DNA of 59,725 bases, from contig CAZKWE010000053.1 in assembly GCA_964556545.1 (NCBI GenBank), forward strand, positions 1 to 59,725. Direction: 5' to 3'. Source of the DNA: an uncultured Campylobacteraceae bacterium (GTDB lineage Bacteria; Campylobacterota; Campylobacteria; Campylobacterales; JALSKU01). The position numbers and the translations under genes are program-made. How positions within the stretch are numbered: the first letter of the stretch is position 1; every line of letters begins with the position of its first letter. The notes under the pieces are model-generated. The model made no database searches. It worked only from the letters and a program-made list of their open reading frames with translations, and was not told where the DNA came from. Shown one piece after another: positions 1 to 59,725 of the stretch.

Positions 1-783
1 TTAAAAGATATTACAAATATCCCTCAAAAAGAAGCTATGATACTTGCTTTAAATATTTTGAAAAAAGATCAATCTTATCTGTTTTTGCATGAAAATGATA
101 AATTTGAAAAATATGATGAGTTTATATCTTTTGTAAGAAGAAGAGCAAATGGTGAGCCCGTAGAGTACATTACAAAACAAGTCAGTTTTTACGGAGAAAA
201 TTTTTTTATAGACAAGGGTGCATTGATTCCCAGGCCGGAGACGGAAATACTTATTGATGAAACTATAAAAAATATCAACAAGACGGGTATAAAATATCCA
301 ACTATAGCTGAAATTGGTACAGGCAGCGGAATTATCAGTATAATTTTATCTTTAAAATTACCAAATGTAAAAATCATAGCTACTGACATATCCAAAGATG
401 CTTTGAAAATTGCTAAAAAAAATATAGAAATATTTGATTTGCAAAAAAATATAACTCTTGTAAATACTTCATATCTTGACGGTGTCAATAATGATATAGA
501 TATCATAGTATCAAATCCGCCTTATGTTTCAAACGGTTTTAAAGTTGCAAAACCTCTTTATTATGAGCCAAAAGAAGCTATATTTGGAGGCGAAAACGGA
601 GATGAGGTACTTTTGGATATTGTAAAACTCGCAAAGAAAAGAAAAGTTATATTCTTGGCCTGTGAAATGGGATATGACCAAAAAGAAAAAATGACAAATA
701 TTTTAACACAAGAGAAATTTAAAAACTTTTATTTTTATAAAGATTTAGCTATGCTTGAGAGAGGATTTGTCGGATATATTTGA
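1..783 (+). CDS. prmC: Release factor glutamine N5-methyltransferase PrmC/HemK (5'-truncated by window edge)
   Basis: Frame is open from base 1 (LKDITNIPQKEAM...). Has R-R-x-x-G-E-P-x-x-Y-I, ALIPRPETE, the SAM motif EIGTGSG and SNPPY. Confidence 0.95.
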   Translation, partial: LKDITNIPQKEAMILALNILKKDQSYLFLHENDKFEKYDEFISFVRRRANGEPVEYITKQVSFYGENFFIDKGALIPRPETEILIDETIKNINKTGIKYPTIAEIGTGSGIISIILSLKLPNVKIIATDISKDALKIAKKNIEIFDLQKNITLVNTSYLDGVNNDIDIIVSNPPYVSNGFKVAKPLYYEPKEAIFGGENGDEVLLDIVKLAKKRKVIFLACEMGYDQKEKMTNILTQEKFKNFYFYKDLAMLERGFVGYI

Positions 784-818
784 AAAAAAGATAAAATAGA
801 AATATGACAGGAATAATT

Positions 819-2051
819 ATGAAAAAAATTTTACTTATGATAGGGGTATTTGCTATGATGCTTCAGGCAAAACAGCAAACTATAGTTTTTGCAGCAGGAT
901 GTTTTTGGGGTGTGGAGAAGTATTTTGAGTCTATAAAGGGAGTAAAAAAGGCTGTTAGCGGATATGCCGGAGGCAATTATGCCAATCCTGATTACGACAA
1001 AGTTCTTTCATACCGATATAATACTCCCGAAGGGGTAATAAATTATACCGAATCAGTAAAGATTGTGTATGATGACAGCATAATAAGCACAGAAGAATTG
1101 ATAAAAAAATTTTGGGAATTACATGACCCCACTCAAGGCAACAGACAGGGAAATGACAAGGGTAATAATTACAGAAGTGCTATTTTTTATACAAATGATA
1201 CACAAAAACAGATAGCTTTTCAAACAATGCAAGAATATCAAAAGTTATTGAATAAAGCCGGATTTGGGAAAATTACAACCGAAATAAAATATCTTGACAA
1301 ATTTTATATAGCAGAAGAGTATCATCAAAATTATCTTAAAAAACATCCTTATGGTTACTGTCCGAATCACAAAACAGGAGTAATATTTCCTTTAAAAAAA
1401 GAGAAAAATATTATCTCATATATAGAGCCTCTCGGCGGAAAAGAGATAATTGTTATAGATGCTTCTTTTTGTCCGTATTGTGAGAAATTTAAAAAAGATG
1501 TTATATCCGGATACAAAGGTGATATACCAATTAGAATTGTACACAAAGATAGACTTAAAGGATTTAAACTGCATTCAAAACTTGATGTTACCCCAACGAT
1601 ACTTTTTATAAAAAATTCAAAAGAAGTATTTTCCCATAAAGGATATATTGATCCGAAAAGTTTTTATAAAGTTTTAGGCAAGTTTAAATTCGGCAAAGAT
1701 AGTGAAGCATACAAAGTAGCTTTTAACAAGAGTACCGATAATAGATTTTGCAAGCAGTATGATATATTTAAAGATACTCCGGATGGAGTTTTTATAGATA
1801 AGCTTTCAGGTGAGCCTTTGTTTGATACAAGAGATAGATTTAATTCGCACTCCGGATGGCTTAGTTTTTATAAGCCTATTGATGGTTCGGTCATATATAA
1901 AGATGATAACAGTTATGCAATGCATAGAGTTGAAGTTATAGCTAAAAAAAGCGGTATTCATCTCGGCCATGTTTTTAATGATGCCCCGGGAGGCAAAAAA
2001 AGATACTGTATAAATGCTACCGTTTTAGAATTTATTCCAAGGGATAAATAA
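819..2051 (+). CDS. msrAB: Exported methionine sulfoxide reductase fusion: signal peptide-MsrA-thioredoxin-like-MsrB
   Basis: AAGCFWG (MsrA), HDPTQGNRQGND, AEEYHQNYL, central CPYC thioredoxin motif, HLGHVF and RYCIN (MsrB). Start moved to ATG 819 because of AGGA at 809-812 and the signal peptide MKKILLMIGVFAMMLQA. Confidence 0.9.
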   Translation: MKKILLMIGVFAMMLQAKQQTIVFAAGCFWGVEKYFESIKGVKKAVSGYAGGNYANPDYDKVLSYRYNTPEGVINYTESVKIVYDDSIISTEELIKKFWELHDPTQGNRQGNDKGNNYRSAIFYTNDTQKQIAFQTMQEYQKLLNKAGFGKITTEIKYLDKFYIAEEYHQNYLKKHPYGYCPNHKTGVIFPLKKEKNIISYIEPLGGKEIIVIDASFCPYCEKFKKDVISGYKGDIPIRIVHKDRLKGFKLHSKLDVTPTILFIKNSKEVFSHKGYIDPKSFYKVLGKFKFGKDSEAYKVAFNKSTDNRFCKQYDIFKDTPDGVFIDKLSGEPLFDTRDRFNSHSGWLSFYKPIDGSVIYKDDNSYAMHRVEVIAKKSGIHLGHVFNDAPGGKKRYCINATVLEFIPRDK

Positions 2052-2063
2052 AATTTTAAGTAA

Positions 2064-2089
2064 ATACTTCCCGCAAAAACGGGAAATAT
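2064..2089. terminator. Probable intrinsic terminator hairpin between convergent msrAB and ftsZ
   Basis: TTCCCG-caaaaa-CGGGAA stem-loop (2068-2085) immediately after the ftsZ stop, with A/T-rich flanks. Confidence 0.6.
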
Positions 2090-3213
2090 CAATCCATCTG
2101 ATTTCTTATAAAAGTAGGGATATCCAAAAGATCTCCTTGTTCTTCATAACCTCCGCTAACTTTTTTAAGTTCGGCAATTCTCTTTTTTCTTGCCTCGTTA
2201 ACAGGGTCTATCAATGTTAAATTGTCTTGCTGGTCTTTGTCGTTTTCAAAACCTGTGGCAACAATTGTTATTTTTACTTTGTTTTCCGGCATATTTTCAT
2301 CAGTTGTAGTACCAAATATCACATGAGCATCTTCATCGGCATTATCATATACTATTGCCATAGCATCACTTATTTGACTTAAAGGACAATTTGGATGGAT
2401 ATTGAAATGAACCAGTACTCCCAAAGCACCATCTATGCTCATATTGTCAAGCAACGGAGATTCTATGGCATTTTTCATAGCTTCAACCGCTGCATCTTCA
2501 CCTTCATATTCGCCAACTCCAAGCAATGCCATTCCTCTGTGACTCATAACAGTTTGAACATCCGCAAAGTCAAGATTTATATCATTATTGCCATACGAAA
2601 GCACAACCGAACTCATTCCTCCAACTGCACGAGAAAGAATATTGTCAACTATTTTGAAACTGTCTTTTATACCTAAATTTTTATCAATGATACTTAAAAG
2701 TTTATCATTTGGTATAACAACTATGGAATCACTCTCTTTTTTAAGTTCCTTCAATCCCTCTTCAGCCAGCCTTGCTCTTCTTCTTCCTTCAAACATAAAA
2801 GGTTTTGTTATAACTGATACGGTTAAAGCTCCGACTTCTTTCGCTGCTTGTGCGATAATCGGAGCTGCTCCTGTTCCTGTTCCTCCGCCAAATCCGGAAG
2901 CTATAAAAACTATGTCGGCATTTTCCAAAGAACTTCTTATCTCTTCATAGTTCTCAAGAGCAGATTCTCTGCCTATTTCCGGCTTCATTCCGGCACCCAA
3001 GCCTTTTGTCTTTTTTTCGCCAAGTTGTATTTTTGTAGGAGCAAGTGACGCATCAAGAGCCTGTGCATCGGTATTGGCTACTATAAGATCAATCCCGCTA
3101 ACACCTTCGTTGATCATATGATTTATCATATTTCCTCCGCCACCGCCTACTCCGACGACTTTTATACAAGCTCCTGCTACTTGTTTTGATTCTTCTACTT
3201 TAAAATCATTCAC
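2089..3213 (-). CDS. ftsZ: Cell division protein FtsZ
   Basis: VGVGGGGGN, NTDAQAL, tubulin signature GGGTGTG, INLDFADV and C-terminal LDIPTFIR peptide. Confidence 0.99.
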   Translation of the reverse strand: MNDFKVEESKQVAGACIKVVGVGGGGGNMINHMINEGVSGIDLIVANTDAQALDASLAPTKIQLGEKKTKGLGAGMKPEIGRESALENYEEIRSSLENADIVFIASGFGGGTGTGAAPIIAQAAKEVGALTVSVITKPFMFEGRRRARLAEEGLKELKKESDSIVVIPNDKLLSIIDKNLGIKDSFKIVDNILSRAVGGMSSVVLSYGNNDINLDFADVQTVMSHRGMALLGVGEYEGEDAAVEAMKNAIESPLLDNMSIDGALGVLVHFNIHPNCPLSQISDAMAIVYDNADEDAHVIFGTTTDENMPENKVKITIVATGFENDKDQQDNLTLIDPVNEARKKRIAELKKVSGGYEEQGDLLDIPTFIRNQMD

Positions 3214-3225
3214 TTTTATATCTCC

Positions 3226-4584
3226 TCAAAATAGTTGTGTTATCGTATTCCAAAATTTTGACATTTTTTCTTGTATCCCATCGCTCTTTTTTATCTTTTT
3301 TATATCTACAATATCGTCTTTTTCAGGTTTTTTTTCATTTTTTGCTTTTTGTAAATCTTCGGTTATATGTTGTATATTTTGTATATTGTTTGTTGGTTCG
3401 ATTATCTCATTTTTATATCTTAGTTTTTTATTTGAATCTATTTCATACGGAGTAAAATATCCTCCTCCATAGAGTACGAGGCCAACCCCTGTTGAAAACA
3501 TAGGATCTTTTAAAGTTTCAAACATTCCTTCTGTTTTTTTTGGTTTTGCTATGCGAACGGGCATATTGTCAAATATGGCAATTGCCAATTCTCTGAGTCC
3601 TTCTATTTTCGTAAAACCGCCTGTCAATACAATTCCTGCTCCAATTTGTTCTTTAAATTTACTTTCATCTATAGACTTTGCCAGTATCATAAGAGTCTCT
3701 TCCACTCTTGCATATATAACATTTGATACTATTTCAAGTGAAATTTCATTGGTGTTTGCATCATCACCGATAATGGGTAACTCTATTAGCTCATTACTGA
3801 CTTTTTTAAGAGAGCCGTATTTTATTTTAACTTCTTCTGCGGCACTCAACGGTGTATGAAGTGCCATAGAGAGATCATTTGTTATGTTATTTGAGCCAAC
3901 TGCCAAAAAGTCATTGTATCTTATGCTGTTTGATGTGTTTATGCAAAGATTGCAAGTAGCTCCACCCATATCTATAACACATACTCCAAGCTCTTTTTCA
4001 TCTTCATTTAAAACCGAAATACTTGATGCATAACTGTTTAAAACTATATTGTCTATGGCTACCCCGGCCAATTCTACTGCTTTTTTGAGATTATTCAAAG
4101 AAGTTTTTTGTGCGGTTATGATATGAACATGAACTTCAAGTCTGTTTCCGGTCATACCTAATGGATCATCTATAAACTCTTGGTTGTCAACTTTAAAATT
4201 ATACGGTAAAACATGTATTCTTTCATAATCAGCCGGTATGTTGGCATTATGATCTGCCATCATCATTACCCGGTTTATCTCTTTTATGCCTATTTCCTTA
4301 TCAGGAATATTTACAACACCGTAACTTTCTACACTTTTTGTATATGCACCCGAGATTGAAATTATAACTTTGTCAATATTGGTTCCGGCAACCTTCTTTG
4401 CTTCGCTTAATGCTTCTTTTATAGAATTAGAAGCCAATTCTATATTGGTTATGATACCTTTTTTGATACCTTTTGATTTAGATATACCACTCCCAGCAAT
4501 TTTTAAACTACCGCTATTTTGCTGTGCTATGATAGCACATATTTTTGTAGATCCGATATCAATACCAAGTATGGTTTTGCTCAA
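3226..4584 (-). CDS. ftsA: Cell division protein FtsA (TTG start)
   Basis: LGIDIGSTKI, IDMGGATCN and VLTGG actin-fold motifs. Directly upstream of ftsZ. Confidence 0.98.
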   Translation of the reverse strand: MSKTILGIDIGSTKICAIIAQQNSGSLKIAGSGISKSKGIKKGIITNIELASNSIKEALSEAKKVAGTNIDKVIISISGAYTKSVESYGVVNIPDKEIGIKEINRVMMMADHNANIPADYERIHVLPYNFKVDNQEFIDDPLGMTGNRLEVHVHIITAQKTSLNNLKKAVELAGVAIDNIVLNSYASSISVLNEDEKELGVCVIDMGGATCNLCINTSNSIRYNDFLAVGSNNITNDLSMALHTPLSAAEEVKIKYGSLKKVSNELIELPIIGDDANTNEISLEIVSNVIYARVEETLMILAKSIDESKFKEQIGAGIVLTGGFTKIEGLRELAIAIFDNMPVRIAKPKKTEGMFETLKDPMFSTGVGLVLYGGGYFTPYEIDSNKKLRYKNEIIEPTNNIQNIQHITEDLQKAKNEKKPEKDDIVDIKKIKKSDGIQEKMSKFWNTITQLF

Positions 4585-6048
4585 CTATTGTCCTTTATAG
4601 AAACTTTCTATTTGGTACTTTTCTCGTAATTTAGAAAGCAACTTTTGGTTTATCTCTGCTAACTTAGCATTTTTAACATTATTCTTAAGTAGCATTTCAT
4701 ATGTTTTAAGTTTACTTTTATCAAGCAATTTTTGTTCCACTACTTTATATACTATTGCTTTGCTACCAAATACTTTATAGCCTTTTTTGTTTGATGAATT
4801 AAACACCTGATTTAAAAAGTCAACTGCTTCAAGCTCATTTAAACCTTTTATCTTTTTAATGTCATCTCTACTGAGAAATCCAATATCTTGTCCGTTTTTA
4901 AAATCAGAGACTAATTTTTTGGCTTCATTTGCAAGTTGTTGTTTTTTGGCAATTTTGATATAGTCTTGTTTTACTCTTTCTTTTGCCTGTTTAAAACTCA
5001 TAGGTTTTGGCATTACTATTTTGGTAATTTTTGCCACTATGTATCCATCTGCGAATTTAAATGGTTTTAATACATCTCCTATGCTTGCATTTCTTAGTTT
5101 ATCTTGAGGAAAGAGACTTTGTTTTACACTTACGCTTATTTTTTCATCAGGCTTTATCTTACCTTTTTTAAGAGCAAGATATTTTTTAAGTGCAAATCTT
5201 TTACCCTTTTTAAATTGCAAATCTTTTATTACTCTGTCTTTTGCATCATCATAACTTAGTATTTTTCCGTTTTTGTCGGTATATTCATATCGTTTTTTGG
5301 CATAATACTCTTTTGATTCATTTTCATCAACCTTTATAAAAGATACCGGTACTTTTATTGCGGCAAGTTCGTAAGTTTTGGTTGTCAGATATGTTTTTTT
5401 TCTTTTTTCCCAAAACTTTTTTAAAATATTGTCATCTGTGATTATTTTTGATGGATCTGCATGTATAATCTTTATCATAAGCTTATCCTGCATAAATATT
5501 GAAGCTCCGAATGTTTCTATCTCCAATGCAGTAGGATAAAGCTTTAAGATATTATTTAGTTTGTTAAGAGTAATTTCTTTCTTTAAAGATTCTTCATAAT
5601 CTTTAGGTCTAGTACCTATATTTCTTAACACTCTATAATACTGGTCTTTATCAAAAATACCGTTATGCTGAAATGCTTTTGTGTTTTTGAGTGTATTTTC
5701 AACTTCACTGTCAAGTGTTGTCAAGCCTATCTCATCAGCATAGTTCAACATAAGTGCTTCATTGATAAGTTGCCCAAGTGCAACTTTTTCGAGCCCCATT
5801 TTTTTAGCCTTTTCTCTTGTCAATCCACCTTTTAATTGCTCCTGATAATAGTTGTATATATTTGTATACGCATTGTTTAATTCATTGATAGTTATCTTTC
5901 TGTCGCCCACTATCGCAACTGCTCCGGCTCTGTTTCTGTTGTAACTGTAAGCTCCCCATCCGACAAATCCTGCTCCTACAAAAGCTATCGTGCTTATCCA
6001 GATAGTAATAACCAAGTATTTTCTGTGTTTTTGCATCCATGTAATCAT
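4585..6048 (-). CDS. Membrane-anchored periplasmic chaperone, SurA-N/PpiD family
   Basis: MITWMQKHRKYL...TIWISTIAFVGAGFVGWG N-terminal anchor typical of Campylobacterota PpiD-like proteins. ppiD-ftsA-ftsZ order. Confidence 0.85.
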   Translation of the reverse strand: MITWMQKHRKYLVITIWISTIAFVGAGFVGWGAYSYNRNRAGAVAIVGDRKITINELNNAYTNIYNYYQEQLKGGLTREKAKKMGLEKVALGQLINEALMLNYADEIGLTTLDSEVENTLKNTKAFQHNGIFDKDQYYRVLRNIGTRPKDYEESLKKEITLNKLNNILKLYPTALEIETFGASIFMQDKLMIKIIHADPSKIITDDNILKKFWEKRKKTYLTTKTYELAAIKVPVSFIKVDENESKEYYAKKRYEYTDKNGKILSYDDAKDRVIKDLQFKKGKRFALKKYLALKKGKIKPDEKISVSVKQSLFPQDKLRNASIGDVLKPFKFADGYIVAKITKIVMPKPMSFKQAKERVKQDYIKIAKKQQLANEAKKLVSDFKNGQDIGFLSRDDIKKIKGLNELEAVDFLNQVFNSSNKKGYKVFGSKAIVYKVVEQKLLDKSKLKTYEMLLKNNVKNAKLAEINQKLLSKLREKYQIESFYKGQ

Positions 6049-6143
6049 ATGACACCTTGTATGATAATTTTAGCTATAATTCTATATAATTTGTTATTAA
6101 TTTATGATGAAATTTTTATATTTTACAAATAAAAGGGATAAAA

Positions 6144-7463
6144 ATGGACAATTTATCTTTAATGAGGGAGGATTTGAACTATATTTGGCATCCATGTACT
6201 CAAATGAAAGATCATGAAAAACTTCCGTTGATACCTGTAAAATCTGCAAAAGGAGTTTATCTTGAGGATTTTGACGGAAAAAAATATATAGATGCCATAA
6301 GTTCTTGGTGGGTCAATATATTCGGCCATCAAAACCAATATATAAAATCAAAAATCAAAGAACAGCTTGATAAATTGGAACATGTTATCTTTGCCGGTTT
6401 CACTCATGAGCAAATCATAAAACTTTCAAAAAGATTGGTTGATATTACTCCTAACAAACTAACAAAATGTTTTTATGCGGATAATGGTTCAAGTGCCATA
6501 GAAGTGGCAATCAAAATGAGCTTTCATTACAATAAAAACAGAGGTCTTACCAAGCCGTATTTCGTATCTTTGGAAAATTCATATCATGGTGAAACCATAG
6601 GTGCTTTGTCATTGGGTGATCTTGGGATATACAAGGCAAGTTATGAGGAATTACTTTTGAAGTCCATAAAGACGGAAGTACCCAAAGATCAAAGTGAAGA
6701 CGAAGCTGTAAAGGCTGCAAAAAAACTTGAAGAGATATTTGAAAAAAGAGCTGATGAAATATCCGCATTCGTTATAGAGCCTCTTGTGCAGTGTGCCGGA
6801 GGTATGCATATGTATCACCCGCTTTTTTTAAAACTTGCAAGTGAGCTTTGCAAAAAATACGATATACATTTTATTGCTGATGAGATTGCGGTTGGTTTTG
6901 GACGAACAGGTTATATGTTTGCCTGCGAGAGTGCGAAAATTGAGCCTGATTTTATGGTGCTGTCCAAGGGAATAACAGGAGGTTATCTTCCATTGTCGGT
7001 TGTTTTGCTTACACAGGAGATATATGATGCTTTTTACTGTGATTACAATCTTCACAAATCATTTTTGCACTCACATTCATATACCGGAAATGCTTTGGCA
7101 TGTGCAGCTGCAAATGCAGTACTGGATATATTTGAAAATGAAGATATATTGAATAAAAACAGAGAAAAAAGCAGTTATATATCAGATAAATTAGATTTGT
7201 TTTTAAAGCTTGAAAATGTAAAATCCATTAGACAAACAGGTATGATAGCGGCAATCACTTTGAAAGATTATGATGCAAAAGAGAGAGTCGGTTTAAAAAT
7301 ATATGAATACGGGTTAAAAAACGGGGTTCTTTTAAGACCTCTTGGTAATACCGTATATTTTATGCCGCCATTTGTTATAAAATATAGCGAAATTGATAAA
7401 ATGATGGATGTGGCTTATAAAGCCATAAAAAAATTATACTATAAAAACGATAAAATTGGTTAA
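6144..7463 (+). CDS. bioA: Adenosylmethionine-8-amino-7-oxononanoate aminotransferase
   Basis: IWHPCTQM, DAISSWWVNIFGH, SYHGET, FIADEIAVGFGRTG, PLP lysine in SKGITGG and HSYTGN. Confidence 0.96.
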   Translation: MDNLSLMREDLNYIWHPCTQMKDHEKLPLIPVKSAKGVYLEDFDGKKYIDAISSWWVNIFGHQNQYIKSKIKEQLDKLEHVIFAGFTHEQIIKLSKRLVDITPNKLTKCFYADNGSSAIEVAIKMSFHYNKNRGLTKPYFVSLENSYHGETIGALSLGDLGIYKASYEELLLKSIKTEVPKDQSEDEAVKAAKKLEEIFEKRADEISAFVIEPLVQCAGGMHMYHPLFLKLASELCKKYDIHFIADEIAVGFGRTGYMFACESAKIEPDFMVLSKGITGGYLPLSVVLLTQEIYDAFYCDYNLHKSFLHSHSYTGNALACAAANAVLDIFENEDILNKNREKSSYISDKLDLFLKLENVKSIRQTGMIAAITLKDYDAKERVGLKIYEYGLKNGVLLRPLGNTVYFMPPFVIKYSEIDKMMDVAYKAIKKLYYKNDKIG

Positions 7464-7471
7464 AAAAGATA

Positions 7472-8041
7472 TTATGCCTTACTAAGAGTAAGTATCCTGC
7501 AACTGTTTTCGATCAAAGAGAGTGTTTTAGCCATGCTGTATAAGTCTCTGTTGTATATGTATATGCCATATCCTTTTACAATTACGAAATGCTTTTTATT
7601 TTGTATTAGGTAACTGTATATTTCATATTCAGCTCTCTCACCCCAGGTTTCAAAGTTTTTGGGATTATAAATTTTTATATCTCCAAGATGAAGATATCCA
7701 AAATAATCTTTTGGGGAAATTATATCGTTTTTCAATGAATAAGCTGTAGTATAAGGAGGCATTGAAAAAGAGACATATTTTGCTTCTTCTATATTTTTAT
7801 ATATCTGAAGATGGGCAGATGCATTTTCATCAGCATCTTTCCATCTATAATCTTTCTTATAATTTAATTCTACAAATGAATCGGTATCAAGTTTGTCAAA
7901 CAGGACATCTTTTTTATTTATAATAAAACTTGCACTGTCATTTCTAAGAGAAATGGAACCGTTTTGGATACCGAAAAAATTTTTTCTAAAAAGAGAAAGA
8001 GAGATATTTTTTATCTCTTTTAATTGCCAATCATTAATCAT
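7472..8041 (-). CDS. Class II aldolase/adducin-fold protein (metal ligands degenerate)
   Basis: GSISLR..SFII and H-x-x-IY pattern of the FucA fold. The HxH and NHG motifs are replaced (see findings). Confidence 0.7.
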   Translation of the reverse strand: MINDWQLKEIKNISLSLFRKNFFGIQNGSISLRNDSASFIINKKDVLFDKLDTDSFVELNYKKDYRWKDADENASAHLQIYKNIEEAKYVSFSMPPYTTAYSLKNDIISPKDYFGYLHLGDIKIYNPKNFETWGERAEYEIYSYLIQNKKHFVIVKGYGIYIYNRDLYSMAKTLSLIENSCRILTLSKA

Positions 8042-8213
8042 AAAAGTATTTTATCATAATTAATGAGTGTTATACAATATATGATTTTGATATCAATATG
8101 TATTTTTAAAAATAGGTACTTATATATATCACATAATATCAGCTATTAACCTCAAAATAATAAATTTTTTAGTAAAATCTTTTTAAAATTATGAAAAACT
8201 CAAAAGGATATTT

Positions 8214-9140
8214 TTGAAACCTCCTCACATACCCGTACTTTACAATGAAGTTGTAGAAGTTTTCAGTGATTTAAAAAGCGGATATATTATTGATTGTACA
8301 TTGGGTTATGGTGGACACAGCGAAGCACTTTTAAAGAATTTACCGGATATAAAACTTGTAGGTATAGACCAAGACAGTGAAGCTTTGGAATTTTCAAAAA
8401 AAAGATTGAAGCCTTTTAAAAAGAGGGTTGTATTTGAAAAAGGAAGATTTTCTTCCGTTATAAAAAATCATCTTCATAAAGACATTAAAGGAATTTTAGC
8501 CGATATCGGAGTTTCATCTTTGCAACTTGATAAAAAAGACAGAGGTTTTGGATTTGAGAGCGATATTCTTGATATGAGAATGGATAAAGATCAGATGCTT
8601 AGTGCAAAAGAAGTTGTCAATAACTATTCAAAAGAGCAACTTGAGGAGATATTCAGGGATTATGGGGAGATAAGAGAGTATAAAAAAGTAGCGGATATTA
8701 TAGTCAAATCAAGGCAAAAAAAACCTATTGAAAGTGCAAGAGAATTGGCGAGTCTGATAGAGAAAAATTTTAAAAGAGGCAGAATTCATTCTGCCACCTT
8801 GGTATTTCAAGCTATCAGGATAGAAGTAAATGATGAACTTGGCGAATTGGCAAATTTATTGGAGGGTATAAAAAATGCTTCTCTTGAGCATTGCAAAGTG
8901 GCAATTATAACATTTCATTCTCTTGAAGATAGAATTGTAAAAAGAACTTTTAAAGAGTGGGCTAAAAAGTGTATATGTCCTCCTGATATTTATAGATGTG
9001 AATGCGGAGGAAATCATAATATAGGTAAAATAATTACAAAAAAACCTATAATTGCATCAAAAAATGAGATTAAGGCAAATCCAAGAAGCAGAAGTGCTAA
9101 AATGAGGGTATTTGAGATTGGCAAGATGGAGAAAATTTAG
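8214..9140 (+). CDS. rsmH: 16S rRNA m4C1402 methyltransferase RsmH (MraW), TTG start
   Basis: HIPVL, DCTLGYGGHS, DIGVSSLQLD, FQAIRIEVNDEL, ITFHSLEDRIVK and NPRSRSAKMR. Confidence 0.98.
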   Translation: MKPPHIPVLYNEVVEVFSDLKSGYIIDCTLGYGGHSEALLKNLPDIKLVGIDQDSEALEFSKKRLKPFKKRVVFEKGRFSSVIKNHLHKDIKGILADIGVSSLQLDKKDRGFGFESDILDMRMDKDQMLSAKEVVNNYSKEQLEEIFRDYGEIREYKKVADIIVKSRQKKPIESARELASLIEKNFKRGRIHSATLVFQAIRIEVNDELGELANLLEGIKNASLEHCKVAIITFHSLEDRIVKRTFKEWAKKCICPPDIYRCECGGNHNIGKIITKKPIIASKNEIKANPRSRSAKMRVFEIGKMEKI

Positions 9141-9448
9141 TGTCTGCAAAAGTTAAAGCAAAAAATAAAAAAGCTAAATATATTCTTTTAGATGAAGTAG
9201 AAAAACATAGAAAAAGACATGTTGATAACTTAAGTTTTAAACTATTGCTTGGAGTTTTGTTTGCTATATTTACGGTTTTCTTAATTGTTTTGCCCGATAT
9301 TTATCTAAAAAATCAAATATATTATGAAAGCAGAGATATAGCAAAACTGTACAATGAATATTCGGTTTTAAAAGAGGAAAACAGGGCACTAAAGCAAAAA
9401 CTCGAATATATAAAATTTAAAAATCAAGTGTTAGATACAATATTTTGA
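9140..9448 (+). CDS. FtsL-like bitopic cell division protein
   Basis: Basic N-terminus, single TM segment, C-terminal coiled coil. 1-bp overlap with rsmH, the usual ftsL position. Confidence 0.65.
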   Translation: MSAKVKAKNKKAKYILLDEVEKHRKRHVDNLSFKLLLGVLFAIFTVFLIVLPDIYLKNQIYYESRDIAKLYNEYSVLKEENRALKQKLEYIKFKNQVLDTIF

Positions 9449-9461
9449 GAAAGAAAACAAA

Positions 9462-12400
9462 ATGATAAAAAGATTTATTGCATTTGGAGTTGACAAGCCG
9501 GTATTAAATCATATATTTTTAATATTTTTACTTGTTTTATCAATTATATCATACAATAAAATTCCAAAAGAGATATTTCCTTCCACTTTGCTTGATGCTA
9601 TAGTAATTAAAGGTGCATATCCGGGTGCAAGTCCTGATATTCTTGATAAAATGGCAGTTAAAAATATAGAAGATGATATAAAAAACTTAAGCAACATTGA
9701 TGAAGTTTCAAGTATTATAAAAAATGGTTTTTTCAGGATAAAAGTTGATCTTAAAAAAGGTGCAAACTCCCAAGAAACACTTGATGATATAAAAGATATT
9801 ATAAGTAACCAAAAGAGATATCTTCCTTCGGATATGGATGAACCTACGGCGAAAATGCTCAAAAAAAGTTTTCCTCTTATAACCGTAACCATATCTTCTG
9901 ATAAAGCTTCTACAAAAGAGCTTTTGGATTTGGCGGATAAACTGAAAAATGATTTGTATACTATTTCGAATTTAAGTGATATATCCATAAGAGGAGATGC
10001 AAATACGGAACTTGTTTTTGATCTAAATGATAAAAAAATATTTGCCTATGGCTTAAGTGAAAGCAGTGTAGTAAATGCTTTATCTTCTTTAAGTTCTATT
10101 TTTCCTGTCGGTATTATTAAGCAGACGGGAAAGCATTTGTATGTCAGTACAATTAACGGAGAAAAAGATATTCGAAAAATCAAAGATACCATTATATCCG
10201 TAAACGGTAAAAAAGTCAGGATAAAAGATATAGCCGATGTTGCTTTCAAACTTAGTGATTTAAGTGAAGTATCTCATTTTAACGGTAAACCGAATATAGC
10301 CATAAATATTAAAAAAGCCAAACAGGGCGATGCTATAAAATTGGTAAAAAGTATAAAAAAACTTTTAAAAAATTATGAATCAAAATACAAAAACTACAGT
10401 TTCAATACATATACGGATACCTCAATTTGGATAAGAAACAGATTGAATATAGTTATTTCCAATATTATCTTCGGGCTTATTTTGGTTACACTTTCCGTTT
10501 ATATATTTGTTAGCGGCAGAATTGCTTTTGTAGTTGGTATCGGAATACCGGTTAGTTTTATGATAGGATTGATTGCAACTGAACTTTTGGGATACTCTTT
10601 AAATATGCTTTCTCTTCTTGGAGCATTAATGGCTCTTGGCATGCTTGTGGATGAAGCTATAGTTGTAGCGGAAAATATATATAGGCATCTTGAAAAAGGT
10701 GACGACAGCAGGACTGCTGCTATCAATGGTGCAGCAGAAATGTTTCCTGCGGTTTTAACAGCAACCTCTACAACGATTTTTGCCTTTTTGCCTCTTTTGA
10801 TAGTAAGTGGCGAGATGGGACTTTTTATAAGAATTATCCCGGTTATGATATCCATACTTCTTTTAAGTTCTCTTTTTGAAGCATTTTACTTTTTGCCTTT
10901 GCATGCCAAAGATTTTCTAAAGACACACAAGAAAAAAGACAGAACAAAAAGATTTTGGGATTGGGCGAAAAGAGTTTATTCAAATATTATGATGATTTCC
11001 ATGAAGTATCAAAAAACAACTTTACTACTTTTTTTAGTGCCGATTTTATCTTTGACGCTGTTTTTGCTTAAAAACAGTAAATTTCAACTTTTTCCGGAAT
11101 TTGACAATACTCAGATATTTTTGGTTGGAAAAGTAAATGTCAACAATAATCTGTATCAAACACAAAAACTTGTAACAAGAGTAGAAAAAATACTTCTTAA
11201 AAAGCTTCCAAAAGGAGATGTCGCTTCTATAACTTCAATAAGCGGGCTTAAGCTTGACAATAAATTCAGACCCGATATTGCAGAAAATAATTTTCAAATA
11301 TTTATCAATCTTTATGAGAGAAAACCGGAAAATTTTTTTGATAAATATATAAATCCCTATTTATCACCCGAATATGACGATACGGATATGAAAAGAAGCC
11401 ACAGTGCTCAGGAAATTGCAAAAATGATAAAAAAAATTACCGCCAATATTGCCAAAAGCAAAGAGTATGAAGAGTTTTCTGTAACGGTACCCGGTGCCGG
11501 GATAGTTAAAAGTGATATAGAGTTATCTTTTTCAGGAAAAAGTCAAGATATAAAAAAAGCTTTAAAAATAGTAGAAGACAAAATGAAAACAATTTCCGGA
11601 GTTTTTAATGTCAGCGATGATATGCTAAGCGGAGAAAAAGAGTTGAAATTAAGAGTTAACAAATATGGGCAAACTCTTGGTTTTAATGAGATAATCTTAA
11701 GTCGGGTTTTGAAAAATTATTTTCAAAAAGCTGAAATCGGGAAAATGTTTAAAGGTGAAGATCTTATAAAAATCAAATCAGAACTTTTAAATAAAGATAG
11801 TTTTGAAAAATTAAAAGATTTTTATATAGATATACCGGGCAGTCTCAAAAAAGTAAGACTCAAAGATATAGCTGATTTTATCATAAGACCGAGTTATACT
11901 GAAATTTTTAAAGACAATGGAGTAAGAATCAGAACGGTATTTGGTTCGCTTGATAAAAAAAAGCTGACTTCTGCCGAATTTTTAAAAAAGATGAAAACCG
12001 TATTTAAAAAAGTTAAAAATATGGGAGTTAAAATAGATATAAAAGGCGAACAAAAATCAAACAGACAAATTCAAAAAGAGATGGCGGAAGCAGGGATAAT
12101 TGCACTGTTTCTTATATTTATAGCACTTGTTTGGATGTTTGACAGTGCAGTATTGTCACTGGTTGTTTTAAGCACCATTCCTCTTTCCGTGCTTGGGGTA
12201 TTGGTGGGTAATCTTATCATGGGATTGAATTTGACTATGCCGGGTCTTCTTGGGCTTGTAGGGCTGAGTGGGGTCGTAGTAAATGATGGGATTATTATGA
12301 TAGATTTTATCAAGAAAACGAAATCTTTAAAAGAAGCGGTTGTGCTTGCGTCATTAAGACTAAGACCTATATTTTTAACTTCCGTTACCACGGTTTTGGG

Positions 12401-12548
12401 GTTAATGACTTTAATGTTTTTTGCCTCAGGACAATCCGTAATCCTTCAGCCTATGGCTATAGCTTTGGGATTTGGTGTTGCATGGGCTACTGTTTTGAAC
12501 CTCTTTTATGTACCGGTGCTTTATTCAGTAATTTATAGGGTAAAATAA
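9462..12548 (+). CDS. RND efflux transporter permease, AcrB/AcrD/AcrF family
   Basis: 1028 aa with two large periplasmic loops and two TM bundles. GMLVDEAIVVAENIYR, VVNDGI and RLRPIFLTSVTT. Confidence 0.95.
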   Translation: MIKRFIAFGVDKPVLNHIFLIFLLVLSIISYNKIPKEIFPSTLLDAIVIKGAYPGASPDILDKMAVKNIEDDIKNLSNIDEVSSIIKNGFFRIKVDLKKGANSQETLDDIKDIISNQKRYLPSDMDEPTAKMLKKSFPLITVTISSDKASTKELLDLADKLKNDLYTISNLSDISIRGDANTELVFDLNDKKIFAYGLSESSVVNALSSLSSIFPVGIIKQTGKHLYVSTINGEKDIRKIKDTIISVNGKKVRIKDIADVAFKLSDLSEVSHFNGKPNIAINIKKAKQGDAIKLVKSIKKLLKNYESKYKNYSFNTYTDTSIWIRNRLNIVISNIIFGLILVTLSVYIFVSGRIAFVVGIGIPVSFMIGLIATELLGYSLNMLSLLGALMALGMLVDEAIVVAENIYRHLEKGDDSRTAAINGAAEMFPAVLTATSTTIFAFLPLLIVSGEMGLFIRIIPVMISILLLSSLFEAFYFLPLHAKDFLKTHKKKDRTKRFWDWAKRVYSNIMMISMKYQKTTLLLFLVPILSLTLFLLKNSKFQLFPEFDNTQIFLVGKVNVNNNLYQTQKLVTRVEKILLKKLPKGDVASITSISGLKLDNKFRPDIAENNFQIFINLYERKPENFFDKYINPYLSPEYDDTDMKRSHSAQEIAKMIKKITANIAKSKEYEEFSVTVPGAGIVKSDIELSFSGKSQDIKKALKIVEDKMKTISGVFNVSDDMLSGEKELKLRVNKYGQTLGFNEIILSRVLKNYFQKAEIGKMFKGEDLIKIKSELLNKDSFEKLKDFYIDIPGSLKKVRLKDIADFIIRPSYTEIFKDNGVRIRTVFGSLDKKKLTSAEFLKKMKTVFKKVKNMGVKIDIKGEQKSNRQIQKEMAEAGIIALFLIFIALVWMFDSAVLSLVVLSTIPLSVLGVLVGNLIMGLNLTMPGLLGLVGLSGVVVNDGIIMIDFIKKTKSLKEAVVLASLRLRPIFLTSVTTVLGLMTLMFFASGQSVILQPMAIALGFGVAWATVLNLFYVPVLYSVIYRVK

Positions 12549-12597
12549 GATATAATATGCGTTTATAATAAAAGATATATAACAAAGAGGATAAAAA

Positions 12598-12876
12598 ATG
12601 TGGCTTGAAGATGATGATATATTTGGCGGAAAACCGGAAGATAAATTTTTTGATATAATTTATAATGCAAACAGAAATTTGGTACAAAACGAACTTGTTG
12701 ATACCGTTTCAAGAACGGCGGCTATGGAGCTTTTGCTTGAAGAAATGTTGGGAGAGGATAAAGATATAGAAGCAATTATTGCAAATTATTACAGCAACAA
12801 TACGGATAAAGTAAATAACAAGATGAATGATCTTTATATACAGATGATGGGAAATATATTAAGTCAAAATGAGTAA
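12598..12876 (+). CDS. Conserved Campylobacterota hypothetical protein (DUF2018-like)
   Basis: DDIFGGKPEDKFFDII..ANRNLV pattern and position upstream of the polyprenyl synthase-hemA block. Confidence 0.65.
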   Translation: MWLEDDDIFGGKPEDKFFDIIYNANRNLVQNELVDTVSRTAAMELLLEEMLGEDKDIEAIIANYYSNNTDKVNNKMNDLYIQMMGNILSQNE

Positions 12877-13312
12877 AATTTTTACCGTTTTTCTTTTTTG
12901 TGTTATACAGTTGTATGCTGCAAAATGGAAATATCAGTATCAATTTATTCTTAAAAAGGACCAAGTGGCAAAAGTTAAAATTTCTTACAGAGATAAAAAA
13001 GTATTTTTAAGAGATGGTGAATTTGATTTTAGATGGACACTCTATAAAAACGGTGCTTTGATAACACATAGTGTGTATCAAAAAGTTGAGCATCAGTATG
13101 TTTTGTACCAAACACACAGACTTGATAGTTTTGAAATTGAGCTTGTACCTATGGGTGTAAATATATCAAACAGGATATATCTGTTGGTTGTATTTGAATC
13201 ATTTGATAAAAAAAATAAAACCGCAACTATTGATATGTTTATTAAAGATGATAATGTTAAGATTTTGGCTGATTTTATAGATTTAAACAATAAGGGAATA
13301 AATGTTAAATAA
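12869..13312 (+). CDS. Exported beta-rich hypothetical protein
   Basis: Signal peptide MSKIFTVFLFCVIQLYA, FRWTLY motif, overlaps both neighbours (operonic). Confidence 0.7.
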   Translation: MSKIFTVFLFCVIQLYAAKWKYQYQFILKKDQVAKVKISYRDKKVFLRDGEFDFRWTLYKNGALITHSVYQKVEHQYVLYQTHRLDSFEIELVPMGVNISNRIYLLVVFESFDKKNKTATIDMFIKDDNVKILADFIDLNNKGINVK

Positions 13313-14201
13313 AGTTGATGAAAGTATTAAAAATTTTATCAGAGAGTTAAATGAGGACATTGTAACGGATCTGTATGACAGAATTTCTTCAGGAAAAAAA
13401 CTTAGAGCGAAACTGATAATGAAAATTTCTTCAGCCAAAAGTCATCAAGCAATTATCTTGGCATCCATAGTAGAAATGATACATGCTGCAAGTTTGCTTC
13501 ACGATGATGTTATAGATGAAGCTGACACAAGAAGAGGAAAAGAGTCTATCAATTTTCTTTTTGGGAATAAAACTGCCATAATGCTTGGTGATATACTTTA
13601 CTCAAAAGCTTTTTTTGAACTTTGTAATTTTTCAAAAGATATTGCAAAAACTATTTCAAATGCCGTAACTCTTTTGTCCGTGGGAGAACTTCTTGATGTG
13701 GAACTTTCGCATAGTTTTAATACCGATAAAGAAAAATATTTTGATATGATATATAAAAAAACAGCTTCGCTTATAGAAGCAGCATCTTCAAGTGCTGCAA
13801 TGCTAACAGGTTTTGATGAAAAAAAATTTGCTGTTTATGGTAAAAATCTCGGACTTGCTTTTCAGATTATAGATGATGTGTTAGATATAACAAGCAATGA
13901 CAAGATGCTTGGAAAGCCGGCTATGAATGATTTTAAAGAAGGCAAAACAACACTGCCTTATATATTTTTGTATGAGAAATTAAACAATAAAGACAGAGAA
14001 AAACTTTTAACACTTTTCAAAAAAGATATAAGCAAGAGCGATCAAAACTGGATAAAAGAAAAAATGCAAGAGAGCAGGGCTTTGGGTAAAACTCTTGATA
14101 TTGTTAATCATTTAGCCGATGAAGCATTGGATGCTATAAAAGATTATAAAAACAAAGAGCTTGAAAAAATTATAAAAGATATGATTCAAAGAGAATACTA
14201 A
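13302..14201 (+). CDS. ispB: Polyprenyl (octaprenyl-type) diphosphate synthase
   Basis: GKKLR, first motif SLLHDDVID..RRG, second motif FQIIDDVLD and DFKEGKTTLP. Confidence 0.9.
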   Translation: MLNKVDESIKNFIRELNEDIVTDLYDRISSGKKLRAKLIMKISSAKSHQAIILASIVEMIHAASLLHDDVIDEADTRRGKESINFLFGNKTAIMLGDILYSKAFFELCNFSKDIAKTISNAVTLLSVGELLDVELSHSFNTDKEKYFDMIYKKTASLIEAASSSAAMLTGFDEKKFAVYGKNLGLAFQIIDDVLDITSNDKMLGKPAMNDFKEGKTTLPYIFLYEKLNNKDREKLLTLFKKDISKSDQNWIKEKMQESRALGKTLDIVNHLADEALDAIKDYKNKELEKIIKDMIQREY

Positions 14202-14210
14202 AGGTAAATT

Positions 14211-15548
14211 ATGAATTATTTGATAGTCAGTTTTTCACATAAAAACAGTGATATTGCCACAAGGGAAAAAATTGCTTTTAACAGTGATGAAAAAAAGATA
14301 GAATTTTCTAAAAAATTACTAAATTATCCCGAAATAAACGAAGTTTTGATACTTTCAACCTGTAATAGAGTAGAAATTTTTACCAATGTCAAGGATTGTA
14401 ATGATGCACTTGAACATATCTTTTGCGAATTGGAAGAGTTTTCTTCTATTCCTGTAGATGAACTCAAAGGAAGAGCTGACATATACGAAGATAATGGTGC
14501 TATACATCATATATTTTCCGTTGCTTCTTCGCTTGATAGTGTGGTAATTGGTGAAACACAGATAGTAGGGCAGATAAAAGATGCATTTAAGTTTTGTTTT
14601 GACAATGGTTTTTGTTCGCAAAAGATAGCCAGAGTCATGCATCATACTTTCAGATGCGCGGCGGCTGTTAGAAGTTCAACTGAGATAAGTTCATCTCCGG
14701 TTTCCATATCAAGTGTTGCAGTTAACAAAGCAAAAGATTTGGCAGGCGGAAGTTTGGCGGGTTTTTCAGCTATTGTTATAGGTGCGGGCGAAATGAGTAG
14801 GATTTGTGCAGAGCATTTGATAAAAAACGGATGCAATGTTATCATCATTAATCGAAATATTGAAAAAGCTGAGAAATTGGCAAAAGAACTTGGAGAAACA
14901 ACAATAGCCGAAGGTTTTGACAAAATAGAGAGTTTTATAAACAAATACAGATTTTTATTTAGTGCTACAGGTGCGGATAATTATATCATAAAAGATGAAA
15001 TGGTAAAAGAGGTTGATTTTGAAAGATGCTGGTTTGATATAGCAGTGCCAAGAGATATACAGGAGAGTTGTAAAGAAAAAAATATTAATCTTTTCAGTGT
15101 AGATGATTTGAAAAATGTTGTTTCTCAAAATAAAGCCTTTAGAGAGAAACAAGCAAGTGTTGCATTTTCTATAATTGGAAAATTTACTATTGAATTTTAC
15201 AAATGGCTTCAAACGCTGCAAGTTGAGCCAATTATAAAAAGAATGAGAGAAATGGCAAAAAGAAGTGCACAAAAAGAGTTAGAGAGAGCTATAAAAAAAG
15301 GGTATCTTCCAAAAGAACAAAAAGATGAAGTAGAAAAGATACTTCATCAAGCTTTTAATACTTTCTTGCATAAACCAACTTGCAATTTAAAAAAAGTAGC
15401 GGAAGATCCTGAGTTTGATACCATAGTACAATCATTTCAATACCTATTTGGAATAAATGAAAAACAAACAAAGTCAATGAATATGTATAAATGCGAATAT
15501 CATATGGAAAAAGGACCTACAAATCATTTAACTAAGGAGCATAAGTGA
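14211..15548 (+). CDS. hemA: Glutamyl-tRNA reductase
   Basis: [29 protein letters not shown] and DIAVPRDI. Confidence 0.98.
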
Positions 15549-17248
15549 GATTTTCAAAATGTTTTATACCCACAACCAAAGAAGCACCAAGCGATGCCGT
15601 TCTTCCAAGCCATAAGCTTTTGGTTCAGGGAGGTTTTGTATCTCAGGTCGGAAGCGGAATATATAACTTTTTGCCTTTGGGAAAGATAGTTTTAGAAAAG
15701 ATTAGAAAAATCGTAAAAGAAGAACTTGACAAGGCAGGCTCACAGGAAGTTCAGCTTGGCTTTGTAACTCCTGCTGAATTATGGAAAGAAAGTGGCAGAT
15801 ATTTAAAATACGGTAAAGAGCTTTTGAGAATTAAAGATAGAAAAGACAATGAATTTGTTTTAAGTCCTACTGCCGAAGAAATGATGGTGGACTTGGTTAG
15901 AAACAGGATAAAAAGTTATAAACAGCTTCCGTTAAATCTTTATCAAATAAATACAAAATTCAGAGATGAGGCAAGACCGAGATTTGGATTGTTAAGAGGC
16001 AGAGAATTTTTAATGGAAGATGGATATAGTTTTCATGAAAGTTTTGAAGATCTTGATAGAGAATTTGACTTAATGGAAAAAACTTATTCAAAGATTTTCG
16101 ATAGACTCGGTCTTGATTTTAGAGTGGTTGATGCCGATAGCGGAGCAATCGGAGGAACAGGAAGTAAAGAGTTTATGGTTTTAGCAGATAACGGGGAAGA
16201 CGATATCGTTATTTGTGATAATTGTTCATATGCAGCCAATATAGAAGTAGCAAAAAGAGCAAAGAGAATTCCTCCTTATGATGAAAAACCGCAAATGACA
16301 CCGGGTAATTTTTATACACCTGAAGTTAAAACGATAGAAACGCTGTCAGAGTTTTTTATGATAGAGCCTTACTATCTTGCCAAGGCGGTTGCAAAAAAGG
16401 CTTTGTTTGAAGACGGCAATGAAAAAATAGTTATATATTTTTTAAGAGGAGACGACACTCTTGAGGAGACAAAAGCTTTAAATGCGGTTAATGCTTTGGA
16501 ATTGGTTGATGTGAGTGAAGAAGAACTCGTTAAAAATGGTATAACTCCCGGTTTTATAGGATTTGAGGTTAAAAATACACAAATTGTTATAGATATTGAT
16601 TTAAAAGATGACGATACTTTGATATGCGGAGCAAATAAAAAGGATTATCATTTTGTAGGATACTCTTTAAAGGATAAATTTAAAGATAAATTTTATGATA
16701 TAGCTGAAGTTAGAGAGTTTGACTTGTGTGCTAAATGCGGTGGTAAATTATCCCAAACAAAAGGTATAGAAGTCGGTCATATTTTTAAGCTTGGAGATAG
16801 ATACTCAAAACCTTTGCAAGCAAATTTTTTGGATAAAAACGGTAAATCAAAGCCATTTATCATGGGAACATACGGCATAGGAGTCAGCAGACTTGAAGCT
16901 GTCATTATAGAACAGCATCATGATGATAAAGGATGCATTTGGACAAAAGAGAGTGCTCCTTTTATGCTTGATATAATTGTTTCAAATCCGAAAAATGAAG
17001 ATGAACTTAATTTTGGAAATAAAATTTACAATGAATTATTATCTTTAAATAAAGAAGTTATAATAGACGACAGAAAAGAGAGATTCGGTTTTAAGATGAA
17101 AGATTTTGAGCTTATAGGATTTCCTTATGCCCTGATAGTCGGTAAATCCTTAAAAGACGGAGTAGTAGAATTGGTAGAGAGAAAAACATTGAAAAAAAGT
17201 GTTATAAAAAAAGAAGAAATATTGCAAAAATTAAAAGAGTTGATATAA
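15545..17248 (+). CDS. proS: Proline--tRNA ligase (bacterial type with INS editing domain), GTG start
   Basis: [36 protein letters not shown] and [10 protein letters not shown]. Confidence 0.98.
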
Positions 17249-17644
17249 ATGGTTTATTTTTTAATATATCTTTTTTTGGAAATTACCGTTACCCTAAATA
17301 TCGCTTCTCGTATCGGCAGTTTTGCTACTTTTATAGAAGTGATAGGTTCTGCAATTGTCGGTTTTATTATTATTGTAAATCTTGGCAGTAGTTTAAATGA
17401 AGGCTTTAGAGCATTGGTTGAGAGACGAATTAGCGAAGAAGAATTTTTGCAGCTTCATCTTTTTATGCTAATAGGCGCAATCTTGCTTATCATACCCGGT
17501 TTTTTAAGTGATATTGTGGGTATTTTATTTCAATTTCCATATATCGGACTTAAAATTACAAAAAAATTTTATAGATTTAAAAATAAAGAAAAAAGGAGTG
17601 ACGATGTCATTGATGTCGAAGTTATTGACAATATGGATAAGTAG
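17249..17644 (+). CDS. fxsA: FxsA family membrane protein
   Basis: GAILLIIPGFLSDIVG motif and C-terminal DVIDVE. Confidence 0.85.
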   Translation: MVYFLIYLFLEITVTLNIASRIGSFATFIEVIGSAIVGFIIIVNLGSSLNEGFRALVERRISEEEFLQLHLFMLIGAILLIIPGFLSDIVGILFQFPYIGLKITKKFYRFKNKEKRSDDVIDVEVIDNMDK

Positions 17645-18470
17645 TGTTTTATTTGTTTTTGCGGGAAATTTAACAACAACCAAGAAGGTTGAAAAATTTT
17701 TAACTACATCCATAAGACCAAATAAAAATATAAAGGTTCTTGGTTTTCATATAGTTAAAGTTATAGACCTAAAAGATATTCCCGGCTGGAAAGCTTATGT
17801 TTTAACCATTGATATAGAATTATTGAAGCAAAATAACAGAGTTATAACGATAAAAGATGTTATATTTTCAAACGGTAAGTATTTAAGCAGAGCTTTTGTA
17901 GATATTGATACGAAAAAGAAATTAAAAGAGAGGATATTAAGGAGTTTTTCTCCTGATGCTCCTATGAGTTACTATGATGATGAACATTTGCTTTACGGCA
18001 GCAAAGATGCCAAGTATAAAATATTGGTTTTTAGCGATCCTCAATGTCCGTTTTGCATGGACTTTGTTCCTGATGTGATGGAATTTGTAAAAAAGCATCC
18101 TAAAGATTTTGCTTTATACTATTATCATATGCCTTTATCAATTCATCCGGGAAGTGATACCATAGTAAAAGCCGAGATAGCTGCCACAAAAAAAGGATAT
18201 AAAGATATATCTTATAAAGCTTACAAAAAAGATATGGAAGCTGATACAAAAGATCCAAAAAAAGTACTTGAAATTTTTAATAAAAAATTAAAAACAAATA
18301 TTACACTTGATGATATAAACAGTAAAGATGTTAAAAAGAGATTTAGTAATGATTTATTTAAAGCAAATAAAATATTGGTAAACGGAACTCCAAGTGTATA
18401 TGTTAACGGAAAATATGATGCCGGAAGAGAGAAAATACAGCATCTTATGGATAAGTATAAAACAAAATGA
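17604..18470 (+). CDS. Exported DsbA/DsbC-like thioredoxin-fold oxidoreductase
   Basis: FSDPQCPFC active site, cis-Pro loop GTPS and N-terminal signal/anchor. Start set at ATG 17604 from AGGAG at 17594-17598. Confidence 0.85.
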   Translation: MSLMSKLLTIWISSVLFVFAGNLTTTKKVEKFLTTSIRPNKNIKVLGFHIVKVIDLKDIPGWKAYVLTIDIELLKQNNRVITIKDVIFSNGKYLSRAFVDIDTKKKLKERILRSFSPDAPMSYYDDEHLLYGSKDAKYKILVFSDPQCPFCMDFVPDVMEFVKKHPKDFALYYYHMPLSIHPGSDTIVKAEIAATKKGYKDISYKAYKKDMEADTKDPKKVLEIFNKKLKTNITLDDINSKDVKKRFSNDLFKANKILVNGTPSVYVNGKYDAGREKIQHLMDKYKTK

Positions 18471-19426
18471 AAAATTTGATTATAGCAACAAGAGCCAGTG
18501 ACTTGGCTCTTTGGCAAGCATACCACATAAAAGAAAAAATTGAAAAAGAGTTTCCTTTTGTAAATGTTGAATTAAATAAAATAACAAGCAGAGGTGATAA
18601 AATACTTGATAAACCGTTGGCATTAATTGGTGGAAAAGGCCATTTTACAAAAGAACTTGAAGATGAAATGTTGGCGGGAAATGCAGATATGGCTGTGCAT
18701 TCGCTAAAAGATGTGCCGACTTTTATACCGGAAGGTTTGGAACTTATAGCGATTACAAAGAGAGAAGATCAAAGTGATGTTTTTTTGTCACATAAATACA
18801 AGAGCTTTGAGGAATTACCAAAAAATGCAATAGTCGGCACTACAAGTTTAAGGCGAAGAATGCAGTTAAAAGCCAAAAGAGCTGATTTGCAAATGAAAGA
18901 TTTAAGAGGAAATGTAAATACCAGATTAAGAAAATTGAAAGAGGGTCAGTTTGATGCAATTATATTGGCTTATATCGGGTTGCATAGACTTGATCTTCTA
19001 AAAAACATACCCTATGTTCAAAAACTTCCGGTTTCTATGATGCTTCCTCCTATGGGGCAGGCCGCTCTTGGAATAGAGATAGTTAGTAACAATGAAAAAC
19101 TTTATGAAATTGCTTCATTTTTAAACGATCCCGATACTGCACTTTGCACTAAACAAGAAAGAGACTTTGTAAGAGCCATAGGTGCAGGATGCTCATCTCC
19201 GGTTGCAGTTAATACAACCATAGAGAATGATAAAGTAATCATAAAAGCAATGATAGGTTATCCGGATGGTACTCATATACTCAAAGATGAGTTAAGGGCA
19301 AGCAGAGAAAGAGCTAATAATTTAGGTAATATGCTTGCATTTAATATGATAAAAAACGGAGCAATGGAAATATTAAAAGGTGCACAAAAGATAGCATTTA
19401 AAGAAGAGAGAGCACAAAGAATATAA
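18467..19426 (+). CDS. hemC: Hydroxymethylbilane synthase (porphobilinogen deaminase)
   Basis: IATRASDLALWQA, FTKELE, AVHSLKDVP, GTTSLRR, LRGNVNTRL and GAGCSSPV. Confidence 0.98.
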   Translation: MKNLIIATRASDLALWQAYHIKEKIEKEFPFVNVELNKITSRGDKILDKPLALIGGKGHFTKELEDEMLAGNADMAVHSLKDVPTFIPEGLELIAITKREDQSDVFLSHKYKSFEELPKNAIVGTTSLRRRMQLKAKRADLQMKDLRGNVNTRLRKLKEGQFDAIILAYIGLHRLDLLKNIPYVQKLPVSMMLPPMGQAALGIEIVSNNEKLYEIASFLNDPDTALCTKQERDFVRAIGAGCSSPVAVNTTIENDKVIIKAMIGYPDGTHILKDELRASRERANNLGNMLAFNMIKNGAMEILKGAQKIAFKEERAQRI

Positions 19427-19455
19427 AAAATTATAAATAAAATTGTGAGTAATAA

Positions 19456-21270
19456 ATGAAGAGAGTTATTGAACTGTTTAAAAAAAATAATCTTTTGAGA
19501 GTTATAGAAGATGAAGTAGATATAGATTTGGAAATAGCCCATATAGCTTATATAGAAGTAAAAAAAGAGAATTCAAAAGCACTATTGTTTACCAATCCTG
19601 TTTCCAAAAGACTTAATAAAAAATTTAAGATGCCGGTTTTAATGAATACTTTCGGCTCATATAAAGCTACTGAGCTTATATTTGATAAAAAGCCCGAGGA
19701 AATTGCCAATAATATCGAAGAGCTTTTACATTTGAAACCACCGCAAGGATTTGCTAAGAAAATTGAAATGTTTGCTAAGCTTTTTGAGCTTAGAAAAATT
19801 TTTCCAAAAAGAAGCACCAAAAAAGGCGAATGTCAAGAGGTTATAATTAAAAAAGAAAAAGTCAATCTTTTTGATATACCTGTTTTAAAGACATGGCCTG
19901 AAGATGGCGGTGCTTTTATAACTATGGGTCAAGTATATACCCAAAGTCTTGACGGTACAAAACAAAATCTCGGAATGTACAGACTTCAGGTTTATGAAAA
20001 AAATAGACTTGGAATGCACTGGCAAATACATAAAGATGCAGCCCATTTTTTTCACGAATATAAAAAAGCAGGTAAAAAAATGCCCGTATCTGTTGCTATT
20101 GGCGGAGACCCTCTTTATATATGGTGTGGTCAAGCTCCTATGCCAAACGGTATGTTTGAACTGCTTTTGTATGGTTTAATCAAAGAAGAAAATCCAAAAC
20201 TTGTCAAATCAATTACAAATCCTATTTATATACCAAGTGATGTCGATATAGTCATAGAGGGTTGGGTAGATCCGGCAAAATCGGAAATTGAAGGACCTTT
20301 TGGAGATCATACCGGCTACTATACTTTAAAAGAACCCTATCCCGTAATGGATGTAACTTGTATAACCTATAAAAAAGAACCCGTATATCAAGCAACAGTA
20401 GTTGGCAAACCGCCTTTGGAAGATAAGTATATGGGATGGGCAACCGAGAGGATTTTTTTACCACTTTTAAAGACTACGACTCCTGATCTTATAGACTATA
20501 GAATGCCTGAAAACGGTGTTTTTCATAACTTGATTCTTGCAAAGATGAATGTTATGTATCCGGGTCATGCCAAACAGTTTATGCATGCTTTTTGGGGAGT
20601 AGGGCAGATGAGTTTTGTTAAGCATGCCATATTTGTTGCAAATGATGCACCGGAACTTGGGAATTATGAACAATTGAGTGATTATATACTTGATAGAATC
20701 AGCAAGGATAATATCATAATAAGCGAAGGTGTGTGTGATGCACTTGATCATTCAAGTCCAAGTTATGCTTATGGCGGAAAGCTTGGTATCGACTGTACAA
20801 GCGATAATGTAAATTTTCCAAAAAAAGAGATTATTAGTGATGAAAAACTATTTGAAAAGATACAGCAAATTTCAAAAGATGTAATTGAAATAAAACAGTA
20901 TAAAACATATACCAAAACCCCTGTAACAGTTTTGAAAATTAAAAAAACAGAACCGGTTGTCAAGTTGTATGAAAAACTTAAAGAGATAAAACAGTATACA
21001 AAATTACTTATATTTGTAGATGATAAAAAAAATAATTTACATAATCCATATATGCTAATTTGGAGAGTTGCAAACAATATAGATGCAAAAAGGGATGTTT
21101 ATCTTGAAGAAGAGTTTATAGGTGTAAATGCAACTGATAAAAACAGCTTAGACGGTTATGATAGAGAATGGCCGGGGGATACTGACTGCGATGAAAATGT
21201 TATACAATTGCTTCAAAAGAGAAACCTTGTAGATATAAATAAAGAATTTCTTGAAAAGTTTTATATTTAG
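19456..21270 (+). CDS. mqnL: UbiD-family menaquinone (futalosine pathway) decarboxylase
   Basis: NLGMYRLQV, EGPFGDHTGYY, GKPPLED, FWGVGQM and DALDH. 604 aa, as for the Campylobacterota form. Confidence 0.88.
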   Translation: MKRVIELFKKNNLLRVIEDEVDIDLEIAHIAYIEVKKENSKALLFTNPVSKRLNKKFKMPVLMNTFGSYKATELIFDKKPEEIANNIEELLHLKPPQGFAKKIEMFAKLFELRKIFPKRSTKKGECQEVIIKKEKVNLFDIPVLKTWPEDGGAFITMGQVYTQSLDGTKQNLGMYRLQVYEKNRLGMHWQIHKDAAHFFHEYKKAGKKMPVSVAIGGDPLYIWCGQAPMPNGMFELLLYGLIKEENPKLVKSITNPIYIPSDVDIVIEGWVDPAKSEIEGPFGDHTGYYTLKEPYPVMDVTCITYKKEPVYQATVVGKPPLEDKYMGWATERIFLPLLKTTTPDLIDYRMPENGVFHNLILAKMNVMYPGHAKQFMHAFWGVGQMSFVKHAIFVANDAPELGNYEQLSDYILDRISKDNIIISEGVCDALDHSSPSYAYGGKLGIDCTSDNVNFPKKEIISDEKLFEKIQQISKDVIEIKQYKTYTKTPVTVLKIKKTEPVVKLYEKLKEIKQYTKLLIFVDDKKNNLHNPYMLIWRVANNIDAKRDVYLEEEFIGVNATDKNSLDGYDREWPGDTDCDENVIQLLQKRNLVDINKEFLEKFYI

Positions 21271-21287
21271 AGATATTTTTTCAGAAA

Positions 21288-21512
21288 TTACTTTAAAAAT
21301 TCTTTTGTTTTTTTAAGTTTTTGCATTTGAGAAAGTATCTTGTTTTTTTCATTTTTTAAAAGATCATTTGCCTGTTTTATGAGAGCCAGAGCCGTCTGGC
21401 TCTCTTGAAGAGTTTTAAATATCGGAATTTTGTGGCTCAATGCTTCAATTTGTTCAAAATTTTCATTTATAATTGCCAGCTTTAAAGAGTCAATCCAAAT
21501 TTTTTTTTGCAT
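21288..21512 (-). CDS. Small helical protein, FliT-like
   Basis: WIDSLKLAII...helical coiled coil, directly downstream of and overlapping fliS, at the fliT position of the Helicobacter fliD-fliS-fliT order. Confidence 0.55.
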   Translation of the reverse strand: MQKKIWIDSLKLAIINENFEQIEALSHKIPIFKTLQESQTALALIKQANDLLKNEKNKILSQMQKLKKTKEFLK

Positions 21513-21870
21513 TTATCTCTCTCCAGGCTTCTAAAAGTCCTTTTACTACTTTGTTTACGGTTGCTAAATCCTCTATGGAATTTTTTGCATTTGCCAATGA
21601 AAGCAGTTGAATTTGATAAGAGTACAATCCGTTTAAATATTTGGCAACTTCTCCACCGTTAAAATTTAATGAATTGATCAATTCTACAAAGATATCTACC
21701 GATCTGTTAATCCAGTATGATTTTCTTTCATAATTTTTTTGCTCTATGGCTTTTTTTGCCTGAAAATTAAATCTAAGTATTCCTTCATATAACATTTCGA
21801 TTAGTTTTTCTTTTGATTCGATGGATATATTGTTTTGTGTATATTCACTATATGCCAAATTAGTTCTCAT
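21490..21870 (-). CDS. fliS: Flagellin chaperone FliS
   Basis: AYSEY, LIEMLYEGIL, GGEVAKYLNGLY and GLLEAWRE. Confidence 0.96.
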   Translation of the reverse strand: MRTNLAYSEYTQNNISIESKEKLIEMLYEGILRFNFQAKKAIEQKNYERKSYWINRSVDIFVELINSLNFNGGEVAKYLNGLYSYQIQLLSLANAKNSIEDLATVNKVVKGLLEAWREINAKKNLD

Positions 21871-21882
21871 GATTATATCCTT

Positions 21883-23256
21883 TTATTGTTTTGTAGTTAA
21901 GAAATTTTGTATTTGCATCTGCAAAGATTGTGACTGTGCATTGAATGTTGAAATGATATTGTCATATGCTGCAAATTTTTTTGCCAATATATTGTATTTG
22001 TTTTCAATTTGTTTTGTCTGTTTGTCTTTTTGTTCCTCAAGATTTTTTAAATTTTCGTCAAGATATGTCTTATACAGTTTTATTTCACTGTTTTGGTCCA
22101 TAAAGATTGATTCTAATTTATCGTTTAAGTTTGCAAAAAGTCCTTTTTCCGGGTGTGTGTCGGTTTCTCCTTTGAAAAAATCCCTAACACTATTCGGATC
22201 AGTTTGTATTTTATTCTCAAGTACCGATTCGTCAAGTTCTAAATGCCCTGTACTGTTTTGTGTAATACCAAAATCAGCCAAAGATTTATTTGAACTGTCA
22301 AAACTAAATATGGTATTGTTTATATCGTATTTTATGCCTCTAATTTGACTTACACCTTGAAAAATACCCTGTTCTTTTGTCTTAATGTCATATTTTGTAG
22401 CTGCATCAAGGTTATCTACAAGGTTATTGTAGGCTGAAATAAAAGATTTTACCGTATCTTTTAAAGTATCCGTATCTTGTGATATTTTTATAGTGGTTTT
22501 TCCCGTATCGATCAGTTTTATTTCAACTCCCGCAACCAAATCATTTATATCGTTTGTACTTCTTGTGATATTGACACCGTTAAAAGTAAAATTTGCATCT
22601 TGTGCACCGTTGCCAACAGTTGTCAAAGACAAATCATCAGCTGCCGTACCGCCACCTGTTGAACTGATGGTTATAGCATTATCGGCTCCTGTTTCTGCAG
22701 ATTTGATAATCAACTTATACGGATCATCACCACCTACATTTAAGATAGAAGCAGTTATTTTACCGTTAGAGTTCTCATTTATTAATTGTTTTAATTGAGA
22801 AATAGTAGTGTTTTGATCTACTGAAATGCTAAAATTATCACCATTTGCCAATTCAAATTTAAGTGTATCGGCTCCGTCTGTAAAAGTACTTGTCTCTTGA
22901 TTGAAAGATTTTGACTCTTTTATATCATTTGTTGCTATATTTGTTATATCAAGATTGATAGACTGAGAAGGGGTGCCGTCTACAACTGTAGCAGTTGCCG
23001 AACTTCCGGTTATATCAGTAGAAACTTTCGAGTAAATACTATCATATGACAAAGTACTTGCACTACCTTTTAGAGTAGCTAAGAGTGTAGTCAAGTTTGC
23101 TAAAGAATCTTCTCTTTTTTTATCAAGTGAAATTTTTTTATCAAGCGGTTTTATAAGAGCATCTTGATCGGCTTTTTTCAACTTATCTATAATATCATAA
23201 CTAAGAGCTCCCTGACTACCGAGTCCCAAACTGCTTAAAGCACCAAAATCACCCAT
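21883..23256 (-). CDS. fliD: Flagellar filament cap FliD
   Basis: LSSLGLGS..LSYDIIDKLK N-terminus, AQDANFTFNGV..TRSTN and C-terminal KFAAYD helix. Confidence 0.95.
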   Translation of the reverse strand: MGDFGALSSLGLGSQGALSYDIIDKLKKADQDALIKPLDKKISLDKKREDSLANLTTLLATLKGSASTLSYDSIYSKVSTDITGSSATATVVDGTPSQSINLDITNIATNDIKESKSFNQETSTFTDGADTLKFELANGDNFSISVDQNTTISQLKQLINENSNGKITASILNVGGDDPYKLIIKSAETGADNAITISSTGGGTAADDLSLTTVGNGAQDANFTFNGVNITRSTNDINDLVAGVEIKLIDTGKTTIKISQDTDTLKDTVKSFISAYNNLVDNLDAATKYDIKTKEQGIFQGVSQIRGIKYDINNTIFSFDSSNKSLADFGITQNSTGHLELDESVLENKIQTDPNSVRDFFKGETDTHPEKGLFANLNDKLESIFMDQNSEIKLYKTYLDENLKNLEEQKDKQTKQIENKYNILAKKFAAYDNIISTFNAQSQSLQMQIQNFLTTKQ

Positions 23257-23259
23257 AAA

Positions 23260-23640
23260 TTATCCTTTTTTATCAAAAATCATACCTATGATTTCTTTCA
23301 TTTTTTCAGCTAATTTCATTGTCTCTTCAGAAGGAATTTTTCTGATGAGTTTACCTGTATTTTTCTCTGTTACATCAACAAACATAGTATCAATTTTGTC
23401 ATTAAAGCCAAATTTTATATTGATATTTAGTGAATCCATTTGGTCATTCAATCTTTTGACCGTATTGTTTAAATGTTGTTGAATATCTTTTTTATCCCGT
23501 TTGTTTTTTATCTCACTGCTTGTAGTGGTTGTATTTTGCTGGATTTGCTGTTTTTTTTGCAAATCAGATGTTTTAGCATGATCAGCATTGTAACTCGTTG
23601 TAGAGTCTATTTGCTTGCTTACGACATTAAATATATCCAT
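23260..23640 (-). CDS. flaG: Flagellar protein FlaG
   Basis: LNDQM..NINIKFGF..VDVTE..TGKLIRKIPSEE and GMIFDKKG C-terminus. The start may be GTG 23643. Confidence 0.93.
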   Translation of the reverse strand: MDIFNVVSKQIDSTTSYNADHAKTSDLQKKQQIQQNTTTTSSEIKNKRDKKDIQQHLNNTVKRLNDQMDSLNINIKFGFNDKIDTMFVDVTEKNTGKLIRKIPSEETMKLAEKMKEIIGMIFDKKG

Positions 23641-23676
23641 CACTTAACTCCTTTTGCTTTTGATTGCTTATCTCTA

Positions 23677-23703
23677 ATATCGTCAATTGTATTATAAACT
23701 TTA
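23677..23703 (-). promoter_or_regulatory. sigma28 (FliA) promoter for flaG-fliD-fliS
   Basis: Minus strand reads TAAA-N15-GACGATAT, matching the TAAA-N15-GCCGATAA consensus. Confidence 0.8.
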
Positions 23704-23712
23704 GAAAATTTT

Positions 23713-23721
23713 TGGTACAAT
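23713..23721 (+). promoter_or_regulatory. Extended -10 (sigma70-type) element for the hypothetical-rsmD pair
   Basis: TGgTACAAT 25 nt upstream of TTG 23747, back-to-back with the flaG sigma28 promoter. Confidence 0.5.
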
Positions 23722-23746
23722 AAAAGAAAAAATCAAAGGGTAGTGT

Positions 23747-24109
23747 TTGAAGATATCTATAATGTGTGATTCTTTGCTGTTGCAAAACAGTTTGGAAATT
23801 TTTTTAAGAGAGTATTTATCATCATACAAACAGTGTGAACTGGTGCTTAGTGATAAAAAGAGAGATTTGCAAAAACCCGTTATTGTTATAAATTCATCAA
23901 ATGACTCAGATATCAAAATACCATTTTCCAAATCATCATTGCTATTGGGGCTTCAAGAACTTTATAGATTAAAATATCCGGCAAAAGATAATAAAAATAA
24001 AAATATAAAAAAAGACAAACTTTGGAAATTGGAAAGAAAGATAGACAAATTGACACTTCAGTTTAGAGAAAATCTTATACAAACCATCAGGGATTTTTAT
24101 GAGGAATAA
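23747..24109 (+). CDS. Conserved Campylobacterota hypothetical protein upstream of rsmD
   Basis: 120-aa ORF, C-terminal coiled coil, overlaps the rsmD start. Confidence 0.75.
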   Translation: MKISIMCDSLLLQNSLEIFLREYLSSYKQCELVLSDKKRDLQKPVIVINSSNDSDIKIPFSKSSLLLGLQELYRLKYPAKDNKNKNIKKDKLWKLERKIDKLTLQFRENLIQTIRDFYEE

Positions 24110-24674
24110 ACTTTTTACAGCTATTAGCGGTGGAAAATACAAAGGTAAAAAATTATTGCTTCCTCCTTTATCATCAACAAGAAGCACAAAATCAATCATT
24201 AAAGAATCGTTTTTTAATACTGTGCAGTTTGAAATAATACAAAAAAATTTTATAGAACTGTTTGCAGGCAGTGGATCGATGGGACTTGAAGCAATCAGCA
24301 GAGGTGCAAAGAGAGCTTATTTCGTAGAAAAAGACGAAAATGCCTATGAAATACTATTGCAAAATATAGCAAGCTTAAATGTGGAAGATAAGTGCAGTGC
24401 CGTATATGGTAATACTTTTGTAGAATTTTACAATATAATAGAAAATATAGAAGAAAAAAGTTATTTTTATTTTGATCCTCCTTTTGAAATAAGAGATGGC
24501 ATGAATGAAATATATGAAAAATGTTATCAGCTTATAAAAAATATTCCGACTCAAAAATGCGAACTTATAGCCATAGAGCATATGAGCAGTATCGTGCCAC
24601 ATAGAGAAATTGGCAGTTATAAAATGCAAAAAAGTAAAAAATTCGGAAAAACAACAATAAGCTATTATAGATAA
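24099..24674 (+). CDS. rsmD: 16S rRNA m2G966 methyltransferase RsmD
   Basis: ISGGKYKGKKL, FIELFAGSGSMGLEAISRGA, FDPPF and KKFGKT. Confidence 0.93.
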   Translation: MRNKLFTAISGGKYKGKKLLLPPLSSTRSTKSIIKESFFNTVQFEIIQKNFIELFAGSGSMGLEAISRGAKRAYFVEKDENAYEILLQNIASLNVEDKCSAVYGNTFVEFYNIIENIEEKSYFYFDPPFEIRDGMNEIYEKCYQLIKNIPTQKCELIAIEHMSSIVPHREIGSYKMQKSKKFGKTTISYYR

Positions 24675-24730
24675 TATTTATTGATATTTAAAAATATTGC
24701 ATTTGGTTTGATGCTGTATTGTAAATATTG

Positions 24731-27700
24731 TTATTTGATTGACCAGAATCTTCCTCCTATTGTCTTTTCAATCTCAACTTTTCCATTTTTAACCGAAACT
24801 TCTTCCTGCACAGATGATTTCTCTTCGTGTGTAATGTCATCATCATATATCTCGGCAATTATATTTAGATTATAAGATACTTTGTATTTGCCATTTCCTT
24901 CAGGCTGTATATTTAATCCTGAAATTTTATACTCTATCTCATCAAAAACTCTAAAAGTTCTATTTAGATTATCTTCCAAATCAGATATATCTCCACCGGC
25001 ATATGACCAATCAGGAGAAAGAAAACTAACTACTCTACTCTCATCTTTTGACTCATAAGCCTCTTTAAAAGCTCTGTAAAAATCTTCTATTTTACGCTTG
25101 TCCTCTTCAGATAGACGGGAGGAGAGTCTTATATTTTTATTTATAGTAGGTTTTGCAACGGTTGATTTGCCAATCGAAATAGTAATAGCAGCATGAGTCA
25201 ATTTTGAATTTGCTTCAGGGTGCTGAAACCACACAATCCCTGCTTTGTGCTCCTTGTTGTATAGTTTTTTAATCCCAAATCCAAATTTTTTCAAGAGAGC
25301 TTCCGCCTCTTTTTCAGTTTTTCCGACAACAGATGGTACTTTGTCTAACAATTTATAAACATATAGAGTGACAGTTGATCCGTTTTTTACTTTTGTCTTG
25401 TACGGAGGAACTGTCTTTTGTACCACTCCGTTTAAGGTAGAGAGGGCTGTATGTACATTCACTATCTTATAGTTCAAATTCTTTACATATTTTTTAAGCA
25501 AATCTATAGCTTTGCTTTTTGATATGCCAGTCAATTTTGGCACGGTTACAAGATTTGAATACTTATATACCGTGATATTTACTGTTGAATTTGGTTTTGC
25601 TTCTACCCCGGATTTTGGAGTTTGGGATTTGACTTTGTTATTTAAATTTTTATTGTCTGTTATATAGTATGTCACTCTCTCTTTAAAACCGTTTTTTCGG
25701 ATGATTTTTATGGCCGTATCTTTACTAATTGCAACAACAGAAGGCACCAAAGAGTGCAGAGAATAAACCGAAAATGTAACTATCGAACCCCTCTTGACGA
25801 TAGTTCCCCAAGGAGGAGTTGAGCCTGGTTTAATCTTTCCGTTTAAGCTTGAAAATTTTGTACTCTCGTAGATAACTTTTGGTATGAGACCGGCATCTTT
25901 TATCTTTTTAATGGTTGCATCAACTGTTGTTGCAAGTGCCGGAACTTTGACTATATCTGATTTTGTGGGTGGATTTTTTTTGACATTTTCCGGTAGTTTT
26001 TGATTTGGTTTCAATTTAACAGTTAAAAATATCGTACTGTCATATCCATACTGACATCTGCTACCTCCTCTAGGAGATGTTGCTATCACGGTTCCAGCCG
26101 GTAAAGATGTGACATGTTTAACATACGACGAAGCCTCGCTTTCAAATCGTATATCTCTAAATCCTTTCTTTACTAAAATACTCTTTGCAATCTCAGGAGT
26201 AGCACCTAATACACTTGGCATTATCGGCATCTCTTGAGCATTTATGTCTGCTACAAGCAGTGTCATTCTCTCTGATTTACTTCTCACAACACCTATGGCA
26301 GGATCATCCATCTGCCCCAACACATCCAATACAGTTCCATCAATTGCACCTATCTTTTTCTCTTTTTTGACCGTAACATTTGTAAAGCCCAATTCTTTCA
26401 TCTCTTTTCTGGCATCTTTTATGGTTTTTCCACGAATATCAGGAGGTACGATGGCTTCATCCGATCTCATTTTTGGTATATAGACTTTTTTTCGGCAAAA
26501 AAGCTTGACTGTTTGAAATGTTTTGATCTTGCTTCCCCAAGCAGGATCTGATCGAACAAGTATATTTCCCTCTTTATATGATCTGTTTTCTACCTTCTCT
26601 GTTTTAAAATAGACCTTTCCTAATCTTGCTTTTAGTTTTTCAATATCTTTGTTTATGCCATCGCACTTTCTATTTTCCCAGTTTGGCAATATAGTCTCTT
26701 TTAGTTTTATCGTCGCTATCTTTACTTCAGAACCAGGAGCTATACAACTTATCTTCTCATCAAGAACTTTACCCTCTGCTATCTTATAAACAGATTTGTG
26801 ATTTTTTATATAATTCAATACATCCACATAGACAACTTTTGGTTTAAAACCGGCTCTCTTTAGTTTTGTGAGAGCATTGTTTATATCTTGATTTTTAACA
26901 TTTGGAGGATAGATACATTTTATAAGTTTGTAAACTTTTACATGTACTTTGGTAGGTCGAAACAGTATAGTTCCCGCTTTGACATCTTGATAATAAATTT
27001 TACCATCAAGTTTTCTGTTTTTTGCATTTTCTGCTATCTTTTTATAGGTTGGAGTTATGATGAGATATCTGTTTTGCTTAGCCTTTTGTAAACTCCACCC
27101 CTTGGTTAAATCAGGCATTTTAATCTTTGGAAAAGCATAAATCTGCACACCTATATATCTTGGTTTTTTGATTAAAGAGCCAGCCTTTATGCTTTGAGAA
27201 AATATCTTTCCATAGAGTTTAGGATTGGTTGTTTTTTTATATATATCTTGAATATATCCTATGGGAAGTTTGTATTTTTTTATCTTCGCCTTCGCTTCTT
27301 CTAATGTTAGCCCTTTAAGGTTTACCATTTTTTTTATCGGACCGGCATATTTATAAACATATAGTGTCAAAAGCACATTTCCATTTGCATCATACAAAGT
27401 GCTGCCACTTGAAGCATAACTTCTGTTTTTGCTTGGACCTTGCACCCATACTCTTTTTGTTTTTGAGCCAGAAAAAGAGGGAACAGTAATAGTTTCATAA
27501 TGCCCGTAAGAACTATCGTGTGTACTGCCTCCAGCAGAAGCAGGTGAACCTTTTGCAACGATAGTTTGTCCAGGATTTATGCTTTGTTTATAGATTCTGT
27601 TATATTTATCTGATGTAGTTGGAGTGTATAAAATCTTCAATGATATATTGGAATTTTTTAACTCTTTTTTTACTTCATCTATCCCTTTGCCTATAAAATC

Positions 27701-27961
27701 TTTCATGCGAAAGCTGTTGTACCAAACCGCATATACAACTCTATTTGAGATATGTATCTCATCTATCTTGTCAAATTGTGATATGTTTCTTGCGGGTCGA
27801 TATCTAAATCTAACACGAAAATGCATCTGATTCGCTTTGTTTATCAACTCTCGACCGCTTTTAAGGCTACCAAAAGGATTATATGCTGCCAAACTGTTTG
27901 TCGTTATCACCAATAGCAAAGCGATCATTGCCAACCATATGTGCTTAATTAAAATTTTCAT
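24731..27961 (-). CDS. Secreted poly-PASTA protein (~11-12 repeats) with C-terminal NTF2-like domain
   Basis: Sec signal peptide (ITTNSLA|A). Repeated ~65-70-aa units such as VPSVVGKTEKEAEALLKKFGF...GIVWFQHPEANSKL...ITISIG and VPKLTGISKSKAIDLL...GVVQKTVPPYKTKVKNGSTVTLYVY. Final ~125 aa has a helix-helix-beta-sheet NTF2/SnoaL pattern. AGGA RBS upstream. Confidence 0.85.
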   Translation of the reverse strand: MKILIKHIWLAMIALLLVITTNSLAAYNPFGSLKSGRELINKANQMHFRVRFRYRPARNISQFDKIDEIHISNRVVYAVWYNSFRMKDFIGKGIDEVKKELKNSNISLKILYTPTTSDKYNRIYKQSINPGQTIVAKGSPASAGGSTHDSSYGHYETITVPSFSGSKTKRVWVQGPSKNRSYASSGSTLYDANGNVLLTLYVYKYAGPIKKMVNLKGLTLEEAKAKIKKYKLPIGYIQDIYKKTTNPKLYGKIFSQSIKAGSLIKKPRYIGVQIYAFPKIKMPDLTKGWSLQKAKQNRYLIITPTYKKIAENAKNRKLDGKIYYQDVKAGTILFRPTKVHVKVYKLIKCIYPPNVKNQDINNALTKLKRAGFKPKVVYVDVLNYIKNHKSVYKIAEGKVLDEKISCIAPGSEVKIATIKLKETILPNWENRKCDGINKDIEKLKARLGKVYFKTEKVENRSYKEGNILVRSDPAWGSKIKTFQTVKLFCRKKVYIPKMRSDEAIVPPDIRGKTIKDARKEMKELGFTNVTVKKEKKIGAIDGTVLDVLGQMDDPAIGVVRSKSERMTLLVADINAQEMPIMPSVLGATPEIAKSILVKKGFRDIRFESEASSYVKHVTSLPAGTVIATSPRGGSRCQYGYDSTIFLTVKLKPNQKLPENVKKNPPTKSDIVKVPALATTVDATIKKIKDAGLIPKVIYESTKFSSLNGKIKPGSTPPWGTIVKRGSIVTFSVYSLHSLVPSVVAISKDTAIKIIRKNGFKERVTYYITDNKNLNNKVKSQTPKSGVEAKPNSTVNITVYKYSNLVTVPKLTGISKSKAIDLLKKYVKNLNYKIVNVHTALSTLNGVVQKTVPPYKTKVKNGSTVTLYVYKLLDKVPSVVGKTEKEAEALLKKFGFGIKKLYNKEHKAGIVWFQHPEANSKLTHAAITISIGKSTVAKPTINKNIRLSSRLSEEDKRKIEDFYRAFKEAYESKDESRVVSFLSPDWSYAGGDISDLEDNLNRTFRVFDEIEYKISGLNIQPEGNGKYKVSYNLNIIAEIYDDDITHEEKSSVQEEVSVKNGKVEIEKTIGGRFWSIK
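25167..27715 (-). repeat. Array of 11 diverged PASTA-domain repeats (plus one degenerate unit at ~27716-27886)
   Basis: Each unit shows [VM]P-x-[LV]-x-G-x-[ST]-x-x-x-A, then (G)-x-[VI]-x-x-[QT]-x-P-x-x-G, then a terminal [VI]-x-[LIF]-x-[VI]-Y strand. I saw no long DNA-level identity between units. Confidence 0.8.
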
Positions 27962-27996
27962 CTATGATTCCTGTAAATATATTGAGTAAATGGGTT

Positions 27997-29349
27997 TTAA
28001 AAATCCAAACCCCCATCAGAACGATATTTATAATCACATGTTACACTAGTATGTAGTCCCCCTGAAGTATCCGTGGTTGTAGTGCTACTAATATTTTTTA
28101 CTATGGCATAGGTATTGTTTGGTAATTTTACGGCATACACATGATCGTCATTATTTGTTGCTGCCACAGGTTGGGTGTCATAACCGGTTGTAGGAACACT
28201 CATATGGCTAAAATTTACATTCCCTGATCCATCAACTCCCAAATCTTGAATTTGGGCTCCAGAGTCCGGCCAAAAAACATTTCCTTCCAAAAAGATATCA
28301 GATGTTCCCATATCAAAATTTGAAATATCTACGATAGTTCCGCTATCAAATATAAATCCTTTATGTTGATTTCCTCCACTTGGTAAATCATCATATGATA
28401 AAGTGAATGAGCCACTTTCTATGTTATCATCTCCACTGTTTGTCGTATTGTTTATTATGTCAGCTATACTTTTTTCACTTATATCTCCAGAATTATTAAC
28501 TGTTATAAGTTTTTCATTGGAAACAGATACGACTGAACCATCAGCTACTTCTTGTGCATCACTTAATCCAAAAATAAGAGGATTTTTCATACTATATAAC
28601 ATAGCACCATATTTGCCATCTATAAAACTAAATTCCGTTATACCTTTGTCGCTATAAACCTTTCCATCTTTTGAAGATTCTAATGTCCTGTTAAAACTAA
28701 TACTTACAAGATATTTTCCACCTTGATAAGCTATAGAATTAATGGTAAAATCTATTTGTATATTGTCAAAAACATTAAAATCTTTTCTCAAAGCCAATTC
28801 AAGAGTTGTATCATCCCCGGTAAAATCTTCACTAACATATCTCATAAAACCGGATAAATCTTCATTGGAGTATGAAGTCTTTAAGTGATCAAGAGTGTTT
28901 CTGACTATTTCTTTGTAATTTTTGTTTATTATAGTAATAATTTTATGTGTATCTTCTAAGTCATTAGTTTTGCCAGTTGTGTCAATTATTTGGATATATA
29001 TATTGTATTTTTTGTCAATCTTCGGTTCAAATGAAAAATCAAAAGCACCATCCCTTGTTAATTTTGCTTTTTTCCATGTCTTTTTGCCATCTAATGTAAT
29101 AAGCACTCTTGCTATATTGGAATTTCCTGCATTTGCTTTTCCTCGTATATGAAGATATCCGTTGTCCAAAGAATCTTTTGAAAAGACAATCTCTTTTTTT
29201 GTCGAATCAAAAGATAGAGAGTTGATATATAGATAATTGATATTGACACTACTCTCGTTATGTCCAAAAATCCACCATTTTGCATTTGCATTAGTAAATA
29301 CAAGAAATAACAATAACGGAAATAATAATATTTTAAATCTATTTTTCAT
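27997..29349 (-). CDS. Secreted three-domain protein: Ig-like + NTF2-like + HmuY-like C-terminal domain
   Basis: Signal peptide (FTNANA|KWWIFG). Ig-like segment IRGKA..RVLITLDGKKTWKKAKL..FDFSF..IIDTTGK. NTF2-like middle domain. C-terminus HVYAVKLPNNTYAIVK...VTCDYKYRSDGGLDF. AAGGAG RBS overlapping the upstream stop. Confidence 0.75.
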   Translation of the reverse strand: MKNRFKILLFPLLLFLVFTNANAKWWIFGHNESSVNINYLYINSLSFDSTKKEIVFSKDSLDNGYLHIRGKANAGNSNIARVLITLDGKKTWKKAKLTRDGAFDFSFEPKIDKKYNIYIQIIDTTGKTNDLEDTHKIITIINKNYKEIVRNTLDHLKTSYSNEDLSGFMRYVSEDFTGDDTTLELALRKDFNVFDNIQIDFTINSIAYQGGKYLVSISFNRTLESSKDGKVYSDKGITEFSFIDGKYGAMLYSMKNPLIFGLSDAQEVADGSVVSVSNEKLITVNNSGDISEKSIADIINNTTNSGDDNIESGSFTLSYDDLPSGGNQHKGFIFDSGTIVDISNFDMGTSDIFLEGNVFWPDSGAQIQDLGVDGSGNVNFSHMSVPTTGYDTQPVAATNNDDHVYAVKLPNNTYAIVKNISSTTTTDTSGGLHTSVTCDYKYRSDGGLDF

Positions 29350-29359
29350 TTTAAACTCC

Positions 29360-30964
29360 TTAAAATCTTATCCTAACACCTAAAATGGTGCCCCTCTCTC
29401 TAAAATTTTTTGTATTTGTCGTATATGTGAAATCATTGTAAAATGCTCTAGCATAGATCATAACTCTCTTAAATGAGAAAAATATTTTAGGTCTGTAATA
29501 AATATTAAGGTTCAAAAAAACTTTTTTGCTATCGTCGCTTAGATCTCTATCGGATTTATTTTCTCCAATCTTTAATTTACCGGATAATCTATATTTCATA
29601 ACATCCACACCTAAACCAATCGATGCCTCATAATATTTATCAAGAGAACTCTTTAATTCATCTTTGTTAGATCGAGAACCTATATATAAAGAGGGCTTAA
29701 AAATATAATCTTTCTTTCTAATTTTACCGTTAAATTGTGTATTAATCCTGAATTCATGACTATCTTGAATATTTCCATCTGTTTTATAGCTATAATATGA
29801 AATATTTGTTGTATTGTAAATTTTTGCAAATCTGTCACTCATAGAAAAGTCTATGATATGATTTGTTATATTATTTGTGGTATCTGTTATATCTAACTTA
29901 TAGGTTAGATCAATAGTATTATGTCTTCTACCAAAAGCTTTTTTGTATGTTATTCCGATACTGGGTCTATACACATCTTTTCTATCGATTAATTGTCCGT
30001 CCAAGTCATTTCTATACCATAAAAAACCTATATGTGTTACAATCTTTTTTGTAGCTTTATATCTCCAAGAAGTTTTAAACTTTTCTCTATCCGGAGTTGC
30101 CGAACCTGTTAATGTAATATAATAAGGTGAAACTCTTTCATACTCCACCAAAACTCTACTTGGATTTTTATTTCCGATTGCTCTTATTTTAAAAGCATTG
30201 CCGCTAAAATTTTCATTTGCAGTTGTATCAGAAGTATTTTTCGTGTTATTTGAATGGGAAAATTCACTATAAATATCTAAGTCCGGTATGGGTATATAAT
30301 TTATATCCATAGTATATAGATGATTATTGTATAACGGAACACCTCCAAATATTCTATCTTTATCGTTAGAATAGACAAAACTTACACCTATATCCATTTT
30401 GCCATCCAAAATTTTCCTTCTGTACCTAGTTCCATAGACACTTCTTTTTATTGCTTTTGTTTTGTTGTCCCAAAAGCTATCCCATCTTGGATATGCTATA
30501 CCATAAACTATTTGTAGTTGATTTGTAATGTCTTTACTAAGATATCTATAGGATACACCCTTTAAAGCTGTATTTAAAGAGTATTGAGAAAAAGATTCAA
30601 ATACATCTCCAACTCTAAATGTATTTATTTTATTTTTAAGGGTAATTTGCATATTTGTAATAGAAATATCTTTAGGATCCTTTTTTCTATTATCTGTTGC
30701 CTTTAAACCTAAATTTATAATATATTTATATTTTTTAAGTTTACCTTTTTTGTAATAATTAAAAATATTGAAATATCTTAATCCATCCACAAGAGAAGAG
30801 TTTTTTTTGCCGGGACCGGTTATATCATTGTATTGAAGATAAAAATCATTCTTGATGGCAACTTTATCTAAATCTGAAGAAAATAATGTTAAACTTATAG
30901 GGAATATAGCTACGAAAAAAGAAAATAAAAACTTTCTATAAGATAAAAAAGATAAAAATTTCAT
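29360..30964 (-). CDS. Outer-membrane beta-barrel protein of unknown family
   Basis: Signal peptide, then alternating aromatic/hydrophobic strands along the whole chain, and a C-terminal Phe (GVRIRF) typical of BAM substrates. ATG 30964 has an AAGG RBS; the ORF extends to TTG 30982. Confidence 0.8.
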   Translation of the reverse strand: MKFLSFLSYRKFLFSFFVAIFPISLTLFSSDLDKVAIKNDFYLQYNDITGPGKKNSSLVDGLRYFNIFNYYKKGKLKKYKYIINLGLKATDNRKKDPKDISITNMQITLKNKINTFRVGDVFESFSQYSLNTALKGVSYRYLSKDITNQLQIVYGIAYPRWDSFWDNKTKAIKRSVYGTRYRRKILDGKMDIGVSFVYSNDKDRIFGGVPLYNNHLYTMDINYIPIPDLDIYSEFSHSNNTKNTSDTTANENFSGNAFKIRAIGNKNPSRVLVEYERVSPYYITLTGSATPDREKFKTSWRYKATKKIVTHIGFLWYRNDLDGQLIDRKDVYRPSIGITYKKAFGRRHNTIDLTYKLDITDTTNNITNHIIDFSMSDRFAKIYNTTNISYYSYKTDGNIQDSHEFRINTQFNGKIRKKDYIFKPSLYIGSRSNKDELKSSLDKYYEASIGLGVDVMKYRLSGKLKIGENKSDRDLSDDSKKVFLNLNIYYRPKIFFSFKRVMIYARAFYNDFTYTTNTKNFRERGTILGVRIRF

Positions 30965-31076
30965 AATCAAACCTTTTTGCAAAGTTAAAAAAACATAATA
31001 TAGAATCTATATCATAAATAAGATTCAGCTCTTTGTTTTAACTTAATTATTAAAATTAAATTTTTTTACTAAGTTA

Positions 31077-31082
31077 ATTATA
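31077..31082 (-). promoter_or_regulatory. Candidate sigma70 -10 (TATAAT) for the barrel/PASTA operon
   Basis: Perfect TATAAT on the minus strand ~113 nt upstream of ATG 30964. The region is very AT-rich, so specificity is limited. Confidence 0.35.
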
Positions 31083-31128
31083 CTATCATATATTTAAAGA
31101 AAAATAAAATAATAAAACAATTTATTTA

Positions 31129-31163
31129 GAACGGATTTTGCTTTATTGGAACGGATTTTGCTT
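31129..31163 (+). repeat. Tandem direct repeat GAACGGATTTTGCTT x2 (15 bp, 20-bp period)
   Basis: Exact copies at 31129-31143 and 31149-31163. Confidence 0.95.
31146..31163 (+). promoter_or_regulatory. sigma54 (RpoN) promoter for the flgI operon
   Basis: TTGGAACGGATTTTGCTT: GG(31148-9)-N10-GC(31160-1), 40 nt upstream of the flgI TTG. Confidence 0.88.
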
Positions 31164-31200
31164 CAATATAGTATCAAGATATCGTTTCAAGGAAAAATTA

Positions 31201-32250
31201 TTGAAAAAGATCATTTTATTTTTAACCGTTTTATTCGTTTTGTTGCAGGCTGAAAAAATTCAAAATCTTGTAAATGTTGTGGGCGTAAGAAACAATCAAG
31301 TTATAGGATATGGTCTTGTAGTAGGATTAAACGGTACCGGTGACGGTACAACATCCGCTTTTACGGTAAGATCTCTTTCAAATCTTCTTCAAACGGTAAA
31401 TGTAAAAATAGATCCGAAAGATATCAAATCAAAAAATATAGCCGCAGTTATAGTAACCGCAAAACTTCCTCCTTTTGCAAGACAAGGAGATAAACTCGAT
31501 GTTACGGTATCATCTATAGGCGATGCAAAATCCATAGAAGGCGGAACTCTTTTGATAACTCCGCTTAAAGGCGTAGATGGTAAAATATATGCTTTGGCCC
31601 AAGGTTCACTTAGCATAGGCGGAAAAAACGGCAGAGGAAGAGGAGAGTTAAATCATCCTACAGCAGGAACTATACTTAATGGTGCCTTGGTTGAAAGGAA
31701 TGTTGCATATGATATATATGATAAAAAGTATTTAAAACTTTCTTTAAAAAATTCCAGCTTTCAAACCGCTATGCAGATAGAAAAGTCACTTAATGCTATA
31801 TTTGATGAAAAAGTAGCTGTTGCAATTGATCCAAAAACAATCAACTTAAAAAAACCGGATGATATGAGTGTGATATCATTTATGGCCAAGATTTTAAATG
31901 CGGATATATCTTACAAGCCGGATGAAAAGATAGTCATAGACGAAAGAACAGGTACCATAGTTGCGGGGGTAGGTATAAAAATAGATCCTGTGGTTATAAC
32001 ACATAAGAATATAACTATTAAAATAGAACCTGTAAAAAAAATTATAGATAACAACAGCAGTATAAAAATAGGAAACAAAGTTGCGATCAATACAAAAGAT
32101 TTTGCTTTAAATATGGAAAAAAACAGTGTTACCATATCTAATTTAACCAGAGCATTACAAAAACTCGGAGCAAAACCTAAAGATATCATCTCTATCATAG
32201 AGAGTATCAAAAAAGCAGGTGCTATACGAGCAGATGTGGAGATAATATGA
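31201..32250 (+). CDS. flgI: Flagellar P-ring protein FlgI (TTG start)
   Basis: GVRNNQVIGYGLVVGLNGTGD, AAVIVTAKLPPF, SSIGDAKSIEGGTLL and IVIDERTGTIV. AAGGA RBS at 31189-31193. Confidence 0.98.
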   Translation: MKKIILFLTVLFVLLQAEKIQNLVNVVGVRNNQVIGYGLVVGLNGTGDGTTSAFTVRSLSNLLQTVNVKIDPKDIKSKNIAAVIVTAKLPPFARQGDKLDVTVSSIGDAKSIEGGTLLITPLKGVDGKIYALAQGSLSIGGKNGRGRGELNHPTAGTILNGALVERNVAYDIYDKKYLKLSLKNSSFQTAMQIEKSLNAIFDEKVAVAIDPKTINLKKPDDMSVISFMAKILNADISYKPDEKIVIDERTGTIVAGVGIKIDPVVITHKNITIKIEPVKKIIDNNSSIKIGNKVAINTKDFALNMEKNSVTISNLTRALQKLGAKPKDIISIIESIKKAGAIRADVEII

Positions 32251-32531
32251 TCAAGATAGACAATTATGTGGCTTTAACTGATGCAAACAGTATGCCAAGA
32301 ATTATCAAAAGCGATAATGATACAAAATTAAGAGAACAAACAGATAAATTTGAAGCATTTTTTATCAAAAAGGTTTTGGATATTTCTATAAAAACAGATA
32401 ATGCACTTTTTCCAAAAGGTGCAGGTGATGAGATATACAGATCAATGTATAATGATGCAATGAGTGATAAATTGAGCGGAAGATTTGGCTTTAGTGAATT
32501 ATTGTTTAATTATTTGAAACAAAAAGGTTAA
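32247..32531 (+). CDS. flgJ: Short FlgJ-type rod-binding protein (no muramidase domain)
   Basis: LREQTDKFEAFFIKKVL and EIYRSMYND..S..GFSELLFNYL. Confidence 0.85.
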   Translation: MIKIDNYVALTDANSMPRIIKSDNDTKLREQTDKFEAFFIKKVLDISIKTDNALFPKGAGDEIYRSMYNDAMSDKLSGRFGFSELLFNYLKQKG

Positions 32532-32554
32532 AAAAAAAATGAAATTGTCGATAT
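32528..32554 (+). promoter_or_regulatory. sigma28 promoter for flgM
   Basis: -10 GTCGATAT at 32547-32554 with TTAA/TAAA 15/14 nt upstream. The spacer contains an A10 tract. Confidence 0.7.
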
Positions 32555-32585
32555 ATGAGCAGATAAAAACTGCAAAGGATAAAAG

Positions 32586-32789
32586 ATGATTTCAAAGGTA
32601 AATGCTGGAAATGCATTGGTAAATAATTATAAAGTTTCCAACGATCAAGAAAAACGGCAGATACAAAATAAAAATTTAAAAAGTAAAGAAGAGAGCAGGT
32701 TAGAATCTATAAAAAAGAGTATTGAAAACGGATCATATAAAATTGATTTGGATAAGACTGCAAACAAGATAGCTGATACTCTAATCTGA
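32586..32789 (+). CDS. flgM: Anti-sigma28 factor FlgM
   Basis: RLESIKKSIENGSYKIDLDKTA motif, between flgJ and flgN. Confidence 0.93.
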   Translation: MISKVNAGNALVNNYKVSNDQEKRQIQNKNLKSKEESRLESIKKSIENGSYKIDLDKTANKIADTLI

Positions 32790-32818
32790 CTCCTTCTTTG
32801 CTCTATTTAGGAGTGAAG

Positions 32819-33247
32819 ATGATAAACTACTATCTTAAAAGTTCCATTAAAAATATTGAAGATTTGATATCTTTGACAAAAAGTGACATAAAAGATATAA
32901 AAGAGGCAAATAATGATGCCATATATCAAAGAACAAAAATAAAAGATGAAATTTTAGATATATTTGAAAGCCAAAAGTCTTTACTCGATAGTGAATTGGT
33001 AAAACTTATGAAAATAAATGAAGGTATTGAATTGAATGAACTTTTAAATAAAGAAGAACAGAAAAATCTTGATATATTTAAAACAAAGTTAAAAGAGTTG
33101 CATAAAATAAACAAAGAGTATGCAAGACTCGTTGTTGCAGTCAATGAATTTTATACTTCCTTGTTTGATAAAATATTTCCTACGGAAATGGAAAATTATA
33201 AAAAAACAAATCCAAAAAGTTTTTCTTTGCTGAAAGTGAGTGCATAA
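32819..33247 (+). CDS. flgN: Flagellar export chaperone FlgN
   Basis: Helical protein (TKSDIKDIKEAN, LKELHKINKEYARLV) between flgM and flgK. AGGAG at 32809-32813 supports ATG 32819. Confidence 0.85.
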   Translation: MINYYLKSSIKNIEDLISLTKSDIKDIKEANNDAIYQRTKIKDEILDIFESQKSLLDSELVKLMKINEGIELNELLNKEEQKNLDIFKTKLKELHKINKEYARLVVAVNEFYTSLFDKIFPTEMENYKKTNPKSFSLLKVSA

Positions 33248-35082
33248 TGAGTCTTTTTAGTTCACTTGATACGGGTTATACTGGCTTAAATGCTTCTCAG
33301 CTGCAAATGGGAACCGTAAGTCAAAATATTGCCAATGCAAATACCGAAGGCTATACCAGAGAGCGTTTAATCACCAGAGCACAAGAACCTCTTCATACAA
33401 CACCGGGAGATATAGGCAGAGGAGTAAAATTTGTCTCAGTTACCAGAATACATAATGAATTTGTTTTTTCAAGACTGAGAGAAAGCTCAAGTAAATTAGA
33501 ATACAATAATTTTTCAAAACAAACACTTGAAGAAGTGGCAAAAGCCTTTCCTGATACTGATGGAGTAGGTTTGCAAAATGATATGAAAAACTATTTTGAT
33601 GCATGGAACTCTTTGGCTTCAAATCCTACAAGTTCAGCATCAAAAACCGACCTTGCACAAAATACACAGACTTTTTTAAATAACTTGAAAGATACAAGAA
33701 AAAGAGTCAGATCTACCCAGGATGCATTGAATACACAATTAAAAGTAAGTATAGATGAAGTCAACTCTATAGGTAAAAAAATAGCTGATTTAAATGCAAA
33801 GATAGGAAATGTCGAATCCATAAAAAACAATCATGCAAATGACTTAAGAGACGAAAGAGACAAACTTGAACTGTCTCTTGCTAAATTGCTTGATTTTTCC
33901 GTTTTCAAAGGAGATATGAAAAGTGATATCAGTGTGGATAGGGATCTAACTGACGGCGGTAAAGAGTATTATTTAAATATATCAGGAGAATCTTTTGTAG
34001 ACGGTGCTACTTTTCATCCTCTTGTTTTGGACAACAAAGATAATGAGAGTGCATATTATTCAATTTATCACGAAAGCCAAGATGGCAGTAGAATTGATGT
34101 AGGCAAAAAGATAACAGGCGGAAAAATAGGTGCAATTTTAAATTTGAGAGGCAGAGATATAGATGGAAGCACATCTTATCCAAAAGATGGAATAATTCAA
34201 AATTATATAGATTCTCTTGATGCTTTTGCAAAAGGATTTGCAGAAAAAACAAATTCGGTATATGCAGGTAGTGCGGTTGACAAGATGGATTCGTCACAAT
34301 TGAGTTTAGATGATAATGCCGCATTGCTAAAAAGTGATTACAATATCAAACAAGGCAGTTTTGATATTGTTATGTATGACGGCGATGGCAATGAAATAGG
34401 CAGAAAAAGCATCAAAATAGATGAAAATACAACTATGGATGATGGCAGTGATAGCAGTATAGTTGGCCAATTAAACAAATCAACTGATGATAATGGCGAT
34501 AACAATTCAACAAATGACTTTGATGATTATTTTTCAGCTTACTACTCTACCAATGGCCATATATTGTCGATTCAGCCAAAGGGAAACCATAACTATAAAA
34601 TAGCTATCGAAGATCACGATACCAATTTTGCAGGAGCAACAGGCATCAACTCTTTTTTTATAGGTGATAATGCTTCAAATATTTCTTTAAAGAGAGATTT
34701 TATAGATGATCCTACAAAGATAAATGCTTATAAAAATCCGGTTGACGGTGATAATCAGATAGCAAATCAAATATTGCAGATCCAATATCACGATGTAGAG
34801 TTTAAGTACAATAACGGTTTAACCATAAAAGATACCCCTGATGGTTTTTATAGAAATATTACCGGTAAAATTGCAACAGATGCACAAAACAGCGGAAGAG
34901 ACCAAGAAACTTCTCAGGCAATTTTTAATGCTGTAAACCAAGAACAACAATCAATCAGCGGTGTTAATATAGACGAAGAGTTGGCAAACCTGTTAAAGTA
35001 CCAAACAGCATATAGTGCTAATGCAAAAATAATAAGCACAATAGACAAAATGCTTGATGCATTGCTTTCGATTAAACAGTAA
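33247..35082 (+). CDS. flgK: Flagellar hook-associated protein FlgK
   Basis: GYTGLNASQ..NIANANTEGYTRER, NDLRDERD and SGVNIDEELANLLKYQTAYSANAK. Confidence 0.97.
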   Translation: MSLFSSLDTGYTGLNASQLQMGTVSQNIANANTEGYTRERLITRAQEPLHTTPGDIGRGVKFVSVTRIHNEFVFSRLRESSSKLEYNNFSKQTLEEVAKAFPDTDGVGLQNDMKNYFDAWNSLASNPTSSASKTDLAQNTQTFLNNLKDTRKRVRSTQDALNTQLKVSIDEVNSIGKKIADLNAKIGNVESIKNNHANDLRDERDKLELSLAKLLDFSVFKGDMKSDISVDRDLTDGGKEYYLNISGESFVDGATFHPLVLDNKDNESAYYSIYHESQDGSRIDVGKKITGGKIGAILNLRGRDIDGSTSYPKDGIIQNYIDSLDAFAKGFAEKTNSVYAGSAVDKMDSSQLSLDDNAALLKSDYNIKQGSFDIVMYDGDGNEIGRKSIKIDENTTMDDGSDSSIVGQLNKSTDDNGDNNSTNDFDDYFSAYYSTNGHILSIQPKGNHNYKIAIEDHDTNFAGATGINSFFIGDNASNISLKRDFIDDPTKINAYKNPVDGDNQIANQILQIQYHDVEFKYNNGLTIKDTPDGFYRNITGKIATDAQNSGRDQETSQAIFNAVNQEQQSISGVNIDEELANLLKYQTAYSANAKIISTIDKMLDALLSIKQ

Positions 35083-35109
35083 AAAAGAGAAAAAATTATA
35101 TAATATGAT

Positions 35110-35919
35110 ATGATTAAAGTTCCTTATGTAAGTATAGTTATTCTTTTTTTGTTGATTTTTATTGTTTATTTTGGTGGCTATTTTTATGATGTGTCTGCAT
35201 ATCTTATCCACAAAAATGATATATTGCTTCCGCCGAGTCTTATCCACCCTTTTGGTACCGACAGACTTGGCAGAGACATACTTGCAAGGATTATAGAGGG
35301 TGGAAAAATATCTCTTGATATAGGTATTGCAAGTTCAGTTATAACAAGTTTTATAGGGCTTGGAGTAGGTATAAGTGCAGGTTTTTTTCAAAAAACTACA
35401 GATAAGATTATTGTAGTTATCATAGATCTTTTTTTAACATTTCCGACTTTTTTTCTTCTTTTGGCACTTGTAAGTTACATAAATGCATCTGTATGGGTAT
35501 TGATATTTGTTATATCTGTTACAGGCTGGATGGGGATGGCGAGAATGATACGAAGTGAGAGCTTTGAAATCTCCTCAAAACCATATATAAAGATACTTTC
35601 TCTTGCCAAAGTAAGTAAAATAAAGATTATTTTTAAATATTTTGTTCCTTTGCTTGCTCCTATTTTTTTTATAAGTTTTACTTTCGGAGTAGGCGGAGCT
35701 ATTTTGGCTGAAAGTGGACTGAGTTTTCTCGGTATCGGCATAACTCCGCCACAAATGAGTTGGGGAACTATCCTAAATGAAGGTAAAGAAGTTATAGATA
35801 TAGCTTGGTGGGTAAGTTTTTTCCCGGGACTTTGTATATTTTTAGTAATATTTGCATTAGTAAATATTTCGGATTATCTTCAGCATAAAACAAATCAAAA
35901 AGAGAGTTTTGGTGTATGA
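35110..35919 (+). CDS. Peptide/nickel ABC transporter permease (DppC/OppC family)
   Basis: HPFGTDRLGRDILAR and ILAESGLSFLGIG..WGTIL. No other ABC subunits adjacent. Confidence 0.92.
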   Translation: MIKVPYVSIVILFLLIFIVYFGGYFYDVSAYLIHKNDILLPPSLIHPFGTDRLGRDILARIIEGGKISLDIGIASSVITSFIGLGVGISAGFFQKTTDKIIVVIIDLFLTFPTFFLLLALVSYINASVWVLIFVISVTGWMGMARMIRSESFEISSKPYIKILSLAKVSKIKIIFKYFVPLLAPIFFISFTFGVGGAILAESGLSFLGIGITPPQMSWGTILNEGKEVIDIAWWVSFFPGLCIFLVIFALVNISDYLQHKTNQKESFGV

Positions 35920-36655
35920 CGTAAAAAAACTTTTGGATAATGAAATCAAAAAAAGAGACAGATTTGATGAACTTATTCTTAAAAGACCCGATCCTCTTAT
36001 GGTGGCAAAAAAATACAATAATGAGTACATTTCTCTTATATGTGCACTTTTTGCCTATGGAAATGCACATCAAATAGTAAAATTTTTATCTGACCTTGAT
36101 TTTTCCTTGCTTGATAAAGGTGAAAAATTTCTTAGAAATAATTTTGGCAATCATTACTACAGGTTTCAAAGCAAAGAAGATGTATTGGAATTTTTTATTA
36201 CTATAAGCAGAATAAAAAATAAATATTCTTTGGAGGATATTTTTTTTAACGGATATAAAAGAGAAAAAAGTATTTTAAACGGTTTAAGGGAGATTATCTC
36301 TTTTATTTATGATATAAACTCTTACAGATCGAAAGGATATGAGTTTCTCATAGGCAAAATCCCTGTTTTGCCGGTTAAATCTCCATATAAAAGATGGAAT
36401 ATGTATTTAAGATGGATGGTTAGAGATAAAACACATGATTTGGGTCTGTGGAAAAAAATAGATAAAAGTTCTCTTCTTATACCTTTAGATACTCATACAT
36501 TTAATGTTTCAAAAAAATTAGGATTGCTAAACAGAAAAACTTATGATTTTAAATCAGTATCGCTTTTAACGGAAAAATTAAAAGAATTTGATAAAAATGA
36601 CCCGGTAAAATATGACTTTGCACTATATCGCATAGGACAGGAAAAGATAGTTTAA
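35909..36655 (+). CDS. TIGR02757-family protein (HhH-GPD-like)
   Basis: ALFAYG, KRWNMYLRWMVR, IPLDTH and DPVKYDFAL. Confidence 0.88.
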   Translation: MVYDVKKLLDNEIKKRDRFDELILKRPDPLMVAKKYNNEYISLICALFAYGNAHQIVKFLSDLDFSLLDKGEKFLRNNFGNHYYRFQSKEDVLEFFITISRIKNKYSLEDIFFNGYKREKSILNGLREIISFIYDINSYRSKGYEFLIGKIPVLPVKSPYKRWNMYLRWMVRDKTHDLGLWKKIDKSSLLIPLDTHTFNVSKKLGLLNRKTYDFKSVSLLTEKLKEFDKNDPVKYDFALYRIGQEKIV

Positions 36656-36675
36656 AGAAGTATTAAATGATTTTT

Positions 36676-36684
36676 TGATAAAAT
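36676..36684 (+). promoter_or_regulatory. Extended -10 element for atpB
   Basis: TGaTAAAAT preceded by a T-tract, 30 nt upstream of ATG 36715. Confidence 0.5.
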
Positions 36685-36714
36685 TCCTCTAATTTATTTT
36701 TGAGGATACAAAGA

Positions 36715-37401
36715 ATGAATGAAGTTTTTACTTTTTTAGGATTGTTCGGCGAAGGTCATACATATCTTTTTGCATCACATATTATATTGTCAGCTCTTAT
36801 AGTTTTGGTATTGGCTAAAAGTGCAACATCTTCTTTGCAGATAGTGCCGAAGGGTATGCAAAATTTAATGGAAGCATATCTTCAGGGTGTTATAGCTATG
36901 GGTACGGATGTTATAGGCAAAAAGCAAGCTAAAAAATATCTTCCTTTGGTGGCAACTTTGGGTCTTTTTATCTTTGTATCGAACATGATGGAAATTATCC
37001 CCGGTTTTGAACCCCCTTCCGGCAATATCAATATGACCTTGACTTTGGCAGTTATAGTATTTTTATATTATAATTTCGAGGGTATCAAAAAAAATGGAGT
37101 AATCCACTATTTTGCACATTTCATGGGACCTGTTCCAATCCTTGCACCTTTAATGTTTCCTATAGAGATAGTATCTCATTTATCAAGAATTATATCATTG
37201 TCATTTAGATTGTTCGGTAACATAAAAGGTGATGATCTTTTTGTGGCGGTATTGTTGATGCTTGCCCCATGGGTAGCACCGCTTCCGGGATTTGCCTTGA
37301 TGAGTTTTTCGGCAATATTGCAAACTTTTATATTTATGATACTTACTTATGTTTATCTTGCGGGAGCAGTTACTATCAGTGCAGAGCATGAAACTATTTG
37401 A
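36715..37401 (+). CDS. atpB: F0F1 ATP synthase subunit a
   Basis: [30 protein letters not shown] (essential Arg) and [21 protein letters not shown] supports ATG 36715. Confidence 0.97.
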
Positions 37402-37670
37402 TGAATAAAGGCATTATTGCAATTATCATAAATTTACTACAGGGTGCCTCTTGGGCACTTGTAGTAATCGTATCTTCATATCTTTTTTTTCATACGCTTC
37501 CGTATGGTTTTTTTGTTGCACTGTTTTCAGCACTGTTCGGATCTTTTATCGGTCTGTTTTTTGTAAGTTTTTTTGAGCTTATAAATATACAGTATAAAAA
37601 TTTTTTGCAAAATGAAAAACAGACAAAACTGTTAGAAGATATTTTGCACGAATTAAAAAAACAACAATAG
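37398..37670 (+). CDS. Small two-TM hypothetical membrane protein
   Basis: Two hydrophobic helices and a basic tail. 4-bp overlap with atpB. Confidence 0.65.
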
Positions 37671-37742
37671 GTTATTAGGGGCACCCTATAGTTTATCAGC
37701 AATATTCAAACACATTCTTTAATCACATTTAAAAGAAAAAAA

Positions 37743-37751
37743 TGGTAAAAT
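37743..37751 (+). promoter_or_regulatory. Extended -10 element for gatB
   Basis: TGgTAAAAT 28 nt upstream of the gatB ATG. Confidence 0.5.
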
Positions 37752-37779
37752 CATTTCTTATTTTAAAAAAAGGCTCATA

Positions 37780-39204
37780 ATGTTTGAAGTTGTTATCGGC
37801 TTGGAAGTGCATATCCAATTAAATACAAAAACCAAGATATTTTGCTCATGTCCAACATCTTTTGGCGAAAAAGCTAATGCAAATGTATGTCCGGTATGTC
37901 TGGGTCTTCCCGGAGCTTTACCGGTTTTAAACAAAGAAGCGGTAAAAAAAGCTATCAATTTCGGACATGCTATAAATGCAACAGTACACAAAAAATCAAT
38001 TTTTAACAGAAAAAATTATTTTTATCCGGATTTGCCCAAAGGTTATCAAATCAGTCAGTTTGAGATACCTATAGTTGAAAATGGTGAACTTTATATAGAT
38101 TTTGAAGATGGAAATACCAAACGCATAGGTATCACAAGAGCTCATTTGGAAGAGGATGCCGGCAAAAATATACACGAAGACGGATACAGCAAAGTTGATT
38201 TAAACAGAGCAGGAACTCCGCTTCTTGAGATAGTCAGCGAGCCTGACATAAGAAGTATAGATGAAACCGTAAAATACCTAAAAAAACTTCATGCAATTGT
38301 AAGATATCTTGATATAAGCGATGCCAATATGCAAGAAGGCTCGTTTAGATGTGATGTGAATGTTTCTATAAGGCCAAAAGGGGATGAGAAATTATATACC
38401 AGAGTCGAGATAAAAAATATGAATTCTTTTAAATTTATCCAAAAAGCTTTGGAATATGAGATACAAAGACAAATTGAAGCTTGGGAAGACGGAGTTTATG
38501 AGAAAGAAGTTTTTCAGGAAACAAGACTTTTTGATGTACAAAGCGGTATTACAAAAAGCATGAGAGGCAAAGAAGACAGTGCTGAGTATAGATATTTTCC
38601 GGAACCTGACTTACTGCCTGTTATCTTGAGTGATGAAATGATAGAAGAAGGTAAAAATATCCCTGAACTTCCTGATGAAAAAAAAGAGAGGTATATAAAA
38701 AAGTACAAAATCAAGGAGTATGATGCTGCTGTAATTACTTCTTCTCTTCCTATGGTAAAGTTTTTTGAAAAGATGATAGAAGAGGGCATAAGTGGTAAAA
38801 ATGCGGTTGTATGGCTTACTGTGGAACTGCAAGGAAGGCTTAAAAACGGATTGAGTATAGAAACTTCACCGGTTGATGCCAAAAAACTTGCCTCTCTTAT
38901 AAAAAGAATAGAAGATAACACTATAAGTGCAAAAGCAGCTAAAGATGTACTTGATTATCTTATGGAACATGAAGAAGAGGTTGATGAGGCGATTGAAAAA
39001 TTGGGACTTAAACAAATCAGTAATGAGAGTGAATTGCTTGCAATCGTAAATGAGATACTTTTAAAAAATGAAGATAAAGTCAATGAGTACAAATCCGGCA
39101 AAGAAAAACTTTTTGGATTTTTTGTAGGACAATGTATGAAAGCAAGTAAAGGCAAAGCAAACCCTGCCAAAATCAATAAACTTTTAAAAGAGAAACTTGC
39201 TTGA
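37780..39204 (+). CDS. gatB: Asp/Glu-tRNA amidotransferase subunit B
   Basis: [41 protein letters not shown] and YRYFPEPDL. Confidence 0.99.
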
Positions 39205-40781
39205 AAAAACTGACTAAAGCCATAGTTGAATTTTCATTTTTTTTAGATGAGTCTGTACGATACAATAAAACAAAAGCATTGATCAGACGAATACTTGAAG
39301 ATCATAGTTATAAATATGGCAGGTATTTTAACTATTTTATGATATTTTTAATTATTTCAAGTGTTATTATTATTATAGATGAAGTAAAACATCCTATTGA
39401 GCATTGGCTTATTTTTTATGATATATATATAGTTACCGGTTTTTTTGTTGTAGAGTATATGCTTAGACTCTGGATTTATAATGATATGCATAAAATTATC
39501 ATTGAAGAGTTTCAAGACAGTCTTTTTTTAGATAAATCATTTGATGCGTTAAATGCTTTTAAAAAAATAATATCTAAAAAAATAGAATATATCGTATCAC
39601 CTTTAGCCATTATAGATTTACTTGCTATACTTCCAAGTTTTAGAGAGTTAAGAATTCTTAGAATCTTTGTACTTTTTAGAGCTTTTAAATTGCTTAGATA
39701 TTCCAACCATATAACTCATTTTATGAAAATTCTGATTTCTAAAAAATCAGAACTTTTTATGATAATTTTTCTTTTTCTGTTTGTAATATTTATCTCAGGT
39801 GTCAGTATATATGTTTTTGAAGAACATATAAATCCAAATATAAAGTCTATCTATGATGCATTTTATTGGTCATTAATAACCATTACTTCAGTCGGATACG
39901 GAGATGTCGTACCAATTAGCAGTGAAGGCAGAAGTGTTGCTGCGATTGTTGTATTTATAGGAATTGGATTAATTGCTTTGTCAACATCAATCATAGTTTC
40001 GGCTTTTAATGAAAAAGATGAAGAATTAAGAAGTGAGAAGATAAAAAGTTTGATAGAAAAATTTTCAAGTTACTATCTTATATGCGGATATAGTCATTTA
40101 GCTGAATTATTAGCTACGAGACTTAAAAAATCCGAAGATAATTTTATCATAATCGATAATGACCCTCAGAAAGTGGATCAGGCAATAAAAAATGGATATT
40201 TGGCATATAAAGCTGATGCAAGCAGTAAACAAGTACTGATAGATTTACAAATGAGTAAAAAAGCTTTGGCGGTTATTACTTTGGCACAAGATGATATCCA
40301 AAATATTTTTATATCTTTAAGTGTAAGAAGTTTATCAAAAAATGTAATGCTTATTTCCAGAATGAGAAGCAAATACTCATACAAAAAGTTAAAATTAGCC
40401 GGAGTTGACAAAATAATTTCATCTGCCAATATGGCTTCCATGCTGGTTGGAACACTTGTCAACAAACCTTTGGCTACAGAAGCTATCAATAGCATACTTT
40501 CAGGTAAAAGAAATGCAAGATGCGAGCAGATAGAAGTATATAGTGATATGCCAATAGCCGGTAAAACGATAAAAGATATGGATATAAATTCTTACAGGTT
40601 AATACTTCTTGGCATATCCAGAAACAATGAAGGTAAAAGAGAGTTTATATTCAATCCCAGGGACGATTTTGTATTGATGCCCTCAGACATACTTGTTGTT
40701 TTGGGATATAGCATAAGTATAGCCAATTTTAAAAATATTATGAAAAAAAGAAGTGTCAAAAATGCAAGAAAAAAAAGATAG
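39201..40781 (+). CDS. 6-TM potassium channel with C-terminal RCK (TrkA_N/TrkA_C) domain
   Basis: S4-like [19 protein letters not shown], filter TSVGYGD and an RCK region ([21 protein letters not shown]). Confidence 0.92.
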
Positions 40782-41478
40782 TATTTTACTTTTTGGATAC
40801 AAAAAATACGGAGAAAAGATAGCATTTGCCCTTGAAAATAATGATTATGAAATTGTTATAGCCGATACAGACAAAGAAAATATAGAAAAAGCGGAGAAAA
40901 ACGGACATAAAGCTTATTTTATAGATATAGAGAATGATGAAGATATAGTTCAAATACTTGTTTCTTATACTTTCAATCATATTTTTTGTGCAATGGATAA
41001 TGATGAAGAAAATATATATCTTGCAATTACTATGAAATCAATAGACAGCAATATAGATGTTATTTCGATTTGCCAATCAAAAGACAGTGAGCAAAAACTC
41101 GAGCTTGCAGGAGTTCGTGGAATTCTAAATACTCTTGATGCAACTGCACAAAATATTTTTCATTTGTTAAAAAATCCCATAATGATAGAGGCAATAGAAG
41201 ATATACTTTATTTTAATTCCGATATAGATTTTGTAGAGCTTGAAGTACCGAAAGATTCTTTTTTGGATGGGAAGTTTATCAATGAAATAGACTTTAAAAA
41301 AGATTACAATATTATACTTCTTGGATTAATTGATATTGAATTTGCCGATAAATTTATCTTTGCAACAAAAGGTGTAAATCATAAAATAGATGAAGGTGAT
41401 ATACTATTACTTATAGGGCTGAAAGAGGATTTAAAAGTATTTAAAGAAAAGCTGATTCAAAGTACTGTGGAGAAGTAA
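40753..41478 (+). CDS. Stand-alone RCK/TrkA-family protein
   Basis: Degenerate Rossmann start LLFGYKKYG, DEENIYLAIT and a TrkA_C-like tail. Overlaps the channel gene. Confidence 0.85.
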   Translation: MSKMQEKKDSILLFGYKKYGEKIAFALENNDYEIVIADTDKENIEKAEKNGHKAYFIDIENDEDIVQILVSYTFNHIFCAMDNDEENIYLAITMKSIDSNIDVISICQSKDSEQKLELAGVRGILNTLDATAQNIFHLLKNPIMIEAIEDILYFNSDIDFVELEVPKDSFLDGKFINEIDFKKDYNIILLGLIDIEFADKFIFATKGVNHKIDEGDILLLIGLKEDLKVFKEKLIQSTVEK

Positions 41479-41482
41479 AATT

Positions 41483-42391
41483 ATGGATATAGGTGTAATA
41501 GGAGCTGGGAAATGGGGTCAAGCTTTGCATTTTTCTTTTTTGGAAAATCACAACTCATTTATAACCTCAAGAACAAAAAGAAATATAAAGAATTTTACCG
41601 ACATTAAGAGTGTACTTGATAAAAAATATATAGTATTTGCTCTATCATCTCAATATGCAAGAGAGTGGATGAAGAAAAATTTTAAATATAAAAATCAAAA
41701 AGTTCTGGTTGCATCAAAAGGCATAGAAGCAAAAAGCGGTAAATTTTTAAATGAAATTTTTATGGAGTTTGTTCCTGTCGAAAATCTGGCTTTTATATCA
41801 GGCCCGTCCTTTGCATCAGAAGTCATAAAAAAATTGCCAACGGCTTTGGTTATAAGCTCCACTTCTTTGCAAACTGCAAAAGAGTTTGAACAATTCTTTC
41901 CAAATTTTATAAAAACTTATCATGATGATGATGTGATAGGAGCAGAAATTGCAGGAGCTTACAAGAATATCCTGGCAATTGCCAGCGGAGTATGTGATGG
42001 TTTAAAGCTTGGCAATAATGCAAGAGCAAGTCTTATATCAAGAGGCTTGGTGGAAATGAGCAGATTTGGAGTTTATTTTGGTGCCAAAAAGGAAACATTT
42101 TTAGGTTTGAGCGGATCGGGAGATCTTTTTTTAACTGCCAGTAGTGAACTTTCAAGAAACTATAGAGTAGGAAAATATCTTGCCGGTGGAAATTTGCTTG
42201 AAGATATACTTTCAAAGATAGGAGAAGTGGCTGAAGGTGTCGCAACAACATATGCTGTCAAAAGGATATCTGTAGAGAAAAACCTTTATATCCCCATTGC
42301 AAATGAAGTTTATGAAATTTTGGAAGGCAAACCGGCTTTGAAAAGTCTAAAAGATTTACTTAAGGGTACTTCTAACAACTTGAAGGTTTAA
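41483..42391 (+). CDS. gpsA: NAD(P)H-dependent glycerol-3-phosphate dehydrogenase
   Basis: VIGAGKWG, ASKGIE, SGPSFA, GAYKNILAIASG, GDLFLTA..SRNYRVG and AEGV. Confidence 0.97.
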   Translation: MDIGVIGAGKWGQALHFSFLENHNSFITSRTKRNIKNFTDIKSVLDKKYIVFALSSQYAREWMKKNFKYKNQKVLVASKGIEAKSGKFLNEIFMEFVPVENLAFISGPSFASEVIKKLPTALVISSTSLQTAKEFEQFFPNFIKTYHDDDVIGAEIAGAYKNILAIASGVCDGLKLGNNARASLISRGLVEMSRFGVYFGAKKETFLGLSGSGDLFLTASSELSRNYRVGKYLAGGNLLEDILSKIGEVAEGVATTYAVKRISVEKNLYIPIANEVYEILEGKPALKSLKDLLKGTSNNLKV

Positions 42392-43052
42392 ACAAAGCAG
42401 AGCCCAATCTTACCATATTGGAGCCACATTTTATCGCAAGTTCAAAATCCCCGCTCATACCCATAGAACAAACACAAGCCCCTTTTGATTTTAAAGCTTC
42501 ATATATTTTATAAGTTGTTTCAAAACTTTTTTGTATTTGTGCCGTATCATCAGTGTGTGCACCTATGCTCATAACACCTTTCAAAGTTAGTTTCGGACAC
42601 TCTTGTATAATTTGATGATAAATATCTATAGCTTTTTCAGGCATTACACCAGCTTTATTTTTTTCTCTTGCACTGTTTATCTGTAATAAAACAGGAATTT
42701 TTTTATTCTCTTGTACTCTTTTATTGATTTGTAAAGCAAGTTCAATACTATCACACGACTGTATCAGTGAAGGAGATAGTTTTATTAAATGATTTATTTT
42801 ATTTTTTTGCAATCTTCCTATAAAATGCCATTCAAGCGGCAAATCGTTTAATTCATTTATTTTTTCTTTTAAATCCTGTACTTTGTTTTCTCCAAAGGCT
42901 CTTTGTCCGATTTGATACAGTTTTTTTATATCATTGCTACTGCTGTATTTGCTTACGGCTATGATTTTAATGATATTGTATTCATTGGTCTGTATTCTTG
43001 CTTTTTCAATTCTTTGCAAAACTTCATCATAATTCTTTTCATAAAAATTCAT
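42372..43052 (-). CDS. yggS: PLP homeostasis protein YggS/PLPBP
   Basis: IAVSK, FGENKVQD, WHFIGRLQKNK, SMGMSGDFELAI and MVRLGS. Confidence 0.96.
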   Translation of the reverse strand: MNFYEKNYDEVLQRIEKARIQTNEYNIIKIIAVSKYSSSNDIKKLYQIGQRAFGENKVQDLKEKINELNDLPLEWHFIGRLQKNKINHLIKLSPSLIQSCDSIELALQINKRVQENKKIPVLLQINSAREKNKAGVMPEKAIDIYHQIIQECPKLTLKGVMSIGAHTDDTAQIQKSFETTYKIYEALKSKGACVCSMGMSGDFELAIKCGSNMVRLGSALFKPSSC

Positions 43053-44104
43053 TCAAATATCCTTGCTAAGTCATTATAAGTCGAAAATATCATAAGTGTC
43101 AAAAGCAGTACCCATCCGGTATAAGTTAATCTTTCATATATCTTTTCATTTGGAGCTTTTTTTGTAATCATTTCATAAATATTAAACATTATATGTCCTC
43201 CATCAAGTGCCGGTATGGGAAAAAGGTTTAATATACCAAGATTAACCGATATGAGTGCACTCAATCCCAAAAGAGCAACTATGCCGGTTGAAGCCGCCTG
43301 AGAAGTAATGCTTACGATAGAGATAACTCCGCCTATATCTTTTGTAGGAACTATTCCTTCTATCATTTTTTCTATACCTATAATGATAAATTTAGATGCC
43401 CTGAGGGTTTCGTTATAGGCAAAAGATATAGATTCCAAAAAAGAGTATTTTTTTATATAACTTTTTCCAAGAGGTAGTATGCCTATAATCTTTCTCTTTG
43501 TATCTTCGCCAAAAATATTTTTGGTTTTTTCAATATCGGGATAAAGAATTTTTTTGATAAGTTTATTGTTTCTTCGAATAACAATATCCAATCCATCTCT
43601 TGAATTTTCAATAATATTTTTTATCTCATCCCAACTTTCAATTTTTATACCGTTTATAGAGATAATTTTATCACCTTTTTGGAGTTTTGCCTGAAATGCG
43701 GGTGAATTTGGATAAACTTTTCCAATTTCCGGCATTAATTTGTGAACTCCTATATTGCCTATGGCAATGTAAAGAAAAAATGCAAGTAAAAAGTTGGCAA
43801 AAGGTCCTGCAAAAAGTATGGCTATTCGCTGTAAGGGAGTTTTTGAATTGTAACTGTCTTTGTCGTGACTGACTTTTGAAGGATTTAAATCATCCTGCCC
43901 TTTCATTTGTACATATCCTCCAAGAGGTATGGCACTTAGACAATAATTTGTTCCTTTGTAAAATTTACATAAAAGTTTTTTACCAAATCCTATACTGAAA
44001 ACTTCAACTTTGACTCCAAAGAGTTTGGCAACACTAAAATGTCCTAATTCATGAAAAAATATCAAGAAAGAGAGTATTAAAAGTGAAACGAAAATCCCCA
44101 TCAA
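43049..44104 (-). CDS. rseP: Intramembrane zinc metalloprotease RseP
   Basis: HELGH, AGPFANF, PDZ region and NLFPIPALDGG. Confidence 0.97.
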   Translation of the reverse strand: MMGIFVSLLILSFLIFFHELGHFSVAKLFGVKVEVFSIGFGKKLLCKFYKGTNYCLSAIPLGGYVQMKGQDDLNPSKVSHDKDSYNSKTPLQRIAILFAGPFANFLLAFFLYIAIGNIGVHKLMPEIGKVYPNSPAFQAKLQKGDKIISINGIKIESWDEIKNIIENSRDGLDIVIRRNNKLIKKILYPDIEKTKNIFGEDTKRKIIGILPLGKSYIKKYSFLESISFAYNETLRASKFIIIGIEKMIEGIVPTKDIGGVISIVSITSQAASTGIVALLGLSALISVNLGILNLFPIPALDGGHIMFNIYEMITKKAPNEKIYERLTYTGWVLLLTLMIFSTYNDLARIFE

Positions 44105-44637
44105 CTCTCCTTTATATAAGTATATATGTATTCAAATCCCGAATACAGAGTAATAACCACCGCAAACCATAAAAGAAGTGATCCGAAACTCCAATTCATC
44201 ATCAAAAATCCTATGGCAAACATTTGTGCAACTGTTTTGGTTTTTCCGATAAAAGAGGCTTTTATATTTTTCCCCTCACTTGCCATAAGCACCCTTAGGC
44301 CTGTTATAAAAAATTCTCTGGTTAATATCAAAAAAATTGCCCATGGATTAGCTCTATCTATATACATAAGTCCGAGAAATGCTGCAAGTACCAGCATTTT
44401 ATCTGCAAGTGGATCAAGTATGGCCCCAAGCTTTGTCATCTGATTCCATCTTCTTGCTATAAAACCGTCAAAAAAATCAGTTACACTTGCAAGTACAAAA
44501 AGAAGTGCGGCAAAATAATCAAGCCAGCTTGAATGGATACCATGTAAAAATCCGCTACTTCTATCAACTAAAAAAAAATACATTACAGGAGCCATCAGTA
44601 CCCTTGTAAAAGCCAATATATTTGGAAGATTCAGCAT
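44101..44637 (-). CDS. pgsA: CDP-diacylglycerol--glycerol-3-phosphate 3-phosphatidyltransferase
   Basis: NLPNIL and TDFFDGFIARR..TKLGAILDPLADK. Confidence 0.96.
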   Translation of the reverse strand: MLNLPNILAFTRVLMAPVMYFFLVDRSSGFLHGIHSSWLDYFAALLFVLASVTDFFDGFIARRWNQMTKLGAILDPLADKMLVLAAFLGLMYIDRANPWAIFLILTREFFITGLRVLMASEGKNIKASFIGKTKTVAQMFAIGFLMMNWSFGSLLLWFAVVITLYSGFEYIYTYIKES

Positions 44638-45422
44638 TATTTAAAAGTTGTTCCTCCATCAATGATGAGTGTTTGTCCGGTTATCCAATCAGCTTTTTCA
44701 CTACATAAAAACAAACAAGCTCCTGCTAAATCTTTTGGTTCACCCATTCTACCAAGAGGAGAGAGTTCAACTACTTTTTGTTTTACTTCCTCATAGTTGG
44801 TAAATGCTTTTAATGCATCAGTGTCTATAGGACCACCACTTACCGCATTTACTCTTATACCCATATGCCCAAGTTCGGCTGCAGCATATCTTACCATTGC
44901 TTCAACTGCAGCTTTGTTTGTACCGTGTCCCGCATAATTTTCAATATATACAAGATTTCCGGTACTGCTTATAGACAAGATACTGCCGCCTCCGGCTTTT
45001 TCTATTCTTTTTGCAGCTTCTTGGGCACCTATAACAAAAGCTACGACAGTTGCGGTATAGATATTGTTGAGTCCTCTGGGTTTTAATCTCATAAACTTTC
45101 CATATCCTCCGACAACCGCACGACCTGAAATAATAGCATTTGAAATAAAAAAGTTTATTTCATCAAAATCTTTATCAATTTTTTTGAAAACATCTTTATA
45201 TGTTTCAGGCTCAAGAATATTTAATTGGTAATATCTTGCTTTGATATGATAATTTTCCTCCAAATCTTTGGCTATCTTTTTAGCTTCATCTTCATTTGAG
45301 TGATATGTAAAAGCTATATTTGCTCCTGCATTTGCAAACTCATATACTATAGCTTTGCCTATACCTCTTGTTCCTCCGCTGATAACCAGTGTTTTTCCTT
45401 CTATACTGCTTTGTACACTCAA
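44637..45422 (-). CDS. SDR-family oxidoreductase (enoyl-ACP reductase-like)
   Basis: ISGGTRGIG, HGTNK variant of YxxxK, RVNAVSGG and ITGQTLIIDGG. Confidence 0.88.
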   Translation of the reverse strand: MSVQSSIEGKTLVISGGTRGIGKAIVYEFANAGANIAFTYHSNEDEAKKIAKDLEENYHIKARYYQLNILEPETYKDVFKKIDKDFDEINFFISNAIISGRAVVGGYGKFMRLKPRGLNNIYTATVVAFVIGAQEAAKRIEKAGGGSILSISSTGNLVYIENYAGHGTNKAAVEAMVRYAAAELGHMGIRVNAVSGGPIDTDALKAFTNYEEVKQKVVELSPLGRMGEPKDLAGACLFLCSEKADWITGQTLIIDGGTTFK

Positions 45423-46313
45423 TTAAAATCCTTCTATATCAAAATCAGTCATAGCTTTTTCAATTCTTACTAAGTTTTTATTGCTTGGCATTGTAAGAGG
45501 AAGTCTGTATTCCAAAGTATCAATCAAACCGGCTATATACATTGCTGCTTTGATGGGTATCGGATTGCTTTCTATGAAAAGTATTTTGTTTAAATTGTAT
45601 AACTTGTCATTTATCTCTTTTGCCTTTTGAAAATCACCGTCCAAAGCACTGTGTACTAATTCACTTTTTAACTTTGGAAGCAAATTGGCAGTTACTGAAA
45701 TGATACCTTTTGCACCATTTGCAAGCATGGGATAATCTATAGCATCATCACCGCAAAAAAGACTAAGAACAGGCCTTTGACTAAGAAGTTCTATGGCTCT
45801 GTCAACTGAGCCGGTAGCTTCTTTTATGGCAAAAATACCAGGAACATCATCATAAAGCCTAAATACGGTTTCAGGAAGCAAATCAACCCCGGTTCTGCTT
45901 GGTACATTGTATAAAACAACCGGTATTTCAACCGCATTTGCTATAGTTTTATAGTGCTGATAAAGACCTTCTTGTGTTGGTTTGTTATAATATGGAGCAA
46001 CAGAGAGTATCCCATTTGCTCCTTGCAGTTCTGCAAATTTTGCCAAATCAACTGCTTCATGGGTTGCATTGCTTCCTGCCCCCGCCAATACTTTAACATT
46101 TGTATTTTTGCAGGTTGCGGCAGCAATTTCAATACATCTTTTATGTTCATTGTGTGAAAGTGTTGCACTCTCTCCCGTAGTTCCGACCGGAACAACAACA
46201 TCTATGCCGTTTTTTATCTGTCTTTTTATAAGTTTTTCATATGCCACCTCATCTAATTTGCCATCTTTGAACGGTGTGATTAATGCAGTCATAGCACCTT
46301 GAAAATATTTCAT
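45423..46313 (-). CDS. dapA: 4-hydroxy-tetrahydrodipicolinate synthase
   Basis: GTTGES, PYYNKPTQEG, LYNVPSRTG, IKEA and NPIPIK. Confidence 0.98.
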   Translation of the reverse strand: MKYFQGAMTALITPFKDGKLDEVAYEKLIKRQIKNGIDVVVPVGTTGESATLSHNEHKRCIEIAAATCKNTNVKVLAGAGSNATHEAVDLAKFAELQGANGILSVAPYYNKPTQEGLYQHYKTIANAVEIPVVLYNVPSRTGVDLLPETVFRLYDDVPGIFAIKEATGSVDRAIELLSQRPVLSLFCGDDAIDYPMLANGAKGIISVTANLLPKLKSELVHSALDGDFQKAKEINDKLYNLNKILFIESNPIPIKAAMYIAGLIDTLEYRLPLTMPSNKNLVRIEKAMTDFDIEGF

Positions 46314-47614
46314 TTTTCATCCTTTAAAATTATCATAGTGGAATTTTTACTGTTAAAGTATTTGTTGGCTACAGTTTTTATTTTGTCAAGTGTTAAATTG
46401 TTTATATTTTTTTCATACTCAAGCAACGGTTTTATATCTCCTCTTGCAAAGTAACTACCATAAAGATTTGCTACCCCCGAGGAACTTTCAAGCGAATAGA
46501 TAAAATCAGCTTTTGTATTTGTTTTAATTTTTTTCAACTCTTTTTTTGTAACTTTGCCATCTTTTATCTTTTGTATCTCTTTTAATATCTCTTTTTGTAC
46601 GACTTCGCCCTTTATACCGGGATTGCAAACTGCCATAATGATAAAAAGTCCGGGATATCTCTGTTCCATATTGTATGCAAATATTTGGTTGACCAATCTT
46701 TTTTTATCTACAATGTTTTTTACAAGTCTGCTGCTTTTTCCTCTGCTTAAGAGTTCGCCGATAGCTGAAAGTGCAACCTGGTCTTTGTCTTTAAAATCAG
46801 GAATATGGTATGCGATTGCGACCATTTCTACCTGAGTTTTTTTATGAACAATGATATTTTTTTGACCGTCTTGAGGAGGTTCGACCTGATGAGACCTTCT
46901 TATCCTGCTACTGTTTTTAATAGAGCCGAAATATTTTTCACTCTCTTTAAAAACCTTCTTAGGCTCTATATCTCCGGCGACAATAATGATGGCATTTTTA
47001 GGTTGGTAGAACATTTTGTGAAATGCTCTTATATCATTAATATTCCAATTTTTTATATCATCTATAAAACCGATAGGTGTCCAGTGATATGAGTTGTAAA
47101 GATAGGCATTGTTAAAGAGTCTAAAGTAAAGATATCCCATAGGAGAGTTATCCGTTCGCCAGTATCTTTCTTCAAGCACCACTTTTCTTTCTGTTTGAAA
47201 TTCATCATCTTTTAAGTTCAGATTTGCCATAAGTTCTGCAAAAAGTTTTAATGATTTTTCAAGATTTTTGGAACTGCTTTTTATAAAATAGTGTGTAAAA
47301 TCAAATCCTGTAGAAGCATTGTTAACTCCGCCATATCCTTTTACAATTTTATCAAATTCACCTGCTTTTAAATGTTTTGTTGATTTAAAATTCATATGTT
47401 CAAGCATATGAGCTATGCCGCTTTTGCCCATGATTTCATCACCGCTTCCAACCTTATAGTAAATATCGGTTGTTATAACATTTGAACCTTTATTTAGCGG
47501 TATGGTGACGATTTCAAGACCATTTTTAAGTATTTTTGTATAATATTTCGGAAGAGTACTTCCCATTAAAACTCCTATAGTTGAGATTGTTAGTAAGATA
47601 GTTTTTAAGATCAA
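46310..47614 (-). CDS. M16 family zinc peptidase (exported)
   Basis: Inverted zinc motif HMLEH, NASTGFDFT, ERKVVLEER and an N-terminal signal peptide. Confidence 0.93.
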   Translation of the reverse strand: MILKTILLTISTIGVLMGSTLPKYYTKILKNGLEIVTIPLNKGSNVITTDIYYKVGSGDEIMGKSGIAHMLEHMNFKSTKHLKAGEFDKIVKGYGGVNNASTGFDFTHYFIKSSSKNLEKSLKLFAELMANLNLKDDEFQTERKVVLEERYWRTDNSPMGYLYFRLFNNAYLYNSYHWTPIGFIDDIKNWNINDIRAFHKMFYQPKNAIIIVAGDIEPKKVFKESEKYFGSIKNSSRIRRSHQVEPPQDGQKNIIVHKKTQVEMVAIAYHIPDFKDKDQVALSAIGELLSRGKSSRLVKNIVDKKRLVNQIFAYNMEQRYPGLFIIMAVCNPGIKGEVVQKEILKEIQKIKDGKVTKKELKKIKTNTKADFIYSLESSSGVANLYGSYFARGDIKPLLEYEKNINNLTLDKIKTVANKYFNSKNSTMIILKDEK

Positions 47615-48687
47615 TGTTTTTGCTCCTTTAAATCCGCACCGACAGCCTCACTTATATGAGAGTATCCGTCCCCTTTTAACTTTTCAATAATACCTTTGTT
47701 TATATCTTCTACAATTTTTGGTCCCTGAAAAATAAACGAACTGTATATTTGCACCAGCGATGCTCCTGCTCGGATTCTTTTGTAAGCTTCATCAGCACTT
47801 CCTATACCTCCGGCACTAATGAGTGTAATTTTACCAAACAGTTCTTGTGATAGACTTTTAAAAAAGTTATAACTTTTATCTTTTAAAATATCACCGCTTA
47901 TACCTCCGAAATCTTTTGCATCTGGCAATAAAGAGTAATCTGTGGTGGTATTGGTTGCTATGATACCTTTTGCACCATGATTTAAGGCAACAGTTGAAAT
48001 GGATACGGCTTGTTCGATATCCATATCGGGAGCAATTTTGAGAAAAATAGGCTTATTTGTCTTTTTTAAAGCTATATCAAACAAACTTTTTATAAAGTCC
48101 TCATTTTGTAAATCTCTTAAGCCTTTCGTATTTGGTGAAGAGATATTTACAACAAGATAATCGGATAAATCTTTAAAATTATCAATCAAAACAGCATAAT
48201 CATCTATGGCATTTTTTAAAGGAGTGACTTTGTTTTTTCCTATATTGGCACCTAACGGAATTGCATAAGGATACAGTTTAGCTACTCTTTTGGATATAAT
48301 TTCCATACCGTCATTGTTGAAACCCATAGCATTTTGCAATGAGTTAAATTTGGGATATCTAAAAAGTCTAGGTTTTGGATTGCCGCTTTGAGGCTTTGGC
48401 GTGAGCGTGCCATACTCTATGTGACCAAAACCGAGAGCATTCAATGTTTTTATCATAGTAGCATTTTTATCAAATCCTGCAGCCAGTCCGACGGGATTTA
48501 AAAAATCCATACCCAAAATATTCTGTCTTATACTTTTATCTGTTATAAAATGTTTTTTGGCATAAGAAGACAAAGCAAACGGGCAGATATAAGGAGCATA
48601 TTTAAAAGCAAATTCTGCAATGTTGTGAGCATTTTCAGGCTGAAATTTAAACATAATCTTTTTTAAATCCTGATAATCAATCATCAA
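47611..48687 (-). CDS. pyrD: Quinone-dependent dihydroorotate dehydrogenase
   Basis: NPVGLAAGFDKN, GNPKPRLFR, NISSPNT, LKIAPD and GGISG. Confidence 0.97.
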   Translation of the reverse strand: MMIDYQDLKKIMFKFQPENAHNIAEFAFKYAPYICPFALSSYAKKHFITDKSIRQNILGMDFLNPVGLAAGFDKNATMIKTLNALGFGHIEYGTLTPKPQSGNPKPRLFRYPKFNSLQNAMGFNNDGMEIISKRVAKLYPYAIPLGANIGKNKVTPLKNAIDDYAVLIDNFKDLSDYLVVNISSPNTKGLRDLQNEDFIKSLFDIALKKTNKPIFLKIAPDMDIEQAVSISTVALNHGAKGIIATNTTTDYSLLPDAKDFGGISGDILKDKSYNFFKSLSQELFGKITLISAGGIGSADEAYKRIRAGASLVQIYSSFIFQGPKIVEDINKGIIEKLKGDGYSHISEAVGADLKEQKH

Positions 48688-48786
48688 TAACCTTTTAATT
48701 TATTGGAGGTATTCTAAATAGATTATACAAAATATTCCCTTAAGGAGCGGTATAATATAATCTTTAAAAAATTAATCGGATAAGAG

Positions 48787-49065
48787 ATGATACAAGTATT
48801 GGTGATTTTATTTGCAATATATTTGATATTTGTTATTTATCTTGAGTATTTAGTTTCAAAACTATATAAAAAACTATGTAAAGAGCCGAAAACAGGTTTG
48901 AAAATGTTTTTTATAGGTTATAGAAAAAAGATAAATTGCATAGAAGAACTTAAAGAAAATCATATAGAAGTAGAAAAAGCACTTTCTGTTGACAGAATTA
49001 TAAAAAAATTATCACTTTTGATGATGGTTATGGTGTTGATTTTGATAATAACACAAAAATTTTAG
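48787..49065 (+). CDS. Small hypothetical membrane protein
   Basis: Two terminal hydrophobic helices. TATAAT at 48751 and a GAG RBS upstream. Fills the gap between pyrD and the cytochrome gene. Confidence 0.55.
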   Translation: MIQVLVILFAIYLIFVIYLEYLVSKLYKKLCKEPKTGLKMFFIGYRKKINCIEELKENHIEVEKALSVDRIIKKLSLLMMVMVLILIITQKF

Positions 49066-49091
49066 AGGTATTCGTAATTTTATGTTTTTGT

Positions 49092-49427
49092 TTAAAATTT
49101 TCTTTCAAATAAATATTTTCCGATTCCTCTTAGGGTGTCTTTGTCCATACCAAGTTCAGGCATAAGCCCATAATAATTTACAGCTTTTGGGAAGAGTGAG
49201 AATTTTTTGTTTGGAGAAAATACCCAGTTTGAAAGAGCATTTACAAACTCTTTTTCTTTAGGATATTTGTTTTTGTATTTTTGTACAATTTCCGTTATCA
49301 GCGGAGCGGATGAACGATCTTTTAAAGTGTGACAAGAACCGCAGTTTCCGTCAAATATGGTTTCATTTATGTCCGCTCCCATTAAAATACCATAGGTAAA
49401 AAAACAACCTATAACTACTTTTCCCAT
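49092..49427 (-). CDS. Monoheme c-type cytochrome
   Basis: CGSCH heme motif after a signal-like N-terminus, AP after the motif, and a distal GLMP axial Met. Confidence 0.85.
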   Translation of the reverse strand: MGKVVIGCFFTYGILMGADINETIFDGNCGSCHTLKDRSSAPLITEIVQKYKNKYPKEKEFVNALSNWVFSPNKKFSLFPKAVNYYGLMPELGMDKDTLRGIGKYLFERKF

Positions 49428-50806
49428 TTTGTTCCTTTAATTGTATCCATAATCTTTATACCCATTGAAAGAAGTTCTTCTCTTATTTTGTCTGCGACTT
49501 TGTAATTTTTTTCTTTTTTTGCTTCGTTTCTTTTATTTATAAGATTTTCAATCAACTTTTTTTCTTCTTTTGTGACTCCTATTTGAAAATATTCAAAACT
49601 GTCTTTGCTTCCGATACCGAGAACTTTTGATATAAATTCCAAATTTGCCGCCAATTCTTTTTTTAAAGTTTTATCTTTCGCATTAGCATCAAGTTTTTCA
49701 TTTGCCTTGTTTATCATATCTTCTATGATACTCAATGCTTTGGAAATATTAAGATCATCACTCAATGCTTCAAGCAGTTTGTTTTTAAACTCTTTGCCTG
49801 TTTTTGAAATTTCGCAAGGATATATTCTTTTTTTTAGTCTGTATATTTTATCAAGTCTTTTTTTGGATACCAAAAGGTCTTCTTCATTAAAATTAAAATT
49901 TTGTCTATAATGAGTTGAAAGAAGATAAAATCTCAATATTTCTCCATCATAAACTTTCAGAGCATCTTTTATAAAAAAACTATTTCCCAAAGATTTGCTC
50001 ATTTTTTCACCGTTTATGTTGACAAAACTGTTGTGTATCCAGTATTTTGCAAGTTTTTGATGAAAAGAGCATCTTGTCTGTGCTGCTTCATTTTCATGGT
50101 GTGGAAAAAGAAGATCAGCACCCCCACCGTGTATATCTATCTGATATTCGCCTTCGCCTGCAATATGTTTTTTTATCATAGCCGAACACTCTATATGCCA
50201 TCCCGGACGACCATCTCCAAAAGGAGCATCAAAACTCGGCTCTGCGATTTTTGAAAATTTCCACAAAGCAAAATCTTTTTGATCTTTTTTGCCTATATGG
50301 CATTCAACTCTGTTTTGCAGATTTTTATCTTCGTATCTACCGCTTAATGATAGATATTTGTCATCTTTGGAGGTGTCAAAATATATACCGTCTTCAAGCC
50401 TGTATGCACAGCCGTTTTGCAACAGAGTATCGGTCATGGATATGATCTCTTTTAATGTCTGTGTAGCTTTTGGTTCTATATCTGCATCAAGTACATTTAA
50501 TGCATGCATATCTTCTTTGTATCTTTTTATATAATGGGTTGTTATATCTTTTAAAGAAGAGTTGGTTTCTTGCATTTTTTTAATGATTTTATCATCAATA
50601 TCTGTAAAATTTTTAACAAAAATAACTTTATACCCAAGTTCAACCAAAACTCTTCTAAGCAGATCAAATACTATCGAACTTCTTGCATGTCCCAAGTGTG
50701 CGTCATCATAGACTGTGGGACCGCAAACATATATAGAAACTCTATCCTTGTTTACAGGTTCAAATAAAACTTTTTTTTTCAAATGCGAATCATATATATA
50801 CATCAA
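49415..50806 (-). CDS. cysS: Cysteine--tRNA ligase
   Basis: YVCGPTVYD..HLGH, DFALWK, GRPGWHIECSAM, HHENE and KMSKS. Confidence 0.99.
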   Translation of the reverse strand: MMYIYDSHLKKKVLFEPVNKDRVSIYVCGPTVYDDAHLGHARSSIVFDLLRRVLVELGYKVIFVKNFTDIDDKIIKKMQETNSSLKDITTHYIKRYKEDMHALNVLDADIEPKATQTLKEIISMTDTLLQNGCAYRLEDGIYFDTSKDDKYLSLSGRYEDKNLQNRVECHIGKKDQKDFALWKFSKIAEPSFDAPFGDGRPGWHIECSAMIKKHIAGEGEYQIDIHGGGADLLFPHHENEAAQTRCSFHQKLAKYWIHNSFVNINGEKMSKSLGNSFFIKDALKVYDGEILRFYLLSTHYRQNFNFNEEDLLVSKKRLDKIYRLKKRIYPCEISKTGKEFKNKLLEALSDDLNISKALSIIEDMINKANEKLDANAKDKTLKKELAANLEFISKVLGIGSKDSFEYFQIGVTKEEKKLIENLINKRNEAKKEKNYKVADKIREELLSMGIKIMDTIKGTKWEK

Positions 50807-52193
50807 TAAAATCCTTAAAAAATATCAAGATAATTACTTCAAATATCAAAGACAATACAAGATATATCAATTTTTTATCTCGAATTATATCTAAAAAATT
50901 TTTCAATCCAAACTCTTTGATAGTTAAAAAAAAGAGAACAAATCCTGCAAGTGAACCTGCAAGTGCAAGTCCGGCAGCCTTAAACGGAATAATCAAAGCC
51001 AATGAAAACACTATGTTTGTCCCCAGTGCCATAGATGCTATTTTGGCTGCTGTTTTTTGTTTATGCAAAGAGTATAGCCATAAAGAAAATATTTTGGATA
51101 ACCCATAAGGCAGCAATCCTATCATATACATACTTAAAACTATAGCACTTTTGGCTGTATCGTCCGTATTGAATGCTCCTCTTTGAAAAAGCAGCCATAT
51201 AATTTCTTTTGACAATATAATTCCGCCTATGGTAGAAAAACCAAGCAAATATACCAAAAACCAAAAACTTTTTTTGATAATCCGATGGGCATTTTTCGTA
51301 TCATCATTTTTTATATATTTTGCAACTCTTGGAAAGATGGCTACTGAAACGGCAATAGCAAAAAGAGCCAAGGGAAGCTGAAAAATTCTGTTTGCATAAT
51401 AAAGATAACTTATCGCACCACTATATAAAAAAGTAGCTAAAAAAGTATCCAAAAAAGCTGCTATTTGGGCTGTTGAATTTCCTAAAATCCCATGAAAAAA
51501 CAGTTTATAGAAATTATCCAATTCCTTTTTGTTACTTCTGTTTTTTTTGATTGCTTCAATACCGTAAACAAATATCTTCATAAGACCTAATTTCTTAATA
51601 GCTACAATGTGAGTAAAAAGCTGTAAAATACCTCCTGCAACAACCGCATAACTCATATAGTAAACGATAATTTTGGCAGAAAGTCCTCTGGAATAGAGCA
51701 GGGCAAATATAAGAGATATGTTTAAAAGAGCAGTAGAAAAAGCAGTAGTTGCAAAATGATTTTTATATTGAAGCAGGGTTGATAAAAATGTAACACAAAA
51801 GATAAGCAAAAGATAGTAAAAATTAATTGCCACCAAAGGAGCGGCTTGTTTTATCATATTTTGATTAAAACCGTAAGCTATAAGTTTGGTAAAAAATGTA
51901 TCAAATAAAGTTACAAACAGAGACAATATCAATATAATGAAAAAAAATCTTATAAAAATTGATGTAGCAAAATATAATTTATGTTTTGAATTTGTAAAAG
52001 CAGGCAGAAAGCTTTGCGTAAAAGCACCTTCGGCAAAAATTCTTCTAAAAAGATTTGGCAGTTTAAAAGCTACAAAAAACATATCGCTATATATATTTGC
52101 CCCAAGTACGGAAGCCGTCAAAAGGTCTCTTGCAAAGCCAAAAATCCTAGAAATCAGTATACCGAAACTATTTGTAAAAATTGACTTAAACAC
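50790..52193 (-). CDS. murJ: Lipid II flippase MurJ (MviN), GTG start
   Basis: SRIFGFARD, AFKLPNLFRRIFAEG and YYANRIFQLPLALF. Confidence 0.97.
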   Translation of the reverse strand: MFKSIFTNSFGILISRIFGFARDLLTASVLGANIYSDMFFVAFKLPNLFRRIFAEGAFTQSFLPAFTNSKHKLYFATSIFIRFFFIILILSLFVTLFDTFFTKLIAYGFNQNMIKQAAPLVAINFYYLLLIFCVTFLSTLLQYKNHFATTAFSTALLNISLIFALLYSRGLSAKIIVYYMSYAVVAGGILQLFTHIVAIKKLGLMKIFVYGIEAIKKNRSNKKELDNFYKLFFHGILGNSTAQIAAFLDTFLATFLYSGAISYLYYANRIFQLPLALFAIAVSVAIFPRVAKYIKNDDTKNAHRIIKKSFWFLVYLLGFSTIGGIILSKEIIWLLFQRGAFNTDDTAKSAIVLSMYMIGLLPYGLSKIFSLWLYSLHKQKTAAKIASMALGTNIVFSLALIIPFKAAGLALAGSLAGFVLFFLTIKEFGLKNFLDIIRDKKLIYLVLSLIFEVIILIFFKDFIDVYI

Positions 52194-52320
52194 AATGGAT
52201 AAACTCTCTTTTTATGTGTATTTTAACACAGATATACTTATGTTTAACTCAACTTTCAATAATTTTAGACTATAATAAATCCCTTGTAAAATATAAAAAT
52301 ATAAAAAGAAAGGTGTTGAT

Positions 52321-54228
52321 TTGGCTTTTTTTGGTAAAAATAAAGATGAAAACGAAACTTATAGTGATGAGGTAAACTTTCAAAATATTATAATTGATAC
52401 TGAAAATATCAATCAAGAATTAAAAAATATATCCTCTTCTTTGAATATACCTTCAAATCAACTTGATTTTACCATTCTTTCTTTTAAGAGTGTTTTTAAA
52501 ACACATAAAGATGACGAATGGATGGAAATAAACAAATCAAACATAGAACAGTTCAAAGATGAAGATTTTCTTTTAAATGAAGAATTGCAGATAAAACAGC
52601 AATATAAAATAGAAATATTTTTAAAAGACGAAGAAAGCATGCCTTTGCTTGATATTATACTCGGAGGCAATAAATTCCTTACAAAGATTGTTGCTACGGT
52701 AAAGAAAAATTTCGATATAAAATACAGCAGTAAACTAAAAGAGTATATAGTTTCACAAATCAACAAAAGACTTATAAAACAATCAATGCTTATCTCTATA
52801 TTTCAAAGTGAAATGGAAAAAGAGGTTGAAAAGATAGTGGCAAAGATAAGAATTAACAACTTTTTGGATGAAGATCATACATTTGTTGTTTGTAACTGTA
52901 TAGAGCCTATAGCTGCGATAAATGACAAGCTTATTTTTCATTATAAAAAAAATGTCAATAAAAAAGATGAACACGGAAGAATTGATTATTCAAGAAGAGG
53001 ATATATTCATGCAGTCCAAAAGGGCGATATCATTATAGAATATATAAAAGCAAAAGAGGGAAGAAACGGCAGAAACTGCAAAGGCGAACTTTTAAAAGTG
53101 AAAGAGCCTGTGCAAAAATACTCTATTGATTTTAGCGTCAGTGAAAATATAGAAAAGAAAGAGGATGAAAACAGGATAATTTTTGTTGCAAAAAAAGATG
53201 GATATGTAAATAAAGAAGGTGACAAATACGATATCAATGACAATATGGAAATTGAAGAGGTATCCTTTAAAACAACCGGTTCCATAGAAGCAAATCTTGA
53301 ATCAAATGTTAAAATCAATATAAAAGAAAGTGATGTGCTAAAAGATGCCATAGGTCCCGGAATGAGTGTAGAAACTACTGAAATAATAGTGGAGGGCAAT
53401 ATAGGAAGCGGGGCGGTAGTCAAAGCAAAAAAGGTACAAATAGGCGGACAAACTCACAAGAATGCTTCTATATTTGCAGATGAGCTTGATATCAGTGTTC
53501 ACAGAGGATATGCTGAAGGCAAAGATATCAATATCAAAAGACTCGAAGGCGGAAGAGTCAATGCAAAAACTGTAAAAATAGACCAAGCAATAGGCGGAGA
53601 AGTTATAGCAGAAAGAATTTTTATCAAACAATTGGTTTCAAATGTAACTTTGATTGCATCGGAAATTATAGAAATATCCGAATTAAAAGGAACAAACAAT
53701 AAGTTTGTAATAGACCCTACAAGAGTATTGGGTTTTCATGAAAAAATTGATCAGTTGGAAGAAAAGTTAAAAAAGATAGAATCTGTTATAAATATAACTA
53801 AAAAAGCTATAAGAGATAAAAAACTTTTGATTGACAAAAACAAAGAACCAGCCCAACTTGTTAAACAGAAAATTATCGAGCTTAAACAATCCGGTCAAGA
53901 ACCGGCCAAAACACTTATGAAGAAAATCAGAGATTTTCAGCAATTAATTACTGCTTACAATGCACTGCTTGAAAAATATAAAAAATACAAGAATGAAAGA
54001 GAAAGTATAAAAAAAGAGATAGAAGATATACAATCTACCATACTTAAAGCCAAGATTATCAACCGCTCAATTTGGCATGAGTATAATGAGATAAAATTTA
54101 TTTTGCTTTCACCAAAAATTGAGATAACTCATGTGACTAAAGAGGGAGAGATATCAAAAAGTATTACACTCTCTAAAATTGAAGAGAATGAATTTCAAAT
54201 CAATAGAAAAAGCGAGTTTGATATATGA
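52321..54228 (+). CDS. fapA: Flagellar assembly protein A (FapA/DUF342), TTG start
   Basis: GRIDYSRRG, GRNCKG, beta-helix-like IIVEGNIGSGAVVKA..IGGQTH and a C-terminal coiled coil. Confidence 0.8.
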   Translation: MAFFGKNKDENETYSDEVNFQNIIIDTENINQELKNISSSLNIPSNQLDFTILSFKSVFKTHKDDEWMEINKSNIEQFKDEDFLLNEELQIKQQYKIEIFLKDEESMPLLDIILGGNKFLTKIVATVKKNFDIKYSSKLKEYIVSQINKRLIKQSMLISIFQSEMEKEVEKIVAKIRINNFLDEDHTFVVCNCIEPIAAINDKLIFHYKKNVNKKDEHGRIDYSRRGYIHAVQKGDIIIEYIKAKEGRNGRNCKGELLKVKEPVQKYSIDFSVSENIEKKEDENRIIFVAKKDGYVNKEGDKYDINDNMEIEEVSFKTTGSIEANLESNVKINIKESDVLKDAIGPGMSVETTEIIVEGNIGSGAVVKAKKVQIGGQTHKNASIFADELDISVHRGYAEGKDINIKRLEGGRVNAKTVKIDQAIGGEVIAERIFIKQLVSNVTLIASEIIEISELKGTNNKFVIDPTRVLGFHEKIDQLEEKLKKIESVINITKKAIRDKKLLIDKNKEPAQLVKQKIIELKQSGQEPAKTLMKKIRDFQQLITAYNALLEKYKKYKNERESIKKEIEDIQSTILKAKIINRSIWHEYNEIKFILLSPKIEITHVTKEGEISKSITLSKIEENEFQINRKSEFDI

Positions 54229-54779
54229 TTGTGGGAATCGAAGGAGAAGTAATCAAAAAAGAGCCTACACTTTTATATATAAAGACTTATGGCATAACAA
54301 GAGATGTCCATATTTCTTTAAATTGTAGTTCTAAGTTGGAAAAAGAAAAAATTGTATCTTTATATATAACCCAGATTATAAAAGAAGATAGTGATAACTT
54401 ATATGGTTTTTTGGATTTGGATGAAAAATTTATATTTGATAGAGTTATCAAAATCAATGGTGTAGGACCAAGTACCGCTATGGCAATCTGCTCTACTTTT
54501 ACACCTTCTGCTTTTGCAAAAGCAGTAGCAACAAATGATATAAATAGCATCAAAATGGTCCCGGGAATAGGTCCTAAAAGTGCAAAAAGAATACTTGTTG
54601 AACTCGGCGACTTTGCATTGGATACCGTAATTACACCAAAAAATAAAAGTTTTAACGAAGCTTTGCAAGCTTTGGAAAGTTTAGGTTTTAACAAAGAAAA
54701 AGTTAAGAAGATTTTACATGAGTGTAAAAGCGACGATACTGCCTCTCTTATTAAAGAGGCACTTAAAAAATTAAGCTAA
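54225..54779 (+). CDS. ruvA: Holliday junction branch migration protein RuvA
   Basis: MIVGIEG, LYGF, INGVGPSTA, VPGIGPKSAKRI and ALESLGF. Confidence 0.97.
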   Translation: MIVGIEGEVIKKEPTLLYIKTYGITRDVHISLNCSSKLEKEKIVSLYITQIIKEDSDNLYGFLDLDEKFIFDRVIKINGVGPSTAMAICSTFTPSAFAKAVATNDINSIKMVPGIGPKSAKRILVELGDFALDTVITPKNKSFNEALQALESLGFNKEKVKKILHECKSDDTASLIKEALKKLS

Positions 54780-54790
54780 GGATATCAAAT

Positions 54791-55825
54791 TTGAACAGTT
54801 TTGCTATATTGTTTGGCGGAGTAAGTTATGAGCATGAGATCAGTATAGTTAGCGCAATAACACTAAAAAAAGTTATCGGGCAAAATACGGTTTTTATATT
54901 TTGTGATGCAAACAGAGAGTTTTATCTTGTTGATGCAAAAGATATGAAAGCCTCGTATTTTAGTAGCGATAGATATAAAAAATGTGACAAGCTTTCTTTG
55001 CAACAAGGAGGATTTTATAAAAAAACACTTTTTCAAGAAAAAAAGATAGAGTTTCAAACGATGATCAATCTTATCCATGGTAAAGAAGGAGAAGATGGTA
55101 CAATTTCCTCTTTGCTTGATTTTTTTGGTATCGAATATATCGGCCCAAGGATTGAAGGCAGTGTAATAAGCTACAATAAAGAATTTACAAAACTATATGC
55201 ACTATCGAGAAATATTGAAGTTTTGGATTATGAAGTATTAAAAAATACTGATGTAAGAAAATGTTCATTTGATTATCCTGTCATTGTAAAACCATTGCGA
55301 CTTGGAAGCTCAATCGGGTTAAGCATAGCAAAAAATGAAAAAGAGTTTGATTATGCTTTGGATGTGGCTTATGAGTTTGATGATACTGTTTTGATAGAGC
55401 CTTTTTATGACGGTATCAAAGAGTATAATCTCGCCGGAGCAAAAACAAAAGACGGATATATATTTTCTTTTATCGAAGAACCGTTAAAACAATCCATTCT
55501 TGATTTTGATAAAAAATATTTGGATTTTTCCAGAAGTGAAGGTGTAAATAAGGCAAAAATATCAAAAGATTTGCAAATTTTTATGGAAGAATCTTTTAAA
55601 AAGCTTTATAGCAATATATTTGAAGGGGCTATTGTAAGGTGTGATTTTTTTGTAAAAGATGATAAGTTGTATATAAATGAGATAAATCCGGTTCCGGGAA
55701 GCCTTGCAAACTATCTTTTTGATAATTTCAATGAAGTAATATCCGATATATATCTGCCGAAAAACAGAATTGTACCTATAGAATATCGCTATATAAACTC
55801 TATAAATGCCGCAAAAGGAAAATAA
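54791..55825 (+). CDS. ddl: D-alanine--D-alanine ligase (TTG start)
   Basis: FGGVSYEHEISIVSA, HGKEGEDG, KPLRLGSSIG and NEINPVPGS. Confidence 0.96.
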   Translation: MNSFAILFGGVSYEHEISIVSAITLKKVIGQNTVFIFCDANREFYLVDAKDMKASYFSSDRYKKCDKLSLQQGGFYKKTLFQEKKIEFQTMINLIHGKEGEDGTISSLLDFFGIEYIGPRIEGSVISYNKEFTKLYALSRNIEVLDYEVLKNTDVRKCSFDYPVIVKPLRLGSSIGLSIAKNEKEFDYALDVAYEFDDTVLIEPFYDGIKEYNLAGAKTKDGYIFSFIEEPLKQSILDFDKKYLDFSRSEGVNKAKISKDLQIFMEESFKKLYSNIFEGAIVRCDFFVKDDKLYINEINPVPGSLANYLFDNFNEVISDIYLPKNRIVPIEYRYINSINAAKGK

Positions 55826-55878
55826 TATGATATAATACATAAAATTTTATGTATTATTTTATGTAAAGGCTGAAAAAT

Positions 55879-56100
55879 ATGGCGATTTTTAATAGTAATG
55901 AAATATACACGGCTACCGAAGTGGTGAGAAATTTTAGCTCAATCCTAAAAAGTATAAAATCCAAAGAGAAAAAAAGAGTATTTATAGTCAAAAATAATAA
56001 ATTTGAAGCAGTTATGCTAAATATGGATGAATATGAAAAGTTAAATGATGCTTTTAATTTGCTTCAAGAGCTTTATAGAAAACAAAAAATACAAAACTAA
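55879..56100 (+). CDS. Phd/YefM antitoxin-like protein
   Basis: TATEVVRNFS..IVKNNKFEAVML..EYE pattern. Confidence 0.75.
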   Translation: MAIFNSNEIYTATEVVRNFSSILKSIKSKEKKRVFIVKNNKFEAVMLNMDEYEKLNDAFNLLQELYRKQKIQN

Positions 56101-56111
56101 AGACATAGATA

Positions 56112-56834
56112 ATGGCCATAAAAAATATAACTTACAAAGATACTGTTTTTGTAATATCTTATGAAATTTTAAATCGGGACAAAACCGAAGATATAATTTT
56201 TTTGCACGGGTGGGGAAGCAATAAAGAGTTAATGAAGAGAGCTTTTGGTAAATATTTTAGTAATTTTAGACATATTTATATTGATATGCCGGGCTTTGGT
56301 AAAAGTTCAAACGATATGATTTTGGATACATTTGCATATAAAGAATTAATGGATAAATTTTTAAAAAGTATTTCATCGCACAACTATGTTGTGGTTGGCC
56401 ACTCATTTGGCGGAAAAGTGGCGGTTTTGCTAAATCCAAAAAAACTTATACTTTTAAGCAGTGCCGGAATTAGAGTAAAAAAACCGTTGAAAGTAAGAGC
56501 CAAGATAATACTGTTTAAAAGTGTTAAATTTATTGGTTTTGGCAAACTGTATAAATTTTTTATATCGAAGGATGTAAAGGGGATGAGCCAAAATATGTAT
56601 GATACATTCAAAAATGTGGTTGATGAAGATTTTAGTGATTATTTTAAAAACTTTTTGAATGAAGCTTTGATTCTTTGGGGAAAAGATGACAAAGCTACAC
56701 CTCTTTCAAGCGGTATCAAGATAAAATCACTCATAAAGAAAAGCAAATTTTACCAGTTTGAGGGAGATCACTACTTTTTTTTAAAAAAAGCTAAAGAAGT
56801 GGAACAAAAAATTACAAATTTTATTGAGGTTTAA
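56112..56834 (+). CDS. Alpha/beta-fold hydrolase
   Basis: LHGWGS, DMPGFG, nucleophile GHSFGG, WGKDD and GDHYF. Confidence 0.92.
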   Translation: MAIKNITYKDTVFVISYEILNRDKTEDIIFLHGWGSNKELMKRAFGKYFSNFRHIYIDMPGFGKSSNDMILDTFAYKELMDKFLKSISSHNYVVVGHSFGGKVAVLLNPKKLILLSSAGIRVKKPLKVRAKIILFKSVKFIGFGKLYKFFISKDVKGMSQNMYDTFKNVVDEDFSDYFKNFLNEALILWGKDDKATPLSSGIKIKSLIKKSKFYQFEGDHYFFLKKAKEVEQKITNFIEV

Positions 56835-58280
56835 ATGATATACAAAGAAATTTTTATACTTATTTCACATATTTTATTTACACTAAGTCTTGGCTGGTAT
56901 CTTATCACCAATCTTCAATGGTATAATTATAAAATTGACAGAGTTTTGTTTAAACACAAAAGACAAACTTGGCATCTTTTTTTCTTTGTAATTCCAATAT
57001 TTGCTTATTATATAACCGGTATATACTTTTGGATATATTTTTATTTTGCACTTTTGCCTTCATATTATGTATGGCAGAGAAAACTTGATAAAAAACTTGT
57101 ATATACAAACAGAGTCAAAAGATTTTTTTTATTTTTGTTGCTTGCTGTCGTATTTGAGGACTTTTTATGCTTGATAACTCACAGATGCTATATTTACGGT
57201 GTTATACTTCCTTTGATTGCGGCAACAATTATAGGAGAAATTTTTGAAAGAATTTTATTTGAAGGTTTTAAAAAAGAGGCGAAACGAAAACTGCACAATA
57301 TGCCTGAACTTAAAATAATATCCGTAACCGCAAGTTACGGTAAAACAAGTATAAAAAACTTTTTGTATCAAATACTGAAAAACAGTTTTAAAGTTTATAA
57401 AACCCCAAAAAGTATCAATACTGAAGCCGGTATCATAAAAGATATAAATACTTCTTTACCGGATGATACACAAATATATATTGCAGAAGCAGGTGCAAGA
57501 GAGAAAGGCGATATAAAAAAGATTGTTGATATATTGCAAAATCACTATGCAATAGTTGGCAAAATAGGACCTGCACACATTGAATATTTTAAAACTTTGG
57601 AAAATATTCGCAATACTAAGATGGAAATTATAGAGGGTAAAAATATTGTAAAAGCATATGTACATAAAAGTGCAAATATCAGCCCCAATGATAAAATAAG
57701 AGTTTTTGGTGATGAAATTAAAGAGGTAAACTCATCACTTAACGGACTTTCGTTTAAGATAGAATTAAATGGCAAAACAGAAGAGTTTGAAGCCAAAAAT
57801 ATACTCGGAAGTTTTAATGCTATCAATATAACAGCAGCAATACTGATGGCTTTGGAGTTTGGTTTGGATATGGATACTATAAAAAAAAGAGTTTCAAAAC
57901 TATCACAGGTTGAACACAGGTTGCAAAAAATTGAAGCCGGCGGTAAACTTATCATAGATGATAGTTATAACGGCAATCTCGAAGGAATGATTTTATCATA
58001 TGATTTGGTTTCAACTTATAAAGGCAGAAAAGTTTTGATAACACCAGGTATCATAGAAAGTACGAAAGAGGCAAACATAGAGTTGGCAAAAAAGATTGAT
58101 AAAATTTTTGATATAGTTATTATAACCGGTAAAGCAAATGCCGTTATATTAATGGATTATATAAAAATTCCTAAAAAACTTTTGCTTTCAAACAAAGAAA
58201 AATTACAAGAGTTATTGGCAAAAGAGACAAAAGTCGGCGATTTGATATTGTTTTCCAATGATGCTCCGGCATTTATATAG
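56835..58280 (+). CDS. murF: Mur ligase (MurF-type) with N-terminal TM segments
   Basis: VTASYGKTS P-loop, EAGARE, IGPAHIE, LIIDDSYNGN and ITPG. Downstream of ddl. Confidence 0.82.
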   Translation: MIYKEIFILISHILFTLSLGWYLITNLQWYNYKIDRVLFKHKRQTWHLFFFVIPIFAYYITGIYFWIYFYFALLPSYYVWQRKLDKKLVYTNRVKRFFLFLLLAVVFEDFLCLITHRCYIYGVILPLIAATIIGEIFERILFEGFKKEAKRKLHNMPELKIISVTASYGKTSIKNFLYQILKNSFKVYKTPKSINTEAGIIKDINTSLPDDTQIYIAEAGAREKGDIKKIVDILQNHYAIVGKIGPAHIEYFKTLENIRNTKMEIIEGKNIVKAYVHKSANISPNDKIRVFGDEIKEVNSSLNGLSFKIELNGKTEEFEAKNILGSFNAINITAAILMALEFGLDMDTIKKRVSKLSQVEHRLQKIEAGGKLIIDDSYNGNLEGMILSYDLVSTYKGRKVLITPGIIESTKEANIELAKKIDKIFDIVIITGKANAVILMDYIKIPKKLLLSNKEKLQELLAKETKVGDLILFSNDAPAFI

Positions 58281-58285
58281 TTATA

Positions 58286-59725
58286 ATGATGCAAAAAGAT
58301 ATAATTTTACTTGCAGTTAATGCAAGATATTCTCATACAGCTTTAGGACTTCGCTATATCAGAGCAAATTTAAAAGAATTGAAAAATGTTTCGCTTATAG
58401 TTGAAAGAACCATCAATGAAGACATATATTCTATTGTAGAAGAAGTTTTATATTATCGTCCGAAGATAGTCGGAATTGGTACTTATATATGGAATGCACA
58501 ACATATCAAAAAAATTGTTTCCACAATAAAAAAGGTTTCACCAAATATTATAATTATACTCGGTGGTCCTGAGGTTAGCCATTTTCCTATGAGGATTGAT
58601 TTTAGCGAAGCTGATTATATTATAAGAGGAGAGGGTGAGATAACTTTTTATGATTACTCCAAGATGATACTTGATGGCTTTTTGCCAAAAGAGAGAAATA
58701 TTCAAGCAATTATACCTGATGTAAAAAAGATAGAGTTTCCTTATGGTGAATACAGTGATGAGGATATAGCAAACAGATATATTTATGTAGAAAGTAGCAG
58801 AGGATGCCCTTTTCACTGTGAATTTTGCTTGAGTTCATTAGATAAAAAGGTTAGATATTTTGACTTCGATAAAATTATACATGAATTTGATATACTTTGG
58901 AACAGGGGTGTTAGAAGCTTTAAATTTATAGACAGGACTTTTAATCTCAATATAAAATTTGCTTTAAAACTTATGGATTATTTTTTGTCAAAAAATGAGA
59001 AATACTCCTTGCATTTTGAAGTGGTACCTGATAATTTTCCGCAAAGATTAAAAGAGAAACTGAAAAAGTTTCCACCATATTCTTTGCAACTTGAAATAGG
59101 ACTTCAAAGTTTGAATGAGCAAATTTTGAAAAATATCAACAGGACTATGGATATACAAAAAACAAAATCAAATATAAAATTTTTAGAAAATGAGACAAAA
59201 GCACATCTTCATCTTGATCTTATCATCGGACTTCCCGGAGAGAGTCTTGATAGTTTTAGAGATAATTTAAACGAACTTACTTCCATAACAAAGAGTGAAA
59301 TTCAGCTTGGAATTTTAAAAAAACTATCCGGTACTCCCATTTCAAGATGGGATAAAGAGTATAGTATGAAATATTCTGATGAACCGCCTTATGAAATACT
59401 TCAAAATACTTTTATGGATTTTTTTACTATGCAGGAGATGAAAAGATTTGTTAGATTTTGGGATTTGATATATAACAGCGGAAATTTTCATAAAACAAAA
59501 GAGTATATTTGGAAAAATACTACCGTGTATGATGGTTTTTTAAATCTCAGCAGATGGATATATTCTCAAACTCAGGCAACTTATCAAATATCACTTATGA
59601 GGCTTAGTGAATTACTTTTTAATTATTTAACGAAAGAAGAAAAATACGATAAAAAAGAGATAGCAAATTCTATTATGAATGATATCATAAGAGTTGAGGG
59701 CAGGAAAGTTCCCGGATTTTTGCAT
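58286..59725 (+). CDS. B12-binding radical SAM protein (3'-truncated; absent from the ORF track)
   Basis: ATG 58286 opens MMQKDIILLAVNARYSHTALGLRY...LGGPEVS..GEGE, SRGCPFHCEFC (CxxxCxxC) and FIDRTFN. The frame is open to the window end. Confidence 0.9.
   Translation, partial: MMQKDIILLAVNARYSHTALGLRYIRANLKELKNVSLIVERTINEDIYSIVEEVLYYRPKIVGIGTYIWNAQHIKKIVSTIKKVSPNIIIILGGPEVSHFPMRIDFSEADYIIRGEGEITFYDYSKMILDGFLPKERNIQAIIPDVKKIEFPYGEYSDEDIANRYIYVESSRGCPFHCEFCLSSLDKKVRYFDFDKIIHEFDILWNRGVRSFKFIDRTFNLNIKFALKLMDYFLSKNEKYSLHFEVVPDNFPQRLKEKLKKFPPYSLQLEIGLQSLNEQILKNINRTMDIQKTKSNIKFLENETKAHLHLDLIIGLPGESLDSFRDNLNELTSITKSEIQLGILKKLSGTPISRWDKEYSMKYSDEPPYEILQNTFMDFFTMQEMKRFVRFWDLIYNSGNFHKTKEYIWKNTTVYDGFLNLSRWIYSQTQATYQISLMRLSELLFNYLTKEEKYDKKEIANSIMNDIIRVEGRKVPGFLH

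Follow-up and report, generated by a model that had tools for sequence, protein, structure and literature searches.

RESULTS

A three-gene locus encoding exported proteins

The DNA analyzed here, referred to as the window, is a stretch of 59,725 nucleotides from contig CAZKWE010000053.1 of the genome assembly of an uncultured Campylobacteraceae bacterium (GCA_964556545.1). Its minus strand carries three co-oriented genes: A, coding for a predicted outer-membrane 26-strand β-barrel (29360..30982, an ORF of 540 aa), B, coding for a putative secreted adaptor protein (27997..29349, 450 aa), and C, coding for a putative secreted rod protein (24731..27961, 1076 aa). The gap between A and B is 10 nt and that between B and C is 35 nt; no terminator-like site was found in either. 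Gene B is preceded by a ribosome-binding site AAGGAG located 8 nt 5′ of the start codon, and gene C by AGGAA at ~7 nt. In gene A, the sequence AAAGG precedes an in-frame ATG codon at position 30964. This ATG, which gives 534 aa as in the database copy P0001, is a likelier start than the TTG at 30982. All three proteins begin with a Sec-type signal peptide and none contains a lipobox. The ORF coordinates, spacing, ribosome-binding sites and signals all match the original prediction, which had described three closely spaced co-oriented genes, each with its own ribosome-binding site and Sec signal.

The AT-rich intergenic region 5′ of A (30983..31137), divergent from flgI, is the presumed promoter region of an A-B-C operon. 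Promoter-like matches within it were no more frequent than in shuffled sequence, and therefore no promoter was assigned. Pfam and NCBIfam searches revealed no enzyme domain in A, B or C, as expected from the predicted absence of enzyme motifs. Every other gene of the window that was sampled is housekeeping or flagellar, in line with the claim that the trio is the only sizeable non-housekeeping block in the window.

Gene A encodes a predicted 26-strand β-barrel

The AlphaFold2 (AF2) monomer model of A (mean pLDDT 92.6, pTM 0.80) contains 26 strands, which bears out the prediction of an outer-membrane β-barrel. The modeled barrel starts right after the signal peptide, with no plug and no extra or periplasmic domain, and the protein ends in ...GVRIRF. 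The modeling shows A as a predicted BAM-type 26-strand barrel devoid of a plug or periplasmic domain. Homologs of A form 192 clusters, all annotated as 'hypothetical', and no Pfam, NCBIfam or PDB-sequence family match was found. In a Foldseek search the lowest E-values were obtained with the usher pores FimD/PapC (E 1.8e-9; usher TM-scores 0.36–0.49) and the best global match was MtrB (query-normalized TM-score, TMq, 0.56); AlgE was also among the matches. Because such matches are generic to large barrels (TM 0.3–0.56), neither an usher-like nor an Mtr-like function can be read from them. Membership of the barrel in a characterized family was thus looked for by sequence and by structure, and none was found.

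The most conserved segments of A are residues 128–139, 163–178 and 285–298, which correspond to outside loops under standard topology. The concentration of conservation in these loops suggests that, if the standard N-in topology is assumed, they are covered by a conserved partner. Residues R299, K301 and K303 form an invariant row on one strand.

Gene B encodes a multidomain candidate adaptor

B consists of a signal peptide, a KWWIFG peptide, an Ig-like domain, an NTF2-like domain, a conserved linker and a β-sandwich; the AF2 monomer model (pLDDT 83.9) contains three domains. All 174 clusters of B homologs, including that of Geobacter sulfurreducens, are annotated as 'hypothetical', and no Pfam, NCBIfam or PDB-sequence family could be assigned to the protein as a whole. 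The KWWIFG peptide (aa 24–29; 29263..29280, minus strand, as are all features of B and C below) directly follows a predicted AxA signal-peptidase site and forms the mature N-terminus. The corresponding motif, [K/G]WW[I/L/V]FG, is found at the mature N-terminus in 84 of 84 B homologs from at least five phyla. The peptide has low pLDDT in the monomer model, and on this ground it probably docks on a partner.

The Ig-like domain (aa 36–141; 28927..29244) is matched by Pfam models Mo-co_dimer (E 8.7e-5) and Big_13 (E 0.013). The profile of B alignment A2 matches the sulfite oxidase C-terminal domain (E 9e-4), and Foldseek retrieves the sulfite oxidase dimerization domain (3hbg, E 2.7e-6). The NTF2-like domain (aa 145–254; 28588..28917) is an α+β cone in the AF2 model, with helices at 145–161, 165–169 and 180–193 followed by four long strands. 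Its target-normalized TM-score (TMt) to the NTF2-like proteins 3rob and 3hx8 is 0.72–0.75, and Foldseek also matches it to the NTF2 domains of Pgp2 (6xj6) and Bd1075 (7o21). Next comes a conserved linear motif, SMKNPLIFGLSDA (aa about 253–271; 28537..28593), in which K255, P257, F260, G261, A265 and G271 are invariant in alignment A2. The motif is present in 36 of the 84 homologs, mainly of type 1 (see below), and has pLDDT of only 64–79; neither it nor the KWWIFG-type motif is well packed in the monomer model.

The C-terminal β-sandwich (aa 310–450; 28000..28422; AF2 strands within aa 310–443) ends in a near-invariant ...YKYxxDGxxxF. It defines 'type 1' B proteins, and is present in 45 and absent from 39 of the 84 homologs. 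Its profile match to the HmuY-like protein 3u22 is weak (E 0.014). The Ig/NTF2/HmuY-like composition proposed earlier for B thus holds, though weakly so for the HmuY-like part.

Gene C encodes a poly-PASTA protein with an NTF2-like C-terminal domain

In C, a signal peptide is followed by ~12 PASTA units and an NTF2-like C-terminal domain (CTD). The body is a tandem array of ~12 PASTA-like units (aa about 82–930; 25172..27718) recognized by Pfam, by an iterated profile and by eye. Pfam PASTA (PF03793) matches ten stretches (E 7.4e-69), and a purpose-built iterated profile also gives ten units; two further PASTA-like stretches, at about aa 541–650 in a gap that spans aa 541–675, were identified by eye. 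No kinase or transpeptidase domain was detected in C with the Pkinase and Transpeptidase Pfam models. The NCBIfam PknB model NF033483 scores 221.9 against a cut-off of 450, and the PASTA part alone matches (profile positions 366–560). The full architecture of C is common to only six clusters.

The CTD (aa 950–1076; 24734..25114) is the family signature common to all C proteins. Proteins of 1100–1350 aa from four phyla, unrelated to C in other respects, have C-termini that are 38–48% identical to it, and the domain has 372 representatives among 1.84 billion proteins. Among the best 150 matches it occupies the extreme C-terminus in the proteins of at least 850 aa; full-length representatives are 900–1400 aa long. 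No Pfam, NCBIfam or PDB-sequence family matches the CTD. It is, however, homologous to the NTF2-like domain of B (hhalign probability 96.4%, E 1.5e-9), in agreement with the NTF2-like domain that B and C had been predicted to share; together with the Pfam result, this also confirms the description of C as a poly-PASTA/NTF2 protein. The three helices on a curved antiparallel sheet typical of the NTF2-like fold are seen for B in the AF2 model and TMt values, and extend to the CTD through its homology to B. Among 41 C-family proteins scanned, one matches SnoaL_3 (4e-12) and one DUF4440, position within the protein not being given in either case.

The body of C is variable among relatives

The C proteins of nearly all homologous loci have a helical body of 900–1400 aa in which Pfam recognizes no domain. 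The poly-PASTA body is a minority type, found in ~6 protein clusters, one of them from a Desulfuromonadales MAG whose C matches the window C body with E 3e-215; of the 41 C proteins sampled, ~5 contain PASTA. Neither body type is enzymatic, and both are elongated. In many helical bodies a Gly/Ala-rich stretch of moderate hydrophobicity lies close to the N-terminus. L008, one of the two closest relatives of the window locus, has a helical C. Its A and B are ~74% identical to those of the window and its CTD is 69% identical, whereas the C bodies are non-homologous. Such an outright swap between close relatives would fit a modular display cargo.

On this point the original prediction needs correction, PASTA not being a defining part of the system: with a helical body in nearly all loci and poly-PASTA in only a few lineages, that of the window among them, the core has to be defined without it. 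Judged by sequence comparison, the conserved core comprises a barrel, an Ig-NTF2 adaptor and a long protein that varies except for its NTF2-like C-terminal domain.

The A-B-C unit recurs across phyla

A scan of 185,579 species genomes yielded 127 confirmed stretches with the module. B is encoded at all 82 non-redundant loci with an A homolog. Of the 64 loci with at least 5.5 kb of downstream sequence, 60 encode both B and a CTD protein of at least 700 aa; no C was detected at the other four. Gene order and strand are almost always A-B-C, the same order being found in more than 80 independent genomes. The loci come from Campylobacterota, Desulfobacterota, Nitrospirota, Elusimicrobiota, Omnitrophota and a few Gammaproteobacteria (5–6 phyla), and the trio is also present in the laboratory model G. 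sulfurreducens. In the window, at L008 and at L089 it lies in three different genomic contexts, and no other neighboring gene is conserved in common across phyla. Many genomes contain extra B-C pairs, with several pairs per barrel. Pairwise identities of neighboring B and CTD sequences correlate (r = 0.71), a value confounded by phylogeny.

Co-occurrence across phyla had been set beforehand as the main refutation test of the original prediction, which it passed. The comparison of loci shows A-B-C to be a real and self-contained unit whose genes, as far as genome sequences tell, are inherited together across phyla. With 127 stretches in 185,579 species genomes, the module is accessory, neither essential nor universal.

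Comparison with known systems

No described system matched the trio, as the original prediction had anticipated, and no paper on A, B or the CTD was found in the literature. Among PADLOC defense models, none matched A, B or the helical C proteins; the window C matches PD-T4-6 through its PASTA region only.

The chaperone-usher pathway resembles the locus in that FimD/PapC top the E-values for A, a barrel gene is followed by genes for secreted Ig-fold partners, and a short N-terminal peptide of the partner, here B, may dock by strand addition. Ushers have 24 strands, a plug inside the barrel, and one N-terminal and two C-terminal domains. A, in contrast, has 26 predicted strands, lacks the plug and the N- and C-terminal domains, and shows ~9% sequence identity to ushers; the Usher Pfam model does not match it at E ≤ 1. 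No PapD-like chaperone or pilin scored above cut-off in B, C or related loci, the sole fimbrial signal in B/C being BcfE (E 0.003, 17 bits against a cut-off of 240). Two-partner secretion, in which TpsB is an Omp85-type 16-strand barrel with POTRA domains and the TpsA cargo has an N-terminal TPS domain, was rejected, since there were no ShlB, POTRA or TPS Pfam matches and the 26-strand barrel of A begins straight after the signal peptide.

Porin-cytochrome conduits such as MtrCAB (MtrB sheathing MtrA, 6r2q) likewise have a 26-strand barrel encoded beside soluble partners (TMq 0.56), are found in similar organisms (Geobacter, Desulfuromonadales), and resemble our proposal, in which an elongated protein would pass through the wide barrel and another partner would sit at the opposite face. 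However, there is no sequence similarity, and beside A are encoded an Ig/NTF2 protein and a PASTA or helical protein. The large barrel (about 20–26 strands) with partners is thus present but multiheme cytochromes are not: the heme-binding motif CxxCH is absent from the window A, B and C and occurs in only 2 of 204 homologous B/C ORFs. In LptD-LptE, the lumen of a 26-strand barrel is filled by a separately encoded small protein, a role that B could take. Unlike LptD, A has no N-terminal β-jellyroll, and no LptD, OstA or LptE model of Pfam or NCBIfam matches; nor is B LptE-like, as it has no lipobox and hence is not a lipoprotein.

As in T9SS and T11SS-Slam cargos, a conserved folded C-terminal domain is carried by variable large proteins, and as in T11SS an outer-membrane barrel is encoded with the cargo. 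The tag here is NTF2-like rather than an Ig-like sandwich or an 8-strand barrel, the taxa are different, and no Por/Spr, DUF560 or Por_Secre_tail matches were found on A, B or C. Like PknB/Stk1 and PBP2x, C carries bona fide PASTA units, which make up its body. PASTA proteins usually have 1–5 units, compared to ~12 in C, and C differs from PASTA kinases and PBPs in having no catalytic domain or transmembrane anchor, an NTF2-like C-terminus and a diderm host. Finally, in Pgp2, Csd6 and Bd1075 an NTF2-like accessory domain is likewise part of a Sec-exported envelope protein of related bacteria (6xj6, 7o21); the LD-carboxypeptidase domain of those enzymes is missing here and the likeness is at the level of the fold only.

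DISCUSSION

We tentatively propose, at somewhat less than an even chance, that A, B and C form one outer-membrane complex that holds the long, thin, fast-evolving C rod at the cell envelope. Barrel A would hold or sheathe the rod through the CTD, with B as an adaptor or cap. B would dock on A by its N-terminal KWWIFG peptide and Ig domain, and its NTF2-like domain would pair with the NTF2-like CTD of the cognate C; with such pairing, the CTD would serve as an address tag and stopper. The body of C would be threaded through, or project from, the wide barrel, for which MtrA inside MtrB and LptE inside LptD provide analogs, and in our preferred reading most of C would be displayed on the cell surface. 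Extra B-C pairs would represent alternative cargos for one barrel. The poly-PASTA form of C may bind glycan or peptidoglycan. PASTA and periplasmic NTF2 domains such as that of Pgp2 bind peptidoglycan, and this speaks for a periplasmic rather than a surface location; moreover, no energy source or chaperone for export of a 1000-aa protein is encoded nearby.

These last points lead to a different arrangement, rather unlikely in our estimation, in which C is wholly periplasmic, A and B are a mere anchor, and the body and NTF2-like domains bind the sacculus, the whole acting as a tether between outer membrane and peptidoglycan that sets envelope spacing or stiffness. The 10–12 units of C argue for it, PASTA being the peptidoglycan- and β-lactam-sensing module of PBP2x and PknB, as do the presence of Sec signals only on A, B and C and the absence of an export energizer nearby. 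It is also consistent with the Foldseek matches of the B NTF2-like domain, given that the Pgp2 NTF2 domain binds peptidoglycan fragments and that of Bd1075 targets the enzyme within the periplasm (PMC8938487). That likeness, however, is fold-level only (rmsd 14 Å over the whole alignment), and with PASTA in just ~5 of 41 C proteins, binding of peptidoglycan through PASTA cannot be the conserved function. An open 26-strand barrel would be an extravagant anchor compared to a lipid or an OmpA-type 8-strand barrel, and a structural periplasmic protein would not usually exchange its entire body between close relatives, as C has done.

The barrel-first operon, usher pores as top Foldseek matches of A, several B-C pairs per barrel and a conserved C-terminal tag on a variable protein could also describe a secretion channel; T9SS and T11SS cargos likewise use C-terminal domains. 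A would then export C into the medium or onto neighbors as an effector or adhesin, B being a periplasmic chaperone or plug that reads the CTD signal and stays outside the final structure. The Gly/Ala-rich segment near the N-terminus of many helical bodies would agree with this. Yet none of the loci has a gene for a toxin or an enzyme, or one that resembles an immunity gene; the poly-PASTA and long helical bodies look more like structural proteins than effectors; and no such released protein has been reported for Geobacter. We regard export of this kind as distinctly improbable.

We see only a slight chance that A is a substrate channel and that NTF2-like cavities of B and C carry lipid or hydrophobic cargo to or from the outer membrane in the manner of MlaC, an NTF2-like protein that binds phospholipid. 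NTF2-like folds do often form ligand cavities, and the R299, K301, K303 row of A could face the lumen of a pore that conducts an anionic substrate, an arrangement known from AlgE. But the conserved surroundings include no gene for an ABC transporter, a glycosyltransferase or lipid metabolism, and no TonB box; A gives no signal of the TonB-dependent receptor, porin or LptD families, and the variable 900–1400 aa body of C is left unexplained. That A, B and C are functionally unrelated genes adjacent by chance is effectively refuted by their occurrence together at 60 of 64 informative loci in 5–6 phyla and different contexts, and by the homologous domain in B and C, from a CTD family with only 372 representatives in 1.84 billion proteins.

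Returning to the proposed outer-membrane complex, the trio could in a broader version, which we hold as doubtful, be the minimal form of an unrecognized display/secretion pathway of the outer membrane. The 26-strand barrel and an Ig-NTF2 adaptor, with its invariant N-terminal KWWIFG as docking peptide, would translocate, and then retain at the surface, giant CTD-addressed modular proteins with swappable bodies (helical rods or poly-PASTA), several adaptor-cargo pairs being served by one barrel. The trio fits no described family or system, which makes it a good candidate for an envelope machine of a new kind.

Gene organization of the trio

Examination of the locus revealed three ORFs arranged head to tail on the reverse strand: A (29360-30982, 540 aa), encoding the outer-membrane barrel, B (27997-29349, 450 aa), encoding the putative Ig/NTF2 adaptor, and C (24731-27961, 1076 aa), encoding the proposed rod protein. 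The A-B and B-C gaps, 10 and 35 nt long, contain no terminator-like site. Ribosome-binding sequences AAGGAG and AGGAA are located 8 nt and about 7 nt upstream of the ATG codons of B and C, respectively. In A, an in-frame ATG at 30964 is preceded by AAAGG and is a likelier start than the TTG at 30982, since the database copy of the protein (cluster P0001) is 534 aa long. Sec-type signal peptides open all three products and a lipobox is absent from each. The layout in the original prediction, with separate ribosome-binding sites, narrow gaps and Sec signals, was thus borne out. A promoter and terminator scan of the trio region found sites no more commonly than in shuffled sequence.

The GC content of the trio, 30-34%, is the same as that of the remaining window. 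Other window genes, as sampled, were all housekeeping or flagellar, in agreement with the view that the trio is the only non-housekeeping block of its size. It is directly flanked by fliS, fliD, flaG, an rsmD-like gene, flgI, a rod-binding protein gene and flgK; ftsA, a SurA-like gene, an acrB-like gene, proS, gatB, cysS and genes for a K+ channel and an M16 peptidase are found farther away. The flagellar neighbourhood is split by the trio into two parts (21490-24674 and 31138-35082). On one side, fliS, fliD and flaG are followed by a 120-aa ORF (23747-24109) that overlaps the start of the rsmD-like methyltransferase gene. On the other side, flgI and the gene of a 94-aa rod-binding (FlgJ-like) protein are separated from flgK by a 149-aa ORF. 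Neither ORF has a family match. At 52321-54228, distant from the other flagellar genes, lies the gene of a 635-aa product that contains FapA_N (flagellar assembly protein A).

Recurrence in other genomes

Gene neighbourhoods were read in Desulfatiglandales, Elusimicrobiales, Nitrospirota, Geobacter sulfurreducens and one further 3.7-Mb genome. In each, a barrel of 532-546 aa is followed by a 405-450 aa protein and then by a 1096-1348 aa protein, all on a single strand. A species scan with one genome per species yielded 127 confirmed stretches, 80 of which were fetched. These come from Campylobacterota (Campylobacterales, Halarcobacter, Sulfuricurvum and Sulfurospirillum), Desulfobacterota (Geobacter, Desulfuromonadales, Syntrophorhabdus aromaticivorans, Smithella and Desulfatiglans), Nitrospirota/Thermodesulfovibrio, Elusimicrobiota, Omnitrophota and Moraxellaceae/Fluviicoccus. 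Co-occurrence was counted in non-redundant loci by applying our own HMMs to six-frame ORFs. B was present in every A locus (82/82), and in 60 of the 64 loci whose sequence extends 5.5 kb or more downstream of A it was accompanied by a protein of at least 700 aa carrying the NTF2-like C-terminal domain of C (CTD). Recurrence of the trio across phyla is thereby established, and the original prediction came through the co-occurrence test that it had set for its own refutation.

Across phyla, the module is not accompanied by any further conserved gene. The sole recurrent neighbour, found in Desulfuromonadales and Thermodesulfovibrio, encodes a membrane-bound LuxR-type regulator and is transcribed divergently. 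This LuxR/GerE protein, a multi-pass membrane protein of about 440 aa, adjoins the module in L006 (6175-7500; G. sulfurreducens), L013, L016-L018, L021, L024, L027, L028, L036, L043 and L044, is encoded on the other strand in both loci inspected (L006 and L028) and is not found in the window. At the G. sulfurreducens PCA module the regulator is GSU2670, which is reported to be upregulated in gsu1771-mutant biofilm (PMC10599522); the module genes themselves probably bear the tags GSU2671-2674.

The trio occurs in three unrelated contexts: among flagellar genes in the window, in a different context in L008 and next to dapD/ABC-F in L089. A flagellar link was considered and rejected, since the trio is not in that context in L008 or L089 and its conserved neighbours do not include any flagellar gene. 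A mobile element or defence island was likewise rejected, since no plasmid or phage copies of the module were found, PADLOC gave no match and the GC content is like that of the surroundings. Given the recurrence in unrelated contexts and the lack of plasmid or phage copies, we conclude that the module is an autonomous chromosomal cassette and that its flagellar neighbours in the window are a coincidence.

The barrel

An AlphaFold2 model of A, built from an alignment of 39 sequences, had a mean pLDDT of 92.6 and a pTM of 0.80. In the model, the signal peptide is directly followed by 26 predicted antiparallel strands, with no plug, periplasmic domain or extra domain. The protein ends in ...GVRIRF, as does a classical outer-membrane protein. 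Searches of Pfam and NCBIfam gave nothing at E<=1, and sequence and profile searches of the PDB found no relative. The precomputed label PF21620, attached to a few A homologues, was not reproduced at E<=1 in the three labelled homologues scanned. Foldseek matched the model to generic large barrels only, all at about 9% identity: FimD/PapC usher pores (E 1.8e-9, TM 0.36-0.49), MtrB, which had the best TM of 0.56, and also AlgE and Occ porins. For this reason A was not assigned to the ushers or to the Mtr family. All 192 homologous clusters are "hypothetical" or unnamed; the G. sulfurreducens PCA copy (AAR36043.1) bears the UniProt name "Outer membrane channel".

The family alignment shows short, variable turns on the side presumed to be periplasmic. 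The three best-conserved segments, FESFSQYSL (128-139), AYPRWDSFW (163-178) and SP..TL.GSATPD (285-298), are loops that lie on the outer side under the standard topology; the strand with invariant R299, K301 and K303 is likewise conserved. Such conservation of outer loops is unusual for exposed surfaces, which suggests that they are either covered by a conserved partner or folded into the lumen.

The putative adaptor

The AlphaFold2 model of B (pLDDT 83.9) contains three domains. An Ig-like sandwich (aa 36-141) is supported by matches to Pfam Mo-co_dimer (E 8.7e-5), to sulfite oxidase C-terminal domains in a profile search (E 9e-4) and in Foldseek (E 2.7e-6). It is followed by an NTF2-like cone (aa 145-254), with target-normalised TM-scores of 0.72-0.75 to 3rob and 3hx8 and Foldseek matches to the NTF2 domains of Pgp2 (6xj6) and Bd1075 (7o21). 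The third domain is a C-terminal beta-sandwich (aa 310-443) with a marginal HmuY-like profile match only (3u22, E 0.014). PDB searches with B returned nothing besides the Ig domain and this match. Thus, of the original description of B as Ig/NTF2/HmuY-like, the first two parts stand and HmuY is weakly supported. All 174 homologous clusters are "hypothetical" or unnamed.

Immediately behind the AxA cleavage site, mature B begins with KWWIFG (aa 24-29; 29263-29280). A [K/G]WW[I/L/V]FG motif occupies this position in 84/84 B homologues from at least five phyla (L001-L087). A second motif, SMKNPLIFGLSDA (also given as NPLIFGLSDA), follows the NTF2 domain and is present in 36 of the 84. Since both motifs are poorly packed in the monomer model, they may serve as docking peptides.

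The C-terminal sandwich is present in 45/84 homologues (type 1) and absent in 39/84 (type 2). Many genomes have a second B-C pair beside a single barrel, one B having the sandwich and the other lacking it. Loci with two B-C pairs or NTF2 variants are L001, L005, L056 and L064 in Desulfobacterota and L055, L075 and L086 in Elusimicrobiota. Type 2 B-C pairs may have more than one origin. In Geobacter and Nitrospirota, a secreted protein of about 160 aa consisting of an NTF2-like domain alone is added, and some C proteins of Elusimicrobia end in Ig plus NTF2, the same pair that starts B.

The proposed rod protein: a constant C-terminal domain and a variable body

Ten PASTA stretches were identified in C by Pfam (E 7.4e-69) and ten units by our own iterated profile. 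Two further stretches at about aa 541-650 are PASTA-like by eye, bringing the total to about 12 units within aa 82-930. No kinase or transpeptidase domain is present; the NCBIfam PknB model matches the PASTA part alone, with a score below cut-off. The final 125 or so residues constitute the CTD, a conserved domain in its own right. When profiles of the B NTF2 domain (90 sequences) and of the CTD (83 sequences) were compared with each other, they matched with a probability of 96.4% (E 1.5e-9, 102 columns). Judged by this match, B and C have a homologous NTF2-like domain in common, as had been predicted. As a family the CTD is small and specific: 1.84 billion proteins contain 372 representatives. 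Among the best 150 of these, the domain lies at the extreme C-terminus in proteins of at least 850 aa; shorter matches are probably metagenomic fragments or small NTF2-only proteins. Two members are unusually long, P0267 (1720 aa), with three CTD-like stretches, and P0341 (1951 aa).

Between phyla, A and B are 38-45% identical, and C is conserved in the CTD alone (37-48% identity), the bodies that precede it being unrelated. Nearly all C bodies are helical, 900-1400 aa long and rich in charged residues. Pfam scans of more than 20 homologues detected no domain in helical bodies, and PDB searches with their N-termini matched designed helical bundles only. A search of these bodies for a transmembrane hairpin turned up no more than hydrophobic segments of borderline strength, present in about half. 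Poly-PASTA is the less common type of body: the whole architecture is found in 6 clusters, and PASTA in 5 of the 41 CTD proteins sampled. The poly-PASTA protein in the original prediction is therefore real, but PASTA characterizes the cargo body of certain lineages and is not a component of the system.

Body type is not the same in two close relatives of the window, L089 and L008. In L089, the genome carrying P0003, P0123 and P0260, C is a PASTA protein, and A, B and C are 73%, 76% and 75% identical to those of the window. In L008 (Campylobacterales MAG Dive100_bin10.109, the nearest relative of the window found in the genome collection), A and B are 74% and 75% identical, and the helical C aligns with window C over the last 85 residues only (69% identity). 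The poly-PASTA C of L028 (5413-9624; Desulfuromonadales MAG 42485_Bin_1) is homologous to window positions 25172-27718 (E 3e-215, 44% identity over 373 aa). A homologous poly-PASTA body in a different phylum, together with a helical body in a near relative, implies either that two body types coexisted in ancient times or that a body cassette was exchanged between lineages. In L008, two ORFs of 213 and 314 aa (7007-7648 and 7651-8595) take the place of an intact barrel gene, owing to either a frameshift/pseudogene or an assembly error.

Comparison with known systems

The barrel of A has 26 strands, compared to 24 in ushers, and lacks the plug and extra domains; no PapD-like chaperone is present in the module. 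The module contains no POTRA or TPS domain of two-partner secretion. The barrel size agrees with porin-cytochrome systems, but haem motifs are absent. The beta-jellyroll and lipoprotein plug of LptDE are missing, as is from C the catalytic domain of PASTA kinases and PBPs. The tag fold differs from that of T9SS/T11SS, with which there are no common components, and PADLOC defence systems gave no match outside the PASTA region of C. Scans of Pfam, NCBIfam and PADLOC returned nothing for A, B (the Mo-co_dimer match of its Ig-like domain aside) or helical C bodies. No literature was found on the three proteins, including the presumed Geobacter tags GSU2666-2674, the architecture and the supplements of Geobacter omics papers. 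The module is in none of the compared families, as the original prediction held, and is new by family membership; it may act as a plug-and-barrel or sheath complex, and its general logic resembles known barrel-partner complexes. What stands of the initial interpretation is a real, conserved and undescribed envelope module with a common NTF2-like domain; PASTA as a part of the system does not.

Discussion

The module is strictly co-inherited and has no enzymes, ATPases or haem motifs. We tentatively propose that B would dock on or in the barrel via KWWIFG and the Ig domain, that its NTF2-like domain would pair with the CTD of the cognate C, and that the thin C rod would be held or sheathed by the barrel, across or at the outer membrane. 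Taken jointly, these steps are quite possible. Models for sheathing are MtrA inside 26-strand MtrB and LptE inside 26-strand LptD. Both types of C body, beads on a string and helical rod, are thin and elongated and so would fit threading. We lean towards surface display of C, since an anchor alone would hardly need 26 strands, turnover of the C body resembles that of a surface protein, and the outer loops of A are conserved as though covered.

The main alternative, rather unlikely in our estimate, is a purely periplasmic tether to peptidoglycan. Peptidoglycan is the ligand of PASTA domains, but most C proteins do not have them. Two NTF2 domains also speak for a tether: the one in Pgp2 is a binder of peptidoglycan fragments, and the one in Bd1075 serves to target the enzyme (PMC8938487). 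Release of C as an effector or adhesin, chaperoned by B, is improbable, and a role of the module as a ligand or lipid channel very improbable. Chance adjacency of the three genes is contradicted by the co-occurrence data and effectively excluded.

The known machines of the outer membrane that transport or retain proteins are few and have been studied intensively: Bam/Tam, ushers, TPS, autotransporters, T9SS, Slam, Lpt and Mtr. The module described here is compact, extends from Campylobacterota to Elusimicrobiota, and its barrel, adaptor and cargo tag are in no described family. It is also carried by G. sulfurreducens, whose genetics are tractable, and can thus be tested directly. If the barrel holds or exports the rod, the architecture, a 26-strand barrel with an in-trans adaptor and an NTF2-like C-terminal address tag, would be new, and the module would also exemplify the exchange of entire cargo bodies. 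Should it prove to be a tether, an outer-membrane-to-peptidoglycan type would join the envelope tethers known from diderms. In such bacteria poly-PASTA proteins are unusual, and those found here would broaden the supposed roles of PASTA domains.

Follow-up and report, generated by a model that had tools for sequence, protein, structure and literature searches.

A long PASTA-array protein as a proposed interchangeable cargo of a three-gene outer-membrane barrel system

The PASTA-array protein encoded by gene C of the window (the whole stretch of DNA analysed here, 59.7 kb) is best read as an exchangeable cargo of a three-gene system around an outer-membrane barrel, which is widespread and so far undescribed. 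Approximately 900 of its residues consist of 11-12 PASTA modules, followed by a C-terminal NTF2-like domain (CTD), and its gene is the third of a conserved operon that also encodes an outer-membrane barrel (A) and a partner protein (B). A sequence-only reading of the same DNA had described the protein as stand-alone; it is not, because it has the conserved CTD and belongs to the A-B-C operon.

Layout of the PASTA-array protein

Gene C and its parts are the following, with residue numbers of the 1076 aa product:

24731..27961, minus strand: gene C, open reading frame of the PASTA-array protein (stop codon 24731-24733)
27884..27961, minus strand: Sec signal peptide, residues 1-26, cleavage between SLA and AY (read from the sequence)
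27707..27883, minus strand: unit 0, degenerate and PASTA-like, residues 27-85 (AF2 topology)
27329..27706, minus strand: PASTA unit 1, residues 86-211 (Pfam 33.7 bits for 87-140; family HMM)
26489..27328, minus strand: PASTA units 2-5, residues 212-491 (family HMM; Pfam except for unit 5)
26018..26455, minus strand: PASTA units 6-7, residues 503-648 (Pfam 26.5 and 31.4 bits)
25952-26017, minus strand: Lys/Pro-rich linker ahead of unit 8, residues 649-670
25166..25951, minus strand: PASTA units 8-11, residues 671-932 (the best-scoring units)
24734..25111, minus strand: CTD, NTF2-like, residues 951-1076 (126 residues; AF2 and Foldseek)

The span first recognised as a PASTA array, 25167-27886, corresponds to residues 26-932: it starts with the mature protein, stops where the last PASTA unit stops, and omits the signal peptide and the 144 C-terminal residues. 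The signal peptide (MKILIKHIWLAMIALLLVITTNSLA, followed by AYNPF) is kept in homologues, and (A/D/E)YNPF is the conserved mature N-terminus of the homologues P0002-P0006; export of C is predicted to occur via Sec. Inspection identified no hydrophobic segment other than the signal peptide, in agreement with the earlier description of a secreted protein with no TM anchor.

The PASTA family (PF03793) matches the whole protein in 10 stretches with an E-value of 7.4e-69 and 228 bits (cut-off 23.2). A family HMM, made from the protein's own repeats and five homologues, recognises 11 units: 86-139 plus 193-206 (one split unit), 212-278, 281-346, 352-421, 422-491, 503-570, 578-648, 671-735, 736-802, 805-871 and 873-932. 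Nine segments (residues 27-735, not including the three C-terminal units) were also scanned singly against Pfam: four passed the gathering score by themselves (26.5-35.3 bits), three were slightly under it (19.8-22.2 bits) and the remaining two, unit 0 (27-85) and unit 5 (422-491), had no match, unit 5 being recognised by the family HMM and its AF2 topology only. The three C-terminal units contain the best Pfam stretch (739-800) and have the top family-HMM scores.

In the AF2 model, every unit except 6, 7 and 11, which are of low confidence, has one helix and a three-stranded sheet. Unit 0 has a PASTA-like topology (helix 36-45, strands 49-56, 65-72 and 75-85, pLDDT 74-82), and the count of 11 recognisable units plus a degenerate N-terminal one, originally made from the letters, thus stands. 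All top 23 Foldseek matches of the model to the PDB are PASTA structures, with those of PknB, PrkC, PBP2x and PBP1 leading (E-values 3e-11 to 1e-5); both Pfam and structure prediction recover the PASTA assignment. Unit 1 is split by a low-complexity insert of about 55 aa (140-192) of variable length, which is modelled at pLDDT values under 50 and has an orthologue identity of 16%. Units 2-5 are connected by linkers of 0-5 residues and have mostly pLDDT values of 70-88, with a minimum of 64-70 near residues 380-410. Three longer linkers interrupt the array (492-502, 649-670 and 933-950). The whole-chain model is weak (pLDDT 67, pTM 0.29), which makes an extended rod and its length putative: the 30-40 nm of the sequence-only reading are an extrapolation that has to be read against this pTM and the three longer linkers.

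The units are strongly diverged, with a mean pairwise identity of 22% and a maximum of 40%, and from residue 1 to residue 848 the array runs colinear with that of a homologue from Desulfuromonadaceae; both support the old expansion that had been suggested. Orthologue identity peaks at both ends of the protein, in units 0-2 (46-60%; unit 0 has a mean of 49%, and unit 2, at 60%, exceeds all other units) and in the CTD (57%), and falls to its minimum in units 4, 10 and 11 (22-31%). Units 6-7 are modelled with low confidence, yet are 50% conserved. The total number of units differs among homologues between 8 and 16, and this variation is at the C-proximal end (units 8-11). The PASTA region is basic (pI 10.0), in contrast to the acidic CTD (pI 4.6). 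The known PASTA ligands are muropeptides and lipid II (Mir et al. 2011, PMC3145798).

The absence of kinases and transpeptidases from both the protein and its surroundings, also claimed earlier, was borne out. Pfam has no match in C to Pkinase, nor to Transpeptidase or PBP dimer at E<=1. The match of C to the NCBIfam PknB/Stk1 model (NF033483, PknB_PASTA_kin; cut-off 450 bits) has 222 bits and is confined to model positions 366-560, which are the PASTA part. A PBP2x-type protein was likewise rejected: there is no transpeptidase, and a loose SxxK/SxN/KTG pattern match is a chance match in a Lys/Ser-rich protein. Pfam and NCBIfam scans of the window neighbours and of all unclear ORFs identified no kinase or PBP, the genes that flank seven Campylobacterales loci include none either, and the Hanks catalytic-loop motif is absent from all 289 ORFs of the window and of Campylobacterales relatives. 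The remaining window ORFs were assigned by eye (ftsZ, ftsA, bioA, rsmH, RND pump, hemA, proS, hemC, gatB, murJ, cysS, ddl, murF and others).

A diderm host, as had been assumed, is supported by several window genes: flgI (the flagellar P-ring gene), PpiD/SurA-like and RND genes, the outer-membrane barrel gene of the operon itself, and a DapA that is at least 90% identical to a protein of a Campylobacterota MAG.

The CTD and the A-B-C cassette

The CTD has the cone-shaped alpha+beta fold of the NTF2-like superfamily, in which three helices precede a curved sheet: the AF2 model has three helices (952-970, 974-987, 992-1005) and then four long strands (1008-1022, 1025-1038, 1043-1058, 1061-1068). 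Foldseek identified NTF2-like folds (3hx8, 6p7l, 7sjy, 7o21 and others) with E-values from 2e-4 and TMt values of 0.6-0.69, and the matches of the C model include the NTF2-like domains of the periplasmic wall enzyme Bd1075 and of PBP5. The Pfam NTF2 families YvbJ NTF2, DUF4440 and TcaA 5th domain match weakly (E-values 0.02-0.22, under the gathering scores), and a profile search against PDB sequences returned nothing significant. The motifs FKEAYESKD, FDEIEY and HEEKSSVQEE are conserved and the terminus reads GGxxWSIK. The CTD is the sole part common to the C proteins of related cassettes and is present inside every B protein; small proteins that consist only of a CTD also exist.

Upstream of C are the following features:

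27997..29349, minus strand: gene B, 450 aa (domain layout from HMM and alignment)
29360..30982, minus strand: gene A, outer-membrane barrel (AF2 model)
30983..31137, no strand: AT-rich stretch that separates gene A from the divergent flgI (position only)

The three genes are tightly spaced, with 10 nt between A and B and 35 nt between B and C, and the cassette sits between the flgI-flgK operon and flaG-fliD-fliS. The operon promoter is presumably within 30983..31137, going by position; a promoter scan of this region identified no excess of sites over shuffled sequence. With 60% (A) and 51% (B) identity, in comparison to 65-94% for the neighbours, the cassette diverges faster than its flanking genes.

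The likely true start of gene A is the ATG at 30964, resulting in a protein of 534 aa with a signal peptide and the C-terminus GVRIRF. Its AF2 model, based on 47 homologues, has a pLDDT of 90.8 and a pTM of 0.79 and consists of barrel strands only: 26 strand segments in residues 34-533 with short loops, no plug and no POTRA domain. The best Foldseek E-values are to the usher pores of FimD/PapC (1e-9 to 1e-8) and the best TM-score is to MtrB (6r2q_B, TMq 0.57), with sequence identities to these structural neighbours of 8-10%; SlpA and OmpM1 are among the lower-ranked matches. The sequence of A has no match in Pfam (to E<=1), NCBIfam or PDB. Its 192 homologues are spread over many diderm phyla.

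Protein B has a signal peptide, an invariant mature N-terminus (KWWIFG), an Ig-like region at about 30-135 with weak matches only (Mo-co_dimer, E 8.7e-5, and Big_13), and an NTF2-like domain at about 141-239, matched by the CTD HMM at 141-239 with an E-value of 2e-36. The invariant motif MKNPLIFGLSDA follows, and then a variable C-terminal domain; in an alignment of eight B proteins, columns 1-270 are conserved and the later columns are variable.

This order, A (about 530-590 aa), B (about 400-490 aa with the internal NTF2-like domain) and then at least one large protein that ends in a CTD, is found in the window (29360-30982, 27997-29349, 24731-27961) as well as at the loci L001, L003, L007, L008-L010 and L013, where the cargo of L013 is a PASTA protein of 14 units. 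It is present in every metagenome locus that was selected by its CTD and had enough flank, at GC contents from 0.29 to 0.68 and in hosts that include Nitrospirota, Desulfobacterota and Elusimicrobia; the sole order variant is L014 (C, C, A, B). The flanks of the cassette vary between lineages.

The usual C protein of a cassette has about 1000-1300 aa, is not a PASTA protein and has only the CTD in common with the others. Most of the non-PASTA cargos have no recognisable domain and appear largely alpha-helical by eye. A close relative has, at the syntenic position, a C of 1149 aa that is not a PASTA protein and of which the last 128 residues alone are shared (54% identity). PASTA-CTD proteins of 8-16 units recur in other diderms. 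Some cassettes have several cargo paralogues (L004, L006, L007, L014), and orphan PASTA-CTD genes with no adjacent A and B are found at L005 and L012. No Pfam family, solved structure or paper describing the A-B-C cassette was found.

No relatives of A or of the CTD were found in viral contigs. An anti-phage defence function was considered and rejected: the sole PADLOC matches of C are to the PD-T4-6 kinase models and lie in their PASTA tail, and A, B and two non-PASTA cargos match no PADLOC defence model.

Possible functions of the cassette

We tentatively favour the reading that C is the cargo subunit of a three-gene envelope module, with the CTD docking a periplasmic peptidoglycan-binding rod to A/B. 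Of the predicted docking of C onto A/B through its CTD we are fairly confident; that the rod lies in the periplasm and not at the surface is our preferred guess, by a small margin. A barrel of the size of A would have to be filled by a partner, in the way that LptE does this for LptD and MtrA for MtrB: the conserved N-terminal part of B, together with its NTF2-like domain, may fill or cap the barrel, with the variable C-terminal domain facing outward. The CTD of C would dock on this A/B complex, probably by pairing of the two NTF2-like domains, and the basic PASTA rod would be suspended in the periplasm, attached to the outer membrane at its inner face. There, the conserved N-terminal head (units 0-2) may bind peptidoglycan stem peptides or lipid II, and the units in the middle and towards the CTD would form a spacer whose length varies. 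Such an arrangement would amount to a non-covalent connector between outer membrane and cell wall; to our knowledge, Braun's lipoprotein is absent from this lineage.

Support for such a connector comes from the tight operon, the recurrent gene order with varying flanks, the presence of the CTD in unrelated cargos and in B, and the sharing of this end alone with the non-PASTA cargo at the syntenic locus. The plug-less barrel of about 26 strands, the conserved ends of C, the succession of conserved and variable parts in B and the complementary charges of PASTA region and CTD are in line with it too. A periplasmic position is suggested by the ligands, as muropeptides and lipid II are periplasmic in diderms, and by a cassette that has neither an energy source nor a translocation accessory. 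Several observations argue against it: the exchange of cargos, the cargo paralogues and the fast divergence of A and B suit surface exposure at least as well, and the closest folds of A, ushers and MtrB, link the periplasm to the cell surface. A two-fold variation in unit number would be odd for a ruler of fixed length. The orphan PASTA-CTD genes also count against the connector, and peptidoglycan binding is not universal among PASTA domains; we know of no established sequence signature for PASTA ligand binding.

More generally, it is possible that A-B-C is an undescribed, phylogenetically broad outer-membrane machinery, of which barrel and adaptor recognise the CTD and export or anchor interchangeable giant cargos. 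If this is true, PASTA rods would be one cargo class and the first peptidoglycan-binding PASTA arrays with a demonstrated role in the diderm envelope.

Surface display or secretion is only slightly less probable than the connector: A with B would export and anchor C, with the CTD as sorting or anchor signal, by a logic that may resemble that of type IX CTDs or usher-mediated secretion. PASTA modules would be threaded outward singly, giving an adhesin of head, stalk and anchor for foreign peptidoglycan, released muropeptides or another polymer. Usher pores and MtrB as best fold matches of A are consistent with this, as are the cargo swapped at the syntenic locus, the possibility of several cargo paralogues per cassette, a divergence exceeding that of the neighbours and the variable C-terminal domain of B; a conserved distal head, a stalk of variable length and a conserved anchor moreover resemble known surface adhesins. 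However, A lacks a plug, POTRA and periplasmic recruitment domains, the cassette has no chaperone or energy source, and the PASTA ligands known so far are periplasmic in a diderm. Most cargos are, in addition, proteins of the size and the apparently helical, domain-less character given above, and we know of no description of such a cargo for barrel-only export.

It is unlikely that C is a free periplasmic binder, that is, a soluble muropeptide buffer, scaffold or regulator of cell-wall enzymes, with a CTD that serves oligomerisation or ligand binding instead of docking to A/B and a gene order that reflects co-regulation. The orphan genes at L005 and L012, the small CTD-only proteins and the NTF2-like domains that Foldseek found in periplasmic wall enzymes (Bd1075, for example) and in PBP5 would fit, but phyla over the whole GC range keep the A-B-C order very consistently while the flanks vary, B embeds the same NTF2-like domain, and the CTD is the sole element retained when cargos are exchanged.

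Very improbable, and disfavoured, is a split sensor, in which a Ser/Thr kinase or PBP from another part of the genome would have the array as its detached ligand module: it draws on the similarity of the PASTA units to PknB-type kinases, but neither the 59.7 kb window nor the flanks of the seven Campylobacterales loci encode a kinase or PBP, C has no TM segment to put it beside a membrane kinase, the partners that are conserved with it are B and the outer-membrane barrel rather than a kinase, and in relatives the CTD carries non-PASTA cargo. The least probable and likewise disfavoured role, a periplasmic scaffold of the Campylobacterota motor built by the cassette as a flagellar accessory, is suggested by the flagellar genes that flank the cassette in the window, L008 and L009, and contradicted by the non-flagellar neighbours at L001, L003, L007, L010, L013 and the metagenome loci.

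Comparison with known systems

Long PASTA arrays without a kinase are common in metagenomes: an exhaustive search yielded 30 long multi-PASTA proteins, of which six have a kinase domain, 24 have none and none has a transpeptidase. As 24 of the 30 are kinase-less, the PASTA array alone is not unique. The kinase-less arrays from metagenomes, for example P0158 with 2633 aa and 28 Pfam PASTA stretches, have a signal peptide and many tandem PASTA units and no kinase or PBP, just as C; unlike C, they have no CTD, and none is known to have been characterised.

With the PASTA rods of PknB, PrkC and StkP (PDB 5e12, 2kui, 3py9, 3m9g), C shares family and fold (Foldseek E-values 3e-11 to 1e-8), tandem units with short linkers, an extracytoplasmic position and peptidoglycan fragments or lipid II as presumed ligands. 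These proteins have three to four units, an N-terminal kinase and a TM helix, whereas C has 11-12 units and neither of the two; C further differs by its NTF2-like end, the diderm host and the operon with an outer-membrane barrel. The PASTA fold is also that of the class B PBPs PBP2x and S. aureus PBP1 (E-values 3e-6 to 1e-4), but these have two compact PASTA units and a transpeptidase in place of a long array without one.

The A/B pair is reminiscent of LptD-LptE and MtrB-MtrA(-MtrC), where a barrel of about 26 strands has a lumen partner that is encoded separately in the same operon. There is no sequence similarity between A and MtrB (8% identity, empty profile search), and a porin-cytochrome complex (MtrCAB/Pcc) was rejected: A, B, C and the related cargos have no CXXCH motif, and A has no Pfam match at E<=1. 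In contrast to LptD-LptE, the cassette has no N-terminal jellyroll of the LptD type and no lipoprotein partner, and its partners carry NTF2-like domains. The ushers FimD/PapC are, like A, large barrels, and pass small folded domains; they have 24 strands, a plug, an N-terminal and two C-terminal domains and a PapD-like chaperone, and the system of A has none of these extras. A chaperone-usher pathway was rejected as well, as A is barrel-only and A, B and C have no usher, PapD or fimbrial Pfam match.

In function, A-B-C may be analogous to OmpM/SlpA, where an outer-membrane barrel is linked by a long stalk to a wall-binding module. The ligand of OmpM/SlpA is a pyruvylated polymer or polyaminated wall, unlike the presumed PASTA ligands, and barrel, coiled-coil stalk and SLH are parts of one polypeptide, whereas A-B-C has no SLH and would achieve the link with separate proteins and an NTF2-like joint.

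PASTA array and C-terminal domain of protein C

The PASTA array is part of a 1076 aa protein encoded by gene C, the third of three genes that lie on the same strand with intergenic gaps of 10 nt (A-B) and 35 nt (B-C):

29360-30982, minus strand: gene A, outer-membrane barrel, 5' of gene B
27997-29349, minus strand: gene B, partner protein, between A and C
24731-27961, minus strand: gene C, PASTA-array protein, single ORF of 1076 aa

An exact-sequence look-up found no record of C. Pfam identifies PASTA (PF03793) on C in 10 stretches (E 7.4e-69), and with an HMM built from the repeats of C itself together with five homologues, 11 units are resolved:

Residues 86-139 plus 193-206: unit 1, a single unit with a low-complexity interruption of ~55 residues
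Residues 212-278, 281-346, 352-421, 422-491: units 2-5
Residues 503-570, 578-648: units 6-7
Residues 671-735, 736-802, 805-871, 873-932: units 8-11

When nine segments of residues 27-735 were scanned singly with Pfam, four were above the gathering score and three slightly below; unit 422-491 and segment 27-85 (unit 0) had no match. The units are diverged, with a mean pairwise identity of 22% (maximum 40%), and the PASTA part is strongly basic (pI 10.0). The insert in unit 1 (residues 140-192; window 27329-27706) is Ser/Gly/Asn-rich, has a different length and sequence in each homologue and is predicted by AF2 as a low-confidence beta-hairpin.

The AF2 model of C (alignment of 6 sequences, mean pLDDT 67, pTM 0.29) has a helix and three strands in every unit but 6, 7 and 11, where confidence is low, and Foldseek searches of the PDB with this model place the PASTA structures of PknB, PrkC, PBP2x and PBP1 on top (E 3e-11 to 1e-5): the PASTA identity that had been read from the sequence alone is recovered by Pfam and by structure prediction. 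Residues 36-85 are also modelled as a helix plus three strands, thus unit 0, previously described as a degenerate N-terminal unit, is PASTA-like in topology, but sequence support for it is absent. The span first given for the array, 25167-27886, corresponds to residues 26-932: it starts at the mature N-terminus and ends with the last PASTA unit; the signal peptide (cleavage near SLA|AY, kept in homologues) and the final 144 residues are outside.

PASTA units do not extend into residues 951-1076, which AF2 models as three helices and then four long strands; this C-terminal domain (CTD) matches NTF2-like proteins in Foldseek (TM about 0.6-0.69) and, weakly, Pfam families of the NTF2 type. The CTD is acidic (pI 4.6). 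The sequence-only reading was right that the array has neither kinase nor PBP, but its description as stand-alone does not hold, as it missed both the CTD and the operon with A and B.

Linkers are 0-5 residues long within the blocks 212-491 and 671-932 and longer at 492-502, 571-577, 649-670 and 933-950; for this reason, the proposed rod length of 30-40 nm, which is taken from the known extended rods of PknB, should be read as an upper estimate and not as a result. Among eight colinear homologues, mean identity is highest in units 0-2 (46-60%) and the CTD (57%) and lowest in units 4, 10 and 11 (22-31%) and the insert (16%), and changes in unit number are mostly at the C-proximal end. C has a head-spacer-anchor design.

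Pfam finds no Pkinase or Transpeptidase match in C, and the NCBIfam PknB-PASTA-kinase model matches C through its PASTA tail only, far under the cut-off. Pfam and NCBIfam scans of the neighbours and of all unclear window ORFs identified no kinase or PBP in cis (the remaining window ORFs were recognised by eye as housekeeping genes), and none of 289 ORFs from the window and from its relatives in Campylobacterales has the Hanks catalytic-loop motif. A kinase or PBP partner in cis was therefore rejected; a loose PBP-motif pattern gave chance matches only, C itself among them. It is very improbable that C is the detached module of a kinase sensor. A defence-system or phage origin was also rejected (the only PADLOC match, of C to PD-T4-6 kinase models, is PASTA-only), and a search for relatives in viral contigs, which would point to a phage origin, found none. 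The window encodes several markers of a diderm host, namely FlgI (the flagellar P-ring protein), a PpiD/SurA-like chaperone, an RND pump and the outer-membrane barrel, and its DapA has a counterpart of at least 90% identity in a Campylobacterota MAG; together with the absence of kinase and PBP, this confirms the observation of a secreted multi-PASTA array without kinase or PBP in a diderm (Pfam, AF2/Foldseek, window scans).

Genes A and B and the distribution of the cassette

A has no sequence match in Pfam, NCBIfam or PDB, and 192 full-length homologues with about 40% identity, from MAGs labelled Nitrospirae, Thermodesulfobacteriota, Syntrophorhabdaceae, Elusimicrobia and others. Its high-confidence AF2 model (47-sequence alignment, pLDDT 90.8, pTM 0.79) has about 26 transmembrane strands; loops are short on either side, and a plug and periplasmic domains are absent. 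By fold, A is closest to the usher pores FimD/PapC (E ~1e-9) and to MtrB, which has the highest TM-score (0.57); identity to all of these is 8-10%. PF21620, a precomputed label on a few A homologues, was discarded, as it was not reproduced with local Pfam. B has a signal peptide, an invariant mature N-terminus (KWWIFG), an Ig-like domain, an NTF2-like domain, an invariant MKNPLIFGLSDA motif and a C-terminal domain that is strongly variable between taxa. Sequence and profile searches of the PDB with A, B and the CTD returned nothing significant; the best match was between the C-terminal domain of B and phage Hoc Ig-like domains (E 0.005). Promoter and terminator scans gave counts not above those of shuffled sequence.

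The CTD profile also matches B, encoded directly upstream of C, internally (residues ~140-245) and the extreme C-terminus of proteins of 945-1316 aa from related loci; these large proteins are free of PASTA units and of any Pfam domain. A word-indexed search with this profile was of little use for architectures, since all 29 matches were short fragments or small proteins. Small proteins that consist of the CTD alone (121-245 aa) also exist, one of them a Thermodesulfovibrio protein of 129 aa on a 260-kb contig, and two low-GC metagenome cassettes (L018:4383-4910 and L021:3339-3854) have an extra ORF of 171-175 aa between A and B that is hardly more than an NTF2-like domain.

Homologues of C with 75%, 42% and 33% identity lie behind A and B in L001, L003 and L013, three loci with unrelated flanks. 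A CTD-based scan of metagenome contigs identified 21 loci with GC contents from 0.29 to 0.68; all that have enough flank encode A, B and then a CTD protein, one of them with two CTD proteins before A-B. Four cassettes (L004, L006, L007, L014) have two or three CTD proteins. The conserved unit is the cassette, not its neighbourhood. A PASTA cargo is absent from all CTD-selected loci, indicating that PASTA cargos are a minority class. Seven non-PASTA cargos and two further B proteins have no assignable Pfam domain, only sub-threshold coiled-coil, apolipophorin and phasin-like matches.

A pattern scan of species-representative genomes found one locus, L006, in the Campylobacterales MAG Dive100_bin10.109: its cassette has two non-PASTA cargos and gene A in two ORFs of 213 and 314 aa (L006:1839-3427), which is either a pseudogene or an assembly error. 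On L001, the closest homologous contig, a second, diverged pair follows ~4 kb downstream of the PASTA cassette (L001:17476-23216), made up of an NTF2-like protein of the B type (276 aa) and an A-like barrel (524 aa); next comes a FecR/DUF6603 protein of 2932 aa. Together they may form a related barrel system whose cargo is again a giant protein.

L008 and L009, the closest relatives of the window, are syntenic with it on both sides (L008:9995-16416 is the counterpart of window 24731-30982) and their flanking proteins are 65-94% identical to those of the window, but A and B only 60% and 51%. Their third gene encodes a 1149-aa non-PASTA protein that has only its last 128 residues in common with C (54% identity): the passenger was replaced and the CTD kept. 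Judged by these identities, the cassette diverges faster than its surroundings. Window A and B are closer to non-syntenic L001 (73% and 76%) than to syntenic L008, and this identity pattern suggests either whole-cassette exchange or accelerated evolution.

The window cassette is flanked by flagellar genes, fliS-fliD-flaG and flgI through flgK. These flanks are common to the window, L008 and L009 only and absent from the other loci, and a flagellar role was therefore rejected; that the system is a flagellar part is exceedingly improbable.

Several further ORFs of the window were noted: a 120-aa ORF (23747-24109, plus strand) without family match that overlaps the rsmD start and has a counterpart with 57% identity at the same position in L008; a 147-aa protein (12869-13312, plus strand) with a signal-peptide-like N-terminus and no Pfam match; a 102-aa protein (9140-9448, plus strand) with a single hydrophobic N-terminal segment and no Pfam match, directly after rsmH, the position expected for ftsL; and a 635-aa protein (52321-54228, plus strand) with a FapA_N (flagellar assembly protein A) domain that adjoins ruvA and is distant from the window's flagellar genes.

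Long PASTA arrays in other proteins

The PASTA region was searched exhaustively with phmmer in 1.84 billion representative proteins; of the 2197 matches, 21 had E<=1e-30. Among 153 proteins examined (the best 150 of the 2197, the window protein and the homologues P0003 and P0004 found earlier), 16 have the CTD, with 8-16 PASTA units (fewer in two fragments). These include MCD4688860.1 from Desulfuromonadaceae ('PASTA domain-containing protein'), which is colinear with query residues 1-848; one has the IMG label 'beta-lactam-binding protein with PASTA domain'. In two loci, L005 and L012, the PASTA-CTD gene is an orphan, with neither A nor B next to it. Pfam scans of 30 other long PASTA arrays without CTD found PASTA in all 30, a kinase domain in six and a transpeptidase in none; one protein of 2633 aa has 28 Pfam PASTA stretches. 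With so many long arrays free of kinase and transpeptidase, this bare feature is not unique in sequence space and not unusual in itself, although to our knowledge no such protein has been studied. What is distinctive is the combination of diderm host, CTD and outer-membrane barrel operon.

The search also returned metagenomic proteins of 2000-3400 aa with 20-35 tandem PASTA units (P0158, P0181, P0210 and others) and a separate group with an N-terminal zinc-ribbon-like CxxC...CxxC motif before 5-12 PASTA units; literature searches found no characterisation of either group.

Possible arrangements at the outer membrane

With the PASTA identity, the CTD fold, the occurrence of the CTD in B and in unrelated cargos, the A-B-C order and the large plug-less barrel established, a mechanism can be proposed. 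LptD-LptE and MtrB-MtrA are barrels with occupants, and by analogy a barrel as large as A would need one too: the conserved N-terminal half of B and its NTF2-like domain may fill or cap the barrel, with the variable C-terminal domain outside, and the CTD of C would dock to the A/B complex.

For the cargo, we slightly prefer a position in the periplasm, if tentatively, because the known PASTA ligands are periplasmic, the cassette encodes neither an energy source nor an accessory for translocation, and such an arrangement would follow the barrel-stalk-wall-binding logic of the OmpM/SlpA tethers. Display at the cell surface is nearly as likely: cargos can be exchanged and occur in several copies, the cassette evolves rapidly and the closest barrel folds to A serve protein passage to the surface. 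That C is a free periplasmic binder is less likely, and we consider it rather improbable.

The PASTA domain itself is known and the length of the array is not unique. The PASTA plus NTF2-like-CTD architecture and the A-B-C cassette, in turn, have no Pfam or NCBIfam family, no sequence-detectable solved relative and no PADLOC or viral link, and full-text literature searches turned up no account of the cassette or of Campylobacterota PASTA proteins. Possibly, the cassette represents a class of outer-membrane machinery for export or anchoring that is genuinely new, a proposal we make with some reserve.

PASTA domains are taught as sensors on Gram-positive kinases and PBPs; here, a long PASTA rod would be wired to an outer-membrane barrel in diderms, in Campylobacterota and, with the same CTD, in a Desulfuromonadaceae homologue. 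Whether the rod lies inside or outside, the finding reveals a widespread three-gene system of giant barrel, proposed adaptor and portable NTF2-like docking domain, with interchangeable cargos of ~1000 aa or more. Its components (signal domain, large pore) could serve surface display, and a rod displayed outside would be a new kind of adhesin. If, in the preferred periplasmic arrangement, the rod binds the wall from an outer-membrane anchor, it would be a new outer membrane-wall tether in bacteria without Braun's lipoprotein.

Follow-up and report, generated by a model that had tools for sequence, protein, structure and literature searches.

Two paralogous domains, one NTF2-like and the other probably so, in neighbouring exported proteins suggest a docking module of a three-component outer-membrane system

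The window (the whole 59,725-nucleotide stretch of DNA that was analysed) encodes, side by side, a predicted outer-membrane β-barrel, a 450-residue protein and a 1076-residue PASTA-repeat protein (Table 1), and the latter two carry paralogous domains whose NTF2-like fold is modelled directly in one and probable in the other. Our preferred reading, held tentatively and with somewhat less than even confidence, is that both proteins use this shared domain to dock within a conserved outer-membrane system of three components. The first component would be a plugless 26-strand barrel, the second the 450-residue protein (hereafter the adaptor), always encoded next to the barrel, and the third one or more large clients with Sec signals and interchangeable bodies (PASTA repeats in the window; in other loci, bodies that are long and helical or of TPR or PKD type), whose last ~125 residues would constitute a C-terminal domain (CTD). 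The adaptor would fill or close the otherwise open barrel, and the CTD of the client would pair with the paralogous domain of the adaptor, thereby bringing the client to the barrel for surface export or anchoring. NTF2-like domains commonly dimerise. We infer the adaptor–barrel complex, the CTD–adaptor pairing, and where the clients travel and finally reside; the periplasm would suit PASTA and TPR bodies equally well, and the surface is a candidate destination only.

The earlier note had aligned by eye the end of the PASTA protein (its last ~127 residues) with the middle of the adaptor (residues ~144–263, about 28561–28920 on the minus strand), and both peptides are indeed found where it placed them. 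The pairwise alignment that had been named beforehand as a check proved significant: whole-protein BLASTP returned a single significant HSP, between residues 922–1033 of the PASTA protein and 134–220 of the adaptor, with 30% identity and E = 4e-5 for this one comparison. At the family level, a profile of 148 CTDs matched a profile of 120 middle domains with an hhalign probability of 97.1% (E = 5.1e-11, 85 columns), and a second run gave 95.9% (E = 5.1e-9). The HMMs of the two types moreover cross-match reciprocally in the window and in nine of ten comparison loci (E from 1e-7 to 2e-3), cross-matches below 0.01 being absent from the tenth (L010). A likeness by chance or composition, without common origin, might be suspected from a pairwise identity of just 30% over ~90 residues in an AT-rich, Lys/Asp/Glu/Ser-rich proteome, but the profile–profile E-values and the reciprocal matches in loci from different phyla already refute it, leaving it a practically negligible probability. 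The two domains, the only copies in the 59.7-kb window, are thus paralogues. All three helices can be aligned, as can the first two or three strands, and a common motif is kept (AY..., D[FW].GD, L..A.RKDF..FD.I); the C-terminal thirds have diverged, the CTD type reading 'HEEKSSV...GGRFW' there and the middle type '...MKNPLIFGL'. Their net charges are mostly acidic in both types and hence non-complementary, which counts against the docking model.

Table 1. Positions in the window of the three neighbouring genes and of the domains and motifs of their products
Feature	Position	Strand	Remarks
Outer-membrane β-barrel gene	29360..30964	−	534 aa from ATG; signal peptide; ends ...GVRIRF; mechanical ORF begins at TTG, 30982
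450-aa adaptor	27997..29349	−	Starts 10 nt past the barrel stop codon
Adaptor, mature N-terminus 'KWWIFGHNES' (residues 24–33)	29251..29280	−	Nearly invariant
Adaptor, Ig-like (E-set) domain (residues 36–141)	28927..29244	−	Pfam Mo-co_dimer, E = 8.7e-5
Adaptor, middle-type NTF2-like domain (145–254) and 'MKNPLIFGL' tail (254–262)	28564..28917	−	DSSP: three helices, four long strands
Adaptor, C-terminal β-sandwich (residues 310–450)	28000..28422	−	AF2 strands 310–443
1076-aa client: signal peptide, ~11 PASTA-like repeats, linker, CTD	24731..27961	−	35 nt past the adaptor stop codon
Client, PASTA repeat body (residues 88–932)	25166..27700	−	Pfam and iterative search
Client, CTD-type domain, probably NTF2-like (residues 950–1076)	24734..25114	−	Ends ...THEEKSSVQEEV...GGRFWSIK

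In the AF2 model, the middle domain of the adaptor is an NTF2-like cone with three helices on a curved antiparallel sheet (DSSP: helices 145–161, 165–169 and 180–193; strands 194–209, 212–225, 231–245 and 248–254; per-block pLDDT 88–97), and Foldseek superposes it on 3hx8, 3rob and 5ien (target-normalised TM 0.72–0.76, rmsd 2.5–3.3 Å). The NTF2-like fold suggested in the earlier note is thereby confirmed directly for the middle domain; for the CTD, homology and NTF2-clan Pfam matches make the same fold probable. Indeed, the only Pfam families recurring among 27 CTDs belong to the NTF2 clan (DUF4440 in six, best E = 6.8e-6; SnoaL_3 in six; NTF2_YvbJ in four), with MecA_N and Cds6_C among the sub-threshold matches. 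Against the PDB, the CTD profile gives weak matches to the RsgI9 NTF2 domain, the N-terminal domain of PBP5, the NTF2-like N-terminal domain of PBP2a and 3hx8. SnoaL_2 is matched by 18 of 112 members of the adaptor family; for the two domains of the window, the best Pfam scores are 16.4 bits for NTF2_YvbJ (cut-off 25) and 14.5 bits for SnoaL_2 (cut-off 27), and NCBIfam gives no NTF2 match. Membership in SnoaL_2, DUF4440, NTF2_YvbJ, TcaA_5th, Cds6_C or MecA_N was rejected, all scores being under the gathering cut-offs, which leaves both domain types outside the filed families. A VirB8-like scaffold, which the earlier note had mentioned, was likewise discarded: it gave no Pfam match at E ≤ 10 and is not among the 50 Foldseek matches listed, cleavable signal peptides take the place of anchors in these proteins, and the inspected loci contain no T4SS genes.

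Several envelope proteins share both the fold and the extracytoplasmic setting and supply the best structural and the best sub-threshold sequence matches, namely the LD-carboxypeptidases Pgp2/Csd6/Bd1075, the sensor RsgI9, PBP2a/PBP5 (MecA_N) and YvbJ/TcaA. As here, their NTF2-like domains are non-catalytic and attached to other modules, but none of them sits strictly at the C-terminus of interchangeable bodies or is linked to a dedicated barrel and a partner with a paralogous domain. The two domain types of the present system might touch neither each other nor the barrel, each binding instead the same ligand, most probably peptidoglycan by analogy with the NTF2 domain of Campylobacter Pgp2, otherwise a lipid or hydrophobic molecule of the kind that many NTF2-clan proteins bind; we judge this distinctly unlikely. 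PASTA is a peptidoglycan- or β-lactam-binding module, and the window client is built of such repeats. The Foldseek matches of the adaptor model also include the NTF2 domains of Pgp2, Bd1075 and RsgI9, with Pgp2 (6xj6, E = 3e-6) and Bd1075 (7o21) among the top ones; however, Pgp2 and Bd1075 align over long stretches at a high rmsd of 12–14 Å, and the clean NTF2 matches are generic ketosteroid-isomerase-like proteins. In Pgp2, peptidoglycan is bound in a conserved pocket of the NTF2 domain (Tyr233, Phe242, Lys257, Lys307 and Glu324; PMC8038945), and the motif conserved between the paralogues could line a common pocket of this kind; the weak CTD matches to PBP5 and PBP2a point the same way. Yet a shared ligand would explain neither the strict C-terminal position on unrelated bodies nor the tie to one barrel family, and most clients lack a cell-wall-binding domain. 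The LD-carboxypeptidase/YkuD domain, partner of the NTF2 domain in Pgp2/Csd6, was absent according to Pfam. If this reading were true, the proteins would connect the outer membrane to the cell wall within the periplasm, or serve as a device for transport.

The distribution of the CTD across clients is in keeping with a docking role. The body of the window client belongs to the PASTA family (PF03793, E = 7.4e-69, 228 bits against a cut-off of 23.2, in ten stretches; 11 repeats by local iterative search), and no kinase or transpeptidase domain accompanies it (NF033483 scores 221.9 against a cut-off of 450, the match being confined to the PASTA part). Its CTD is 41–48% identical across phyla to the C-termini of helical proteins from Geobacter, Nitrospirae, Desulfobacula and Sulfurospirillum, although the bodies are unrelated and cannot be aligned. 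A CTD search retrieved 374 representative clusters (E ≤ 1e-3); all of the 150 matches listed stop within a few residues of the C-terminus. Sorted by body, the 96 full-length CTD proteins separate into 15 groups between which BLAST could make no connection; the bodies measure 900–1400 residues, form at least 15 unrelated groups and are poor in cysteine (0–0.9%). Nearly all of 38 proteins sampled from all groups begin with a hydrophobic signal segment, and Pfam recognises PASTA in three of them, TPR in two, PKD in one and nothing in most. The CTD is, at the level of sequence, a portable C-terminal module, and PASTA repeats (9 of the 96) represent a single body type among at least 15, not a defining feature of the system. 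One protein (P0127) carries three CTD-type domains in tandem, more than a simple 1:1 heterodimer would account for, and this counts against the docking model.

Genetic linkage ties the CTD to the other two components. In the window, as in all ten comparison loci retrieved via the adaptor or the barrel, the barrel, adaptor and CTD genes lie next to one another; these linked loci span Campylobacterota, Geobacter, Desulfobacula, Nitrospirae and Elusimicrobiales (at least four named phyla), and the genes flanking the triad vary between them. A search by the CTD only, among metagenome loci of at least 13 kb, found the barrel in 21 and a middle-type gene in 22 of 23, and one of the two barrel-less loci ends at a contig edge. 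The coupling or assembly role that the earlier note suggested for the domain thus gains backing from comparative genomics only, namely from the C-terminal position on unrelated bodies and the cross-phylum linkage to barrel and middle-type genes. Two or three CTD genes stand in tandem in L004, L006, L013, L015, L020, L031 and L044, which suggests that one barrel serves several clients. Stand-alone middle-type proteins of 158–200 residues often follow the CTD genes and in some loci precede them; such extra copies would be expected if the middle type were the binding partner of the CTD. Three observations count against docking: middle-type and CTD-type genes occur in varying proportions (1:2, 2:1, 3:2), subfamily-specific pairing of the two types was looked for and was not detectable, and in one long locus (L045) a CTD gene has neither barrel nor adaptor within 7–10 kb.

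These small proteins could also be seen as immunity proteins or chaperones, as could middle-type NTF2 proteins in general, with the clients as toxins or effectors. NTF2-like immunity proteins exist, many loci have a small NTF2-like gene that overlaps a CTD gene or comes directly after it, and the client bodies are hypervariable, some with Gly-rich hydrophobic segments near residues 100–220. However, polymorphic toxins match a variable part with a variable immunity protein, whereas the small NTF2 proteins here are conserved and resemble the paralogue of the conserved CTD rather than the variable body; a toxin domain was found in none of the 38 clients sampled, and the window has no small NTF2 gene. 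We consider this explanation highly improbable.

The adaptor belongs to a family of 174 homologous clusters, all unnamed or annotated as hypothetical, and its AF2 model (112 homologues) has a pLDDT of 87.9. Its parts follow in the order signal peptide, KWWIFG motif, Ig-like domain, NTF2-like domain, PLIFGL tail and C-terminal β-sandwich. Across 112 sequences, A23, W25, W26, F28 and G29 are invariant, and the 'KWWIFGHNES' segment has a mean column conservation of 0.82 with a pLDDT below 50 in the monomer model; it may become ordered only on a partner. The 'MKNPLIFGL' tail is similarly conserved (0.84). The Ig-like domain resembles the dimerisation domain of sulfite oxidase/SorT (Foldseek), and 93 of 112 family members match Big_13 in Pfam. 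The β-sandwich is the least conserved part (0.41), apart from a nearly invariant final Phe, and gives only weak matches (fimbrial BcfE, AlcCBM31, HmuY, H_lectin).

The barrel gene lies upstream of the adaptor gene. Its product, modelled with AF2 from 112 homologues (pLDDT 94.6, pTM 0.84), consists of strands only from residue 40 to 539, 26 of them in the DSSP string, with all loops at most 16 residues and neither plug nor periplasmic domain. The lumen is polar or charged and conserved, lumen-facing positions more so than lipid-facing ones (0.69 versus 0.56, p = 3.5e-7). To our knowledge, every characterised barrel of such size holds a plug domain or a partner protein (LptD–LptE, MtrB–MtrA, ushers). 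Being a plugless barrel of 26 strands with short loops and a conserved polar lumen, the present one probably needs a partner protein as well. No Pfam, NCBIfam or PDB sequence match was found; in Foldseek, the top TM goes to the 26-strand MtrB (0.56) and the top E-values to FimD/PapC, at 8–10% identity. LptD–LptE, MtrCAB and FimD/PapC have similar barrel sizes (24–26 strands), adjacent partner genes and the same logic, that a wide barrel must be filled with protein. FimD/PapC ushers differ in having a plug, N- and C-terminal domains and a PapD-like chaperone, none of which occurs here, and the LptD jellyroll and the MtrCAB haem motifs are both missing. A chaperone–usher system was rejected (plugless barrel, no Usher or PapD Pfam match), the sole likeness being the barrel-level Foldseek matches and a weak BcfE match of the last adaptor domain (E = 0.003). 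LptD/LptE was also set aside, the barrel having no Pfam or NCBIfam match and LptD being absent from the 50 Foldseek matches listed; unlike the lipoprotein plug LptE, the adaptor has no lipobox Cys. MtrB/PioB fails despite the TM of 0.56, with 8% identity, no Pfam match and Cys-poor partners devoid of haem-binding domains.

Alternatively, the barrel itself might read the CTD, the recognition tag that the earlier note had offered beside heterodimerisation, with the CTD and middle types as alternative occupants (plug, stopper or anchor) of one barrel site; the paralogy would then stem from a shared binding site and not from heterodimerisation. The LptE plug in LptD is comparable in size to a single NTF2-like cone, and a cone of ~120 residues is about plug-sized for comparable barrels. 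The charged, conserved lumen would suit such an occupant, the barrel and the CTD are similarly conserved (47% and 53% mean column identity), the linkage data fit as well as under docking, and the variable gene ratio is easier to understand if each type binds the barrel independently. On the other hand, triple CTDs (as in P0127) and two or three clients per barrel gene cannot share one lumen simultaneously, the adaptor is invariably present, and the near-invariant linear motifs flanking its NTF2 domain look like the real barrel contacts. We regard direct reading by the barrel as an unlikely alternative to docking on the adaptor.

For docking on the adaptor, NXF1/TAP–NXT1/p15 and Mex67–Mtr2 set a precedent: in each, a large multidomain protein has an NTF2-like domain to which a small NTF2-like protein is paired, as the middle type (including the 158–200-residue proteins) would with the CTD, although these are eukaryotic nuclear export factors of unrelated sequence and the pairing here is hypothesised. 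The T9SS is alike in concept, with a conserved ~100-residue C-terminal domain that diverse Sec cargo requires to cross or to attach to a giant outer-membrane barrel, but it has an Ig-like β-sandwich CTD, the 36-strand SprA, PorV and many components, none of them present here, where we find a probable NTF2-like fold, a 26-strand barrel and only three conserved gene types. Type IX cargo was in fact rejected: the NCBIfam T9SS sorting-domain models are unmatched by the client, and the named hosts are Campylobacterota, Desulfobacterota, Nitrospirae and Elusimicrobiota, whereas T9SS is Bacteroidota-type machinery. Two-partner secretion (TpsA/TpsB) likewise sets a dedicated barrel beside large variable secreted proteins with one conserved recognition domain; however, its TPS domain is an N-terminal β-helix and TpsB a 16-strand Omp85 barrel with POTRA domains, in contrast to a C-terminal, probably NTF2-like tag and a 26-strand barrel without a periplasmic domain. 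It was excluded by the absence of Pfam TPS/haemagglutination, POTRA and ShlB-type matches.

The barrel, adaptor and CTD proteins are all annotated as hypothetical, and no literature on them was found. Going further than docking, the triad might be an unrecognised, widespread export or surface-display system of mostly anaerobic diderms (Campylobacterota, Desulfobacterota including Geobacter sulfurreducens, Nitrospirae and Elusimicrobiota), in which the NTF2-like CTD would be the sorting or anchoring signal, and the paralogous domain of the adaptor would recognise it and gate the 26-strand translocon; we hold this to be possible but doubtful. The recurrence of the triad hints at an outer-membrane system for docking or export that has yet to be described.

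The C-terminal domain (CTD) of the 1076-aa PASTA protein (residues 950-1076; 24734-25114, minus strand) and the middle domain of the 450-aa protein (28564-28917, minus strand) had been aligned by eye in the earlier note. Both peptides that it quoted lie where it had placed them, and the likeness is borne out by BLASTP of the two proteins, which returns one significant HSP over these regions (30% identity, E=4e-5). A profile of 148 CTDs collected by an exhaustive HMMER search aligns over 85 columns with a profile of 120 middle domains taken from homologues of the 450-aa protein (hhalign probability 97.1%, E=5e-11), and a second hhalign comparison on independent alignments gave 95.9% and E=5e-9. 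Moreover, HMMs of each type detect the other reciprocally in the window and in nine of ten comparison loci. Taken together, the BLASTP, hhalign and cross-detection results show that the two domains are true paralogues; a chance similarity without shared origin is refuted, and we leave it next to no probability. The region common to both comprises helix 1 ('..AY.s.d'), helices 2-3 ('vS.DF/W.GD...L...l.r.F..FD.I') and the first strands, and the C-terminal thirds differ by domain type.

The two proteins are encoded in a triad of genes arranged head to tail on the minus strand: a barrel gene, the gene for the 450-aa protein (hereafter the adaptor) and a large client gene bearing the CTD (see the table). 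The G+C content of the window is about 31%, and the nearest relatives of the triad proteins are found in a Campylobacterales MAG, Sulfuricurvum and Sulfurospirillum. Flagellar-looking genes, as read from their translations, enclose the triad (21490-23643 and 31138-32531), with fliS, fliD and flaG downstream and flgI and a flgJ-like rod-binding protein upstream. A flagellar link was rejected because the flanking genes differ at every other locus examined, and these surroundings are probably a coincidence. A scan of the operon for promoters and terminators gave counts no different from those of shuffles of this AT-rich DNA. A 120-aa ORF with a TTG start (23747-24109, plus strand) overlaps the start of what we read as an rsmD-like methyltransferase gene (24099-24674). 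A defence-system reading is unsupported, PADLOC having matched the PASTA repeats only, through PASTA-kinase models.

Features of the triad, of the adaptor and of related loci and clients (L numbers denote comparison loci from other genomes and metagenome contigs)
Feature	Position	Strand	Remark
Barrel protein, 534/540 aa	29360-30964/30982	-	First of three genes
Adaptor, 450 aa	27997-29349	-	Start 10 nt past barrel stop codon
PASTA client, 1076 aa	24731-27961	-	Start 35 nt further, beyond adaptor gene
Signal peptide	Adaptor N-terminus	-	AlphaFold2 model
KWWIFG, predicted mature N-terminus	29251-29280, residues 24-33	-	Nearly invariant; low confidence in model
Ig-like domain	Adaptor residues 36-141	-	AlphaFold2 model
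NTF2-like part, three helices and four long strands	Adaptor residues 145-254	-	AlphaFold2 model
MKNPLIFGL	28564-28590, residues 254-262	-	Straight after NTF2-like domain
Linker, then beta-sandwich	Sandwich residues 310-443	-	AlphaFold2 model
Small NTF2 genes	L001:7490-7966, L003:13486-13995, L007:7574-8056		Comparison loci
More small NTF2 genes	L017:8929-9486, L037:10347-10907, many in L011-L059		Comparison loci
Gly/Ala-rich segments	Dsb_1078 ~170-215, L7_1096 ~150-220, P0211 ~178-215		Helical clients

The adaptor was modelled by AlphaFold2 with 112 homologues (mean pLDDT 87.9). In Foldseek searches against the PDB, its Ig-like part resembles the dimerisation domain of sulfite oxidases, and the NTF2-like fold anticipated for its middle part is recovered with 3hx8, 3rob and 5ien (TM 0.72-0.76), further matches being the NTF2 domains of Pgp2, Bd1075 and RsgI9. 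Neither of the window's two domains reaches a curated family cut-off. For the CTD, sub-threshold Pfam matches of the window copy (NTF2_YvbJ, DUF4440 and TcaA_5th), the Pfam families matched repeatedly by 27 diverse CTDs, all of the NTF2 clan and no others, and the homology to the middle domain all point indirectly to an NTF2-like domain. The adaptor motifs KWWIFG and MKNPLIFGL (conservation 0.82 and 0.84, respectively) are short, nearly invariant and alike, lie on either side of folded domains and may be docking strands for the barrel. A 'WIFG'-like motif common to the adaptor and the clients was rejected as a general feature: Geobacter and Nitrospirae clients show it, and the overall count (2/96) is at the shuffled level. 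The second adaptor motif is kept (...PLLFGLN, ...LLIFGVSGQ) in small secreted proteins of 158-200 aa that consist of a middle-type NTF2 domain only. Such stand-alone proteins are encoded at many loci, usually directly past the CTD gene and often overlapping it, and in Geobacter the protein may bear a lipobox (LLSC / LPAC); no gene of this kind was found within the window.

The AlphaFold2 model of the barrel protein (pLDDT 94.6, pTM 0.84) is all-beta from residue 40 to the C-terminal Phe, with 26 strands counted in its DSSP string, loops of at most 16 residues on both faces and neither a plug nor a periplasmic domain. Its sequence has no match in Pfam, NCBIfam or a PDB profile search; a precomputed PF21620 flag on five barrel homologues was not reproduced when four of them were rescanned at E<=10, and was set aside. 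Foldseek finds generic similarity only (8-10% identity), the top TM-score being that of the 26-strand MtrB and the top E-values those of 24-strand ushers. By strand parity in the DSSP string, the polar, lumen-facing positions are conserved above the hydrophobic ones (0.69 versus 0.56, p=3.5e-7). Since a plug domain or partner protein fills each of the comparably large barrels known to us (LptD, MtrB and the ushers), and since an unfilled barrel of such width would breach the permeability barrier, we infer by analogy that this barrel would operate with a protein inside or on it.

The triad is widely conserved. Homologues of the 450-aa protein form 174 clusters and those of the barrel 192, all unnamed or 'hypothetical', with hosts among Campylobacterota, Geobacter sulfurreducens, Desulfobacula, Syntrophus, Syntrophorhabdaceae, Nitrospirae, Thermodesulfobacteriota and Elusimicrobiota, the taxa being those that a minority of the matches name in their records. 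In every locus fetched via either protein the two are neighbours, with one to three very large genes before or after them. When metagenome contigs were searched with the CTD alone (alignment A6), and hence without bias towards the barrel, 49 loci were obtained, among which the 23 of at least 13 kb hold a barrel in 21 cases and a middle-type gene in 22. Of the two long loci lacking a barrel, one is truncated by the contig end and the other, L045, is the sole clear exception to the linkage; it is an orphan CTD gene (L045:7079-10387) of an apparently G+C-rich genome, with neither a barrel nor an adaptor in the 7-10 kb that flank it on each side. A word-indexed homologue search with the CTD alone gave ten candidates and one match, and a scan of a genome collection, with patterns that were too specific, gave one locus.

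Several loci depart from the simple arrangement. Upstream of the barrel, two of them carry a further adaptor-like gene, which encodes 400-414 aa with another C-terminal domain, together with its own client (L007:1097-5839 and L009:3620-8846), so one barrel gene may serve two adaptor-client pairs; no pattern of subfamily co-pairing was seen in these two loci. The closest relative comes from a Campylobacterales MAG; there, owing to either a frameshift or an assembly error, two ORFs in different frames (213 and 314 aa; L004:8402-9990) make up the barrel, and a 530-aa ORF lies after the two clients (1137 and 988 aa). Between the adaptor and two tandem clients of Desulfobacula lies the gene for a 391-aa TPR protein, which may be an accessory component (L006:9381-10556). 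In the Geobacter comparison locus, a GerE/LuxR-type regulator lies directly upstream. The adaptor homologue of Geobacter sulfurreducens PCA is AAR36045.1; GSU2670 is a regulator of this type in PCA, and by our estimate of the locus tags the triad lies beside it.

None of the large proteins at the loci fetched via adaptor or barrel is a PASTA protein: long, Cys-poor and for the most part helical, they have no Pfam domain, and over their final ~125 residues they share 41-48% identity with the C-terminus of the window PASTA protein. The exhaustive CTD search gave 374 representative clusters, and in all 150 of the matches listed the domain reaches to a few residues from the C-terminus. The 96 full-length CTD proteins fall into 15 body groups that BLAST leaves mutually unconnected, and only nine of these 96 proteins have PASTA bodies. 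Among 38 clients sampled from all body groups, nearly all begin with a hydrophobic signal segment, as assessed by eye and hydrophobicity, and Pfam finds PASTA in three, TPR in two, PKD in one and nothing in the remainder; searches of the client bodies against PDB and NCBIfam gave noise only. CTD-type domains stand in tandem, three or two, at the C-termini of the clients P0127 and P0179; those of P0127 (1720 aa) cover residues 1311-1428, 1452-1569 and 1590-1716, and its penultimate copy (~1458-1570) is the only CTD-type copy above a Pfam cut-off (SnoaL_3, DUF4440). At a distance of 100-220 residues from the N-terminus, several helical bodies carry a hydrophobic segment rich in Gly and Ala that recalls the membrane-insertion hairpins of alpha-pore-forming toxins; the window PASTA client has none. 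A toxin-immunity reading is, in our judgement, highly improbable.

The CTD behaves like a portable module, strongly conserved, that sits at the C-terminus of interchangeable Sec-exported bodies and is linked to a single barrel family and to a protein bearing its paralogue. Such a position and linkage suggest a docking, sorting or anchoring domain, in keeping with the coupling module or barrel tag proposed in the earlier note. Both domains might instead bind a common ligand, for example peptidoglycan. In support of this are the structural likeness to Pgp2, in which peptidoglycan is bound by the NTF2 pocket (PMC8038945), and the fact that the window client has a PASTA body; this explanation accounts neither for the strict C-terminal position of the CTD nor for the linkage to the barrel, and we rate it as rather improbable. 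We prefer a two-step mechanism, held tentatively and at slightly less than an even chance, in which the adaptor would close or fill the barrel, perhaps via KWWIFG and MKNPLIFGL, and its NTF2-like domain would pair with the client CTD, so that the client is recruited to be exported or anchored at the surface. Its main rival, direct binding of the CTD to the barrel at the site that the middle-type domain would otherwise occupy, seems unlikely to us. Charge complementarity between the CTD and the middle type was considered and rejected, both being mostly acidic. Surface exposure of the clients would be favoured over a periplasmic housekeeping role because their bodies are extremely diverse and multiplied in tandem.

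Functionally, the triad resembles the T9SS CTD and two-partner secretion systems in that a dedicated barrel would handle cargo marked by a conserved domain, and it also resembles LptDE, MtrCAB and the ushers, in which a barrel of 24-26 strands forms a plug-and-barrel or sheath complex; it does not show the features that define any one of these families. Our search of the literature on NTF2/barrel secretion, Gram-negative PASTA proteins, 26-strand barrels and GSU2668-2677 found no description of the system. These two results and the lack of a curated family for its components place the triad outside the known kinds, with a function that is putative. If the proposal is correct, the three genes would encode a compact outer-membrane system in which a C-terminal domain of NTF2-like type, read through a paralogue, is a sorting or docking signal of a new kind, and which would be a new class of 26-strand barrel complex beside LptDE, MtrCAB and perhaps GfcD. 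Its clients would be hundreds of very large secreted proteins that diverge fast and currently lack any annotation, and it would account for a recurrent 'hypothetical' gene block in environmentally important anaerobes. With the CTD as a sequence handle, clients could be sought in any genome, and the triad reading is directly testable, as the genetically tractable Geobacter sulfurreducens PCA carries the system. In the window, an 11-repeat PASTA protein, a module usually tied to Gram-positive cell-wall sensing, would be brought to the outer membrane of a Campylobacterota-like bacterium or retained there.
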